Source of the DNA: Methanomassiliicoccales archaeon
GTDB taxonomy: Archaea; Thermoplasmatota; Thermoplasmata; SG8-5
Length of the DNA stretch: 33,296 nucleotides
NCBI GenBank assembly: GCA_030636255.1
Contig: DAOVXH010000001.1
Span: 1 to 33,296, forward strand
Direction: 5' to 3'
Both the position numbers and the translations under genes were made by a program. The notes beneath the pieces are model-generated. The model saw only the letters and a list, made by a program, of their open reading frames with translations, made no database searches and was not told the origin of the DNA. How positions within the stretch are numbered: the first letter of the stretch is position 1; every line of letters begins with the position of its first letter. Positions 1 through 33,296 of the stretch are shown here, in pieces.

Positions 1-1086
1 GTGTGCAAAGTAGATGGCAAGGAGGTCATCATGCTCTGCTCCAATAACTATCTCAATCTCAGCAATCATCCAAAGATAAAGGAAGCGTCAAAGAAAGCAA
101 TAGACACCCATGGAGCCGGGTCTGGCTCTGTTCGTGCAATAGCAGGAAACATGGACCTTCATTTTGAGGCCGAGCGAAGACTGGCCAAGTTCAAAGGAAC
201 AGAGGCAACCCTAATTTATCAGACTGGTTTTGCAGTAAATGCAGGCTTAATTCCACAACTTGCTGGCAAGGGTGATATCATTATCAGCGACGAACTGAAC
301 CACGGCAGTATTATTGACGGAGTTCGTCTGACCAAAACCGACCGGGCAGTCTACGCACACAGTGATATGGGCGAGCTTGAGAAAGCACTGCAAGATGCTG
401 ATGCAAAGGGCTACCGCAGAATACTGGTTATTACTGACGGAGTTTTCAGCATGGACGGAGACATTGCCAAGGGTGGCGACTTTGTGAAACTATGCATGGA
501 ATACGGCGCAATGAGCTATATTGACGATGCCCACGGCGAGGGAGTTATAGGCCCAGACGGACGAGGAATGGCTGCTCATTTCGGTGTTGAAGGCAAACTT
601 GATGTGGAAATGGGAACATTCTCCAAGGCATTCGGAGTTGTTGGCGGATTGGTTGCTGGCTCCCAGGATTTAGTCAACTATGCTTACAATAAATCAAGGT
701 CATGGTTACTCAGCGGTTCAGCTCCACCGGCAACAGCAGCTGCCCAGATTGCTGCAATTGATGTTCTGGAAACAGAGCCAGAACATGTGCAGAACCTCTG
801 GAAGAACACAGATTATTTCAAGAAGGAAATCCAGAGCATGGGATTCGATACTGGAAACAGCGAGACACCAATTACACCAGTCATCTGCGGCGAGAGTCAT
901 AAAGCTAAAGAGCTAAGCAATTTCCTTTACCAGGAAGGTATCTTTGCACTGCCAATCGTGTTCCCAATGGTTGCAAGGGACAAAGCACGAATAAGAACCA
1001 TGATGAATGCTGGTCTAACACGCGAACATTTGGACAAGGCGCTAGCTGCCTTTGAAAAGGGTGGAAAGGACCTTAAAATTTTGTAA
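1..1086 (+). CDS. kbl: alpha-oxoamine synthase family PLP enzyme (glycine C-acetyltransferase / 8-amino-7-oxononanoate synthase type), 5' end truncated by the window edge
   Basis: The ORF is open from base 1. Family hallmarks are NNYLNLSNHP, GSGSVRAIAGN, DELNHGSIIDG, DDAHGEG and the PLP-lysine motif GTFSKAFG. Full-length members are roughly 35 aa longer at the N-terminus, so the GTG at base 1 is probably not the true start. Confidence 0.85.
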   Translation: MCKVDGKEVIMLCSNNYLNLSNHPKIKEASKKAIDTHGAGSGSVRAIAGNMDLHFEAERRLAKFKGTEATLIYQTGFAVNAGLIPQLAGKGDIIISDELNHGSIIDGVRLTKTDRAVYAHSDMGELEKALQDADAKGYRRILVITDGVFSMDGDIAKGGDFVKLCMEYGAMSYIDDAHGEGVIGPDGRGMAAHFGVEGKLDVEMGTFSKAFGVVGGLVAGSQDLVNYAYNKSRSWLLSGSAPPATAAAQIAAIDVLETEPEHVQNLWKNTDYFKKEIQSMGFDTGNSETPITPVICGESHKAKELSNFLYQEGIFALPIVFPMVARDKARIRTMMNAGLTREHLDKALAAFEKGGKDLKIL

Positions 1087-1204
1087 TTTAGTTAGAGGAG
1101 CAGAAATGTTCCTCTCTCTATGCATATTTATTATATTGTATACCAAACCCTTATATAGACAAATTAGGTTTTAGTGGTGTCCATTATATAACAAATATTG
1201 ACTG

Positions 1205-1239
1205 ATTTGGTAAACTTGTCAAAGGATTATTTACCAAAT
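1205..1239. promoter_or_regulatory. perfect 10-bp inverted repeat ATTTGGTAAA-N15-TTTACCAAAT in the psmB upstream region
   Basis: Read directly: 1205-1214 atttggtaaa and 1230-1239 tttaccaaat are exact reverse complements. The repeat lies between a TATA-like attatata (1183-1190) and the GGAGG (1255-1260) that precedes the psmB ATG. Confidence 0.4.
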
Positions 1240-1267
1240 TAAACCCGATTTTGAGGGAGGAAATATA

Positions 1268-1909
1268 ATGCCAGAATATACAAAGGAATTGAAAAAGGGT
1301 ACGACCACAATAGGTCTTACTTGCAAGGATGGGGTGGTCATTGCCACAGAGCATAGGGCCACAATGGGAACGCTTATCGCACACAAGAAGACGCAGAAGC
1401 TCTTCAAGATCGACGATAATCTTGGCTTGACAGTAGCTGGATTGGTGGGCGATGCCCAGATTCTTGCCAGATATGTCAGGGCAGAGGCAGAACTGTACAG
1501 GCTCAAGAGAGGTATTCGGATGCCAGTAAAATCAGCAGCAACCATGCTCTCCAATATTCTTAACGGCCGAAGATACTTCCCATACTGGGTTCAGCTTGTG
1601 CTTGCTGGAGTAGATGATGATGGATACCATGTTTATTCACTGGACGCTGCAGGCGGGTCAATACCAGATACCTATACCACAACTGGGTCTGGCTCACCAT
1701 ATGTGTACGGTGTTCTGGAGGACCATTTCAAGGAAGGATTGACCGTGGACGAGGGTATTAACCTGGCAATCCGCGGGCTCACTGCCGCAATGAAGCGTGA
1801 TTCTGCTTCAGGAAATGGCATAGCTGTTGCTTCCATCACAAATAAAGAATTCAAGGAACTGGATGACAAGGATGTCCAGAAAAGAATAGAAAAGATGAAA
1901 CTCGCATAG
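1268..1909 (+). CDS. psmB: proteasome subunit beta (Ntn-hydrolase, propeptide then active-site Thr)
   Basis: 213 aa. A short propeptide [11 protein letters not shown] is followed by [17 protein letters not shown], the mature N-terminal Thr motif. GSGS and GxxxD features typical of archaeal PsmB are present. GGAGG lies 7 nt upstream of the ATG. Confidence 0.95.
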
Positions 1910-1941
1910 GGGCAGAATGCAGTTTTTTGGGTGGTTAACCC

Positions 1942-3849
1942 ATGAGTGTAGAGAAACTACTGGAACAGGCAAGGGAGGAAATACGCAAGATTGTCCCTCC
2001 CCACATTAAAATAACAGATATTGACTTCGAAGGTCCGATTATCATTATTTATACCGAGGATATGGAGGGGCTGGCAAACAATATTGACATAATCAGGCAA
2101 CTTGCTCAAACTCTCCGCAGAAGGGTGGCTATAAGACCTGACCCGAAACTTCTCAGTGATGCTGGAAAGGCAGAAAAGGAAATCCGCAATATAATTCCGG
2201 AAGAGGCGGAAATAACAGACATATTCTTTGACCATGAGACCGGCGAGGTTACAATTGAGGCAATCACTCCTGGCCTGGTAATTGGCAAGCATGGCGCACT
2301 TCTCAATGAGCTGAAGGCCAATATTGGCTGGGCTCCAAAGGTTGTAAGGGCACCCCCACTGGCATCAAAGACTGTCAGCGAGGTAAGAAGCTTCATGCGG
2401 AATGTTCGTGAAGAAAGAATAGAATTCCTCAGAAAGCTTGGCAGAAGATTAATACGTGACGTTCCAACTGGAGAGAACTGGGTTCGCCTGACAACACTTG
2501 GCGGGTTCAGAGAAGTTGGCCGCAGCTGTTCACTTCTTACAACAAGAAACAGCAAGATAATGATTGATTGCGGTGTCATGCCAGGTGCCGAGAATGCAAC
2601 ACCATACCTCAGCGCTCCCGAGCTACAACCCCTAGACAGCCTGGATGGCGTTGTGATTACACACGGTCATCTGGACCATTGTGGAATGCTGCCAGTTCTT
2701 TACAAGTACGGCTATGAAGGGCCGGTTTACTGTACCGCTCCAACCCGGGATTTAATGTCATTGATGCTTATTGATTCCATAAAAGTTACATTCGGTGAGG
2801 CCAAGAAAGGGCCATATGAATCAAGCCATGTTCGAGAGATGGTAAAGCATTGCGTACCACTAAAATTCGGCGAGACTACTGATATTTCACCAGACGTAAG
2901 ACTCACATTCCAGAATGCAGGCCATATTCTTGGCTCTGCTGTTTCCCATTTCCATATTGGAGATGGATTGTACAATATTGCCATGACTGGTGATATGAAA
3001 TTCGAAAAGACATGGCTCTTCAATGCAGCAGTTAATCGCTTTCCAAGGGTGGAAACACTGGTCATGGAGTCCACATATGGAGGATACCATGATATGCAGC
3101 CCAGTAGAGCAGAGGCATCCAGCCAGCTAAGGGACATGCTAAAGCGCACCCTTGATAAGGAGGGGCGAATCTTAGTGCCAGTGTTTGCAGTTGGACGTTC
3201 TCAGGAAGTTATGCTGGTTCTTGAGGACCTCATGCGAAACGAGCAAATTCCACAAGTTCCAATATACCTGGACGGTATGATATGGGAAGCAACGGCAATT
3301 CATACGGCCTATCCAGAATTCCTTAACAGTTCACTGCGTACCCAGATATTCCAGCAGAAGGAAAACCCATTCCTTTCAGATATATTCAATCGAGTTGACA
3401 GCATGGAAATGCGTGAAAGAATCGCCGATAACCACGAACCATGCATTGTTCTGGCAACAGCCGGTATGATGAACGGAGGCCCGGTGCTGGAATACCTGAA
3501 GGCCTGGCACAATGACCCCAACTCAACTATTGTTTTCGTGGGATACCAGGCAGAGGGAACCATGGGCCGGAAGATTCAGAAAGGTTGGAAGGAAGTTCAA
3601 CTTAATCAGCGGGGCGACGGAGTTGTCATGGACATGAGAATGAATGTTGAAACCGTCGACGGATTCTCTGGACATTCTGACCGCAAGCAATTGATGCGGT
3701 ATGTTCAGGGCATGGACCCCAAGCCGGAAAGGATAATCATCGGCCACGGTGAGGATTATAAATGTTCAGATTTGGCTAGCTCGCTTTACAAGAAGTTCGG
3801 GTTTGAGACAAGGGCGCCGATGAACTTGGAGACAATTCGGGTTAAGTAA
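1942..3849 (+). CDS. fttA: aCPSF1/FttA: KH-domain beta-CASP metallo-beta-lactamase ribonuclease (archaeal CPSF73 orthologue, transcription termination factor)
   Basis: 635 aa, the typical aCPSF1 length. It has two N-terminal KH-like segments (VIGKHGALLNELK), the MBL motif THGHLDHCG, and downstream beta-CASP Asp/His motifs (ESTYG, GHSD, GHGE). It starts 32 nt after psmB. Confidence 0.95.
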   Translation: MSVEKLLEQAREEIRKIVPPHIKITDIDFEGPIIIIYTEDMEGLANNIDIIRQLAQTLRRRVAIRPDPKLLSDAGKAEKEIRNIIPEEAEITDIFFDHETGEVTIEAITPGLVIGKHGALLNELKANIGWAPKVVRAPPLASKTVSEVRSFMRNVREERIEFLRKLGRRLIRDVPTGENWVRLTTLGGFREVGRSCSLLTTRNSKIMIDCGVMPGAENATPYLSAPELQPLDSLDGVVITHGHLDHCGMLPVLYKYGYEGPVYCTAPTRDLMSLMLIDSIKVTFGEAKKGPYESSHVREMVKHCVPLKFGETTDISPDVRLTFQNAGHILGSAVSHFHIGDGLYNIAMTGDMKFEKTWLFNAAVNRFPRVETLVMESTYGGYHDMQPSRAEASSQLRDMLKRTLDKEGRILVPVFAVGRSQEVMLVLEDLMRNEQIPQVPIYLDGMIWEATAIHTAYPEFLNSSLRTQIFQQKENPFLSDIFNRVDSMEMRERIADNHEPCIVLATAGMMNGGPVLEYLKAWHNDPNSTIVFVGYQAEGTMGRKIQKGWKEVQLNQRGDGVVMDMRMNVETVDGFSGHSDRKQLMRYVQGMDPKPERIIIGHGEDYKCSDLASSLYKKFGFETRAPMNLETIRVK

Positions 3850-4377
3850 TTACCCTATTTTTTTGAGGCCATTCTTCAGCCTAGTTTGAGCAAGGTCCAC
3901 ATAAATGCCTTTAAAATGAGTCCATGTCTTCTTGTATTCATCATTGACCTGGGCAACTGGCTTGGCAGGAATTCCAACTACAATCTGGCCTGGTTCTATT
4001 ATTGATTTATTTTTGACAACCGCGCCTTCGCCAACAACTGCCCATTCGCCGACCTTTGCATAATCAGAGACTGTTGAGCCCATTCCGATAACACAGAAAT
4101 CGTCCAGGGTGCAATTGTGAAGAATAGCAGCATGGCCTATGGTCACATCATTGCCTATTTTGAGGATTTCTCCTGGCCTGGCATGGAGAATGCAATTTTC
4201 TTCGATGGCTGTTCTGTCGCCTATGACTACGGTTCCATAATCTCCACGGATTACCGCTCCGGCTCCAATATAACAGTCATCACCAATTGTCACATCGCCG
4301 ATTATTGTGGCTTCTTCATAAACATAACATCCAGAACCTATCTTCGGCCTCTTGCCCTCAAACTCGTAGATTGCCAT
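3850..4377 (-). CDS. gamma-class carbonic anhydrase-like / left-handed beta-helix hexapeptide-repeat protein (YrdA/PaaY/CaiE type)
   Basis: MAIYEFEGKRPKIGSGCYVYEEATIIGDVTIGDDCYIGAGAVIRGDYG..ENCILHA.. shows the imperfect hexapeptide periodicity and the RGD..His pattern. I place the start at the ATG at 4377. The ORF-track extension to 4455 would overlap the purM 3' end. Confidence 0.85.
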   Translation of the reverse strand: MAIYEFEGKRPKIGSGCYVYEEATIIGDVTIGDDCYIGAGAVIRGDYGTVVIGDRTAIEENCILHARPGEILKIGNDVTIGHAAILHNCTLDDFCVIGMGSTVSDYAKVGEWAVVGEGAVVKNKSIIEPGQIVVGIPAKPVAQVNDEYKKTWTHFKGIYVDLAQTRLKNGLKKIG

Positions 4378-4387
4378 GGTATTATCC

Positions 4388-5410
4388 TCAGTATCTGTGA
4401 TATTCAACCCCAATGTGAGAATTGCATGCGCCCTTGCCCTTGTAGACCTTGCCAACTATCTTTGCTTCAACTGATTTGTTCAGCAGTTCCAAAGCTTTCT
4501 TGGCACTTTTCTCAGGCACAATAACAGCCATTCCCATTCCCATATTGAATGTCTGGTACATTTCCTTCTCGGAAATATTGCCCAGATCCTGCAATACACT
4601 GAAAATTGGTTGGGGCTCGAATGGGTCTTCAATCCTGAACTCCACGTCAGGCTGCAACCGTATAAAATTCCTGAGACCGGAGCCAGTAATATGAGCTATT
4701 CCATGAACCTGACAGGTCTTGACCAGATTGAGTATTTCCTTGACATATATCCTTGTGGGCTCCAGAAGCTCCAAACCAATACTTCTTCCGAATTCTGAAA
4801 AATCCTCGTCATACTTTATCTCATTAACCTCAAGAACCTTCCTGGCCAGTGAAAGTCCATTGGAATGAATTCCCGAGCTCCTCAAACCAATTATGATGTC
4901 TCCAGGAGCGCATTTCTTCCCGGTTATGAGCTTGCTCTTCTTTATCCACCCAAGACAGGTTCCAGCCAGGTCAAAACCGGTTATCATATCTGGCAATATT
5001 GCAAACTCCCCTCCTACCAGGGAAACATTGGCCAGCTCTGCACCCTTGGCGAGACCTATGCCTATCTGACCTGCAATAACCACGTCGGGTTTGTCAATTG
5101 CGATGTAATCAACAAATGCCAGTGGTTCTGCACCAACACATACCAGGTCATTAGCGTTCATGGCCACACAGTCTATTCCAACGGTATCCCACTTGTGCAT
5201 TGCGTCGGCTATCATGAGCTTTGTGCCAACACCATCGGTGGCCATGCCCAGGGCATAAGAACCAAATTCTATAAAGCCGGCATATCCGCCGTGCATGTCA
5301 ATCCTATTTCCAACGCCCTTTCTTGAGAACCCTAAAACCTTCACCAGAGATTCTATAGCGTCAGATTTTTTATCAATATCTACACCCGCTTCTGCGTATG
5401 TGAGTTTCAT
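4388..5410 (-). CDS. purM: phosphoribosylformylglycinamidine cyclo-ligase (AIR synthetase)
   Basis: 340 aa. The N-terminal MKLTYAEAGVDIDKK, plus GMATDGVGTKL and DCVAMNANDL, are typical PurM motifs. Confidence 0.95.
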   Translation of the reverse strand: MKLTYAEAGVDIDKKSDAIESLVKVLGFSRKGVGNRIDMHGGYAGFIEFGSYALGMATDGVGTKLMIADAMHKWDTVGIDCVAMNANDLVCVGAEPLAFVDYIAIDKPDVVIAGQIGIGLAKGAELANVSLVGGEFAILPDMITGFDLAGTCLGWIKKSKLITGKKCAPGDIIIGLRSSGIHSNGLSLARKVLEVNEIKYDEDFSEFGRSIGLELLEPTRIYVKEILNLVKTCQVHGIAHITGSGLRNFIRLQPDVEFRIEDPFEPQPIFSVLQDLGNISEKEMYQTFNMGMGMAVIVPEKSAKKALELLNKSVEAKIVGKVYKGKGACNSHIGVEYHRY

Positions 5411-5509
5411 TTGAACCGATTGGCAATTAGTGAACTTGATTTAAAACTTTGCTACGTAATTGAGGAAAAATGTTATAACATATTGTCCCTATGCTGTTTC
5501 CCGGTTAGC

Positions 5510-6442
5510 ATGAACTTCAAAGGAATGCACATAGTTTCGGTCCGGGATTTTTCCAGGGAAGATATTGAACATATTCTAGATTTGGCAGATACATTTATAC
5601 CAACAGCCAGAGGCGAAGAATCCAGTACATTGATGAATGGCAAGATTATGGCCACTCTATTTTTTGAACCCAGCACACGTACCAGGCTGAGCTTCGAGAG
5701 TGCCATGCAAAGGCTTGGAGGCAGGGTTCTTGGTTTCGCAGACCCTGGTGGAACTTCAGCCAAGAAAGGAGAAACACTGGCAGACACAATTCGCATGGCT
5801 GCTGCTTATTCTGACCTTATAGTTCTCAGGCATCCCCAGGAGGGTGCAGCCAGATTGGCCTCAAAGTTCTCTGATGTTCCGGTGATAAATGCCGGCGACG
5901 GGGCAGGACAGCATCCGACCCAGACTCTTCTGGACCTTCTAACAATTCGAAGAGAGGCAGGAAGCATTGATGGCAAGAAAGTCGCACTTGTTGGTGATCT
6001 GAAATACGGACGGACGGTTCATTCCCTGGCCTATGCACTGGCCATGTTTGATACCGAGCTAACTTTTGTAGCGCCGCCAACACTTCAAATGCCAGAAGAG
6101 ATGGTTGAAACAGTGGGACATATGGGGCCAAAACCAAAGCTGGTAAATTCAGTTGAGGAAGTTGTGGCAGATGCAGATGTGATTTATGTTACTCGAATTC
6201 AGAAGGAAAGATTCCCTGACCCGGCAGAATACCGGAAGGTTGCTGAGGTTTACAAGATAACCCCGGAAGTTCTGGAAGATGCCAAAAAGAAAATGATAGT
6301 CATGCATCCATTGCCCAGGGTGAAGGAAATTTCACCAGAAGTGGATGATACAGAATATGCAGCTTACTTCAAACAGGCATTCTACGGAGTGCCGGCCAGG
6401 ATGGCGCTCATCAGCCTTGTAACTGGAGGTGACCAGCAATGA
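5510..6442 (+). CDS. pyrB: aspartate carbamoyltransferase catalytic subunit
   Basis: STRTRLSFE, HPTQ(TLLD) and HPLPR motifs are present. I place the start at ATG 5510 (MNFKGMHIVSVRDFSRE); ATG 5525 is also possible. The TTG-initiated extension to 5411 abuts the purM start and looks non-coding. Confidence 0.92.
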   Translation: MNFKGMHIVSVRDFSREDIEHILDLADTFIPTARGEESSTLMNGKIMATLFFEPSTRTRLSFESAMQRLGGRVLGFADPGGTSAKKGETLADTIRMAAAYSDLIVLRHPQEGAARLASKFSDVPVINAGDGAGQHPTQTLLDLLTIRREAGSIDGKKVALVGDLKYGRTVHSLAYALAMFDTELTFVAPPTLQMPEEMVETVGHMGPKPKLVNSVEEVVADADVIYVTRIQKERFPDPAEYRKVAEVYKITPEVLEDAKKKMIVMHPLPRVKEISPEVDDTEYAAYFKQAFYGVPARMALISLVTGGDQQ

Positions 6443-6897
6443 AGGAACTCAAGATTACACCTATTAGTAATGGCACGGCAATAGACCATATTGAGGCAGG
6501 AATGGCAATGAAGGTTGCCAGGATATTGGAGATTCCTGATGCAGAAATACGTTCTACAGTCAGTATAGCCATGTATGTAAAAAGCAAGAAAATGGGGTTC
6601 AAGGACATTCTCAAGATTGAAGACAGGGTGCTGAAAAAGAAAGAGGTGAATAAGATTTCACTAATCTCGCCCAATGCTTCCATTGTTATAATTAAAGACC
6701 AGGAAGTTCTGGAAAAGTATTATGTTTCACTCCCCAAGGTCATCAAGGGCATTGCCAAATGCTCAAATCCCAATTGCATTACCAACCGTGGCGAGCCAGT
6801 AGAGACAGAATTTCAAGTGACCAATGGCAAGGAAATCAGACTAAGATGTCTTTATTGCGACAAAAATGTAACAGATATCCTGGCAAGTATTGTATAG
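6439..6897 (+). CDS. pyrI: aspartate carbamoyltransferase regulatory subunit
   Basis: 152 aa. It has ITPISNGTAIDHI and a C-terminal Zn site, CSNPNCIT...CLYCD. An ATGA start/stop overlap with pyrB and GGAGGTGA upstream are present. Confidence 0.95.
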   Translation: MKELKITPISNGTAIDHIEAGMAMKVARILEIPDAEIRSTVSIAMYVKSKKMGFKDILKIEDRVLKKKEVNKISLISPNASIVIIKDQEVLEKYYVSLPKVIKGIAKCSNPNCITNRGEPVETEFQVTNGKEIRLRCLYCDKNVTDILASIV

Positions 6898-6949
6898 CAG
6901 TAATTTTAAAGGGCAACTCAATGCCCCAACATATCATGGAGTAAATTAA

Positions 6950-8173
6950 ATGGAAAAATCTCAGGACCTGGCAAAATACGAGTTCAAGAAGCAGCTCAAG
7001 GAGATTCAAAGTGTCAAGGGTAGGGCAACCGAGTTGATTTCCCTGTACATTCCAGCCAGTAAGCGTGTTTCCGATGTTACCAGCTATCTAAGAAACGAGT
7101 CTGCCCAGTCATCTAATATTAAGAGCCGAACAACAAAGAAAAATGTCATGTGGGCAATTGAATCCATAACTGGCAAGTTGAAAAATTACAAAAAGATTCC
7201 AGAAAACGGTCTTATCTTCCTTGTTGGTCACAGGTCTGGCAGTGGAGACCAGACAGTTCCTATTTCATTCACCATAGAACCGCCCCAGCCAATTCAAACT
7301 TTCCTTTATCGATGTGATTCTCATTTCTATCTGGAACAGCTTGAAAGCATGTTGACCGAGGAAGAGGTTTACGGTCTCATAGTAATGGACAGGAACGAGG
7401 CCACTGTTGGAATACTCAATGGAAGGCGAATTGAGGTTATCAAAAATATGCAATCAAGGGTCATGGGAAAGCACAGGCAGGGAGGTCAATCGGCCCAGAG
7501 ATTTGAAAGACTCATTGAAATTGCGGCCCATGAATATTACAAGAGATTGGCAGACCTGGCCAATGAAAAGTTCATGGAAATTGAAGGCTTGAAAGGTGTC
7601 ATCATCGGAGGCCCAGGAGCAACAAAGGACTTCTTTGCAGACAAGGAATATCTGCATCATGAGCTAAAGAAAATAATAGTTGGCACATTTGATGCTGGCT
7701 ATACTGATGAGTCAGGCCTGAGAGAGCTGCTTCAGAATGCTGCACCGGCCTTGCAAGACCTCAGTCTAATGAAGGAAAAAGTCCTTATGACCCGCTTTCT
7801 GGACGAATTGAGAAAACCCGATGGGGGTAATACCGCCTACGGTGAAATGCAGGTCCGCCACGCACTGGAACTTGGGGCAATGGATACCCTGTTAATTTCA
7901 GAGGCAATGGAAAAAACCTCCTATGAATATAAATGCCCTGGCTGTGGAAAAATTGGCGAACTATCTCAAAAGTCCAATGAAGTGAAGTGTCCTGCTTGTG
8001 GCGAAGAAGTAAAAATCACAAATGAGATAGATATTGTGAACGATTTATTTGAATTAGCGGATTCCTATGGCACAAAAGTGGAAATGATCTCTACTGACTC
8101 CGAAGAGGGGGATATGCTTATGAGGGCCTTCAACGGTCTAGCCGCTATACTGAGGTACAAGGTGGGGAGCTGA
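6950..8173 (+). CDS. prf1: peptide chain release factor aRF1
   Basis: 407 aa. It carries NIKS (SSNIKSR), YxCxxxF (YRCDSHF) and GGQ (HRQGGQSAQRF). The C-domain carries a CPGC...CPAC insertion. Confidence 0.95.
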   Translation: MEKSQDLAKYEFKKQLKEIQSVKGRATELISLYIPASKRVSDVTSYLRNESAQSSNIKSRTTKKNVMWAIESITGKLKNYKKIPENGLIFLVGHRSGSGDQTVPISFTIEPPQPIQTFLYRCDSHFYLEQLESMLTEEEVYGLIVMDRNEATVGILNGRRIEVIKNMQSRVMGKHRQGGQSAQRFERLIEIAAHEYYKRLADLANEKFMEIEGLKGVIIGGPGATKDFFADKEYLHHELKKIIVGTFDAGYTDESGLRELLQNAAPALQDLSLMKEKVLMTRFLDELRKPDGGNTAYGEMQVRHALELGAMDTLLISEAMEKTSYEYKCPGCGKIGELSQKSNEVKCPACGEEVKITNEIDIVNDLFELADSYGTKVEMISTDSEEGDMLMRAFNGLAAILRYKVGS

Positions 8174-9888
8174 TGACTGTTAATCCATTGGAGATGTTCA
8201 AAAGCCGGGCAATCGAGCTGGTGAATAATGCACTGGCTAGCCTTGATTTAAATGTTGAACTTCCTCTGGAAATACCCCCCGAGAACATGGGAGATTATGC
8301 GTTTCCATGCTTCATGCTGTCCAAAGAGATGAAAAAATCACCTGCAGACATTGCAAAGCAATTAAGCCAGGAGATTCCCGAAGATTTGACATTTTCAAGA
8401 ATAGAGGCAAGAGGCCCATACATCAATTTCTACATTAACCCGGAGATGCTGGTTCAAATTACCATTGAATCAATCATGGACAAGAGGGAAGAATATGGAA
8501 TGTGGCCTCAAACAGATGTCAAAATCAACCTGGAACATACCAGCGCCAATCCAAACGGGCCGCTGCATGTTGGTCGTGCCAGGAACCCGATATTGGGAGA
8601 CACCATTGCCAGGATACTGAGAAAATGCGGCCATGATGTTATCACAGAATTCTATGTTGATGACATGGGCAAGCAGCAGGTTACACTTACCTGGGGCGTG
8701 GAAAATCTCACCAGGGAGGGTGAAATTCCAGAGAAAATGGACCATGCCATGGTATGGTATTACCAGGAAGCCACAAAACAGATGGAAGAAAATCCTGATG
8801 TGCTTGAGCAAATCAATCAGATTGTTGCCAAGTACGAGGAAAAGGATGAGGAAATTTCAGCCAGGGTGAAAGAAAATTGCAAAAAGGTACTCAGTGGCAT
8901 GACAACATCCCTCAGGCGTCTGGACATTCATTTTGACAACTTTGCATGGGAATCAAAGTACATATTCAATGGCAGTGTGGACACGGTTGTGGAAGACCTG
9001 AAGAACCATGAATTTACAGATTACGAGGATTCTGCACTTTATCTGGACCTGGAGAAGGTTGGCATCACAGGCCAGGAAAATAAGCTCTACCTGACAAGAA
9101 GCGACGGTTCCAGCCTCTACACTACCAGGGATATTGCATATCATTTGGACAAGCTGGCTAATTATGACCTGGCTATTGACATTCTTGGAGAAGACCATAA
9201 ATTAAAAGCAAAGGTAGTGCAGCTAGCTGTAGGACTTCTTGGCCATGAGAAAGAAAAGATAGAGCCATTATTTTATTCATTTGTATCACTGCCAGAGGGA
9301 AAAATGTCTACCCGCAAGGGCCGTGTTGTAACCCTTGACGACCTCATTGATGAATCTGTTGGCAGAGCAAGAGAGGAAGTTGAAAAAAGAAGACCAGAAC
9401 TTGCCCAGGAATTACGCAGAGGCATTGCAGAGGCTGTTGGAACCGGCGCAATCCGGTACAATATAATTCGAGTCCAGGCAGAAAAGCAAATAGTCTTCAA
9501 ATGGGAAGAGGCACTGAGCTTTGAAGGAAATTCTGCTCCATTTGTGCAATACTCCCATGCAAGGGCCAGCAGCATCCTGCGAAAGACCTCGGTCATGGGA
9601 GAATATGAATTAAAATTAATAAAACATCCATCGGAAATCCAGCTTGTCAAGGCATTGGCCAGCTTCCCGGCATTGATTAAAGAATGCGGAAAGAACATGG
9701 AATGCCATCCAATGGCTGGCTATGCATTTGAGCTTGCTTCATTATTCAATCAATTTTACAGGGACTGCCCGGTTCTCCAGGCAGAAGAAGATGTAATGAA
9801 TGCCAGGCTGGCCCTTGTTACGGTGAGTCGGTATGTTATGTCCAATGTGCTGGATACTCTGGGATTGATTGCGCCTGAGGAAATGTGA
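8173..9888 (+). CDS. argS: arginine--tRNA ligase
   Basis: 571 aa. It has the class I HIGH-type motif HTSANPNGPLHVGRARN, the MSTRKG (KMSKS-equivalent) motif, and a DALR-type C-terminal anticodon-binding region. Its ATG overlaps the aRF1 TGA (TGATG). Confidence 0.95.
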   Translation: MTVNPLEMFKSRAIELVNNALASLDLNVELPLEIPPENMGDYAFPCFMLSKEMKKSPADIAKQLSQEIPEDLTFSRIEARGPYINFYINPEMLVQITIESIMDKREEYGMWPQTDVKINLEHTSANPNGPLHVGRARNPILGDTIARILRKCGHDVITEFYVDDMGKQQVTLTWGVENLTREGEIPEKMDHAMVWYYQEATKQMEENPDVLEQINQIVAKYEEKDEEISARVKENCKKVLSGMTTSLRRLDIHFDNFAWESKYIFNGSVDTVVEDLKNHEFTDYEDSALYLDLEKVGITGQENKLYLTRSDGSSLYTTRDIAYHLDKLANYDLAIDILGEDHKLKAKVVQLAVGLLGHEKEKIEPLFYSFVSLPEGKMSTRKGRVVTLDDLIDESVGRAREEVEKRRPELAQELRRGIAEAVGTGAIRYNIIRVQAEKQIVFKWEEALSFEGNSAPFVQYSHARASSILRKTSVMGEYELKLIKHPSEIQLVKALASFPALIKECGKNMECHPMAGYAFELASLFNQFYRDCPVLQAEEDVMNARLALVTVSRYVMSNVLDTLGLIAPEEM

Positions 9889-9938
9889 GAACAATAAAGC
9901 AGAGCTTATATGTCCTCATTCTGAAACGGTTATTGTTC
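9889..9938. repeat. 9-bp perfect inverted repeat GAACAATAA-N32-TTATTGTTC bridging two convergent gene ends (possible bidirectional terminator element)
   Basis: Read directly. The left arm starts one base after the argS stop. The right arm overlaps the stop codon of the minus-strand 182-aa ORF. The long loop makes a stable hairpin uncertain. Confidence 0.3.
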
Positions 9939-10485
9939 ACTCTTTCACAAAAGTCGTTCTGAGAGTTACTCCATTATTTGGCGTGAGAAAGCCAAGTGTA
10001 AGCGTGTCACCATCTATCTCATATTCGTATATTTGAGATTCTTCTGATAGGGTTTTATTGTTCCAGGTTATCTCGCCAGTGTCTGGATTGACTATTGGAT
10101 CCGGTATGGTTAAAATAGGATTATAATGATATGTAATTTCAATCTGATTATCATCTATGTATTCCCATGTCAAATCAACTCCAACGTCATAGATATCGGT
10201 ACTATTGCCAAGGGTGATTGTGCCGTCAGATTTAATCTCATAGTAATCACCTGTATCCGAGGTGTAAGTGTTATTAACACTACCATCCGGGTTCAATATC
10301 TCTGATTTTTCTACAATCCATTTCCCCTCCACACCAGGCCCTGACATGAGTATGAAGGCCATAATTAGAATAACAACAATTGTAATCGATACAATTCCAA
10401 TTATGATTCCATTTTTGCTCTTTGGCTTGGTCGGAGCTGGAGCATCTGGCACAGGTTCTGTTGAAATGTCTGTTTCATTGTTCAT
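9937..10485 (-). CDS. membrane-anchored extracytoplasmic protein, lipocalin-like beta-barrel pattern
   Basis: 182 aa. An N-terminal TM helix (IIIGIVSITIVVILIMAFILM) is followed by GKW...YYEIKSDGTITLG...WEYIDDNQIEI...YEYEIDGDTLTL, which resembles lipocalin-like/META-type small beta domains. GGTGGA lies upstream of the ATG. Confidence 0.6.
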   Translation of the reverse strand: MNNETDISTEPVPDAPAPTKPKSKNGIIIGIVSITIVVILIMAFILMSGPGVEGKWIVEKSEILNPDGSVNNTYTSDTGDYYEIKSDGTITLGNSTDIYDVGVDLTWEYIDDNQIEITYHYNPILTIPDPIVNPDTGEITWNNKTLSEESQIYEYEIDGDTLTLGFLTPNNGVTLRTTFVKE

Positions 10486-10542
10486 AATTCTCCACCTATG
10501 GCCATGTGAATGCGCAAGTTCTAATAAATAACTTGGGTTTTC

Positions 10543-11277
10543 TCATTTCACCCTGAAAAAACTTCTTGGCAAACGTTTTCCAATGCCCAGGAGCAAAACC
10601 CAGCGTGGTGGAAATTTGATTTTCATATGGCCTTTCAAAACCTTTTTTACAATATATTTTGCTGCTTTTTCTGGCTTCCAGGCACTTGGTATGGGTTTGT
10701 CTGTTTTCAGCATGGGGGTGTCCACCGGTCCCGGATAAATTAATGCGAATCTAATATTGTTCTTGTAATGCATGGCATCCAGGGATTCAAATGTATAGTT
10801 AAGTGCGGCTTTGCTGGAACCGTAGGCGGCAGAACCTGGCAGGGCAATAAATGACTGGAAAGATGAAGTTCCAACAAATGTTCCACCGCCATTTTTCTTC
10901 AATACTGGAACCCACTGGTCAATCCAGTTTATAACTCCGAAATAATTGGTTTCAAAAGTGCGTCTATGAAGTTCCAGGTTAAAATTTTCCTCTTCTTCAT
11001 CTCCGTCACCAGCATTCAGGTAAAACAATGATGGAAAAATGTTACTGGCTATTAGTTCTTTGGATGTGTTTTTTACTGAATCAAAATCGCTGACATCACA
11101 GACTTTGGGTATGAGTTTGTCCTGGCCCAAGGATTTAGCCAGGTTGTTTAATTCGTCACCACGGCGGGCAATGGCTATAACCTTCCAACCCCTGCCAACC
11201 ATCTCACAGGCTATGTGCTTTCCAATTCCAGAAGATGCTCCGGTCACAAGGCAATATTTGGGTATAGCCATATACAT
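10543..11277 (-). CDS. short-chain dehydrogenase/reductase (SDR)
   Basis: The TGASSGIGKH Rossmann motif, NAG, and the catalytic YGSSKAAL (YxxxK) are present. The start could be ATG 11277 or ATG 11271. Confidence 0.9.
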   Translation of the reverse strand: MYMAIPKYCLVTGASSGIGKHIACEMVGRGWKVIAIARRGDELNNLAKSLGQDKLIPKVCDVSDFDSVKNTSKELIASNIFPSLFYLNAGDGDEEEENFNLELHRRTFETNYFGVINWIDQWVPVLKKNGGGTFVGTSSFQSFIALPGSAAYGSSKAALNYTFESLDAMHYKNNIRFALIYPGPVDTPMLKTDKPIPSAWKPEKAAKYIVKKVLKGHMKIKFPPRWVLLLGIGKRLPRSFFRVK

Positions 11278-11299
11278 TGGGAACAGGGCACATCCTTAA

Positions 11300-12022
11300 C
11301 TATTTTTTGCTAATTACAGGGGGAGGCGGTGGCGGAGTGGGCATATCAGAGTTTAATCCATCTGGGAACAGTATTGGATAAATATCCCTGGAAAGCATCT
11401 CCATGTCCTTTCTGTACTTCAGGTAGCTTAGGAATATCAATAAGATTCCGATGATTGTCTGAAATCCAGATAAAATCAGAACTTCTGGTTCGTAAAGGGT
11501 GTTAATGAACGTGATACCAAGCAGCAACAGTATGATACCAATGATTATTATTGAGCCATAATATATCTGAAATATTTCCACAAGAGAGCGTTTCATCAGA
11601 GTGCTTCCCTCGGATAATTTGCTCTGAAAATCAATATACAATTGCATACGATTCCACCAGCTTTTCTTTCCCAGGGTGGTGTAGATGTATAGATAGACAA
11701 TCAGCAACAATGCCATGGCAATGGAAAGGTTCAGTGCACCACGGACAAGGTTTTGTGTGCTGTTGTAGGACTCAAATGATAAATACAGCTGGAAAACACC
11801 AATGGCAACAAGAATTCCAGATACCCCACAGATAGCACCCACTATTAGTTTCATGATGTTCAGGATAGACCTCTTGGACACTGCATCCACTCCTGGCATG
11901 TTCTTCATGGGATAACGGTATATTCTACAAGCATGACAGTACCAGTTGTTCATTTCTGAGTAATAAATCATTTCCTTGTGACACTTTGGGCAGCTCTCGG
12001 ACATATTGCACTCTCCAAGCAT
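11300..12022 (-). CDS. zinc-ribbon membrane protein with polyproline C-terminus (function unknown)
   Basis: 240 aa. An N-terminal CPKCHK...YCHACR zinc ribbon is followed by about four hydrophobic helices and a C-terminal PTPPPPPPV tail. Confidence 0.6.
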   Translation of the reverse strand: MLGECNMSESCPKCHKEMIYYSEMNNWYCHACRIYRYPMKNMPGVDAVSKRSILNIMKLIVGAICGVSGILVAIGVFQLYLSFESYNSTQNLVRGALNLSIAMALLLIVYLYIYTTLGKKSWWNRMQLYIDFQSKLSEGSTLMKRSLVEIFQIYYGSIIIIGIILLLLGITFINTLYEPEVLILSGFQTIIGILLIFLSYLKYRKDMEMLSRDIYPILFPDGLNSDMPTPPPPPPVISKK

Positions 12023-12056
12023 ATAATATGTTAAGATGATAAAATATTATGTATGA

Positions 12057-12521
12057 TTACAATATCAATTCATAGAATTTAATATCCTGGCCCCAGTAAT
12101 GTTCCTTGAAAAAACCAACTTCCTTGAACCCCATTGAGAGGTATAATTTAACTGCTTTTTCCAGTGCCGGGGTTGTGTCCAGCCAGACCTTGTTTGCGCC
12201 TCTTTCTTTTGCCAAATCTATAATAAACTGGGTGAGGGCTTTTCCAATGCCTTTTTTCTGGTAATCAGGATGCACAACCATCCTGTCCAGATGACATGTT
12301 CCGTGAGGGAACTGGCACCGAACAATGCCAATTATTTTGTTTTCTTCTCTGATAACAAAATAATCATTATTCTCCATATTAGTTGCAACCTGGCCAGCAT
12401 CTGGAATTCTATTGTCCATGAGGTCTGCTGGAAAATTTTCTCGATAGGGCGTCCATACGGTATTGTATAATTCTGAAATCTCCTGGGCATCCAGTTTTGT
12501 GGCTGGCTCTATTTCGCTCAT
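12057..12521 (-). CDS. GNAT family N-acetyltransferase
   Basis: The acetyl-CoA motif VHPDYQKKGIGKAL and a typical beta-strand pattern are present. I prefer ATG 12521 (MSEIEP...). The ORF also opens at TTG 12566, which overlaps the upstream stop as TTGA. Confidence 0.85.
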   Translation of the reverse strand: MSEIEPATKLDAQEISELYNTVWTPYRENFPADLMDNRIPDAGQVATNMENNDYFVIREENKIIGIVRCQFPHGTCHLDRMVVHPDYQKKGIGKALTQFIIDLAKERGANKVWLDTTPALEKAVKLYLSMGFKEVGFFKEHYWGQDIKFYELIL

Positions 12522-12562
12522 TGTTACAGGAATGAATTGGGAATTAATATGATTTCCGCCAT

Positions 12563-13204
12563 TCAAAAATCAGCAATTATCACACCAACAAGTGGATGAA
12601 CTTTTTCAATCTGACATTTTGCTCCAAGCTTTTCCAGATTATCAATTAATAATTCCACAGGGGCTGGAAAGTCAGTTTCTCCGCCATCATAGCCAGCCTT
12701 GTCAAAATCAGCAGTATGATTTTTCGGATTCTCAAAGAACATTAGGTCTCCAAGTACAAGTCTTCCCTGGTTCTGCAAAATTTCTGCCAGGTTTTTTATA
12801 GCAGCAGGTTTCATTTTATCAGGAAGATGATGCAAAGAATAGGTAGCCAGTATCTTTGTTATACCCTGTGAGGTAATATCCAGTTCTTCGGAAGGATTCT
12901 CAAATGAGCCCATTGCAAATGTAATATTTTTCAATGCCAGTTCTGAAGCCCTGGCCCTTGCGGTTTCCAGGCTTATCTGGCTTATGTCCATTCCAATTAC
13001 CCGAGAACAATATTTTGCAGCCTTGATGGCATTGTTTCCGTTTCCAGTTCCAATGTCCAGAAGAATATCTGTGGGAGATAATTCCAGACTATCAAGAGAT
13101 AATTGACTCACCCTGTCATGAATTGGGTCGCTGGCCCTGGCTGGACTATTCCAATTCTTCTCATCAAACATTTTGGCGACATTTTCCCGGTCATACTCTT
13201 GCAT
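12563..13204 (-). CDS. class I SAM-dependent methyltransferase
   Basis: Motif I LLDIGTGNGNNA and the post-I acidic residue (GMDIS) are present. I prefer ATG 13204 (MQEYDREN...), because the 13285 start would overlap the upstream 1027-aa gene by about 60 nt. Confidence 0.85.
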   Translation of the reverse strand: MQEYDRENVAKMFDEKNWNSPARASDPIHDRVSQLSLDSLELSPTDILLDIGTGNGNNAIKAAKYCSRVIGMDISQISLETARARASELALKNITFAMGSFENPSEELDITSQGITKILATYSLHHLPDKMKPAAIKNLAEILQNQGRLVLGDLMFFENPKNHTADFDKAGYDGGETDFPAPVELLIDNLEKLGAKCQIEKVHPLVGVIIADF

Positions 13205-13223
13205 ATTCAAAGGGTATTCAGCA

Positions 13224-16200
13224 TCAATCCTTGAACTTTTCCATATTATGATTGTACTGGGCTTCAGACAGACGACCTTCATCAAATGCTTTTTGAATTC
13301 TCACCCTGGCTGCTTCTTTATCAATTCCCGGGGAAGATTCTTGAACTGGCTCTGCTGGTTCCTTCATGGGTTTTTCTTCTTCTGGCAATTCATCCTTCTT
13401 CTTGGGTTTACCGGGCTTTTCCCTGCTGGTCAATACAATCACAAGTGCTGCAATAGCAATTCCAGATAACAGTACCACGTCAATCCATTTTGGTCGAGTG
13501 TCAGTTTCTATTTCAGAGGTATGGCCGCCGTCATCAACTGGACTCAGTTCAATCTCATAAAATTCTGTGATATTTTCATTACCATATACATCTGTAGCTA
13601 TTATTCTGTAATGGAAGTCTGTGTGGTCCAGTCCCACAGGGTATGCCTCTGCGGTGTAGGTATTGCCATCAGTATTGTTCATGTCAATGATGAAGTATGG
13701 AGAACAGGCCTGGGGCGTGCATGAAAAGTATGACATCTGTACTGATTCTATTTCACTGGTATCGCCCACCATAATCTCGATGCTTATCTGCTGGTCTGCA
13801 TCTGGGTGGTCTGGAGCATATGTTGGATTGATTATCTGCGGTGGCGCAATGTCATCCTTTACATCGACCTCAACAGTGGAATATGTTTGTATTGTAAGGT
13901 CAGAAACATCAATGGCATGAACCTTGAATTTGTCTGTCTGGCCGTTCCATGTGATGTTTCCGGTAACTGCCAGGTCGAAGCTTGTGCTGGACTCTGCAGG
14001 AATGGAAAGCGAGATCTGGGAAAACTCTGTGTCCCAGTTTGATGGGGCATCCACAGAAAGATTGACTGTAACCTGGAAATACATGTAATTGTGAAGAGTG
14101 AATTCAAATTCTGCCGTGCTATTTGGCAATGCGGATTTTTCTGGTTCCTGGGCAATCATGTAAAGCTCATCTTCACCTTCTGGAACAATCATGAAACTGT
14201 TTACCTGAACACCATTCTGCCAGGCAACTACTACTAGGCCAATATTTCCAAGCCGTAAATCATTGAACTGAACTGCTGAGGTATTGGTCCATGAGCTTTC
14301 AATATCAAGTGTCTCGCCTGCTGGAACAGTGTATGTGTCGTTTACAAGGATGTCAATAAAAGCGTTTGGTATCGGATGGCCCTGATAATTAAGCCAGCGT
14401 GATGATTTCTCCACAAGGAATGCTTCCACAAGAATTGTTTCATCAGAATCTCCGTGATTGCCAATTGATACAACTGTGCCCAGTATTCTTGAAAGGTCAG
14501 TAAACTGGCCTCCGAATGTCAAATTCAAATCTGCCATACTTGTTGATTTAATTTCTGTCAGGTATTCATTGTATGCTGATGAAGCACTGGATGCGCCAAT
14601 TATCTCCCCTGGACCCCCGGCAAACACTGCCCAGGGGTGACCAATATCACCATCTATATTCAGCTTATTCGCCAGAGTCTCCTCTCTGTAAGACGCATAC
14701 TGGCCAGATAGGCCCGGAGCATCTGTTACAAAGGTTGCAAAAGAAGTTTCTCCCTCCTTTTCAAGATCTACAAGGGCATCCTCACTCTTATTGCAATTGA
14801 CACATCCCAGATCAACATAAAGTTCAGTGAACACTAGCTTGTCTGATGGCACAATTGGACCTATTGGGCTGTCAGTTATAACATGCCTAGCTAATGCATC
14901 TGCAAGTGATGTGTTAAGGTTCTCTCGCTTGCTGGCTCCCTGGTCTGCCGATGAACCATACTGGGTATTGTAGATTATTTCCGGTTCAGTACCGTTCATT
15001 TCCACGATTATGGTTGTGAACATTGGCACTCCAAATCGTGAGTCAGGGGAACCAGCAAAGTCATAGACATCGTAACTTGCGTCTTCCTCTGCTGTTGCAT
15101 GGTCCAGGTTGATGTGGACGAACTCAATTTCATTGCCATATTCCTCTTCCAGAATGGCAATATGCGGCTCCATCTCATCGCAACCTGAACACACATCAGT
15201 ACGATAATGCAAGAATACTGGTTGGGTTGGAAGGACTTCTGTTACTAAGGTAGGTTGCGTCCCTTCAGAAGAGCGCCATTCATTCACAACATTTGGGTCA
15301 AGGGCCAGACAGCCAAGGCAAGGTATGGCGTTTATCTCGTCAGTTCGGTCATATCCGCCCATCATGACTCCGGCAGTAAGCATTGACGCGCTTCCAAGAA
15401 GGAGAACTATCCAGATAACTGCCATTTTATTGTTCTTGAAAGGCATTATTCCTAATTTTAATGAGCCAAATTTACAGCTGGTAACACATCTGCCGCAGAG
15501 AATGCACTCCATGTCCTCTTTTGTGCCTACCTGCTTGATATCCATTGGACATGTAGCATCACAGACATTGCAACTCTTGCATGTGTCTTCATTGCGCCGC
15601 ACCCCAATGGCAGAGACCTTGTTCCAGGGAGCCAGGTATGCTCCAATAGGGCAGAGATACTTGCACCAGCCTCTTGTTACCAGAATAATTAGAATAGTGA
15701 AAAGAATCATTGATGTAAGCTTCACAGGGAAGCCGCTTCCAAACAGCCATTCGCTTGAATAAAATGTCAGGGTGGGAAGTGTGCCGGTTATTCCCCCAAT
15801 GGGGCATAATGCCGTGTAAAACAGCTCCTGAGAGAGAAATGCAGTGACAGGTACAGCCAGGAGCATTAGAAACTTCATGTGTTTCCATTTTGGATTCACA
15901 TTTGGTTTGAGCTTATTATCCACTTTTTTACTTATACCCAGTTTTCTTGATAAGTCCTGAAGTGCACCAATTGGACATGCCCAGCCACAGAACGCCCTGC
16001 CAAAAAGTACACCCATGAGGGACAGGAATCCAAAAAGGTAAAGCAGCATTGAGAGGCCTACCATGAAGGTTATCTGGATATCAATGAACCCATGCTCCAT
16101 TATGCCAAGAGGGCAAGAACCAACATCCCAGGGGCATGAATAGCAGAAGAAATAGGGATAGATGAGACCAGTGGTGGTTATGCCTGCCAGGCCCAGCAAG

Positions 16201-16253
16201 GTAATTGCCAGAAATGCAATCTGGGTTGTCCTTCTCAGTGTGGGGATTTTCAA
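13224..16253 (-). CDS. giant membrane protein: NapH/NosR/MauN-like polyferredoxin membrane module, two extracytoplasmic CxxC thioredoxin-fold domains, Ig-like domains, C-terminal TM and a SHOCT-like cytoplasmic tail
   Basis: CxxxCP(L/I)G-type motifs lie beside TM helices: CPWDVGSCPLG, FCGWACPIGALQD, LCPIGG, RGWCKYLCPIGA. Two ferredoxin motifs follow, CKSCNVCDATCP and CILCGRCVTSC, then a TM helix (MAVIWIVLLLGSASML). After that come CLGC (15309-15320), CSGC (15180-15191) and CVNC (14793-14804) in Trx-like contexts. The last TM helix is WIDVVLLSGIAIAALVIVLT. The start is uncertain: TTG 16253 is preceded by GAGG and lies just after the upstream stop, while the maximal ORF opens at TTG 16307. Confidence 0.8.
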   Translation of the reverse strand: MKIPTLRRTTQIAFLAITLLGLAGITTTGLIYPYFFCYSCPWDVGSCPLGIMEHGFIDIQITFMVGLSMLLYLFGFLSLMGVLFGRAFCGWACPIGALQDLSRKLGISKKVDNKLKPNVNPKWKHMKFLMLLAVPVTAFLSQELFYTALCPIGGITGTLPTLTFYSSEWLFGSGFPVKLTSMILFTILIILVTRGWCKYLCPIGAYLAPWNKVSAIGVRRNEDTCKSCNVCDATCPMDIKQVGTKEDMECILCGRCVTSCKFGSLKLGIMPFKNNKMAVIWIVLLLGSASMLTAGVMMGGYDRTDEINAIPCLGCLALDPNVVNEWRSSEGTQPTLVTEVLPTQPVFLHYRTDVCSGCDEMEPHIAILEEEYGNEIEFVHINLDHATAEEDASYDVYDFAGSPDSRFGVPMFTTIIVEMNGTEPEIIYNTQYGSSADQGASKRENLNTSLADALARHVITDSPIGPIVPSDKLVFTELYVDLGCVNCNKSEDALVDLEKEGETSFATFVTDAPGLSGQYASYREETLANKLNIDGDIGHPWAVFAGGPGEIIGASSASSAYNEYLTEIKSTSMADLNLTFGGQFTDLSRILGTVVSIGNHGDSDETILVEAFLVEKSSRWLNYQGHPIPNAFIDILVNDTYTVPAGETLDIESSWTNTSAVQFNDLRLGNIGLVVVAWQNGVQVNSFMIVPEGEDELYMIAQEPEKSALPNSTAEFEFTLHNYMYFQVTVNLSVDAPSNWDTEFSQISLSIPAESSTSFDLAVTGNITWNGQTDKFKVHAIDVSDLTIQTYSTVEVDVKDDIAPPQIINPTYAPDHPDADQQISIEIMVGDTSEIESVQMSYFSCTPQACSPYFIIDMNNTDGNTYTAEAYPVGLDHTDFHYRIIATDVYGNENITEFYEIELSPVDDGGHTSEIETDTRPKWIDVVLLSGIAIAALVIVLTSREKPGKPKKKDELPEEEKPMKEPAEPVQESSPGIDKEAARVRIQKAFDEGRLSEAQYNHNMEKFKD

Positions 16254-16266
16254 TTCAAGGCCTCGC

Positions 16267-18513
16267 TCATGATTTAGATCCAGGATATATAAGTACCACT
16301 GCAACAAGGATTGCGGCTATGGCAATTATTGCAATTACTGCCATTGTAGATGGGTCCTGAGTCTCTGCTTCATGCTCTGAGATTTCCGGATTGAGTGGTG
16401 CGGCATCATCTTCATCAAGAACACCGTCATCATCATCGTCGTCATCCTCATTGTTTCCAATGCCGTCATCATCGGTGTCTGTGTCCTCATTTTCATCCAG
16501 AGGGAATGCGTCTTCAGCATTTTCCACACCATCGCCATCAATGTCTGCATCTTCACCATTATTTGTGCCATCATTGTCAGTGTCCAGTGGCATTGTGTCC
16601 GAGATATCTGGAATTCCATCGCCATCATCGTCCTGGTCCATTGAATTCACAAGTCCATCATTGTCAGTGTCCATTGGGTACGGGTCCTCTGTGGCATCAT
16701 CCAGACCGTCACTGTCATCGTCCAGGTCTGCATTGTCACCTATATCATCACCATCATAGTCTGCCCATTCGGTATCGTCCAGTGGGAAAGCATCCAGATC
16801 ATTGTTAACATCATCGCCATCAATATCCTGGTCTGAATTATCACCAATGTCATCACCATCCAGGTCAGACCATTCGGTGGAGTTCAGTGGGAAGGCATCT
16901 TCATTGTCAGGGACATCGTCATTATCATCATCTTCATCCTCATTGTCACCTGTTTCATCGCCGTCTGTATCTGTGGTTTCATCAGGGTTCAATGGAAAAT
17001 CATCTTCCGAGTCAGGAACACCGTCATCATCGTCATCCAGGTCATCAATATCTGCGGTTCCATCGCCATCAAAATCTTCCAGAACTTCAAATTCTTTCCA
17101 GGCAATATTGTTCAGCTCGGAGCTTTCTTCTATCTCTCCTGCAGGGTCAGCCTCAACGGTTATGTTGTGGGTTCCAATTACCTGGAGCCAGGTAAGACCA
17201 TTTTCCATCCATTCACCTGGTGCAATTGTGTATCTGCTGGAATCCAGCAACTCACCATCCAGGGAAATATTTATCTGGGCATCCACAGCAGTTGCGATAC
17301 CATAATTGTAAACTGCAATTCCAACATGAAGGTCCACACCACCTACCTGGTTACCTGTCAATGTGATGTTCAATGGAGATGCAACCAAATCAGGTAAAGG
17401 CACAGCAACAACCATGAATACAGTATCATTCCAGGCAGTTATGCTGTATGTTGGACATACTGCTGTTATATTTACAGTGAAATCTCCGGTAATATTGGGA
17501 GAATTAATCTGTGCAGCATAATCACCATTGGCATCGGTTGCAACAATCCAGGAATCTCCGGTCTCTGGTATTTCCACTGTGACTTCCAGGCCTGCTGGTG
17601 CCGGTGCTCCGTCCAGTGTCACTGTTCCACTTGCCCATAATTGCTGCTCTGGGAGTGTTGTGGTTGTATTCAAATGCAAACTGGCATCAATTACAGGCAA
17701 AACCACATCAAATTGCGGTTCCGCATATCCAGTTATGCTTCTCACAACAGTATCATTCTGCACCGTGATATTCACTTCATATGAATCAGGGGTGGTTGGT
17801 GCAGTTATTTGAAGACTGTAATTTCCCTCAAGGTCTGTCTTCAGCTCATGGGTGTCGCCTCCTACCTTGATTGTGACATTTGTGGTTTCCATTGGAATTG
17901 TGTTGTTCCATGCCCCGGCCTCGGAATAGGTATGATTTGCAGTTCCATTTATCCATACATCCTGGCCTGGGTAAACTGTTGTAGGTTCAACCTGGGCAGT
18001 TACCTCTGTGTTTGTTGGAGGATTCTGAAATGTTCCCGAATTAATAGTAGCGTTCTCTGGCCACCAGAATACCTGGCCAGTGTCATCTTCAAATGTGATA
18101 TTGTAATTGACATAAATACCAGCCCCCCAGGAATCATCATTCCACCAGGACTTGTACCATAATCCGTATAGATTGCCACCCAAATGATCCATATCATCCT
18201 GGTACCATCCATAACATGCAGGAGAAAACATGGCAAGGCATTCGGCCGGAGTGCAGAATTCATTATTCACCTGGACCCTGACCAGAGGATTATCACTATC
18301 TATCTCTGCATAAATATATAGTTGATCCCCATCATTGCCCCAATCTGGAGTGTCTGGCCATATGAATCCTACGGGATTCTCCGGCACCTGGGTGATATTA
18401 CTCACACTAATAGAATTGGTGGTTGTTGGAATTTCGCTCGCTTGTGCAAGACCTATGAAAAACCCGGACATAAGAAGAAATCCAAGTATCATACTAGCTA
18501 TTCTAAACTTCAT
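16267..18513 (-). CDS. surface protein: signal peptide, beta-sandwich domains, CARDB domain, thrombospondin type 3 (Ca-binding) repeat array, C-terminal TM anchor
   Basis: The signal-like N-terminus is MKFRIASMILGFLLMSGFFIGLAQA. Two CarboxypepD_reg-like segments are present (TDLEGNYSLQI, TDANGDYAAQI). A CARDB-like segment follows (PDLVASPLNITL...NYGIATAVDAQINISLDG...ELNNIAW). Six or more DAFPLD..(E/T)W.D.DGDDIGDN units follow, then a C-terminal hydrophobic helix AVIAIIAIAAILVAVVLI. ATG 18513 lies 5 nt after GGTGA; the ORF track starts at GTG 18522. Confidence 0.85.
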   Translation of the reverse strand: MKFRIASMILGFLLMSGFFIGLAQASEIPTTTNSISVSNITQVPENPVGFIWPDTPDWGNDGDQLYIYAEIDSDNPLVRVQVNNEFCTPAECLAMFSPACYGWYQDDMDHLGGNLYGLWYKSWWNDDSWGAGIYVNYNITFEDDTGQVFWWPENATINSGTFQNPPTNTEVTAQVEPTTVYPGQDVWINGTANHTYSEAGAWNNTIPMETTNVTIKVGGDTHELKTDLEGNYSLQITAPTTPDSYEVNITVQNDTVVRSITGYAEPQFDVVLPVIDASLHLNTTTTLPEQQLWASGTVTLDGAPAPAGLEVTVEIPETGDSWIVATDANGDYAAQINSPNITGDFTVNITAVCPTYSITAWNDTVFMVVAVPLPDLVASPLNITLTGNQVGGVDLHVGIAVYNYGIATAVDAQINISLDGELLDSSRYTIAPGEWMENGLTWLQVIGTHNITVEADPAGEIEESSELNNIAWKEFEVLEDFDGDGTADIDDLDDDDDGVPDSEDDFPLNPDETTDTDGDETGDNEDEDDDNDDVPDNEDAFPLNSTEWSDLDGDDIGDNSDQDIDGDDVNNDLDAFPLDDTEWADYDGDDIGDNADLDDDSDGLDDATEDPYPMDTDNDGLVNSMDQDDDGDGIPDISDTMPLDTDNDGTNNGEDADIDGDGVENAEDAFPLDENEDTDTDDDGIGNNEDDDDDDDGVLDEDDAAPLNPEISEHEAETQDPSTMAVIAIIAIAAILVAVVLIYPGSKS
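16384..17079 (-). repeat. tandem imperfect coding repeats (thrombospondin type 3 / DxDxDGxxDxxD calcium-binding units), ~232 codons
   Basis: Repeated D(A/D)FPL(N/D)...D.DGD.IGDN.D.D.DGD units are visible in the translation. The DNA is GAT/GAC-rich with matching periodicity. The opposite strand yields long Ser- and His-rich pseudo-ORFs. Confidence 0.85.
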
Positions 18514-18571
18514 TATATTCACCTATTTTTAATGGAATTTGTGAGAGATTAAGTATTTCAAATATTAAAAG

Positions 18572-18602
18572 ATGAGAGAGGGGACAGTGCCCCCCATCTC
18601 AT
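18572..18602 (-). terminator. hairpin plus T-run immediately downstream of the 806-aa gene
   Basis: On the minus strand the sequence reads TAA-ATA-ATGAGA-TG-GGGG-gcactgt-CCCC-TC-TCTCAT-C-TTTT. Two stem segments (6 bp and 4 GC pairs) are followed by TTTTAATATTT. The promoter and GGTGA of the 751-aa gene follow. Confidence 0.55.
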
Positions 18603-18605
18603 TAT

Positions 18606-21023
18606 TTAGACGTCTACAGTCCAGATTACAAATGCATCTACATGTATCCAGTATGCATTACCCTCTGCCAGGTCTACCTGAGTCAAATCACTCTCGTCAA
18701 CAATATATGGTGATGCTGCCTGGTATTCTGCAATCCTATCTGCTCCAGTTCCAAGCAATGAGTCAAAGGCATTTTCACCAATTGCTGATGGATATCCAAC
18801 AAGATTCCAGCCAGGATAGAGCGTGACTCCCACCGGGGCTGCCGAGTAATCGCCATCAATGCCTGTTGTCAGGACTCCGCCATCATGGGCAGTCAAGTGA
18901 AGCCAAATACCCATGCTGTTGGTGAGCATTGGCATGTCACTGAGACCAGGGCTATTTCTGCTGTGTGTCCTCCAAGGATGAAGTGTGTCATTTGCATCAA
19001 ACCACTTGGCAATATCCCATGTTGTGCCTCCATCTGCATCTGTAAGTACTGTCTCAATATCCCCGGTCATAGCATATGGGAATGAGACAAATACCCAGCT
19101 TCCTGGGCCTGCTGCTACAGGAATCGGAATGTCATACGGAGCCAAGATAGGTTCCACACCGGAGCCTATGGTGAAATCAAAATTGCTTATATCTTCGGTT
19201 ACCAAACTCTCTGAGTCTGTGGCAACTACCCTTATCCTGCAGACAGACGAATCAATACTTGGTGTTGTCCAATAGTGAATTCCATCATTGACAGTTCCGG
19301 TTGTGATTGCCTGCCATGTTGCTGTTGGGTAATCCGTACAATAATAGATGTCTATTCCATTTTCAGGAATATCAACATCATGTGCATCCCATCGGATGAT
19401 TACATCCTCTGCCTGGGCAAATGTCTCGCCGCCATTGGGGAACGTGACTTCAACCTCTGGAGGTATTGCCGCATTCTGCCAGGTTAGAATTCTTGTTAGA
19501 ACAGTTTCATCATCAGAATCTGCATCGATGGTATCGGTCATGACGAAATAATCACCGCCAAAGAATACTGTCCTTCCACCGCCTGAGTGAATCGAACGAA
19601 CTGCCATGTTTGGACCATTGTCATAAGTGAAACAGACAGTGCCACCTATTTCTGCGGTAATAGAGTCTGGAGTACCTGCACTGGTGTTCACAGGAAGACC
19701 CGAAAGTCCGTCACCAATTGGATCGCTTGCAATACCATTGAATGATGTACCACCGGAATCACCTGCAGCAAATGAGGTTTTGAAATTCGTTTGAAGCCAT
19801 GAGTTCCAGCCATTGGAATTTGCGTCCTCAGCTATGTTTGAACCTGTGAGGAATGCATTACCACCGCCAATCAAATAGTCCTGAAGATTAGTTCTGTCTG
19901 CCACATCAAGTGTTGTGGTATCAGGGCCAGTATACCAGATTACAGTTGAATATTTCTGTAGGTCTGCCAGGGTAGGCATGGTCTTAACATTTAGAAGGGC
20001 TGTATCAGTTGCTTCAATTGTGTCCCAGGTTCTGGCCTTTACTCCAATTTTAACCAGTTCTTCTACAATATAGTCTGCATTGTCATCAATGGCATCGGTT
20101 CCATCACCATTAACCAGTAAAACCTCTGCATCCACAAATTCGTGCTTGGCTGCTTGAAGTATCGGAAAATTGTGATAGGTATCTTTACCTTGTTTGTAAT
20201 CGTAATTTGTTGTGGATTGAACCATTGTAACTGCGGAAATATCTCTGGGATCCATGTCAGGATACCATGCGGGGTCAAGTGCAAATGAGATATTGTACTC
20301 AAGGTGTGTCCCAACACCGATTCCGCCAGGAAGGGCTATAGGATCTAGGATATCCCTGCAAACGCCATTGTAAACCCTGTGATGGCCATATACTTCATTT
20401 GTATTGGCATCGAAGTGATGTTTTGTGGATTCCATTATCACAGTGGTGAGTTCCAGGGAGCTTTCTGTAGGAACATCAGTAAAATCAAGGATAACATGCA
20501 GATTGCCGTTCAATCCCTCGATATCTCCCTCAATATCAATTGTGCATGGGGCTCCTGCTCCTGCGCCAGTTGTTTCCTCTAGGTAGTCGGCTTTGTCAGC
20601 AACATATACATCATATTTATCATAACCTCCAGAGCCCCTTAAGTGTATATCTGTGTACGGGCCACCGCCATCAAATATTACAGATGGAATTCCAGGAACT
20701 GCGTATTTATTTGCCCTAGGAATTACATCTGGAACGGTAAATTCATCAGATGTGTGGTATTCAATTATTATGGGCCCATTTGGGTAATATTCTTCATATA
20801 ATCTTTCCATTGAATGTGTCTGTGTTGGACAATAAGGACACCAATCAGATGTGAATTGTTCGACAACTACAGTTCTGGGAGAAGAACCTGCATATATCAC
20901 TGGTGGCTCGTCAATTACATCAACTGAAGTCTCGCCTGTATCTGTTCCCGCACTCACCAACGCTAACCCACTCATAATCATAGAGATAGCAAGTATGCTT
21001 GCCATCAACTTAATACCCTTCAT
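18606..21023 (-). CDS. secreted protein: Omp28-like/thioredoxin-fold CPYC domain, GATase1/ThuA-like domain, Ig-like domain, and a 176-aa C-terminal domain shared with the S8 protease
   Basis: The signal-like N-terminus is MKGIKLMASILAISMIMSGLALVSA. VVVEQFTSDWCPYCP contains the CPYC at 20829-20840. The KYSTVIWYTGPD...LQDYLIGGGNAFLTG pattern follows, then FPNGGETF...IRWD. The C-terminus ends GNAYWIHVDAFVIWTVDV. ATG 21023 lies 7 nt after GGAGG; the ORF track starts one codon earlier at TTG 21026. Confidence 0.85.
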   Translation of the reverse strand: MKGIKLMASILAISMIMSGLALVSAGTDTGETSVDVIDEPPVIYAGSSPRTVVVEQFTSDWCPYCPTQTHSMERLYEEYYPNGPIIIEYHTSDEFTVPDVIPRANKYAVPGIPSVIFDGGGPYTDIHLRGSGGYDKYDVYVADKADYLEETTGAGAGAPCTIDIEGDIEGLNGNLHVILDFTDVPTESSLELTTVIMESTKHHFDANTNEVYGHHRVYNGVCRDILDPIALPGGIGVGTHLEYNISFALDPAWYPDMDPRDISAVTMVQSTTNYDYKQGKDTYHNFPILQAAKHEFVDAEVLLVNGDGTDAIDDNADYIVEELVKIGVKARTWDTIEATDTALLNVKTMPTLADLQKYSTVIWYTGPDTTTLDVADRTNLQDYLIGGGNAFLTGSNIAEDANSNGWNSWLQTNFKTSFAAGDSGGTSFNGIASDPIGDGLSGLPVNTSAGTPDSITAEIGGTVCFTYDNGPNMAVRSIHSGGGRTVFFGGDYFVMTDTIDADSDDETVLTRILTWQNAAIPPEVEVTFPNGGETFAQAEDVIIRWDAHDVDIPENGIDIYYCTDYPTATWQAITTGTVNDGIHYWTTPSIDSSVCRIRVVATDSESLVTEDISNFDFTIGSGVEPILAPYDIPIPVAAGPGSWVFVSFPYAMTGDIETVLTDADGGTTWDIAKWFDANDTLHPWRTHSRNSPGLSDMPMLTNSMGIWLHLTAHDGGVLTTGIDGDYSAAPVGVTLYPGWNLVGYPSAIGENAFDSLLGTGADRIAEYQAASPYIVDESDLTQVDLAEGNAYWIHVDAFVIWTVDV
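18609..19139 (-). repeat. dispersed coding repeat, copy 1 (C-terminal domain shared with 26449-26976)
   Basis: The two C-termini align end to end. About two thirds of residues are identical by eye, and similarity is visible at the DNA level. Confidence 0.85.
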
Positions 21024-21054
21024 CAATTTTCCTCCAATCTCTTATTCTTATTAT

Positions 21055-21114
21055 GTTAACAAGGAGCAAAAATGAATTTGCGCCTCTTAACAATTGTTTA
21101 GTTAACACGTGTTA
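21055..21114. promoter_or_regulatory. candidate operator cluster: three TTAACA motifs, including the palindromes GTTAAC, AACAATTGTT and TAACACGTGTTA
   Basis: Read directly: GTTAAC at 21055-21060, AACAATTGTT at 21089-21098, TAACACGTGTTA at 21103-21114. All lie in the 209-bp divergent region between the 806-aa gene (start 21023, minus strand) and the HTH regulator (start 21233, plus strand). Confidence 0.45.
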
Positions 21115-21232
21115 TTTTGGCTTTAATATTTAACCTTTCTCGCAGACATTTTCAAAAACCTCAATAATTGATAGACGCCTATGGCAGAAACACTTATATT
21201 TAATAAGAAAATGTGAAGATGGAGGCTTGAAA

Positions 21233-21604
21233 ATGACTGTCGCATGTGAAAAAATGGTAAGGTATGTTCTTCCCTGGATAAGAAAAGAATTCTCCATTAT
21301 AATGGTCAATGAATTGAAATTATCCCAGGTAAAGGTAGCAAAAAAACTGGAGGTCACTGAGCCTGCCATATCACAGTATCTTTCTTCAAAGAGGGGAGAT
21401 GAGATTAAAATTGAGGATGAGAAGATTGTAATTGCAGTCAGAGAGGCAGCCATTCGGATAAGTGATGACAATAGTGGCCTAAGCAGAGAGATATGCCAGA
21501 TTTGCAGATTAATAAGAATTTCAAATGCCATTCCAGATGTGTACAGGCCAAAGGTCGGTGCAGTGGAAGAGTTTGATGAATGTGTCTGTGATACATTCGA
21601 ATAA
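21233..21604 (+). CDS. small HTH transcriptional regulator (XRE/COG2522-like) with C-terminal Cys pairs
   Basis: LSQVKVAKKLEVTEPAISQYLSSKRG is a classic helix-turn-helix. The C-terminal part has CQIC and CVC. GGAGG (21221-21225) lies 7 nt upstream of ATG 21233; the ORF track starts at TTG 21227. Confidence 0.8.
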   Translation: MTVACEKMVRYVLPWIRKEFSIIMVNELKLSQVKVAKKLEVTEPAISQYLSSKRGDEIKIEDEKIVIAVREAAIRISDDNSGLSREICQICRLIRISNAIPDVYRPKVGAVEEFDECVCDTFE

Positions 21605-21844
21605 TCACAATACCATAATTACCAGAGTTATAACCATAACTACGAAAGAGGCAATGGCAATTATTGCCCTTACCCAGTTGGGGTCCTTGTGCCATGGAAT
21701 TTTTATTGGAACAGAAGGTGATTCAGGATGAATAGCTGCTTTCGGATCATTATCTGGAGGCAAACCTGCCTTTGCCCTGGCCTTCTCTGCCTTGACCTGG
21801 GCCTTGAATCTTTTTTTCTGTATTTTTTCTTGGTCCGAACCCAT
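21605..21844 (-). CDS. small tail-anchored membrane protein (hypothetical)
   Basis: 79 aa. A Lys-rich N-terminus (KIQKKRFKAQVKAEKARAKA) and a Pro-rich linker are followed by a single C-terminal TM helix (AIIAIASFVVMVITLVIMVL). No SD motif is present. Its stop abuts the stop of the HTH gene. Confidence 0.5.
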   Translation of the reverse strand: MGSDQEKIQKKRFKAQVKAEKARAKAGLPPDNDPKAAIHPESPSVPIKIPWHKDPNWVRAIIAIASFVVMVITLVIMVL

Positions 21845-21931
21845 TTAATTCACACAAGTAAAATTGCATTTGAATATTAAACTATTTGCTATGTTCATTG
21901 CATTGATACTTTCGGTCATCTCCCAAAGGTG

Positions 21932-21940
21932 TTTATATAT
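21932..21940 (+). promoter_or_regulatory. TATA box (TTTATATAT) with purine-rich BRE-like AAAGG upstream, positioned for a leaderless XPD mRNA
   Basis: The TATA centre lies ~26 nt upstream of ATG 21962, and there is no SD motif in between. Archaeal TATA boxes sit about 26 nt upstream of the transcription start site. Confidence 0.5.
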
Positions 21941-21961
21941 CTCAATCCCCATTCTTGCGTG

Positions 21962-23854
21962 ATGGCGAAGAAAACCTGGCAATTATTTCCATATGAGCCC
22001 CGGCCAAATCAGAAGATTATAATGGAGCATATCTGCAATATCCTTGAAAAAAAGAGCCACCTAATTGCAGAGTCTGGCACAGGTTCAGGAAAGACAATCT
22101 GCTCCATTGCCCCATCTGTGGAATATTCTTTGAAACATAAGAAAAAAGTACTTTATCTAACAAGGACAAATTCTCAGCAAAAGCAGGTAATAATTGAGTT
22201 GAGGAAGATTCAAGATAAGAAAAAAATATTCGGAATTGGAATGCAGGGACGCAAGAACATGTGTCCATTGCTGGATGACCGCCCGGACCTGGAAAAGGGA
22301 AGTGCAGAAGAACTTTCAAAGATCTGTGGGGACCTGAAGAAGGCCAGCATTGACGGTGGGAAGGGATGTAAATATTATTCCAATCTTCTAAACCATGACA
22401 TTGATGATGTCCGGGCATTGGCAAAGAGAGACATTCCAGCAGTTGAGGAGTTTGTTGGCCTGTGCAAGGAATATGGAGACGTGTGCCCCTACGAGGCAAA
22501 TAAATTGCTCTTGAAGGAGGCAATTGTTATTACTGCGCCATACATTTATTTTTTCAGTCCGATAATAAGACGCGCATTACTGGATTGGATGAATGTACAT
22601 ATTTCAGACCTGATAGTTATCGTGGACGAGGCCCATAACCTTTCAGACTATGCCAGAGAATTATATTCCCGGGAACTCACTGTCCGGGCCCTGGAATTGG
22701 CTGCTCTGGAGAGCCAGGACATTGGAAATCCACAGCTTACCACCGACCTTGACCTTTCAGGAGCCTGCAATATGATGCAGAACCTTATTCAGTCCACAGC
22801 TTCGGAATATGTTATTGACGATGATGGCCTGGTTCCTCCAACCGAGATACGGGAACAACTAATGAGTCGTTTGAAGGGCACAAGTCGTGAAGTTCAGGTG
22901 ATGATTATGAACATGGTGACCCATGGGGACATAGTGCGGGAAACTAAAAGAAAAAAAGGAAAATTGCCGCGCTCACACATCTTCAAAACTGCTACTTTTT
23001 TGCAGGACTGGGTAATGCTGGAAGAATCTGAATATGCGAAGCTTGTATCTGCAGGGGACAATCCGCAGCTTGAGGCCTACTGCCTGAATCCTGCCAAGGC
23101 CACCGGCATTCTCAATGATTGCCACAGTTCCATACATCTTTCAGGAACCATTAATCCCATTATGGAATACAGAGATTCCATTGGTTTACCTCAGGACACA
23201 GACTGCCTCAGCCTGCCAAGCCCCTTTGATAAGAAAAACCGTCTTGTGATATTCACAGATGATATGACAACAAAATATGATACACTGGCCCAGGACGAGG
23301 AAATGATTCCCAATATGAAAAAATTAATATGTGAAATATTTGATAAATATCACAGAAACACTATCATATTTTTTCCTAGCTTCTCACTATTGGCAAGGTT
23401 CTCTGATATTGCTGCCGAGACCAAAAGGGATGTATACTTTGAGGAACAGGGCATGAGCCAGGAAGAACTCATGAGCACAGTTAAGAACTTCAAATTGAAA
23501 GAAGGGGCAATTATGTTCGCAGTCATGGGCGGCAGAATTTCCGAGGGCATTGATTTTCCAGATAGGGAATTGGAGATTGCCATTCTGGTGGGCATACCAT
23601 TCCCAAAACCAACTGCAAAGCATCGCTCTCTTTTGAATTATTATGACAGAAAGTTCGGCAAGGGATGGGAATATACAGTCAAGGCACCAACAGTTCGAAA
23701 GATGATGCAGAGTATTGGCCGTTTGCTCCGCCGGGAGTCTGATAGAGGAGTGGCCCTGATATTGGATTCCAGAATAACACAGTTCAAGAACGAGATTCCG
23801 GAAGCTAGCATTACAGAGAAGCCAATAGAGGATATAGAATTATTTTTTAATTGA
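21962..23854 (+). CDS. xpd: XPD/Rad3-type Fe-S DNA helicase (SF2, DinG family)
   Basis: Walker A AESGTGSGKT and DEAH (VDEAHNL) are present. Four Cys between helicase motifs I and II (NMCPL, KICGD, KGCKYY, DVCPYE) fit the 4Fe-4S domain. C-terminal motifs are GRISEGIDF and QSIGRLLRRESD. I place the start at ATG 21962 (MAKKTWQLFPYEPRPNQ). Confidence 0.92.
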   Translation: MAKKTWQLFPYEPRPNQKIIMEHICNILEKKSHLIAESGTGSGKTICSIAPSVEYSLKHKKKVLYLTRTNSQQKQVIIELRKIQDKKKIFGIGMQGRKNMCPLLDDRPDLEKGSAEELSKICGDLKKASIDGGKGCKYYSNLLNHDIDDVRALAKRDIPAVEEFVGLCKEYGDVCPYEANKLLLKEAIVITAPYIYFFSPIIRRALLDWMNVHISDLIVIVDEAHNLSDYARELYSRELTVRALELAALESQDIGNPQLTTDLDLSGACNMMQNLIQSTASEYVIDDDGLVPPTEIREQLMSRLKGTSREVQVMIMNMVTHGDIVRETKRKKGKLPRSHIFKTATFLQDWVMLEESEYAKLVSAGDNPQLEAYCLNPAKATGILNDCHSSIHLSGTINPIMEYRDSIGLPQDTDCLSLPSPFDKKNRLVIFTDDMTTKYDTLAQDEEMIPNMKKLICEIFDKYHRNTIIFFPSFSLLARFSDIAAETKRDVYFEEQGMSQEELMSTVKNFKLKEGAIMFAVMGGRISEGIDFPDRELEIAILVGIPFPKPTAKHRSLLNYYDRKFGKGWEYTVKAPTVRKMMQSIGRLLRRESDRGVALILDSRITQFKNEIPEASITEKPIEDIELFFN

Positions 23855-23981
23855 GCTGAACCTTATTTATATTCAACATATTAACAATAAATAAATACGT
23901 GGTTCGCAATCACCAGAGGGTAATGTAAGTTTAATGCTTTCAAATACTATCAATTGTAAAAGTTAGGACGGTAGGGGAAAA

Positions 23982-24926
23982 ATGCCAAAGAAAAAAAGTT
24001 CCAGTAAATCAAATAAATCTTCAACCAGCAAAAAAAAGGATGATTATGCAAATCAACTTTTTGACTGGCTTTCCGAGGGATATGTTGTCAAACCCCTGAC
24101 CGAGGTCATCAAGTCCAAGGACACAAAGAAAATGGATGAGATGTTCTCTGATTATTCTGATAAAATAAGCAGACTGAAGGATGTAAAAGCTAAACTTCAG
24201 GATTTGGAGTTTGACCAAAATCACAGCATGTACGATGAGGTTAACAAGAAGCTCAATGACCCAATGCAGGTGGCCTATCTTGAAAATTTCGCAAGATTAT
24301 TTGAGGAGGGGCCAAAACTCAATGAGCTTAAAGCAGAGCTGGCAAGCCTTAATACCACAGGTTTCGAAGAGATGGTCAAGCAAATAAAAACAATGTTCAA
24401 GGATAATGATGATGTAGATGACATTGAGAGGGCCATCAAGAAGCTGAAGAAAAAGATCAAGGAAAAATTCTTTGAATCAGCATTCGAGGAGGAGGCTATT
24501 CCACTGGAGGAAGAGAAAGAAGACAAATTTATTGCAGAGACCATTTTCCTTCTGCACAAGGATGGTACACTCCTTTCAGTTAAAAGTAAAAAACCACCAG
24601 CCCAACTAGATAAGAAACTTATGTCAAGGATGGTAATGGCCATAAAGGAACAGATGAACCGTGCCTTCAAGGAGGGGGAACATGTGCATACCCTGAATTA
24701 TGAAGGACATACAATCATTCTGGAGGACAGCGTCCATGTCTATGCTGCAATTGTTGTGGTGGGCGAGGCAAAGCCAGTCATGTACAGAATAATTCTCAAA
24801 GCTTTGCAGATAATGGAAAAGAAACTGATCAAGGAATTTGATGACTGGACTGGAGACAGATCCAAACTTGAGAACCTGGACAGATACACAAGTGCTATTT
24901 TCCAGGCATTGGATAGGCTCCATTGA
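23982..24926 (+). CDS. coiled-coil protein with C-terminal Roadblock/longin-like alpha-beta module (function unknown)
   Basis: 314 aa. The N-terminus is K/S-rich and is followed by long heptad-like charged helices (KKLKKKIKEK). The C-terminal module is ETIFLLHKDGTLLSV...MVMAIKEQMNRAF...HVYAAIVVVGE...DDWTGD. Confidence 0.7.
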   Translation: MPKKKSSSKSNKSSTSKKKDDYANQLFDWLSEGYVVKPLTEVIKSKDTKKMDEMFSDYSDKISRLKDVKAKLQDLEFDQNHSMYDEVNKKLNDPMQVAYLENFARLFEEGPKLNELKAELASLNTTGFEEMVKQIKTMFKDNDDVDDIERAIKKLKKKIKEKFFESAFEEEAIPLEEEKEDKFIAETIFLLHKDGTLLSVKSKKPPAQLDKKLMSRMVMAIKEQMNRAFKEGEHVHTLNYEGHTIILEDSVHVYAAIVVVGEAKPVMYRIILKALQIMEKKLIKEFDDWTGDRSKLENLDRYTSAIFQALDRLH

Positions 24927-24927
24927 G

Positions 24928-24971
24928 TCCTAACTTTGATATTTTACGATAAATAAGCAAAAAAGTTAGGA
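24928..24971. repeat. 9-bp perfect inverted repeat TCCTAACTT-N26-AAGTTAGGA just after the stop of the 314-aa gene
   Basis: Read directly. It lies in the spacer before the V4R gene. It may be a weak terminator or processing hairpin. Confidence 0.3.
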
Positions 24972-25058
24972 AGAACGCAGATTTGGCAGCGTGAATATGA
25001 TGTCAAATTTGCGTTAACTTAATTAACTGTGCAAAATTATTTAACCCATTATGTAGAT

Positions 25059-25484
25059 ATGAGTGGCACCATGAGGTTTATTAGGATTTCGCAGGAAGAG
25101 TTGGCTAAAATTCGTAGTTTATATGAAAGCGTGATGTCTCATGCCTGCCATGGCCTTTTCTACAGGGAAGGAGGGACCCTGGGCAAGGAAATAGTAAAGA
25201 TGGCAAGCGAGGACAATGACAACTTTTTGGAAACCGCAGGAAGGCTCATAAAAGGAAGGGGCTGGGTAGAAGATATTAGCTTCATGGGAGATAGAGTCAT
25301 CATCAATGGCTCTTTCGAGGCAAAAGTTGGTCTTGAGGAACCATCTTGCCACAGGCTAAGAGGAATGGTGCATGCTATACTCGAGCATCACACAGGCAAA
25401 AAGCTTGTGTGCCTTGAAGAGAAATGCATAAGTATAGGAGATGCACTATGTGAGATTGTCGTTAGAGATATGGAGGGAAGCTAA
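25059..25484 (+). CDS. V4R (4-vinyl reductase) domain protein
   Basis: The sequence is GLFYREGGTLGKEI...GRLIKGRGWVEDI...CHRLRGMVHAIL...CLEEKCISIGDALCEIVV, with the conserved Cys pattern of V4R small-molecule-binding domains. The start is ATG 25059 or ATG 25071; the GTG at 25029 is less likely. Confidence 0.8.
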   Translation: MSGTMRFIRISQEELAKIRSLYESVMSHACHGLFYREGGTLGKEIVKMASEDNDNFLETAGRLIKGRGWVEDISFMGDRVIINGSFEAKVGLEEPSCHRLRGMVHAILEHHTGKKLVCLEEKCISIGDALCEIVVRDMEGS

Positions 25485-25835
25485 ATGACAGAAGTGAGGA
25501 AGATACTGGACCAGTTAAAAACCATTGAAGGTGTGATTGGTTGCGGAATTGTGAGTAAGGACGGACGTCCGGTGGAGATGAGATTACCCTCAGACATGAA
25601 CGTGGAGACCATAGCCATAATGGCAGCAACAGTATTTGGCGGCTCCATGACATTGAATACTGAAGCGGGTAGGCAAAATCCCAGAACAATAAAGATAAAA
25701 ACAGAAGGTTTCAAAACTACTATATGCCAATGCGGCAGACGATCCTTGGCAATTGTCATGATGGAAGATAATACAGACAGGGATCAGGTAAACGAATTTC
25801 TAAATCAACTGGGAAATGAGTTCAGGATTAGCTAG
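25485..25835 (+). CDS. Roadblock/LC7 (MglB-like) domain protein
   Basis: 116 aa. ILDQLKTIEGVIGCGIVSKDGRPVEMRLPSDMNVETIAIMAATVFG is a canonical Robl/LC7 N-terminal pattern. The ATG is the base immediately after the V4R stop. Confidence 0.88.
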   Translation: MTEVRKILDQLKTIEGVIGCGIVSKDGRPVEMRLPSDMNVETIAIMAATVFGGSMTLNTEAGRQNPRTIKIKTEGFKTTICQCGRRSLAIVMMEDNTDRDQVNEFLNQLGNEFRIS

Positions 25836-25879
25836 TTTCAAAATTTGGCAAACATAACTGGTTAAATGTCATATTTGGA

Positions 25880-26278
25880 TTAGTTCTCATCCCTTGACCA
25901 GATATCGTCATTCATTTCTCCATATATTGCATATTCATCTATTTCTTCCACTTCTTCCTTTCCTCTGGATAATTTTAGAATATATGGGCGGTTTAAAAAC
26001 CAGTAATGAAGTCTCCAGACCTTTCCCTTCTTAATGGTGACCTCTTCCTGCCTGGTATATACCAATCTTTCTTCTTCAAGTTTATAGAATATATCACGGT
26101 TTTGAGGAGTTAAACGGTTATCAACAATAGCATAATCAAAACCATAGAGGCTTATAACAAACTCTGCAAGATCCTGAACAGCTTCTTCAGAATAGCCCTT
26201 CTCACCTAGGGTCTTCTGAAATGCAATCACCAGATCCTCCAATTTTATTACCGCCACTGTGCCTCCTCGGCATCTCAA
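25880..26278 (-). CDS. hypothetical protein, possible winged-helix fold with acidic C-terminus
   Basis: This is a 132-aa ORF. IFYKLEEERLVYTRQEEVTIKKGKVWRLHYW looks like a recognition helix plus wing. The maximal ORF opens at TTG 26278. GTG 26257, preceded by GGAGG, is an alternative start. Confidence 0.55.
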   Translation of the reverse strand: MRCRGGTVAVIKLEDLVIAFQKTLGEKGYSEEAVQDLAEFVISLYGFDYAIVDNRLTPQNRDIFYKLEEERLVYTRQEEVTIKKGKVWRLHYWFLNRPYILKLSRGKEEVEEIDEYAIYGEMNDDIWSRDEN

Positions 26279-26401
26279 TGTTATTCCATCTTATAATTGT
26301 ATCTATATAGTAATTAATGATAGATTAATAGTTAATATATAAAATAGAGAGAAAAGGCCGGATAAAAAGTACTTTCAGACAGATAAAATATAAAATAAAT
26401 A

Positions 26402-26429
26402 GAAAAAGGGGGGAACCTTTCGATTCCCC
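26402..26429 (-). terminator. hairpin plus T-run immediately downstream of the S8 protease gene
   Basis: On the minus strand the sequence reads GGGGAA-tcgaaagg-TTCCCC followed by CCTTTTTTCTATTTATTT, about 16 nt after the TAA stop. Confidence 0.55.
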
Positions 26430-26445
26430 ATTCTTCGTTTTTACC

Positions 26446-29400
26446 TTATGGGCTTACAGTCCACGTAATCAATGCGTCTACATGAATCCAGTAAGCATTG
26501 CCTTCTGACATGTCTACCTGACTCAAGTCACTCTCGTCATTGATGTATGGTGTTGCTGCCTGGTATTCTCCAATCCAGTTCACTCCAAGACCTAGCAATG
26601 AATCCGCGGCGTTTTCGCCTGTTACAGATGGGTATCCAACAAGATTCCATCCTGGATTCAGTGTCACATCAACAGGTACGGCGGAGTAATCACCAACGCT
26701 GCTTGTTGTCAGTGTTCCGTCATTGGCTGTCAAGTGCAGCCACACACCCATGTTCTGGTTGATTTGTGGCATGTCGCTGAGACTTGGGCTGTTTACACTG
26801 TATGTCTTCCATGGATTGCTGGCATCAAGTGGGTTGTACCATTTTGCAATATCCCAGGTTGTACCGCCGCCACTGAAGTCTGTAAGAACAGTTTCAATAT
26901 TACCGTTCATCACATACGCAAAGGACACGAATGCCCATTCGCCGACTGAATAACCTGACGTATCAATGTCGTAACCGAACTGTGGTTCTCCACCAGCGTC
27001 ATTGATGGTAAAGGTAGTTGAGTCATAACTGCCCCAGTTACCCTGTGCGTCCCTTCCATGTATGTATAATGTGTGTTCACCTATGCTCCATGTGGCTGAA
27101 GTACCGCCATTCAAGGTCACATCTTCCACAGCAAGGTTAAAGGCACCATCTGCTGGGTCCAGCGCTGTTCCAAATCCATCTGAGCCAACTGAGTCAATAA
27201 AGTACTCTGCTTCGGCAATAGCGGAACCGCCCTTATTGCTGTCATCGATAGTGGCATTGAACCAGACATTTGTAAACTGATCTACTGGATTTGGTTCTAC
27301 ACGTATGGAACCTGCCTGAACTACCGGACCCTGTGTGTCTCCACCAGGTCTATTGATGGAGAATACTGCATCGGATTCATCCGAACCAACAAGGTATGGA
27401 GCTAAATCATCAGTCACTACCATTTTTATGAGGTAGTTAACACCGTTCTCCAGAGCTGAAACATCCCAGTCTGCATCTCTATCAGCGATACCTATTGGGG
27501 CCACTGTAGTTGCAGGGAACCAGGCATCACCAGCATTGGGGCTGTAGAACATCTCCTGTGACAGAACACCTGCGCCATAGGTTGTAACATCCCACTGAAC
27601 ATTGTATGTGTCAGTTACTATGGTCTCGCCACCATCTGGTTGTATTATAGAAACATCAGGATGGTCATGACTGCCAAGAAGCCAGGTTATACCCTTATCA
27701 AGAACTTCCGAACGTATTGCAGTCTCGACAACATAGCCTCCACCGACAGCTGTCCATTCGAAACAGTTAATGACTTTTCTTGTGTTTGTGCCGTCCCATA
27801 CTATAGCAGGATCGTCACCACCAACTGAGTCATTGGCTGCTGTGGACACCGCCTTAATTCCTGCATTGTTCATTAGGTAGTTAATACCATTGAGGAACCA
27901 GACATTGGATGTAGTGTATCCTGATGGTACAGCTGTAATCTCATCACCGGCTCCTCCAGCATCCATTACTTCAAGAGTAATTCCGCCAGTGTAATCCCCA
28001 CTTATGAGGTCACTAGCTACACCTACCAATTCGTTTGCTTCTGCATAATCATTGACCCAATTAGTGTTCATCTGGGAAGCTAACCACGAATCTGTAGCTG
28101 CATCGCCATTACCGCCACTAGCCATACCCCAAGCAATATCGTGACCTGAGGCCCATATCCTGCCGCCGCCATCATTGTAATCCTTGACTATTGACTGTTG
28201 GTTGGCTGAGAATGGTGGGTAGTAATTGCTACCAATTTGCCACATAACAATCTTGTAACTCTGCAGGGTTGCCAGTGATGGATCGCCATCAAGCCATGTT
28301 GGCCAGATATTATAACTCCAGCCTAGCTGGGTCAGTGACCATTCATAGCAATCACGAACATATGCTAATGAGCTTAGGCCCCTCTCATAATCTGGTGGGG
28401 CACCATTCATTACCACCAATATGTCACCTTTGCTTCCAGTGGTGAAGGTATAATGGTCTCCTCCATTGTCATCTCTTACGACATTACCATGCAAATCAGT
28501 TGATTCCACATCATAGTAATAAAGGGTTCCACCGGTCATACCAGATACGGTCACCAAAGCAGATGTAGTGTATGGAGTATCCATTACCTCCTTCTGACTA
28601 AGGCTAGCAGGGACTGTACCATAATAAACGGTCGCGTTACCCTGTTCACTTAGGTCCCAAGCAACCTGTGCCGAGGATATGGTTGTCAATTCGGTTCTAA
28701 CATTGGTTATTACGGGGCCATAACCATCAATTGATGCGTAGGCATAGGCCATGTGTGGATTACCTGTGGTATCATCATATGCTGCTATTATGTCATCGTC
28801 GCCTGTAACTGCAAGAATACCATTACCTGCTGGGTCTGCGCCATTCAGTGTGAATTCTACTGTACCTTCAAATGTGCCTGCGCCACCCTCTGTAAGGGTT
28901 ATGGACTCACTGTCACCAGAGCCAGCTGAGCTGACATCAACTGCCAGTGTACCTGCACCTACTTTTCCTGAATCTTCTACAATTATGTTAGCGACCTGGT
29001 TAACTCCGTAAAGATCCTGGTCCAACTGAATTGTACCATAGTCCAGGTCCAATGAACCAGTCAGGACTATTGCAAAGGGCTGTGGAGCAAAATCAACATC
29101 GTAGCCGGTAACACGAACCACAACTTCACCACCGCTGGCAGGGAGTCCGCCAGTCGCAATCTTGATGTGTTCAATATTGTTAACGCGGTCATTGGTTTCT
29201 GTAGTGACTGGAACAGAGTATCCCGGGGTTCCTGAGAACACGTTGCCGTAGTATATGTTTCCATTCACTTCAACTTCCAGATCCAAATCATTGACAAGTG
29301 CAACGCTTGAACCTGCAATTGCAGGGTAGTCATTCCAGCATATTGTGACTCTGAGGTCCTGGGCATTGTCCTCTACCCAATATTTGTACTCTACAGTTCT

Positions 29401-31485
29401 TCCGGTCTCGACACCATTGTCACCGTCAAATACCTGAAGCTTTCTGGCATCTTCGGTTGGGGTAGAGAAGTACAGTGAGTTGTCCAGATTAATACGGCCG
29501 AATCCCTGGTCTGGGTTCGGGTAAGCCATATTTCCGTTTCCGATGTCATACTGAATATTGTGTGCTCCAAGGCCAGTCATCTCATCAGCACCGTTAACTA
29601 ACAGGGCTTTGATTAGGCTGTGGCTTGGATCAAACTCATTGCCGGCAACTTCCGCGCCAGTTGGGTAAAATCCAGTCATGAAGTACTGGTTGCACAAAAG
29701 AATGGCTGCAATTGCATTTGGGGCGGCCATACTTGTTCCGTCGAATGACACTGAAAGGGTTGTGCTACTTGACTGTGCAGAATCCACTCTCTGTCCTGAT
29801 GCCATAACATCTGGCTTAATCCTGTTATCGAATGTAGGGCCACGGGAACTGAATGCAGATACTTCCTCAATATTTTGCTGACGCCTCTGGTTTACTGACA
29901 TCGCATCGTGTCCACATGAACCGATGGATATAGTGTTCTTCGATTCTGCCTGCTGACCAATAGTTCCAGAGCTAGGACCTGAATTACCTGCGCTCCATGT
30001 GAACAACCATTCTGGATTGTCATAAACCCACTGGTCAATCATCTGAGCATCACCAGTGTATATACCCTGGGAATCTGATCCCCAGCTCTGTGTGTAAGCC
30101 CTTGCGCCGTCATCTTTTGAAGGCTGCCAGGTGGTATAATAATCAGCTGGTGGGTACACATATTGTGGATCCATAGTGATTTCATTACCGATATCAAAGA
30201 AAGAAACCTTTGCACCAGGTGCTGTACCATCATCTGCATTGGAACCGCCTACTGGATCATCGTATCCTATAACCGTTCCTATAACGTGGGTTCCATGATC
30301 ATTAGAGCCATCTGCATAGTGGTCATTTTCAGCTGCATCGTCGGTCATGTACCTAACTATCTTCCTGTGGGATATGACTGTGTTGAGTGGTATGTCATCG
30401 TTGTCATATGTTGTGCCATCATTCTGGAACATAAGGTGATCTACCCTTATTCCAGAATCTGAACATCCAAATACCACTGGATTTCCAGTTCCATCATCCT
30501 GACCATAAATTCCCTGATTCCACACAGGTGTTGTTGTATCGACAACATTATAGTTATCATTGAGAGGGTCAGGTGCACCAGTATATACAAGTGCAGTTCC
30601 AGACTGAGTAATACTGTGTGACATGTCATTGTAATTCTTTGGCTGGTCAAAGTATTCTATTCTCAAGACACCATCAATTTGTGCAATATCGCCAAGAAGG
30701 GATGTATCGAAGTTTGCCCTTATGTAGCCCATTGTCTCGCCGGCAATATGTGTCGGCATAGCATAATCGTCAAAGAATTTGCCCTTGCCAGATTTGGCCA
30801 GGAGCTTGGCAACTTCGGAATTTACATATGACTGTTTTTCCGGGAAAGTGTATATAGTTACTGGTTGCTCTCCAGACTTGCCATCGAATACCTGAGATAT
30901 CTTGTAGCCAGGTTCAAAATTACCTACCCACATGACAGAATCCAGGTTCTTTATAACTTCTAGGGAATCTGTGTTCATGCCAACAAGTGCGGTGTATGAG
31001 TCTGCAGGCCCATAGATTTTTCCGCCATTTCGCTCAACATCATCTTGCCACTCTTGCTTGACTGGGCCAATGAATTTTACAAAGTAATAATCATAGTATC
31101 TAGCTTCCTGGGTTCTAAGATTTTCCGAGATGGGTGAATTGCCCTTCATCACATCATGGGAATAACCATTGAAGTTGAATGTAGTTCTGGACTTCATAGT
31201 TTCTACTTGACGTCCCCTCTGGAGCTGTACTTTCTGCTCTGAAGTGATCTCGGCCATTACGAAACTATCATATTCCTCGACTACCTTGATATTACTTGGT
31301 AAATCAGTTGCATCCTCCGTCCTATCCAACTGGATGATTACATACTCTGTATCTGCAATTGCATCTACTGTTTCTGTATCATAAGTTCCAGCTAGTGTAA
31401 GGCCGGCAGGTATCACCATTGCTAATGCAATAGCAATAACCAAAACTCTGCTCACAAAAGTCTTTCTATTATTCTCTTGTTCCAT
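26446..31485 (-). CDS. giant secreted subtilisin-like serine protease (peptidase S8) with propeptide-like repeats, P-domain-like beta-sandwich, FN3-like domain, GATase1/ThuA-like domain, Ig-like domains and the shared C-terminal domain
   Basis: 1679 aa, with an N-terminal anchor/signal VSRVLVIAIALAMVIPAGLTLA. The catalytic triad motifs are GCSDSGI (Asp codon 30457-30459), HGTHVIGT (His codon 30295-30297) and GTSMAAP (Ser codon 29731-29733), plus SAGNSG. P-domain-like sequence LVNDLDLEV...NNIEHIKI follows. GGAGG lies 7 nt upstream of ATG 31485. Confidence 0.92.
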   Translation of the reverse strand: MEQENNRKTFVSRVLVIAIALAMVIPAGLTLAGTYDTETVDAIADTEYVIIQLDRTEDATDLPSNIKVVEEYDSFVMAEITSEQKVQLQRGRQVETMKSRTTFNFNGYSHDVMKGNSPISENLRTQEARYYDYYFVKFIGPVKQEWQDDVERNGGKIYGPADSYTALVGMNTDSLEVIKNLDSVMWVGNFEPGYKISQVFDGKSGEQPVTIYTFPEKQSYVNSEVAKLLAKSGKGKFFDDYAMPTHIAGETMGYIRANFDTSLLGDIAQIDGVLRIEYFDQPKNYNDMSHSITQSGTALVYTGAPDPLNDNYNVVDTTTPVWNQGIYGQDDGTGNPVVFGCSDSGIRVDHLMFQNDGTTYDNDDIPLNTVISHRKIVRYMTDDAAENDHYADGSNDHGTHVIGTVIGYDDPVGGSNADDGTAPGAKVSFFDIGNEITMDPQYVYPPADYYTTWQPSKDDGARAYTQSWGSDSQGIYTGDAQMIDQWVYDNPEWLFTWSAGNSGPSSGTIGQQAESKNTISIGSCGHDAMSVNQRRQQNIEEVSAFSSRGPTFDNRIKPDVMASGQRVDSAQSSSTTLSVSFDGTSMAAPNAIAAILLCNQYFMTGFYPTGAEVAGNEFDPSHSLIKALLVNGADEMTGLGAHNIQYDIGNGNMAYPNPDQGFGRINLDNSLYFSTPTEDARKLQVFDGDNGVETGRTVEYKYWVEDNAQDLRVTICWNDYPAIAGSSVALVNDLDLEVEVNGNIYYGNVFSGTPGYSVPVTTETNDRVNNIEHIKIATGGLPASGGEVVVRVTGYDVDFAPQPFAIVLTGSLDLDYGTIQLDQDLYGVNQVANIIVEDSGKVGAGTLAVDVSSAGSGDSESITLTEGGAGTFEGTVEFTLNGADPAGNGILAVTGDDDIIAAYDDTTGNPHMAYAYASIDGYGPVITNVRTELTTISSAQVAWDLSEQGNATVYYGTVPASLSQKEVMDTPYTTSALVTVSGMTGGTLYYYDVESTDLHGNVVRDDNGGDHYTFTTGSKGDILVVMNGAPPDYERGLSSLAYVRDCYEWSLTQLGWSYNIWPTWLDGDPSLATLQSYKIVMWQIGSNYYPPFSANQQSIVKDYNDGGGRIWASGHDIAWGMASGGNGDAATDSWLASQMNTNWVNDYAEANELVGVASDLISGDYTGGITLEVMDAGGAGDEITAVPSGYTTSNVWFLNGINYLMNNAGIKAVSTAANDSVGGDDPAIVWDGTNTRKVINCFEWTAVGGGYVVETAIRSEVLDKGITWLLGSHDHPDVSIIQPDGGETIVTDTYNVQWDVTTYGAGVLSQEMFYSPNAGDAWFPATTVAPIGIADRDADWDVSALENGVNYLIKMVVTDDLAPYLVGSDESDAVFSINRPGGDTQGPVVQAGSIRVEPNPVDQFTNVWFNATIDDSNKGGSAIAEAEYFIDSVGSDGFGTALDPADGAFNLAVEDVTLNGGTSATWSIGEHTLYIHGRDAQGNWGSYDSTTFTINDAGGEPQFGYDIDTSGYSVGEWAFVSFAYVMNGNIETVLTDFSGGGTTWDIAKWYNPLDASNPWKTYSVNSPSLSDMPQINQNMGVWLHLTANDGTLTTSSVGDYSAVPVDVTLNPGWNLVGYPSVTGENAADSLLGLGVNWIGEYQAATPYINDESDLSQVDMSEGNAYWIHVDALITWTVSP
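26449..26976 (-). repeat. dispersed coding repeat, copy 2 (C-terminal domain shared with 18609-19139)
   Basis: See copy 1. The sequence runs GYDIDTSGYSVGEWAFVSFAYVMNGNIETVLTD...GWNLVGYPS...GNAYWIHVDALITWTVSP. Confidence 0.85.
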
Positions 31486-31756
31486 TACGTTACCTCCTCT
31501 AATTCTTCCTTTGGTGGATAAATCTTATTATAATCTTGTTGCCCACACAAATACGTTATTTAATGATATGAGTCAACATATATTTATAACTTATGTAAAG
31601 TAAGAATCATTGGCATCTAAATATACTATTAGCTAAATTTATATTCAACATTAGTACAAAAATTTGCTCAAAATAGCATGTTTGAGGAAGGTATAAATAT
31701 ATTGATATGATGTATGGAAAGTTGTATCTACTAATATAGAGGAAGGAGGAAAGGAT

Positions 31757-33296
31757 ATGAAAAACTATAGCATCCTTAGTTTAATCATAGCATTATTGCT
31801 ATTGAGCACAGGAATAAACGCACTTGTAATTGGAGGAATATCTGAAAATGTATTAGACATCGAAGATTTGACCCCAAATGAGCTTATGACAGAGATTGAG
31901 GCAAATGACGATTTTGAATTGTTTGATGTCAACAATATACCGACATTGAGCGACAGAATCTCACCTGAACTTATGGAAAAAATTAACATAAAGGAACGGG
32001 TGAAAGTGACCATAATAACCTCAGATATCGCAGAACTGGCAATAGCTCTAAAAGATTATGATTACGGTGGCACAAGGATTGGTGTTGAAAACAGCAAATA
32101 TATTGCAGCACCAACTATTGAAATAGATAGTTCAGCCATCTCTAATCTTGGAATGCTTTCTGGCGTAATTAGCATATTCGAACATGAAGAGCCGATTTAC
32201 CATGGATATCCAGTAGAGGATGAATTGGGTAGTGGTGGATTCTCAGAAACAGACACTTTCGACGGCGATGGATTGGAAAGAATTCCAGCAATGCAACACA
32301 AGGCAGACAGGGCCTGGGATAATGGCATAACCGGAGATGGTGTCAATATTGCAGTCATGGGCGCCGGTGTCGATTTCGCACATCCAGACCTTTATGGAAC
32401 TCAGGCAAGAATAACAGATGCCGCCTCCCCCTACTTCGGATGGCCAATAATGTTTGACCCAGCATCAATGGACGCATTCATAAAATTGATTGATGAAAAC
32501 GAAACCATGGAAGATGCCTGGTACGTTAGCACCACCGACACAAACTCCAATGTTACTCACCCTATTGTCATTGACGGCACTAATGATTTCTGGCGTGACG
32601 AAACCATTGGTGTGGATGCAATAAACGATGGAGCAAACGATGAATTGACAAAGATTGATGGTAGAATCAGTGATTTTGAATTGAAATCACTGAAAATTGC
32701 CCAGGACCAGGATAACTGGTACTTTGGTTTTGACACTTTTTGCAATGCTACTGATGTGAATTATGGATTATACATTGACACAGACCAGACAACAGATTCA
32801 GGTGGAGACTTTGACCCCTTCGGAAACTATGTCAATACTACTGGATGGGATCCAATACAGAATACATTCAATGCATTGAATGCAACACATATGCCAGAAT
32901 TTGCTCTATACTTTAACCACACAGGAATTACTTGGGAAGCTGATGACACTGGTGCTCTTGCTAAGGATACTGATGAATTCGCAGAAGTGACTTTCAGTGA
33001 GTGGATACCAGGAACCAGTAGCTGGGAGAACAAATTGCTCAATGATACAGAAGAAGTCAATGGAGAATTTGCATACAGTGGCTATGGCTTCGATAAAGGG
33101 CTGAATGATTTCTGTGGCTTCGTGGAATTCTCTTTGCCCAGGGCCACCTTAAATGATGCAGAAGAGATATCTGTAATAATGTTTACTACTGGGAACAATC
33201 AATCCACAGTTCAGGATTCAACAAACTTTGATCCTAATGTCATGCTCAAAGAAAATGATTGGTCTACAAACATGACCACGCTCTCTGCATATGTTA
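31757..33296 (+). CDS. second S8 (subtilase)-like secreted protein, 3' end runs off the window; catalytic Asp position is Gly
   Basis: This ORF is not in the supplied ORF track because it has no stop. I translated it by hand: ATG 31757 lies 7 nt after GGAGGA, and 513 codons follow with no stop. The signal peptide is MKNYSILSLIIALLLLSTGINA. A propeptide-like segment is followed by RAWDNGITGDGVNIAVMGAGVDFAHPDL, which aligns with the subtilase Asp box VAVIDTGVD..HPDL. Confidence 0.8.
   Translation, partial: MKNYSILSLIIALLLLSTGINALVIGGISENVLDIEDLTPNELMTEIEANDDFELFDVNNIPTLSDRISPELMEKINIKERVKVTIITSDIAELAIALKDYDYGGTRIGVENSKYIAAPTIEIDSSAISNLGMLSGVISIFEHEEPIYHGYPVEDELGSGGFSETDTFDGDGLERIPAMQHKADRAWDNGITGDGVNIAVMGAGVDFAHPDLYGTQARITDAASPYFGWPIMFDPASMDAFIKLIDENETMEDAWYVSTTDTNSNVTHPIVIDGTNDFWRDETIGVDAINDGANDELTKIDGRISDFELKSLKIAQDQDNWYFGFDTFCNATDVNYGLYIDTDQTTDSGGDFDPFGNYVNTTGWDPIQNTFNALNATHMPEFALYFNHTGITWEADDTGALAKDTDEFAEVTFSEWIPGTSSWENKLLNDTEEVNGEFAYSGYGFDKGLNDFCGFVEFSLPRATLNDAEEISVIMFTTGNNQSTVQDSTNFDPNVMLKENDWSTNMTTLSAYV

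Follow-up and report, generated by a model that had tools for sequence, protein, structure and literature searches.

The reverse-strand open reading frame at positions 13224-16307 of the analysed window (the whole stretch of 33,296 nucleotides from a Methanomassiliicoccales archaeon) raised the question of whether an iron-sulfur membrane module of the NapH type, joined in one chain to extracytoplasmic thioredoxin-fold domains, could serve as a route to external thiols. A first-pass annotation had proposed such an Fe-S-based route. The proposal was largely supported by our analysis, although the function and the direction of electron flow are still matters of inference.

Architecture and predicted topology of the fused protein

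A single ORF of 1027 aa, counted from the first possible start, spans the locus, and residues are numbered from this start at 16307, as in the first-pass annotation. Judged from the sequence, translation probably begins at the TTG at 16247 (MKIPTLRR...), which would give a protein of 1007 aa. This codon was favoured because the upstream gene stops 19 nt before it and because it fits the N-termini of the homologues. From the N- to the C-terminus the protein consists of a NapH-like module with four transmembrane (TM) helices, a ferredoxin domain, TM5, a CLGC motif, two thioredoxin-fold (Trx) domains, beta-sandwiches, TM6 and a tail. All motifs quoted earlier were found at the positions given for them. 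The features are as follows:

13224..16307, minus strand: whole ORF, 1027 aa; 24 full-length fused homologues with 39-72% identity
15603..16247, minus strand: NapH-like four-helix membrane module, residues 21-235 (profile matches, hydropathy, alignment with E. coli NapH)
16104..16145, minus strand: cysteine motif FFC55-YS-C58-PWDVGS-C65-PLG in predicted outer loop 1 (conservation; no K+R in the loop)
15972..15989, minus strand: first canonical CX3CP, C107/C111 (FCGWACPIG), predicted cytoplasmic (10 K+R in the loop)
15795..15806, minus strand: motif C168-PIG, within LCPIGG, in predicted outer loop 2 (conservation)
15648..15665, minus strand: second canonical CX3CP, C215/C219 (WCKYLCPIG), predicted cytoplasmic (alignment)
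15453..15602, minus strand: cytoplasmic 2x[4Fe-4S] ferredoxin-type domain, residues 236-285, with CKSCNVCDATCP and CILCGRCVTSC (Fer4 profiles)
15294..15422, minus strand: TM5 (residues 297-315) and the juxtamembrane segment C330-LG-C333-LALDP; CLGC, residues 330-333, at 15309-15320
14883..15245, minus strand: Trx domain 1 (Trx1), residues 355-475, with C373-SG-C376 (CSGC, residues 373-376, at 15180-15191) and cis-Pro P428 (model, Foldseek, profile)
14538..14840, minus strand: Trx domain 2 (Trx2), residues 490-590, with C502-VN-C505 (CVNC, residues 502-505, at 14793-14804) and cis-Pro P558 (model, Foldseek)
13533..14522, minus strand: about three beta-sandwich (Ig-like) domains, residues 596-925 (DSSP of the AF2 model, Foldseek)
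13704-13721, minus strand: invariant pair C863-x4-C868 in the last Ig-like domain (conservation)
13227..13484, minus strand: C-terminal TM helix (residues 942-960) and 67-aa cytoplasmic tail (hydropathy)

The domain composition follows from matches to known families. The similarities that the first-pass annotation had expected, to NapH/Fer4 proteins and to the thioredoxin fold, were both recovered by profile searches and Foldseek. The membrane module, whose helices were placed by hydropathy at residues 30-48, 83-101, 146-164 and 192-215, matched Pfam Fer4_5 (1.5e-15; 57.3 bits against a cut-off of 22) and the NCBIfam NapH/MauN model (1.8e-24 over residues 94-284; 86.7 bits, under the family cut-off of 213). 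The ferredoxin-type domain matched Fer4-type Pfam models as well as polyferredoxin/PsaC in the PDB, and all of its eight cysteines (spanning C243-C278) are invariant. The AF2 model is poor at residues 1-62 and 243-281, and its confidence is low in the ferredoxin domain.

Four motifs of the CxxxCP type had been ascribed to the membrane module. All four are present, but only two of them are canonical CX3CP, and these are predicted to be cytoplasmic; the C107/C111 motif is invariant, E. coli NapH included. The two non-canonical motifs are predicted to lie on the outer face, and their cysteines are kept in all Trx-coupled modules but not in E. coli NapH or distant Fer4_5 proteins. The loop 1 motif (C55/C58/C65), which has no counterpart in either, was kept in 31/31 complete Thermoplasmatota partner modules, with C58 replaced by N in one. 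Position 168 is a cysteine in all 33 modules, and the C168 motif is not present in E. coli NapH. It would be out of the ordinary for a polytopic protein inserted by Sec to receive an Fe-S cluster on its outer face. By inference, the CX3CP and outer-face cysteines may be either Fe-S cluster ligands or redox-active disulfides; CX3CP has no settled function, and a role in disulfide chemistry has been proposed (PMC5928378).

Both Trx models show the order beta-alpha-beta-alpha-beta-beta-alpha, helix 1 carrying the CxxC at its N-terminus (pLDDT about 90), and the cis-Pro loop is invariant in both (GVP428 and HP558). With residues 318-600 as query, the top Foldseek matches were all thioredoxin-fold proteins (ERp72, PDI, P. 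furiosus PDO and thioredoxins; TM-scores of 0.6-0.75, normalised to the target). The family profile matched PDB thioredoxins at 1.3e-5; the Trx1 matches in Pfam and NCBIfam score under the curated cut-offs, and Trx2 weakly resembles PDB 2axo in both profile and fold. The label "Omp28-like", which both segments had been given, was unsupported for either; it weakly fits the neighbouring gene 18606-21026 instead. Conservation of the CxxC cysteines had been regarded as decisive, and C330/C333, C373/C376 and C502/C505 are all invariant in 31 homologues. In a set of 44 sequences, among them minimal forms of ~210 aa, the CLxC pair is invariant as well, and so is the Trx1 CxxC. Trx1 is the partner domain universal to the family and occurs in every short, split and fused form, whereas Trx2 is limited to long forms and missing from short ones. 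The beta-sandwich region was modelled with a pLDDT around 90 and matched Ig-domain arrays in Foldseek. The 67-aa tail gave a weak match to the SHOCT-like DUF1707 (E 0.022).

Hydropathy and the positive-inside rule predict the CxxC domains outside the cell, where they had been placed before, and the ferredoxin domain inside. The 626-aa external segment contains 102 D+E versus 24 K+R, and 11 N-glycosylation sequons. Applied as a control to E. coli NapH, the same method recovered its known topology (4-TM, N-in). TM1 is weakly hydrophobic in bacterial and some archaeal homologues, and the bacterial loop 1 contains several Lys/Arg; the outer-face placement of the loop 1 motif is therefore less secure there.

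Obligate genomic coupling of the three parts

The TM-CLxC-Trx unit was found in 33 species genomes, all of them Thermoplasmatota MAGs. It was paired with a NapH-like ORF in 32/32 testable genomes, fused in 9 and with this ORF directly upstream in 23. In the 23 split cases the two frames overlap or abut, and the split versions that had been predicted thus exist as adjacent, overlapping genes. A split NapH-like partner is 49% identical to residues 19-294 of the fused protein. The fused or adjacent pairing was also seen in individual loci (L001, L002, L009-L012 and L049); one archaeal homologue is without a thioredoxin-fold neighbour. Some archaeal variants have a ResA-type CEPC motif, or a TlpA-like gene adjoining the pair. 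At the locus itself, the fused gene forms a conserved triad with two upstream genes (profile searches, synteny):

16267..18522, minus strand: triad upstream gene 2, surface protein
18606..21026, minus strand: triad upstream gene 1, surface protein

The former combines a CARDB domain with acidic thrombospondin-type-3-like repeats and has a C-terminal TM anchor; wherever a long-form locus had sufficient flank, such a gene was found immediately upstream of the long form. The latter carries an Omp28-related thioredoxin-like domain (WC63-PY-C66; 1.9e-10 against NCBIfam Omp28_seleno, below the cut-off), whose CxxC is invariant in 4 orthologues, and a conserved C-terminal domain. A convergent DsbD_2-family gene adjoins the long form in about half of its loci, so that a conventional thiol route may coexist and the NapH-like module as an oxidant is still allowed.

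The route had been attributed to this archaeon; its parts hold together beyond it, and the two- or three-gene module occurs in gut Firmicutes as well. In the bacterial relatives the three parts are separate genes, namely a TM+CxxC microprotein of ~50 aa (NCBIfam "CD1871A family", uncharacterised), a NapH-like protein and a TlpA/ResA-like lipoprotein. These three genes overlap in Anaerococcus porci, whose NapH-like protein is 35% identical to the module described here. Among 80 related metagenome loci, which are closely related to each other and count as roughly one clade, the microprotein was present in 76/76 testable cases and a TlpA-like gene in 72 of the 76. In Peptoclostridium acidaminophilum the microprotein and NapH-like genes are adjacent, and a "TlpA disulfide reductase family protein" is encoded two genes off. 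The bacterial Trx partners match ResA/StoA/TlpA/DsbE (6e-14 to 1e-10); one bacterial homologue (Riflebacteria) has no thioredoxin-fold neighbour. The correspondence of the TM5 and CLGC segment to the CD1871A-type microprotein rests on a profile comparison (hhalign probability 58.6%, E 9.5e-5, same register over 38 columns), and there was no direct match of NF040920 (CD1871A) to the TM-CLxC segment. The three parts are thus genomically coupled in archaea and in one Firmicutes clade, and the fusion is a derived form of this module.

Proposed function and comparison with known systems

We lean towards the inference of a transmembrane thiol-redox machine with three parts in one chain, which would reduce external thioredoxin-fold proteins. 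The NapH-like module and the ferredoxin domain would draw electrons either from a donor in the cytoplasm, probably ferredoxin, or from the membrane pool. A single TM helix would set the CLGC pair at the outer membrane surface, putatively beside the family-specific C55, C58, C65 and C168 of the outer loops. The Trx domains may then gain reducing equivalents by thiol-disulfide exchange and hand them on to surface or secreted clients, a likely one being the co-encoded surface protein with the Omp28-related CxxC domain. Electron flow itself, its outward direction and the identity of the donor are inferred. The outward, reductive direction was favoured because the bacterial partners resemble ResA/StoA/TlpA/DsbE, whose characterised members are reductants served by CcdA/DsbD. 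The CEPC motif and the TlpA-like neighbours of some archaeal variants point the same way.

The same parts might run in reverse, DsbB-/VKOR-like, with the Trx domains oxidising client thiols and the electrons passing back from CLGC through the NapH-like module into the quinone pool or to a cytoplasmic acceptor. NapH proper, a quinol-interacting protein, operates with the quinone pool (PMC5928378). The DsbD_2-type gene near many long-form loci could be the reducing arm and this protein the oxidising one, and the genes of the source organism include many for large Cys-containing surface proteins. VKOR-Trx fusions are examples of plain Trx domains that work as oxidants, and a Val precedes the Trx1 cis-Pro, as in DsbA. 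We nevertheless consider oxidation unlikely: the bacterial partners are not DsbA-like, both Trx domains lack the DsbA helical insertion, Trx1 retains the thioredoxin Pro five residues past the CxxC, electrons passing to quinone need no low-potential ferredoxin-type clusters, and many carriers are anaerobes of sediment or gut.

Still less probable is metal handling, in which external CxxC/His/Asp sites would bind or reduce a metal, e.g. Cu(II) to Cu(I) or Fe(III), much as the NapH relative CcoG does or as in copper delivery by Sco/TlpA. CcoG, a Fer4_5 polyferredoxin with a periplasmic Ig-like domain, is a precedent as a cupric reductase, but the match to its profile is marginal (16.9 bits versus a cut-off of 316.7) and confined to the CX3CP helix. 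Polar residues near the Trx1 CxxC are invariant or near-invariant (H367, R369, D377, H398, N400, D402), the last Ig-like domain has its C-x4-C pair, and the archaeal TlpA-like neighbour weakly matches SCO1/SenC; however, the partner domains have the usual thioredoxin fold with its CxxC and cis-Pro loop, features that mark thiol-disulfide exchange, and no recurring copper-protein or metal-transport genes were seen in the inspected neighbourhoods. That there is no relay at all, the CxxC motifs being structural disulfides or zinc sites of a structural or adhesion ectodomain and the NapH-like module unrelated, appears very improbable. In its favour, Ig-like domains make up over half of the ectodomain, the gene lies within a cluster of large surface proteins, and no experimental datum exists on any family member, so that cofactors and function rest on inference. 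Against this stand the pairing in every testable genome, over fused, split, long and minimal forms, its persistence in ~210-aa forms without any Ig domain, the return of the same parts in bacteria and the canonical active-site position of the CxxC in both Trx folds.

The proposed outward thiol-reducing relay can be set beside systems already described. NapH-like modules have been viewed as modular conduits that carry electrons across the membrane to extracytosolic FMN domains (PMC8238504). No description of the fused architecture was found in the literature, in line with the novelty suggested by the first-pass annotation, and neither Pfam nor NCBIfam holds a dedicated model for it. DsbD/CcdA does this job as a thiol-only transporter; here an iron-sulfur membrane protein would take its place, and the recurrence of the same three parts points to an undescribed way of moving electrons across the membrane to surface thiols.

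The fused protein and its membrane module

A single ORF of 1027 aa fills positions 13224-16307 on the minus strand. Its product comprises, in this order, a NapH-like module, a ferredoxin domain, a fifth transmembrane helix (TM5) followed by CLGC, two predicted external thioredoxin-fold domains (Trx1 with CSGC and Trx2 with CVNC), beta-sandwich domains, a sixth helix (TM6) and a tail. The earliest in-frame start, a TTG at 16307, runs 41 nt into the upstream gene, and residues are numbered from it here. A second TTG at 16247, immediately preceded by the stretch GAGCGAGG, is on sequence grounds the more likely start because the resulting N-terminus (MKIPTLRRTTQ...) resembles those of homologues and the codon lies 19 nt past the upstream stop. 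Translation of the ORF contained all motifs quoted in the first-pass annotation, and the nucleotide ranges assigned there to CLGC, CSGC and CVNC proved exact by arithmetic. The gene content of the window is archaeal (proteasome subunit, FttA, aRF1, XPD), and the nearest genome match is a Thermoplasmatota MAG with 84% identity across the compared segment. An origin of the fusion by an assembly or frameshift artefact was ruled out, as the fusion was found in 24 protein clusters and nine species genomes.

Elsewhere in the window, the 240-aa ORF at 11300-12022 (minus strand) gave no match in the Pfam search; its product carries a zinc-ribbon-like CxxC...CxxC segment at the N-terminal end, several TM helices and, C-terminally, a run of PPPPPPP. 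Several long Ser-rich and His-rich ORFs at 16391-17305 (plus strand) lie opposite the acidic repeat region of the gene 16267-18522 and are almost certainly shadow ORFs arising from GAT/GAC-rich repeats.

The topology of the fused protein was predicted from hydropathy and the positive-inside rule and is not experimental.

Predicted membrane topology (residues)
30-48, TM helix 1, from hydropathy
83-101, TM helix 2, from hydropathy
146-164, TM helix 3, from hydropathy
192-215, TM helix 4, from hydropathy
297-315, TM helix 5, from hydropathy
942-960, TM helix 6, from hydropathy
102-145, inside loop, rich in Lys and Arg
216-296, inside loop, rich in Lys and Arg
49-82, outside loop, free of Lys and Arg
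165-191, outside loop, free of Lys and Arg

The segment of 626 aa between TM5 and TM6, the ectodomain of ~620 aa, contains 102 Asp and Glu residues vs 24 Lys and Arg residues, and 11 N-glycosylation sequons. As a control, the same procedure was applied to E. coli NapH and gave its accepted topology of four TM helices with the N-terminus inside. TM1 is only weakly hydrophobic in some homologues, and the AlphaFold model of the membrane part, including the N-terminal 62 residues, was of low confidence.

Searching the protein families with the membrane part revealed a match of residues ~21-285 to Pfam Fer4_5 (PF12801) in two stretches (57.3 bits, gathering score 22), and NCBIfam NapH/MauN (TIGR02163) was the best-scoring named family (1.8e-24, residues 94-284). 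The curated cut-offs of NapH/MauN were not reached (86.7 vs 213 bits for TIGR02163, 75.9 vs 234 for NF007013), and no nap or mau genes (NapG, NapA etc.) were present in the window or the homologous loci. For CcoG/FixG, TIGR02745 scored 16.9 bits against a cut-off of 316.7 and Fer4_18 gave only E 0.06. The Pfam search detected neither the DsbD/CcdA core (PF02683 or PF13386) nor FMN_bind (PF04205) in the protein. Membership of NapH/MauN, NosR, CcoG or DsbD was rejected, since in each case the cut-off is missed or the defining domain is lacking. In an alignment with E. coli NapH (23% identity to the module), the two CX3CP motifs, the two ferredoxin motifs and the layout of four helices all correspond. 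The CX3CP motifs, C107/C111 after helix 2 and C215/C219 after helix 4, are predicted to be cytoplasmic, as are the two ferredoxin motifs of the type CxxCxxCxxxC(P) (C243-C253 and C268-C278), which are invariant in 33 modules.

Moreover, every thioredoxin-coupled archaeal module carries the motif C55-x2-C58-P-x5-C65-P in the first predicted outer loop and C168-P in the second, the sole exception being one module with Asn instead of C58. In the alignment, E. coli NapH and the distant Fer4_5 proteins retrieved by the first protein search have no cysteine at the positions of C55, C58, C65 and C168. As these four cysteines are kept, every one of the four TM helices precedes a C-P-(I/L/V)-G element, of which two lie inside and two outside. 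The predicted outer membrane surface thus holds six conserved cysteines, namely C55, C58, C65, C168 and the CLGC pair of the partner helix. The idea that the outer-loop cysteines are a signature exclusive to thioredoxin-coupled modules was only partly true: CxxCPx5CP spans a wider NapH-like clade including bacteria, in which the partner is a microprotein of the CD1871A family and some members have no adjacent thioredoxin gene. One Thermoplasmatota homologue without a thioredoxin neighbour (L048:1-3746, minus strand) is encoded divergently from two large Fe-S flavoproteins (Fer4_20/Pyr_redox_2 and Fer2_4/Pyr_redox_2), which are candidates for the cytoplasmic electron donors to such membrane modules.

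The thioredoxin folds and the remaining ectodomain

The full-length AlphaFold model had a mean pLDDT of 77.5, with residues 290-925 at 80-95. Foldseek searches with it were swamped by matches to the Ig array, and residues 318-600 were therefore modelled separately (mean pLDDT 88). In both Trx domains, DSSP of the AF2 models gave the fold beta-alpha-beta-alpha-beta-beta-alpha.

Secondary structure elements of the thioredoxin folds (residues, AF2 models)
Trx1: strand 364-369, helix 374-390, strand 395-400, helix 406-415, strands 429-438 and 441-450, helix 458-474
Trx2: strand 492-498, helix 505-517, strand 521-527, helix 532-548, strands 559-562 and 567-570, helix 575-588

The CxxC pairs C373/C376 (Trx1) and C502/C505 (Trx2) occupy the N-terminal end of helix 1; strand 3 is preceded by an invariant proline (GVP428 in Trx1, HP558 in Trx2), its cis conformation being assumed. 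The top Foldseek matches of the 318-600 model were exclusively thioredoxin-fold proteins, with target-normalised TM-scores of 0.6-0.75, and included thioredoxins as well as the tandem folds ERp72 a0a, PDI b'a' and P. furiosus PDO. The family profile matched thioredoxins in the PDB over Trx1 (1.3e-5) and 2axo over Trx2 (8e-4). Trx1 remained below the curated cut-offs (18.7 vs 23.5 for PF00085, 27.6 vs 140 for TrxA), and Trx2 matched no Pfam or NCBIfam thioredoxin model. The description of these segments as Omp28-like did not hold: in the NCBIfam search, NF033782 and NF045500 matched neither Trx1, Trx2 nor the following beta-sandwich, and BLASTP of Trx2 against the Omp28-related domain of the neighbouring protein 18606-21026 was not significant. 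The weak similarity of Trx2 to PDB 2axo is all that remains of that reading.

Residues 596-925 form about three beta-sandwich domains in the AF2 model and by Foldseek. The last Ig-like domain contains CTPQAC (residues 863-868, positions 13704-13721), an invariant C-x4-C that is also found in split long forms, in which the NapH-like part is a separate gene; C863/C868 could serve as a structural disulfide or provide an additional site for redox chemistry or metal binding. The tail (residues 961-1027, positions 13227-13427) ends in a helix (ARVRIQKAFDEGRLSEAQYNHNMEKF) with a weak match to the SHOCT-like DUF1707 (E 0.022). This tail is common to the two closest homologues only; the tails of other homologues are short or unrelated.

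Conservation and gene coupling in archaea and bacteria

Of the homologues found in the first protein search, 24 were full-length fusions (39-72% identity) and three were genuinely split; three further sequences were N-truncated fragments. In an alignment of 31 sequences, C330/C333, C373/C376, C502/C505, C863/C868 and both cis-Pro positions were invariant. The residues within the CxxC motifs (CSGC, CPGC, CAAC; CVNC, CTYC etc.) were too variable to serve as a clue to electron direction. A search with the ectodomain only revealed minimal proteins of ~210-230 aa, consisting of a TM helix, C-L-(G/S)-C-x-x-L-x-P and a single Trx1-like domain. This minimal module is rare, as a HMMER scan of 1.84 billion representative proteins found just 101 relatives, 73 of them at E<=1e-10.

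In order to assess gene coupling, one genome per GTDB species was scanned with the minimal module, which gave 33 loci, all in Thermoplasmatota MAGs. In 32 of these, a NapH-like homologue of the same orientation lies directly upstream; the remaining locus ends at a contig edge. Nine of the coupled loci are fused in one ORF, and the other 23 have separate ORFs that overlap or abut. The split forms encoded by adjacent genes that the first-pass annotation had proposed to look for thus exist, three in the first protein search and 23 among the Thermoplasmatota loci. Seven loci viewed singly (L001, L002, L009-L012 and L049) had the identical arrangement of NapH-like gene and minimal module. In L001, the split partner shares 49% identity with residues 19-294 and stops exactly at the start of TM5 of the fusion. 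The survey and this boundary indicate that the protein of the window derives from a two-gene module by fusion and elongation.

The long form, i.e., the version with Trx2 and beta-sandwich domains, has the same two surface-protein genes upstream at every locus with enough flanking sequence, whether fused or split (window; L004-L008, L014-L023, L028-L029). In about half of the long-form loci, a convergent DsbD_2-family gene lies directly downstream; it is absent from the window.

Genes accompanying the long form
16267-18522, minus strand: CARDB surface protein, in the window with long acidic thrombospondin-type-3-like repeats and a C-terminal TM anchor
18606-21026, minus strand: surface protein with an N-terminal Omp28-related thioredoxin-like domain and an invariant CxxC (Omp28 match 1.9e-10, below the cut-off)
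L004:11975-12736, minus strand: DsbD_2-family protein, 253 aa, with SCLALCIPS and SIACIGE; also in L015, L019, L021, L022 and L028
L007:11768-12529, minus strand: DsbD_2-family protein, as in L004

The protein 18606-21026 also has a conserved C-terminal domain of ~190 aa. The two upstream genes look like an operon with the long form, and their products may be clients or partners of the redox module. The DsbD_2 gene may provide a second, thiol-based route serving one of the Trx domains.

Searching with the NapH-like module revealed that CxxCPx5CP reaches a wider clade with bacterial proteins, including an Anaerococcus porci homologue with 35% identity to the module. In A. porci, the NapH-like gene is preceded by a 48-aa ORF, whose TM helix ends ...INLCLECVGIG and which matched NF040920 ("CD1871A family CXXC motif-containing protein") with 2.8e-20, and is followed by an overlapping gene for a 304-aa lipoprotein, whose C-terminal domain scores as ResA/StoA/TlpA/DsbE. 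Among the best 80 of at least 598 metagenome relatives, many from human gut, the microprotein was upstream in all 76 testable loci and a TlpA-like gene (WFxxCxPC) directly downstream in 72 of these; the 80 loci are closely related and count as about one clade. A divergent two-component system often adjoins the bacterial cassette.

Examples of the Firmicutes cassette (CD1871A-type microprotein, NapH-like protein, TlpA/ResA-like lipoprotein)
L047:3868-5786
L083:2380-4378
L131:3874-4846
L051-L130, the bacterial metagenome loci

This cassette is abundant in human-gut metagenomes, and its microprotein ORF of merely 45-50 codons is easily overlooked by gene callers. In Peptoclostridium acidaminophilum DSM 3953, PGAP names the microprotein and an adjacent "4Fe-4S binding protein", with a "TlpA disulfide reductase family protein" two genes off. 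A Riflebacteria homologue has the microprotein and no thioredoxin neighbour. In C. difficile 630, CD1863-CD1870 are the conjugation module of the conjugative transposon CTn5 (PMC3158075), and the CD1871A type member may lie in an accessory region of this mobile element, as judged from locus-tag numbering only.

NF040920 gave no match to residues 296-345 at E<=1. With hhalign, the archaeal TM-CLxC segment aligned to the bacterial microproteins at a probability of 58.6% (E 9.5e-5) over only 38 columns including the TM helix, in a common register of helix, ~13 residues, CxxC and hydrophobic-G/A-hydrophobic. This is suggestive of a relationship between the two; the segment is short and the alignment not conclusive. 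In a UBA202-type lineage, L011:2238-2804 and L012:2231-2797 encode, two genes upstream, a TlpA/Redoxin-like protein that has a membrane anchor, the motif WATTCPPC and weak similarity to SCO1/SenC; its gene and that of a 160-aa protein of unknown function precede the pair of NapH-like and TM-CLSC-Trx genes. This short-form arrangement mirrors the bacterial cassette.

The comparative data demonstrate an evolutionarily obligate unit made up of the NapH-like Fe-S module, an external CxxC close to the membrane and at least one external thioredoxin fold with CxxC.

Proposed electron route and comparison with known systems

Electron transfer, redox activity of the CxxC pairs, cluster content and clients are inferred only. 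In the proposed route, electrons would enter the cytoplasmic 2x[4Fe-4S] domain, cross the membrane via the CX3CP and outer-loop cysteines, acting as cluster ligands or as redox-active pairs, and arrive at the CLGC pair, from which thiol-disulfide exchange would pass them to Trx1, Trx2 and finally the clients. By analogy, flow in the reducing, outward direction is somewhat favoured, because the bacterial partners fall into the ResA/TlpA/DsbE group, no DsbA-type insertion is present in the Trx domains and ferredoxin-type clusters suit disulfide reduction, as in ferredoxin:thioredoxin reductase (FTR). The same machine could also run in reverse and oxidise external thiols. NapH is linked to quinones and DsbD_2 genes adjoin some long-form loci, both of which speak for such an oxidative role; we consider it unlikely.

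To our knowledge, all characterised routes for reducing equivalents to extracytoplasmic thiols are thiol-only DsbD/CcdA transporters. The system might represent a third, Fe-S-based reducing route beside DsbD/CcdA and unlike the oxidising DsbB/VKOR, powered by ferredoxin-level electrons and present in Thermoplasmatota and Firmicutes, a proposal for and against which we see equally good grounds. It would consist of a polyferredoxin of the NapH-like kind, a juxtamembrane CxxC of the CD1871A type anchored by a TM helix, and an acceptor with a thioredoxin fold, with the protein of the window as the natural single-chain form. Such a route would differ mechanistically from DsbD/CcdA and could, in anaerobes and in archaea, link the redox state of surface thiols directly with ferredoxin or with the membrane pool. 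The long-unexplained CX3CP motifs of the NapH/NosR/RdhC superfamily would gain a function as a cluster-to-disulfide relay across the membrane, and a testable function would follow for the widespread CD1871A microproteins, which have merely a name, and for the neighbouring "4Fe-4S binding proteins" abundant in human-gut metagenomes. The natural fusion fixes stoichiometry and order of the parts, making it a good structure target, and the bacterial cassette is present in cultured Clostridia, where genetics is possible. The upside would be substantial if biochemistry confirms an Fe-S-driven transmembrane disulfide reductase. No description of a NapH-like/thioredoxin system or of CD1871A was found in open-access text, which supports the novelty claimed for the fusion as far as that literature goes; Pfam and NCBIfam offer generic names only, and CD1871A is named without a described function.

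The proposed transfer of reducing equivalents to external CxxC thioredoxin folds resembles that of DsbD/CcdA with ResA, TlpA, CcmG and Etrx; the bacterial partners of homologous NapH-like proteins are themselves ResA/TlpA-like, and full-length DsbD likewise has external redox domains and a membrane module on one chain. The comparison is functional only, as the DsbD/CcdA core is lacking. In its place stands a Fer4_5 polyferredoxin that conserves 16 cysteines of the Fe-S type and has a ferredoxin domain in the cytoplasm, which makes a cytoplasmic thioredoxin an unlikely donor. FTR and heterodisulfide reductase use an Fe-S cluster for disulfide reduction, and the likeness to them is one of chemistry only: those enzymes are soluble or cytoplasm-facing, no FTR similarity was detected in the protein, and its weak HdrA2 match is confined to the ferredoxin motifs. 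The bacterial CD1871A microproteins, whose relationship to the archaeal segment is suggestive only, show the pattern of TM helix, ~13 residues and C-x-x-C-(L/V/I)-(G/A)-(L/I) as well, and both always occur together with a NapH-like protein from one and the same clade, either as its neighbour or in fusion with it. However, the bacterial form is a free protein of ~50 aa with the motif at its very end, and its gene precedes that of the NapH-like protein, whereas the segment described here sits after the NapH-like module and continues into thioredoxin domains.

Compared with NapH/MauN, the protein adds outer-loop cysteines, a fifth TM helix and the 620-aa ectodomain. Like NosR and PceC (RdhC), it has two CX3CP motifs within a membrane module of four TM helices, which in NosR is completed by a 2x[4Fe-4S] domain at the C-terminus, and this module is fused to an extracytoplasmic redox carrier. 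NapH-like modules are regarded as modular transmembrane electron conduits (PMC8238504, PMC5928378), in published work as conduits to extracytosolic FMN domains (PMC8238504). The role of CX3CP is unresolved; NosR holds eight Fe only, so that CX3CP might form disulfides (PMC5928378). In contrast to NosR and PceC, the carrier is a relay of juxtamembrane CxxC and thioredoxin folds instead of a flavinylated FMN_bind, it is C-terminal instead of N-terminal, and the clade adds the four predicted outer-loop cysteines. The building blocks and the general idea of a NapH-like conduit to an external redox carrier are already known; what is new is the type of carrier, the additional cysteines on the outer side, the CxxC anchor resembling a microprotein, and the proposal that the system replaces DsbD/CcdA.

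Follow-up and report, generated by a model that had tools for sequence, protein, structure and literature searches.

Three adjacent surface-protein genes of Thermoplasmatota as a candidate cell-surface thiol-redox module centred on a NapH-type Fe-S membrane protein

Do three large, neighbouring surface-protein genes of a marine archaeon act together, and if so, in what chemistry? The genes, designated A, B, and C, are co-directional neighbours in the window, the stretch of 33,296 nucleotides from a Methanomassiliicoccales archaeon (GCA_030636255.1, contig DAOVXH010000001.1) that was analysed here; features lie on its minus strand unless stated otherwise. The ORF positions agreed with the arrangement of three consecutive genes described in an earlier note on this DNA, with A at 18606-21026 (806 aa), B at 16267-18522 (751 aa), and C at 13224-16307 (1027 aa as a mechanically defined ORF). 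For B, the ATG at 18513 is the likelier start, giving 748 aa (16267..18513). For C, the previously suggested TTG at 16253, which lies 13 nt past the TGA of B (16267-16269), is the homologue-supported start, given that residue 1 of the query pairs with residue 1 of its homologues; the resulting protein has 1009 aa (13224..16253), and its numbering is used below. The spacer between A and B contains a GC-rich hairpin with a T-run (18566..18608), followed by an AT-rich, TATA-like stretch ahead of B, as had also been described. The hairpin was the top-ranked terminator-like site (MFE -21.2 kcal/mol; z = -4.4 versus shuffles), and a hairpin with a T-run, differing in stem sequence, occupied the equivalent position in 8 of 10 related loci.

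C is a fusion protein that combines a NapH-like Fe-S membrane module with thioredoxin-fold and Ig-like domains on the outside, and a TM helix anchors its C-terminus. Its homologues comprised approximately 25 full-length clusters (39-73% identity), all from Thermoplasmatota MAGs, and its AF2 model had a mean pLDDT of 82.6. Residues 1-297 (15363..16253) matched Pfam Fer4_5 (1.5e-15) as well as the NapH and NosR families, with scores for the latter two under the family cut-offs (TIGR02163 NapH/MauN, 1.8e-24). This module, which also gave profile matches to ferredoxins in the PDB and was aligned with E. coli NapH, contains four TM helices with the CX3CP motifs C89/C93 and C197/C201, a predicted cytoplasmic 2x[4Fe-4S] ferredoxin domain (C225-C260), and a fifth TM helix at approximately 277-297. 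A charge census (positive-inside) fitted an N-in topology, in which the Fe-S domain is cytoplasmic and loops 1 and 3, like the PCLGC motif, are external. Four additional conserved cysteines, absent from E. coli NapH, are predicted to face outward: a C-x2-C-P-x6-C-P motif at residues 37-48 (16110..16145), invariant or nearly so in alignment A1 of the C homologues, is joined by C150-P151 (15801-15806). Of the best 150 matches, 146 were newly retrieved, and 114 of these have the motif; the AF2 model is least confident in this region, where pLDDT is low. As judged from sequence, C thus appears to be a NapH-type membrane electron-transfer protein with external thioredoxin domains, in keeping with the earlier suggestion of a membrane electron-input protein. 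The NapH-type module itself and its Cys motifs had been overlooked.

The external part of C opens directly past the fifth TM helix with the invariant sequence PCLGCLALDP (residues 311-320, 15294..15323; invariant columns in A1: P311, C312, L313, G314, C315, L316, A317, L318, and P320). A classical thioredoxin domain follows at residues 330-455 (14889..15266), with profile matches to thioredoxins in the PDB (E = 1.5e-5) and to Pfam Thioredoxin (1.8e-3); its active site C355-x-x-C358 (CSGC) and a cis-Pro-like loop, G408-V409-P410, are invariant in A1. The next module, at residues 470-700 (14154..14846), is of the HBP35/DUF1223/Omp28 type and consists of a thioredoxin-like part with CVNC (C484/C487) and a beta-sandwich; it matched PDB 2axo by profile (E = 5e-3) and by Foldseek (E = 2.5e-7, TM 0.63), and HBP35 (5y1a) by Foldseek (E = 6e-8). 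Residues 701-905 (13539..14153) form Ig-like beta-sandwich domains, all-beta in the AF2 secondary structure, and the last of these (806-905) carries the invariant pair C845-x4-C850, which reads CTPQAC in the window. In the numbering of the 1027-aa ORF, CSGC, CVNC, and CTPxxC are located at 373, 502, and 863, respectively. According to hydropathy and the AF2 helix, the protein ends with a TM helix (924-942) and a cytoplasmic tail that is variable and unconserved in A1 (residues 924-1009, 13227..13484). Among homologues of 39-73% identity, every external Cys pair is kept without exception. PCLGCLALDP is the fourth invariant external CxxC and was missed in the earlier note.

The protein encoded by A begins with a signal peptide, which is followed by an HBP35/Omp28-type thioredoxin module (20157-20909) with invariant C63-P-Y-C66; between this module and the C-terminal domain of 190 aa (18609-19181) lie a middle domain of unassigned fold (19467-20144) and an Ig-like domain (19182-19466). 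It matched the NCBIfam Omp28-related selenoprotein family (1.9e-10), and its best solved relative is HBP35 (PDB 5y1a; profile E = 7.4e-6, spanning 300 residues). A contains seven cysteines. A subtilase in the same window has a C-terminus with 64.6% identity to the C-terminal domain of A, and both this domain and part of the middle region recur in that subtilase and in large proteins of related loci.

Protein B, which also begins with a signal peptide, contains only four cysteines. Its N-terminal beta-sandwich (18013-18435) bears the invariant Cx4C pair C87/C92 (CTPxxC at residue 90 of the 751-aa ORF), and Ig-like domains separate it from a CARDB domain (about 17104-17394; PDB 2l0d, 2.5e-12). 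An acidic array (about 16378-17085) then precedes the C-terminal TM anchor (16288-16344). The array comprises seven D-rich repeats of approximately 35 aa, each closing with FPL(N/D), and is predicted to bind Ca. The earlier assignment of a TSP3 array was upheld by matches to COMP (6e-5) and thrombospondin-2 (4e-3) in the PDB; the array matched NCBIfam MtsC at 4e-13 and Pfam TSP_3 at E = 0.003, which is under the cut-off. Anchoring was likewise as previously described, in that B and C possess C-terminal TM helices and A has only an N-terminal signal-like segment.

Modules common to the three proteins had been proposed from their motifs. Pairwise BLASTP among A, B, and C yielded nothing significant (E > 0.1), whereas profile-profile comparison (hhalign) detected two related pairs: the thioredoxin module of A with the second module of C (95.2%, E = 2.6e-8), and the N-terminal Cx4C domain of B with the last external domain of C (86.2%, E = 4.9e-6). 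Nearly all of approximately 45 control domain pairs scored below 6%. The proposal of three matching Trx/Omp28-like segments held for A and the second segment of C, which is HBP35/DUF1223-like; the first segment of C is of a different type, a classical thioredoxin, and is not homologous to the module of A. CTPxxC does occur in both B and C, but the conserved motif is C-x4-C, with both cysteines invariant in the two families and the proline variable.

We then considered whether the neighbourhood is conserved. B lies directly upstream of C, with a gap of at most 30 nt, in all 16 loci with a fused C gene that allowed assessment; this adjacency persists down to approximately 40% C identity and is also present in a relative with a split C gene (L013). 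A was found in 13 of the 15 fused-C loci that permitted judgement, being missing from L008 and L184, and is thus not obligatory. A reciprocal search with B returned trio loci only, with no B homologue away from C. A CcdA/DsbD_2-like gene, absent from this window, is an extra neighbour in six or seven loci and reinforces the thiol-redox theme. The earlier reading of the three genes as a functional unit therefore stands as regards a conserved trio, two shared modules, and an electron-transfer type of protein for C; it fails as regards a dedicated regulator. The divergent gene in question (21227..21604, plus strand; 125 aa) encodes an XRE-type HTH (Pfam HTH_3, 1e-3) with a C-terminal CxxC...CxC, and its family is pan-archaeal, with 351 matches over many archaeal groups that are usually located elsewhere. 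Its homologues adjoin the cluster only in L001 and L013; the trio accompanied a homologue in one of the 80 best loci, which is a close relative's own contig, and four trio-carrying MAGs have the homologue on a separate contig. In other trio loci, an unrelated 165-aa ACT-like gene takes the divergent position. The HTH gene, although adjacent here, was accordingly ruled out as a conserved part of the system. The downstream genes, which had been left as possible members of the unit, are lineage-specific neighbours outside the conserved core (methyltransferase, GNAT, Zn-ribbon protein, and SDR): the GNAT gene is a neighbour only in the closest relatives (L001-L004, L181, and L183), and only L001 has the methyltransferase and Zn-ribbon genes as neighbours.

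We propose, with a probability of roughly one half, that A, B, and C constitute a conserved module for thiol-redox chemistry at the cell surface of Thermoplasmatota, in which C would serve as an Fe-S transmembrane electron conduit feeding thiol-disulfide exchange at the surface. The observed basis for this reading is domain architecture, Cys invariance, predicted topology, synteny, the pattern of gene fission and fusion, and module homology; the labels "redox system" and "adhesion" for the trio are ones that we infer. C would be the engine, its NapH-type module carrying electrons across the membrane through Fe-S clusters by way of the cytoplasmic 2x[4Fe-4S] domain, the two inner-face CX3CP motifs, and the four extra outer-face cysteines, at which an Fe-S site is conjectured from Cys spacing. 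Outside, electrons may pass from the PCLGC pair to the classical thioredoxin domain and on to the HBP35/DUF1223-type CxxC module. A and B would be partners or clients of C: B as a membrane-anchored stalk of Ig-like domains and the predicted Ca-binding TSP3-like array, with a tip Cx4C like that of the last external domain of C, and A as a secreted thioredoxin protein that resembles HBP35 and has a C-terminal domain of the surface-attachment type. Surface Cys pairs might in this way be kept reduced or reshuffled, or external substrates reduced, and the trio would then correspond to the CcdA/DsbD to TlpA/ResA reducing pathway, with Fe-S clusters as its basis. It looks like a previously undescribed link between cell-surface thiol chemistry and the electron supply of the cell. 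HBP35 has shown cysteine-dependent thioredoxin activity in vitro (PMC2907840).

Gene fission and fusion among relatives of C speak for this reading as Rosetta-stone evidence. In distant relatives (L011-L014), the NapH-like part and the TM-PCLGC-thioredoxin part are encoded by adjacent, partly overlapping genes, and the PCLGC motif opens the thioredoxin protein right after its TM helix. The same NapH-like subfamily has been independently fused to a TlpA/ResA-type redoxin (WCGPC) in at least 15 representative clusters; a pattern scan for this fusion gave at least 599 genome matches, the best 80 loci being nearly all from gut or rumen Clostridia. Given that TlpA-type domains are reductases, these fusions argue for outward reducing flow. 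NapH proper, on the other hand, is tied to the oxidation of quinol, whose reducing power does not suffice for typical thioredoxin disulfides, so that outward reduction in C would need a low-potential cytoplasmic donor. The Cx4C pairs could be purely structural disulfides, and co-localisation of surface genes can stem from common regulation or export instead of a common chemistry. A CcdA-like conduit beside the cluster would also be redundant with a reducing NapH-thioredoxin protein.

That conduit suits at least as well an oxidative folding machine, in which C would be a DsbB/VKOR-like thiol oxidase with DsbA-like external thioredoxin domains. Newly exported cysteines of surface proteins, A and B among them, would be oxidised, and their electrons would travel inward via PCLGC and the NapH-type module, either to the quinone pool or to an acceptor in the cytoplasm; the six or seven loci with the CcdA-like gene would then have an oxidase and a reductase rather than two redundant routes for reductant. 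The layout of C copies that of bacterial VKOR-thioredoxin fusions, in which a fifth TM helix connects a 4-TM redox module with a thioredoxin domain on the outside. Dithiol-to-quinone transfer is moreover thermodynamically downhill, and surface-ocean Thermoplasmatota are generally held to be aerobes that export many large proteins. NapH proper is quinol/quinone-linked, according to the part of PMC8238504 that cites Brondijk. We nevertheless regard this alternative as unlikely. In the clostridial fusions, the partner of this NapH-like subfamily is a TlpA/ResA-type domain with the reducing WCGPC site, and the hosts are strict anaerobes, many of which are without quinones; a quinone-linked oxidase has no need of a cytoplasmic 2x[4Fe-4S] ferredoxin-like domain; and A and B, with seven and four cysteines, offer few to oxidise.

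A and B might instead be adhesins or S-layer-type proteins that stand by chance beside a membrane redox protein, with modules acquired by domain shuffling, which the recurrence of regions of A in the subtilase and other large proteins indicates to be common here. The terminator-like hairpin parts A from B and C, A is absent in two loci, and "thrombospondin" genes have already been counted among the adhesion traits of Marine Group II (PMC6461757). Such chance proximity is rather improbable, however, in view of the tight B-C spacing held to approximately 40% C identity and in the split-gene relative, the confinement of B homologues to the vicinity of C, and the fact that the modules shared with C are exactly those bearing invariant Cys pairs. 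Metal or haem handling, with C reducing surface Cu(II), Fe(III), or haem iron in the manner of CcoG or assimilatory metal reductases, A binding haem or metal like HBP35, and the Cx4C domains acting as metal sites, seems distinctly improbable. Iron is scarce in surface seawater, and CcoG, a member of the same Fer4_5 superfamily, likewise has a C-terminal external Ig-like domain; the match of C to TIGR02745 (CcoG) was, however, weak (E = 2.4e-3) and spanned only approximately 50 residues. The best solved relative of A is a hemin-binding protein (PMC2907840), and thioredoxin-like proteins accompany P19/FTR1 iron-uptake clusters (PMC8238504), yet no transporter, P19, FTR1, Sco, or cupredoxin gene was found within the window or the conserved neighbourhood, and the invariant features are thioredoxin-type paired cysteines, with no His or Met metal ligands found.

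The proposed thiol-redox module can be set against several known systems. C shares with NapH/NosR/PceC-type "NapH-like" proteins (Pfam Fer4_5, PF12801) the four TM helices, two CX3CP motifs, and C-terminal cytoplasmic 2x[4Fe-4S] domain, and such proteins are seen as modular transmembrane electron-transfer units for extracytosolic redox domains, while thioredoxin-like, cytochrome, and flavinylated carriers seem able to replace one another (PMC8238504). C differs in bearing a C-terminal thioredoxin-fold chain where the described systems have a NapG ferredoxin or an N-terminal FMN-binding domain flavinylated by ApbE, and its subfamily differs from E. coli NapH in the four predicted outer-face cysteines; no nitrate reductase, N2O reductase, or dehalogenase gene was found near C. 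The CcdA/DsbD pathway to TlpA/ResA/CcmG/Etrx resembles the proposed trio in leading from a membrane conduit through anchored external CxxC thioredoxin-fold proteins to surface or periplasmic clients, but DsbD is not homologous to C and has a transmembrane Cys pair in place of the proposed Fe-S clusters. VKOR-thioredoxin fusions and DsbB-DsbA share the topological plan of C, with a membrane-surface Cys pair relaying to a thioredoxin site, but are unrelated in sequence, react directly with quinone without Fe-S clusters, and operate in the oxidising direction. The thioredoxin-like plus beta-sandwich CxxC unit of Porphyromonas gingivalis HBP35, Omp28, and DUF1223 (Atu2684, PDB 2axo) corresponds to the N-terminal 300 residues of A and the second module of C, with remote sequence similarity (E = 1e-5 to 1e-2). 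HBP35 is a surface protein with thioredoxin activity and a separate C-terminal attachment domain (PMC2907840); the archaeal C-terminal domain of A is unrelated to its type IX secretion CTD. Ferredoxin:thioredoxin reductase, in which a [4Fe-4S] cluster beside a redox-active disulfide allows one-electron transfer by Fe-S to drive the two-electron reduction of a thioredoxin disulfide, offers a mechanistic analogy only: the putative outer-face cluster and PCLGC of C would need chemistry of this type, but the reductase is not homologous and is a soluble cytoplasmic or plastidial enzyme. The uncharacterised clostridial fusions (for example, P0168 and P0163) share with C the NapH-like subfamily with its outer-face Cys motif and a TM helix followed by an external thioredoxin-fold domain. 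They differ in having a single TlpA/AhpC-TSA-type redoxin with WCGPC, in lacking the PCLGC motif, HBP35-like module, Ig-like domain, and second anchor of C, and in having an unrelated 300-aa membrane protein as conserved upstream neighbour in place of A- or B-type genes; their hosts are anaerobic bacteria, whereas those of C are archaea.

Among the three consecutive minus-strand genes for large surface proteins in the window, designated A, B and C, gene C (13224–16307) was listed as an ORF of 1027 aa. An in-frame TTG at 16253 is located 13 nt past the TGA stop codon of gene B (16267–16269) and, given that homologues start exactly at this TTG, C is most likely a protein of 1009 aa, the form to which the residue numbers refer. 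The N-terminal part of C is a membrane polyferredoxin of the NapH/MauN/NosR type (Fer4_5, 1.5e-15; TIGR02163, 1.8e-24, below the family cut-offs), with four TM helices, two CX3CP motifs and two ferredoxin-type four-Cys motifs. The Pfam match to Fer4_5 covers two stretches and reached 57.3 bits, compared with a cut-off of 22, and the motifs C89-x3-C93-P, C197-x3-C201-P, CxxCxxCxxxCP and CxxCxxCxxxC are invariant in the C family. On sequence grounds, C is a member of the NapH-like Fer4_5 superfamily as described in PMC8238504, with Fer4_5, CX3CP, TM helices and a C-terminal 2x[4Fe-4S] domain all present.

Closer assignments of C were rejected. Scores for the NapH/MauN models TIGR02163 and NF007013 were 86.7 bits (cut-off, 213) and 75.9 bits (cut-off, 234), respectively, as for a relative at the superfamily level only. 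A functional NapH with a NapG partner was rejected because none of the nap genes sought (napG, napA, napB and napC, with the annotated E. coli nap operon as the comparison) was found in either the window or the 16 loci related to it. A flavinylated system of the NosR/PceC type was rejected because C, A, B and the other window proteins scanned gave no Pfam match to FMN_bind or ApbE. For the cupric reductase CcoG/FixG, the match to TIGR02745 amounted to 16.9 bits, relative to a cut-off of 316.7, and covered ~50 residues. Given these cut-offs and the genomic context, C is not a NapH, NosR or CcoG protein. Nor was it retained as a DsbD/CcdA protein, for which we sought the six-TM DsbD_TM/DsbD_2 domain and two transmembrane Cys residues and obtained no DsbD match in C.

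Alignment of E. coli NapH with the C subfamily showed that the CX3CP and ferredoxin motifs are common to both. Four further Cys residues are conserved in the archaeal and clostridial proteins and absent from E. coli NapH: three form C37-x2-C40-P-x6-C47-P in loop 1, and the fourth is in C150-P, where TM3 ends. Among the best 150 hits, 146 were newly retrieved, and 114 of these carry the loop-1 motif. Mean numbers of Lys plus Arg residues in 22 homologues were 2.9 for the N-terminus, 6.5 for loop 2 and 14.5 for loop 4, compared with 0.0 and 0.6 for loops 1 and 3, respectively, and these counts therefore place the four extra Cys residues, together with the Cys pair of a PCLGC motif, on the outer face of the membrane. 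Judging by the "CP" signature and the spacing, the outer face may house a fourth Fe-S site or else a thiol relay. Confidence of the AF2 model for C was lowest in loop 1, which would fit a cofactor site and proves nothing.

Outside the membrane, TM5 of C is followed, in order, by PCLGCLALDP, a classical thioredoxin domain (Trx1, residues 330–455), a second thioredoxin-like module (Trx2, residues 470–700), all-beta domains, a Cx4C beta-sandwich, a TM anchor and a variable cytoplasmic tail. All external Cys pairs (C312/C315, C355/C358, C484/C487 and C845/C850) are invariant in 22 full-length homologues with 39–73% identity. Trx1 matched thioredoxins in the PDB in a profile search (E 1.5e-5). Its C355/C358 pair and G408-V409-P410 are invariant, and the AF2 model of C (33-sequence alignment; mean pLDDT, 82.6) has a strand at 346–351 and then a helix from 356. 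With its CxxC placed where helix 1 starts, a cis-Pro-like loop and a match to solved thioredoxins, Trx1 is predicted from sequence and model to be a redox-active thioredoxin fold. Trx2 matched the DUF1223 structure 2axo both by sequence (E 5e-3) and in a Foldseek search with the C model (E 2.5e-7; TM, 0.63), and in the latter it also matched HBP35 (5y1a; E 6e-8). Foldseek with the whole model otherwise retrieved mostly generic tandem-Ig proteins, so that these two matches alone were informative. In motif, beta-sandwich and profile and structure matches, Trx2 is a member of the HBP35/Omp28/DUF1223 thioredoxin-like family.

The pairing of a NapH-like module with a thioredoxin domain is found in several forms. 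In four related loci (L011–L014), each part has a gene of its own; the two genes are adjacent and overlap in part, with the first encoding a NapH-like protein of ~280–330 aa and the second a TM helix, a PCLGC motif and then the thioredoxin domain of C. An exhaustive phmmer search with residues 1–460 of C against 1.84 billion representatives yielded 6400 relatives, only three of which span both parts collinearly. A motif scan of the best hits identified at least 15 representatives in which the NapH-like subfamily of C is followed by a TM helix and then by a redoxin of the TlpA/ResA type (NFWATWCGPC), the TlpA-type redoxin being confirmed above Pfam cut-offs. Scanning of one-genome-per-species assemblies with these fusions retrieved at least 599 relatives, and nearly all of the best 80 loci are from gut or rumen Clostridia. 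The pairing thus arose at least twice and also occurs split, and it therefore provides Rosetta-stone evidence of functional coupling. In 53 of 72 of the clostridial loci (L017–L096), a gene for a conserved membrane protein of ~300 aa precedes the fusion on the same strand (for example, L052 5097–5999, plus strand). Pfam gave no match for this protein, which may be a partner in the bacterial form of the system.

Gene A (18606–21026, minus strand) encodes 806 aa in the ORF list. Hydropathy analysis revealed only a signal-like segment at its N-terminus, and strong C-terminal TM helices in B and C. The N-terminal 300 residues of A matched HBP35 of Porphyromonas gingivalis (5y1a) over 300 residues (E 7.4e-6), and A matched the Omp28-related selenoprotein model NF045500 at 1.9e-10, below the cut-off; C63/C66 are invariant. 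As judged from its E-x-F/Y-T...CxxC(P) motif, beta-sandwich and profile match, A is a member of the HBP35/Omp28/DUF1223 thioredoxin-like family. HBP35 is located at the cell surface and, in vitro, shows thioredoxin activity that depends on its cysteines (PMC2907840). Functionally it is marked by hemin binding, for which there is no defined sequence motif, and by a type IX secretion C-terminal domain. The middle and C-terminal domains of A had no sequence match in Pfam or the PDB, and the AF2 model of A (6-sequence alignment; mean pLDDT, 48.5) was too poor for use.

The last ~190 aa of A (window 18609–19196, minus strand) are 64.6% identical (E 3e-71) to the C-terminus (26455–27012, minus strand) of a subtilase-domain protein, a 1679-aa ORF at 26446–31485 on the minus strand. 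This domain, whose end reads ...GWNLVGYP...GNAYWV..W.V, is also the last part of large secreted proteins at L003 20802–22862 and L004 14066–20608. In these archaea it looks like a C-terminal domain for surface attachment or sorting that has not been described before. Residues ~350–460 of A (window ~19650–19980), which belong to its unassigned middle domain, are 32% identical (E 2e-7) to an interior region of the subtilase (window 27931–28281, minus strand); given this second matching stretch, A and the subtilase have two modules in common.

Gene B (16267–18522, minus strand) encodes 751 aa, or 748 aa from an ATG at 18513. B consists, in order, of a signal peptide, a Cx4C domain (C87/C92 invariant), Ig-like domains, CARDB, an acidic repeat stalk and a TM anchor. 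Its tail comprises seven repeats of ~35 aa with 36% Asp, each with an FPL(N/D) end, and contains ten D-x-D-x-D motifs. The match of the repeats to Pfam TSP_3 was weak (17.8 bits, below the cut-off of 25). Matches to MtsC (4e-13, below the cut-off) and, in comparison of the profile with structures, to COMP (6e-5) and thrombospondin-2 (4e-3) were clearer. The stalk is a candidate TSP3-like array that may bind Ca.

Word-indexed homologue searches provided 5–8 relatives for A and 4 for B. Pairwise BLASTP between A, B and C yielded nothing significant (E > 0.1), and we therefore turned to profiles: alignments of each family, made from related loci, were divided into 12 domain blocks, which hhalign compared in every combination between proteins. 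The thioredoxin module of A matched Trx2 of C (95.2%, E 2.6e-8, 169 columns) and the N-terminal domain of B matched the Cx4C domain of C (86.2%, E 4.9e-6). CARDB of B matched the sandwich part of Trx2 at 48%, the thioredoxin module of A matched Trx1 at only 20%, and the remaining pairs did not exceed 5.2%. The sharing of modules proposed in an earlier note on this DNA, which was made from sequence alone, is thus detectable by profile-profile comparison, with the first two pairs standing out. That note had treated all thioredoxin-like segments as one module type, which holds for A and Trx2 and not for Trx1, which is of a different type. It had also recognised a domain shared by B and C through a CTPxxC motif; the domain is indeed shared, and the conserved form of the motif is Cx4C, given that the Pro varies.

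A genome scan with the C profile identified 16 loci (L001–L016), all in Thermoplasmatota MAGs, and a metagenome scan added four (L181–L184), two of which are near-duplicates of L003 and L004. These loci, which are MAG contigs and include some near-duplicates, were compared by tblastn with the window proteins and by inspection of ORFs. B directly precedes C, at a distance of at most 30 nt, in all loci with a fused C (L001–L010, L016 and L181–L184) and also in L013. An A-type protein, with an N-terminal E-D-F-T-x-W-x-C-x-x-C motif and the C-terminal domain of A, is encoded upstream of B in every locus that could be assessed apart from L008 and L184, in which XPD abuts B. A reciprocal scan with B retrieved trio loci only, all already known. 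The three genes constitute a conserved neighbourhood. A six-TM gene of the CcdA/DsbD_2 type (Pfam, 7e-10) lies beside the cluster in L004 (11146–11928), L006 (13129–13893), L007 (12975–13736), L009 (12768–13529), L013 (3298–4008), L182 (~8722–9447) and L183 (~11397–12176), and the window contains no homologue of it. The encoded protein has an N-terminal G-x-R-K-G-A-S-S-C-L-A-L-C-x-P-S motif, and the gene is usually located just 3' of the cluster on the opposite strand.

In the window, genes for a methyltransferase (probable start at 13204), a GNAT protein, a multi-TM Zn-ribbon protein that has a Pro-rich tail, an SDR and a TM protein of 182 aa follow 3' of C (9937–13285, minus strand). Neighbouring genes in this run either overlap or are separated by at most 57 nt, and the run looks like a single long transcription unit that is not kept beyond the closest relatives. 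GNAT is found 3' of C only in the closest relatives (L001–L004, L181 and L183), and the methyltransferase and Zn-ribbon protein only in L001; on the basis of the locus comparison, the methyltransferase, GNAT, Zn-ribbon protein and SDR were rejected as conserved members of the system. The genes that flank the cluster are archaeal housekeeping genes: proteasome, FttA, PurM, PyrBI, aRF1 and ArgRS genes to one side, and XPD to the other. The window contains no tRNA or Rfam match.

The spacer between A and B contains, according to the sequence and a terminator-site scan, a GC-rich hairpin, a T-run and then an AT-rich stretch. Given that the total number of terminator-like sites in the window did not exceed that in shuffles, only this hairpin was considered, with a test of its own: its folding energy was −21.2 kcal/mol (z = −4.4 relative to dinucleotide shuffles). 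A sigma-70 promoter scan is not applicable to archaea. The spacer is ~50–140 nt across related loci, and a strong hairpin with a T-run opens it in 8 of 10. The stem sequence varies by locus while the hairpin persists, which marks the structure as the conserved element; it probably serves as a terminator or attenuator and so separates A from B and C. The gene layout, the positions of CxxC and CTPxxC, the TM anchors of B and C and the hairpin with T-run were all as described in the earlier note, according to the ORF list, hydropathy analysis and motif scans.

A divergent gene for an HTH protein (window 21227–21604, plus strand; 125 aa with a C-terminal CxxC...CxC motif) had been proposed as a dedicated regulator of the trio. 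A homologue accompanies the trio only in L001, where it is divergent, and in L013, where it is co-directional and upstream of CcdA–A–B–C. A scan with the HTH profile retrieved 351 relatives, including proteins of Methanomicrobiales, Bathyarchaeia, Woesearchaeota and Thermoplasmata, and the trio is adjacent in one of the best 80 HTH loci, that on the L001 contig; in four trio-bearing MAGs, the homologue is on a different contig. Dedicated control by the HTH protein is therefore not supported. The divergent position upstream of A is occupied in L003–L007 by an unrelated 165-aa ACT-like gene (weak ACT match; 59–84% identity among loci) on the minus strand of each locus (L003 4061–4555, L004 138–632, L005 3590–4090, L006 3591–4088 and L007 3334–3834). 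The HTH relatives keep the C-terminal CxxC...CxC motif (CxxC...CxxC in L013), which may bind metal or sense redox state in this pan-archaeal family of regulators. In a bathyarchaeial locus (L108), a NapH-like gene (29–661) encoding a protein 28% identical to residues 79–266 of C lies ~1 kb from an HTH homologue (1712–2017), the sole such case among the 80 best HTH loci outside the close relative.

We propose that electrons would enter C at the cytoplasmic 2x[4Fe-4S] domain and cross the membrane via the CX3CP-bound and outer-face sites to the PCLGC disulfide, which would be reduced by chemistry like that of ferredoxin:thioredoxin reductase. The relay would then run from PCLGC to Trx1 and on to the HBP35-type module Trx2, with the Cx4C domain at the tip of B and the secreted thioredoxin protein A as clients or partners. 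The main competing explanation is a flow in the reverse direction, with C acting as an oxidase similar to DsbB/VKOR. The VKOR-Trx-like topology of C, the quinol link of NapH and the CcdA-like gene often next to the cluster, which an outward flow would make redundant, all speak for such an oxidase. An outward reducing flow is favoured because the independent fusions make use of TlpA-type WCGPC reductase domains in anaerobes and because the cytoplasmic ferredoxin-like domain suits a low-potential donor. Reduction of metal or haem by the C system and plain co-location of surface-protein genes are lesser alternatives to this outward flow. In its general form, our tentative reading, to which we assign a probability of about 0.35, is that NapH-type proteins with the extra four-Cys site at the outer face provide a third, Fe-S–based route, besides DsbD/CcdA and DsbB/VKOR, that joins extracytoplasmic thiol-disulfide chemistry to cellular electron pools. 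Such proteins would have been recruited independently in Thermoplasmatota, where they are fused to a thioredoxin relay, would operate with the dedicated surface proteins A and B and would let proteins for adhesion or substrate capture be switched by redox state, and in many Clostridia of the gut, where they are fused to TlpA-type reductases.

To our knowledge, the textbook routes that power thiol-disulfide chemistry outside the cytoplasm all rely on either the cysteine relay of DsbD/CcdA or the quinone-linked oxidases DsbB/VKOR. Surface proteins of marine Thermoplasmatota with "thrombospondin" repeats, so far read as adhesins alone, would gain a redox partner, which suggests that attachment or extracellular substrate processing may be under redox control. 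The proposal also bears on the question, posed by NapH and NosR, of how cytoplasmic Fe-S clusters communicate with redox partners across the membrane. Given that the same module is fused to TlpA-type reductases (at least 599 matches, with the best 80 loci almost all from gut or rumen Clostridia), the proposal is testable in tractable proteins.

Full-text literature searches, whose coverage is incomplete so that the result is absence of evidence only, did not turn up any paper that connects NapH-like proteins with fusions to thioredoxin or TlpA. NapH-like proteins have been described as modular transmembrane electron-transfer units that are usually fused to flavinylated FMN-binding domains, with thioredoxin-like, cytochrome and flavinylated carriers noted as interchangeable (PMC8238504); NapH-like/thioredoxin fusions are not described there. 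The "thrombospondin" genes of Marine Group II have been recorded as adhesion traits, without a redox link (PMC6461757). The trio combines two known kinds of system in a new form and, if the proposal is true, an Fe-S "wire" to external thioredoxin domains differs from both the DsbD/CcdA and the DsbB/VKOR solutions.

Follow-up and report, generated by a model that had tools for sequence, protein, structure and literature searches.

Two exported proteins encoded in the window, the 33,296-nucleotide stretch from a Methanomassiliicoccales archaeon (SG8-5) that was analyzed here, terminate in the same type of C-terminal domain (CTD), which belongs to a large archaeal family carried many times per genome by mostly unrelated proteins. 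The CTD is best explained as an autonomous, acidic, Trp-rich, all-beta domain that formed when a module of ~85 aa was duplicated in tandem, and the chances that it serves as a non-covalent cell-surface retention module are about even. A position-tolerant binding or retention module fits the CTD better than a cleaved secretion signal does. The window is archaeal chromosome, encoding aCPSF1/FttA, aRF1, and XPD, and the two proteins and their parts were as follows:

18606..21026, minus strand: ORF A, 806 aa, exported thioredoxin-like (CPYC) protein with a terminal CTD (ORF list and translation)
20946..21026, minus strand: N-terminal hydrophobic segment of ORF A, aa ~1-27 (translation; positive by the family-wide hydropathy criterion)
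19167..19976, minus strand: ORF A aa 351-620, second region in common with ORF B, an unassigned domain plus an Ig-like domain (second BLASTP HSP)
18609..19139, minus strand: CTD of ORF A, aa 630-806, with the stop codon at 18606-18608 (BLASTP, family HMM, AlphaFold)
18864..19136, minus strand: CTD module 1 of ORF A, aa ~631-721 (half-domain HMM, E 2.4e-29)
18612..18857, minus strand: CTD module 2 of ORF A, aa ~724-805 (half-domain HMM, E 1.5e-30)
26446..31485, minus strand: ORF B, 1679 aa, exported subtilase with a terminal CTD (ORF list and translation, Pfam)
31387..31485, minus strand: N-terminal hydrophobic segment of ORF B, aa ~1-33, putative signal peptide (translation and hydropathy)
29533..30480, minus strand: subtilase catalytic domain of ORF B, aa 336-651 (Pfam Peptidase_S8 PF00082, E 7.8e-32)
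27355..28281, minus strand: ORF B aa 1069-1377, region in common with ORF A (second BLASTP HSP)
26449..26976, minus strand: CTD of ORF B, aa 1504-1679, with the stop codon at 26446-26448 (BLASTP; family HMM domain E 3.6e-80)
26704..26973, minus strand: CTD module 1 of ORF B, aa ~1505-1594 (half-domain HMM, E 2.8e-33)
26455..26694, minus strand: CTD module 2 of ORF B, aa ~1598-1677 (half-domain HMM, E 7.8e-30)

Both ORFs existed where the initial annotation had placed them, and their last ~176 residues were similar from end to end, as it had claimed. BLASTP aligned residues 618-804 of ORF A with residues 1492-1677 of ORF B (122 of 189 positions identical, 65%; 5 gap positions; E 5e-67), and all the motif blocks that had been listed by eye were recovered in this alignment. 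The CTD limits defined by the HMM (aa 630-805 in ORF A and 1505-1679 in ORF B) coincided with those drawn earlier, and the similarity noticed at the DNA level amounted to 69.7% identity across 186 aligned codons. Third codon positions were 52% identical, with dN 0.24, dS 1.40, and dN/dS ~0.17. The two window copies stem from an old duplication and are under purifying selection; the high dS and the divergent third positions ruled out recent gene conversion between them. A six-frame HMM scan found only these two CTD copies in the window. The copy in ORF A matched the family HMM with a domain E value of 6e-81 and contained the motifs W.FVSFP, TWDIAKW, PW.T., and MGIWLHLT in module 1 and GWNLVGYPS, EGNAYWIHV, and WTV in module 2.

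The description of the carriers as two giant and otherwise different proteins required correction. ORF B is really large, whereas ORF A is not, and the two share a second region (aa 351-620 in ORF A and 1069-1377 in ORF B) with 25% identity over 316 columns (BLASTP, E 1e-7); a Pfam search with this region of ORF A gave no match. The CTD was conserved far more than the cargo, the window pair being 65% identical in the CTD and 25% identical or not detectably similar elsewhere. Residues 45-280 of ORF A gave weak thioredoxin-fold and Omp28-related matches below the curated cutoffs of Pfam and NCBIfam, and a protein identical to ORF B was present in ENA ERZ23498475 scaffold_1517. The translations confirmed that each protein carries a hydrophobic segment at its N terminus, which in ORF A is a putative Sec signal peptide ending in ...LVSA/G, and that both lack a C-terminal hydrophobic helix, their last residues being ...WTVDV and ...WTVSP. 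Membrane anchors had also been ascribed to the neighbors; the protein encoded at 16267-18522 does terminate in a hydrophobic membrane helix, whereas in that encoded at 13224-16307 the helix lies near the C terminus and is followed by a tail of ~70 aa.

Far from being confined to these two paralogues, the CTD was found by sequence search in 4580 cluster representatives at an E value of ≤1e-3, including 315 at ≤1e-30. The earlier failure to place it in a named family was borne out by searches of Pfam-A, NCBIfam, and PDB sequences. Neither window CTD matched Pfam-A or NCBIfam at an E value of ≤1, no Pfam-A family was consistently matched among 27 diverse CTDs at ≤10, known carbohydrate-binding module (CBM), lectin, and PPC families in Pfam did not match, and profiles built from 13 and 84 CTD sequences found nothing below E 0.75 among PDB sequences. 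A literature search for the CTD motif and C-terminal sorting in Thermoplasmata returned nothing relevant. Viral carriers, which would have pointed to host-surface binding by the CTD, were not found in IMG/VR in a scan with the narrow pattern WNLVGYP.

The presumed C-terminal bias was pronounced: a stop codon followed within 10 residues of the CTD in 188 of 202 genomic copies and in 147 of 159 database proteins. The remaining copies, ~7% of the genomic set, lay internally or at the N terminus or preceded a linker and membrane helix, and tandem copies were present among the database proteins. Several proteins, representing at least two cargo types, continued beyond the CTD with a P/S/T-rich linker of ~60 aa, a membrane helix, and a basic tail, an arrangement that makes the CTD juxtamembrane. 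The non-terminal copies disfavor an obligatory cleaved signal of the T9SS kind and favor a position-tolerant binding or attachment module. Hydropathy analysis detected an N-terminal hydrophobic segment in 132 of the 149 5'-complete carriers, compared with 0.5% of control windows, in agreement with the view that the CTD resides on exported proteins. Carriers were 411 to 3013 aa long, and no ORF consisting of the CTD only was found.

Cargo domains among 41 carriers included Peptidase_S8 (9), NosD/Beta_helix (5), M14 (3), FG-GAP (3), C11 (2), and C1 (1), together with PKD and Big domains; thioredoxin-like domains were also found as cargo. The expectation of many CTDs per genome on different cargo was supported, since single genomes contained at least 33, at least 23, and at least 17 distinct copies (lower bounds, counted from the retrieved loci) and 229 of 381 within-genome carrier pairs had nothing detectable in common upstream of the CTD. 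All 154 retrieved genomic loci belonged to archaeal MAGs, labeled as Thermoplasmata, Methanomassiliicoccales, Proteinoplasmatales (SG8-5), Methanobacteriota, and once only as "archaeon"; almost all carried the label Thermoplasmata or that of a lineage within it, in agreement with the idea of a lineage-specific archaeal domain. SG8-5 archaea degrade protein actively and have extracellular peptidases of the S8A and M14A types; few archaea besides SG8-5 (Ca. Proteinoplasmatales) and its uncultured relatives in Thermoplasmata have been demonstrated to catabolize sedimentary protein (PMC9123169).

The CTD of ~175 aa consists of two beta modules of ~85 aa that arose by internal duplication; both contain a GWNLVGYP-type and a GxAYWVHV-type motif, and the two halves matched each other in a profile-profile comparison (hhalign probability 77%, E 2.1e-5). 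Two AlphaFold models, with pLDDT values of 85.7 and 92.0 (the latter for the CTD of ORF A), were all-beta, and in the better one (pTM 0.72) the two modules appear to be packed into one unit. The structure check proposed initially thus yielded a confident model and no known fold in PDB or BFVD: Foldseek found no significant match to either model in PDB (best E 0.12 and TM ≤0.26 for the pLDDT 92 model) or to the pLDDT 92 model in BFVD (best E 0.23), and the top nonsignificant matches were proteins with two beta-sandwich or jelly-roll domains. The N-terminal boundary of the CTD was sharp and preceded by a Gly/Pro-rich linker, and no conserved cleavage motif was present at the junction with the cargo beyond the P-Y-x-I start of the CTD itself. 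Trp made up 5.0% of the CTD, compared with 2.8% of the upstream 600 aa, which is compatible with glycan binding. The median pI was 4.3, and simple electrostatic binding to anionic lipids is therefore unlikely. N-glycosylation sequons were not depleted within the CTD beyond the composition-based expectation.

In several uncultured lineages of Thermoplasmata, including SG8-5 (Ca. Proteinoplasmatales), the CTD has become part of unrelated Sec-exported proteins, dozens of them per genome. In the proposed retention mechanism, a signal peptide would carry each protein across the single membrane, as the N-terminal hydrophobic segments suggest, and the CTD would then bind one common envelope component, for which a surface glycan or lipoglycan, an S-layer or glycocalyx protein, and another CTD are candidates. 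Through this binding, peptidases, redox proteins, and adhesin-like proteins would remain cell associated and would not diffuse into the sediment, in a manner analogous to that of SLH domains or Listeria GW modules, without homology to either. Against retention, a self-anchoring CTD should need no extra membrane helix, yet some of the proteins have one, and no fold homologue was found in PDB or BFVD with Foldseek to hint at the ligand. In a more far-reaching and rather doubtful version, the CTD would be the address tag of an undescribed Thermoplasmata-specific surface display system, in which a putative dedicated receptor or attachment enzyme recognizes the two-module CTD and fixes at least 17 to 33 different exoproteins per cell to the envelope. 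The initial proposal of a sorting or surface attachment domain was supported in part: the family, the C-terminal bias, export, and diverse cargo stood, whereas no enzyme or receptor gene linked to the carriers was found and ~7% of the genomic copies were not terminal.

It is less probable, though still worth serious consideration, that the CTD is a CBM- or lectin-like module that binds a common environmental polymer or mineral/detritus and so targets enzymes to substrate rather than to the producer cell. The Trp-rich, all-beta composition, the CBM-like tolerance of N-terminal, internal, and tandem positions, and the hosts, which are sediment protein degraders (PMC9123169), are in keeping with this. 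The cargo, however, extends beyond one enzyme class (thioredoxin-like redox proteins, FG-GAP, beta-helix, and four peptidase clans), which would be unusual for a substrate-specific CBM; moreover, the CTD is almost always a single copy at the extreme C terminus, some CTDs directly precede a membrane anchor, and no CBM or lectin family in Pfam was matched. Improbable to a greater degree is a true sorting signal, in which recognition of the CTD by dedicated machinery would lead to its cleavage, to covalent attachment of the cargo, or to both. Such a system would correspond in archaea to T9SS CTD/PorU or to sortase/archaeosortase, and might involve passage through an outer layer if these Thermoplasmata have two membranes. 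Two membranes have been reported for some Methanomassiliicoccales relatives, which counts in favor of sorting, and the C-terminal bias, the export signal, and dozens of cargo proteins per genome that are rich in proteases and adhesins mirror T9SS sets. Internal, N-terminal, and tandem copies, copies with their own downstream linker and membrane helix, the size of the CTD (175 aa in two modules, larger than known sorting tags), the lack of a junction motif other than P-Y-x-I, and the lack of a sequence match to T9SS CTD or PGF-CTERM models all speak against it.

An equally small chance attaches to a structural or assembly part without a specific envelope ligand, such as an oligomerization or lattice-forming foot or a folding/stability cap. 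The apparent packing of the two modules in the AlphaFold model, the invariable occurrence of the CTD on large multidomain proteins and never alone, and its juxtamembrane position in anchored forms are consistent with such a part, but both cargo this unrelated and conservation far above that of the cargo would be unexpected for a domain that only aids folding. The search for a partner gene bears on the other explanations. A linked processing enzyme or receptor gene, which the initial annotation had proposed to look for, was not found near carriers at 76 loci, and when all non-CTD ORFs at these loci were clustered, the best cluster covered only 5 loci of 3 genomes. The lack of a conserved neighbor counts against retention, that of a receptor gene favors substrate binding, and that of a candidate enzyme argues against sorting. 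A single membrane-anchored CTD protein acting as a universal receptor was ruled out, as the anchored forms comprise at least two unrelated cargo types. When the exported ORFs at these loci were examined for a complementary distribution of CTDs and C-terminal membrane anchors, 22 had neither a CTD nor a C-terminal helix, and anchoring is therefore not universal there.

Several known systems resemble the CTD in part. The T9SS CTD of Bacteroidota (Por_Secre_tail) is likewise found on dozens of signal-peptide cargo proteins per genome, including proteases, beta-helix proteins, and adhesins, and has an extreme C-terminal bias and an all-beta fold. The Pfam-A and NCBIfam libraries include T9SS CTD models, yet the archaeal CTD had no sequence match to Por_Secre_tail/TIGR04183; it is about twice as large and has two repeated modules, and its hosts are archaea (by the taxonomy of the 154 loci and the window genes), presumably without T9SS, the machinery of diderm Bacteroidota. 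T9SS CTDs are not known to be internal or N-terminal, whereas ~7% of the archaeal copies are so placed. GW modules of Listeria InlB and Ami, which anchor proteins non-covalently to lipoteichoic acid, are the proposed model for CTD action: they are C-terminal tandem modules of ~80 aa with a conserved Gly-Trp dipeptide and flexible position and copy number. This likeness is functional and descriptive only, as no Pfam match at E ≤10 and no SH3-like homologue (Foldseek, PDB) was recovered, and GW modules are basic whereas the CTD is acidic. SLH domains are also common terminal modules, N- or C-terminal, that hold diverse exoproteins non-covalently on an envelope polymer, but bacterial SLH domains are helical, ~55 aa long, and usually present in three copies, unlike the all-beta CTD, which did not match them in sequence. 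PGF-CTERM/archaeosortase signals are C-terminal determinants common to many archaeal surface proteins; they are short and tripartite with a hydrophobic helix, whereas the CTD is globular, 175 aa long, and devoid of such a helix. The window proteins had no motif-helix-basic tail and no NCBIfam match, and some CTD homologues had a separate helix and basic tail signal after the CTD. The PPC domain and the halolysin C-terminal extension are similar in being beta-rich C-terminal additions to secreted subtilases, but neither matched in sequence and CTD cargo is not limited to peptidases.

The CTD would establish a protein family that has thousands of members and no match in Pfam or NCBIfam, and a single CTD HMM would list a large part of the exported proteome of SG8-5 and related Thermoplasmata, including S8, M14, C11, and C1 peptidases and redox and adhesin-like proteins. 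It would also offer a practical starting point in the search for the putative envelope receptor. Retention, if true, would represent a new non-covalent anchoring mechanism for archaeal cell-surface biology and would bear on whether the enzymes of these organisms function on the cell surface or are public goods in the sediment. An address tag, if true, would give archaea an equivalent of T9SS-CTD, SLH, or sortase display based on a fold without a match in PDB, and the main extracellular peptidases of protein-degrading archaea in sediment would be among the displayed exoproteins. Mean CTD identity was 52% within genomes versus 43% between genomes, and the nearest CTD neighbor came from the same genome in 57 of 105 cases, compared with 10.4 ± 3.5 after label shuffling. 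Lineage-specific duplication alone can give such higher within-genome similarity, which would also be the pattern expected of a module co-evolving with a genome-specific partner.

The last ~187 residues of two exported proteins, an 806-aa thioredoxin-like (CPYC) protein (ORF A) and a 1679-aa S8 protease (ORF B), aligned with 65% identity (122/189; E 5e-67, BLASTP). As the initial annotation had claimed, both proteins end in a shared C-terminal domain (CTD) of ~175 aa, and every motif block that it listed lay within the alignment.

18606-21026, minus strand: ORF A, 806 aa; CTD at aa 630-805 (HMM limits)
26446-31485, minus strand: ORF B, 1679 aa; CTD at aa 1505-1679 (HMM limits)

A Peptidase_S8 domain (Pfam) was present in ORF B, and the N-terminal part of ORF A was CPYC thioredoxin-like, with Omp28-related matches below threshold. 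The listed TTG start of ORF A (window 21021-21026) is followed at once by an ATG (L-M-K-G...), and this ATG, one codon downstream, may be the true start. The two CTD copies were 69.7% identical in DNA and 52% identical at third positions, with a dN of 0.24 and a dS of 1.40; these values indicate that the duplication is old and that the domain is under purifying selection, and the third-position identity and dS ruled out recent gene conversion as the source of the likeness. A six-frame HMM scan found no third copy in the window.

The CTD is itself a tandem duplication of a ~85-aa module, since the two halves of the family alignment matched profile to profile (probability 77%, E 2.1e-5, 72 columns) in the expected register: I.L..W.FVSFP with I.L..GWNLVGYP, and MGVWLHLT with GNAYWVHVT. 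In a variant subfamily, the first module still read GWNLISLP. The N-terminal boundary was sharp, with a Gly/Pro-rich linker giving way to P-Y-[DN]-I-[DN]-L-[TS]-G, and the domain was acidic (median pI 4.3) and Trp-rich (5.0% vs 2.8% upstream). The AlphaFold model was all-beta and confident (pLDDT 85.7 from an input of 13 sequences, rising to 92.0 from 84; pTM 0.72). Foldseek searches with this model gave no significant match in the PDB (best E 0.12, TM<=0.26) or BFVD (best E 0.23), and the weak top matches were proteins with two beta-sandwich domains.

No Pfam-A or NCBIfam model matched either window CTD at E<=1, no consistent Pfam match at E<=10 was obtained among 27 diverse members, profiles of 13 and 84 CTD sequences matched no PDB sequence below E 0.75, and no description of the domain was found in the literature. 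A word-indexed search returned 11 relatives, all ending in the CTD, and an exhaustive HMM search of cluster representatives returned 4580 at E<=1e-3, of which 2126 remained at E<=1e-10 and 315 at E<=1e-30. A second, word-indexed profile search matched 323 proteins, of which 120 were listed. Among these 120, the name, where given, was “hypothetical protein” save for four proteins labeled by domain (Ig-like domain, parallel beta-helix repeat), and the organism, where given, belonged to Thermoplasmata or Ca. Proteinoplasmatales, with two exceptions, one partial match each in an Asgard (Ranarchaeia) and a Deltaproteobacteria MAG. All 120 were <=303 aa long, whereas many carriers that the exhaustive search returned for a similar profile were 1000 to 3400 aa; the word-indexed profile search thus seems to favor short, fragmentary proteins, and its counts understate the family.

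Two scans of one-genome-per-species collections yielded more than 520 confirmed stretches each, the figure for the first scan being a lower bound. The best 154 loci were all from archaeal MAGs, labeled Thermoplasmata, Methanomassiliicoccales, Proteinoplasmatales SG8-5, Methanobacteriota, or, once, just “archaeon”; a scan of IMG/VR viral contigs with a narrow pattern found no relatives. Counted on fetched loci alone, there were at least 33 copies in chromosome CP070751.1, at least 23 in CAYHBA01, and at least 17 in CP070739.1. CTD genes were often clustered (109 copies in 76 loci), as in the window. Mean CTD identity was 52% within genomes vs 43% between genomes, and the nearest neighbor came from the same genome in 57 of 105 cases, compared with 10.4 +/- 3.5 upon label shuffling.

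The CTD lay <=10 residues from the C-terminus in 147 of 159 database proteins, and in genomic copies, counted on DNA independently of gene calls, a stop followed within 10 codons in 188 of 202 complete copies (93%; 98/108 and 90/94). The exceptions included N-terminal or internal CTDs, for example before DUF11-type repeats, and a few in tandem. P0092 and P0123, database proteins whose CTD lies close to the N-terminus (aa 218-391 and 64-232, respectively), show that the domain can work away from the C-terminus; by eye, the part after it is like the Porphyromonas-type peptidyl-arginine/agmatine deiminase family. After several other CTDs came a P/S/T-rich linker of ~60 aa, then a hydrophobic helix and a basic tail; the cargo of such anchored forms was of two or more unrelated types (InhA-like and NosD/DUF11). 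In some homologues (loci L013, L015, L012, and L151; proteins P0036 and P0090), the last ~85 aa, after the CTD, comprised a P/S/T/E-rich linker, ...SGL(Q/L)L, a hydrophobic helix, and an R/K-rich end. Because SGL/SGGL recurs ahead of the helix, this tail may be an archaeosortase-type signal specific to the lineage; locus L004 had the same layout without this motif.

An N-terminal hydrophobic segment was present in 132 of 149 5'-complete carrier ORFs vs 0.5% of control windows. When exported ORFs of the CTD loci were compared for complementary distribution of the CTD and C-terminal membrane anchors, 22 had neither. Carriers were 411 to 3013 aa long, and no CTD-only ORF was seen among them. Pfam cargo domains in 41 full-length carriers included Peptidase_S8 (9), NosD/Beta_helix (5), M14 (3), FG-GAP (3), C11 (2), and C1 (1), in addition to PKD, Big, and more. 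No similarity upstream of the CTD was detectable in 229 of 381 within-genome carrier pairs; 34 were paralogous over most of their length.

The CTD is an autonomous, conserved two-module beta domain, mainly C-terminal, on many unrelated exported proteins of one archaeal class. This confirmed and extended the initial observation, and the sorting or cell-surface attachment role proposed with it was supported in part. We put at roughly an even chance that the CTD serves in surface retention: carriers would be exported by Sec, the CTD would bind a common envelope component, and the cargo would thereby be kept on the cell. This reading is suggested by CTD conservation independent of cargo, the occurrence of almost always one CTD per protein and always with cargo, the many copies per genome, the greater likeness within than between genomes, the juxtamembrane position in anchored forms, and an ecological logic for the hosts, which are sediment protein degraders (PMC9123169). 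The main rival is a substrate-binding (CBM-like) module, and an oligomerization or structural role is possible. The CTD is less likely to be a signal of the cleaved secretion or sortase type, because positional exceptions exist, the CTD junction had no conserved motif, and no enzyme gene was linked to the CTD among the 76 loci compared.

Among known systems, T9SS CTDs resemble the archaeal domain in genomic pattern. SLH domains and Listeria GW modules may be analogous to it in the proposed mode of action, and the latter likewise consist of ~80-aa units repeated in tandem at the C-terminus, with a Gly-Trp dipeptide. None of the testable membership features of known systems (sequence models, fold match, strict terminal position, and host machinery) was found for the CTD. 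We therefore class it with the known kind of terminal domains that exoproteins share for retention or sorting, as a new one that is non-homologous to the others and lies outside every named family.

Apart from the CTD, ORF A and ORF B had been described as otherwise different; this did not hold, as a second common region was found (25% identity, E 1e-7, BLASTP). It consisted of a ~170-aa domain without assignment (LLV.GDG...Y..VIW.TG...GGG..L.G) followed by an Ig-like domain, had no Pfam match, and may likewise be a module without a name that recurs among these exoproteins. A similar-looking segment was seen by eye after the CTD of an unrelated carrier, P0070.

19167-19976, minus strand: second shared region, ORF A aa 351-620
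27355-28281, minus strand: second shared region, ORF B aa 1069-1377
16267-18522, minus strand: CARDB and thrombospondin-type-3-repeat protein with a C-terminal membrane helix, directly downstream of ORF A
13224-16307, minus strand: 1027-aa NapH-like 4Fe-4S membrane protein with a thioredoxin-like segment, next after the CARDB protein

The NapH-like and CARDB ORFs overlap by 41 nt, and the minus-strand stretch 13224-21026 resembles an operon that would encode a redox or disulfide system acting outside the cytoplasm. An archaeal chromosome is indicated by the genes around these (aCPSF1/FttA, aRF1, ArgRS, and XPD helicase), and a gene identical to ORF B was present on scaffold_1517 of the ENA metagenome ERZ23498475. 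Adjoining the XPD helicase gene, a conserved set of genes at 23982-26278 encodes one protein of 314 aa without a Pfam match, one of 151 aa, one of the Robl_LC7 type (roadblock/MglB-like), and one with DUF6015; homologues of the XPD, 314-aa, 151-aa, and DUF6015-type proteins again lay beside CTD genes in related MAGs (loci L018 and L045).
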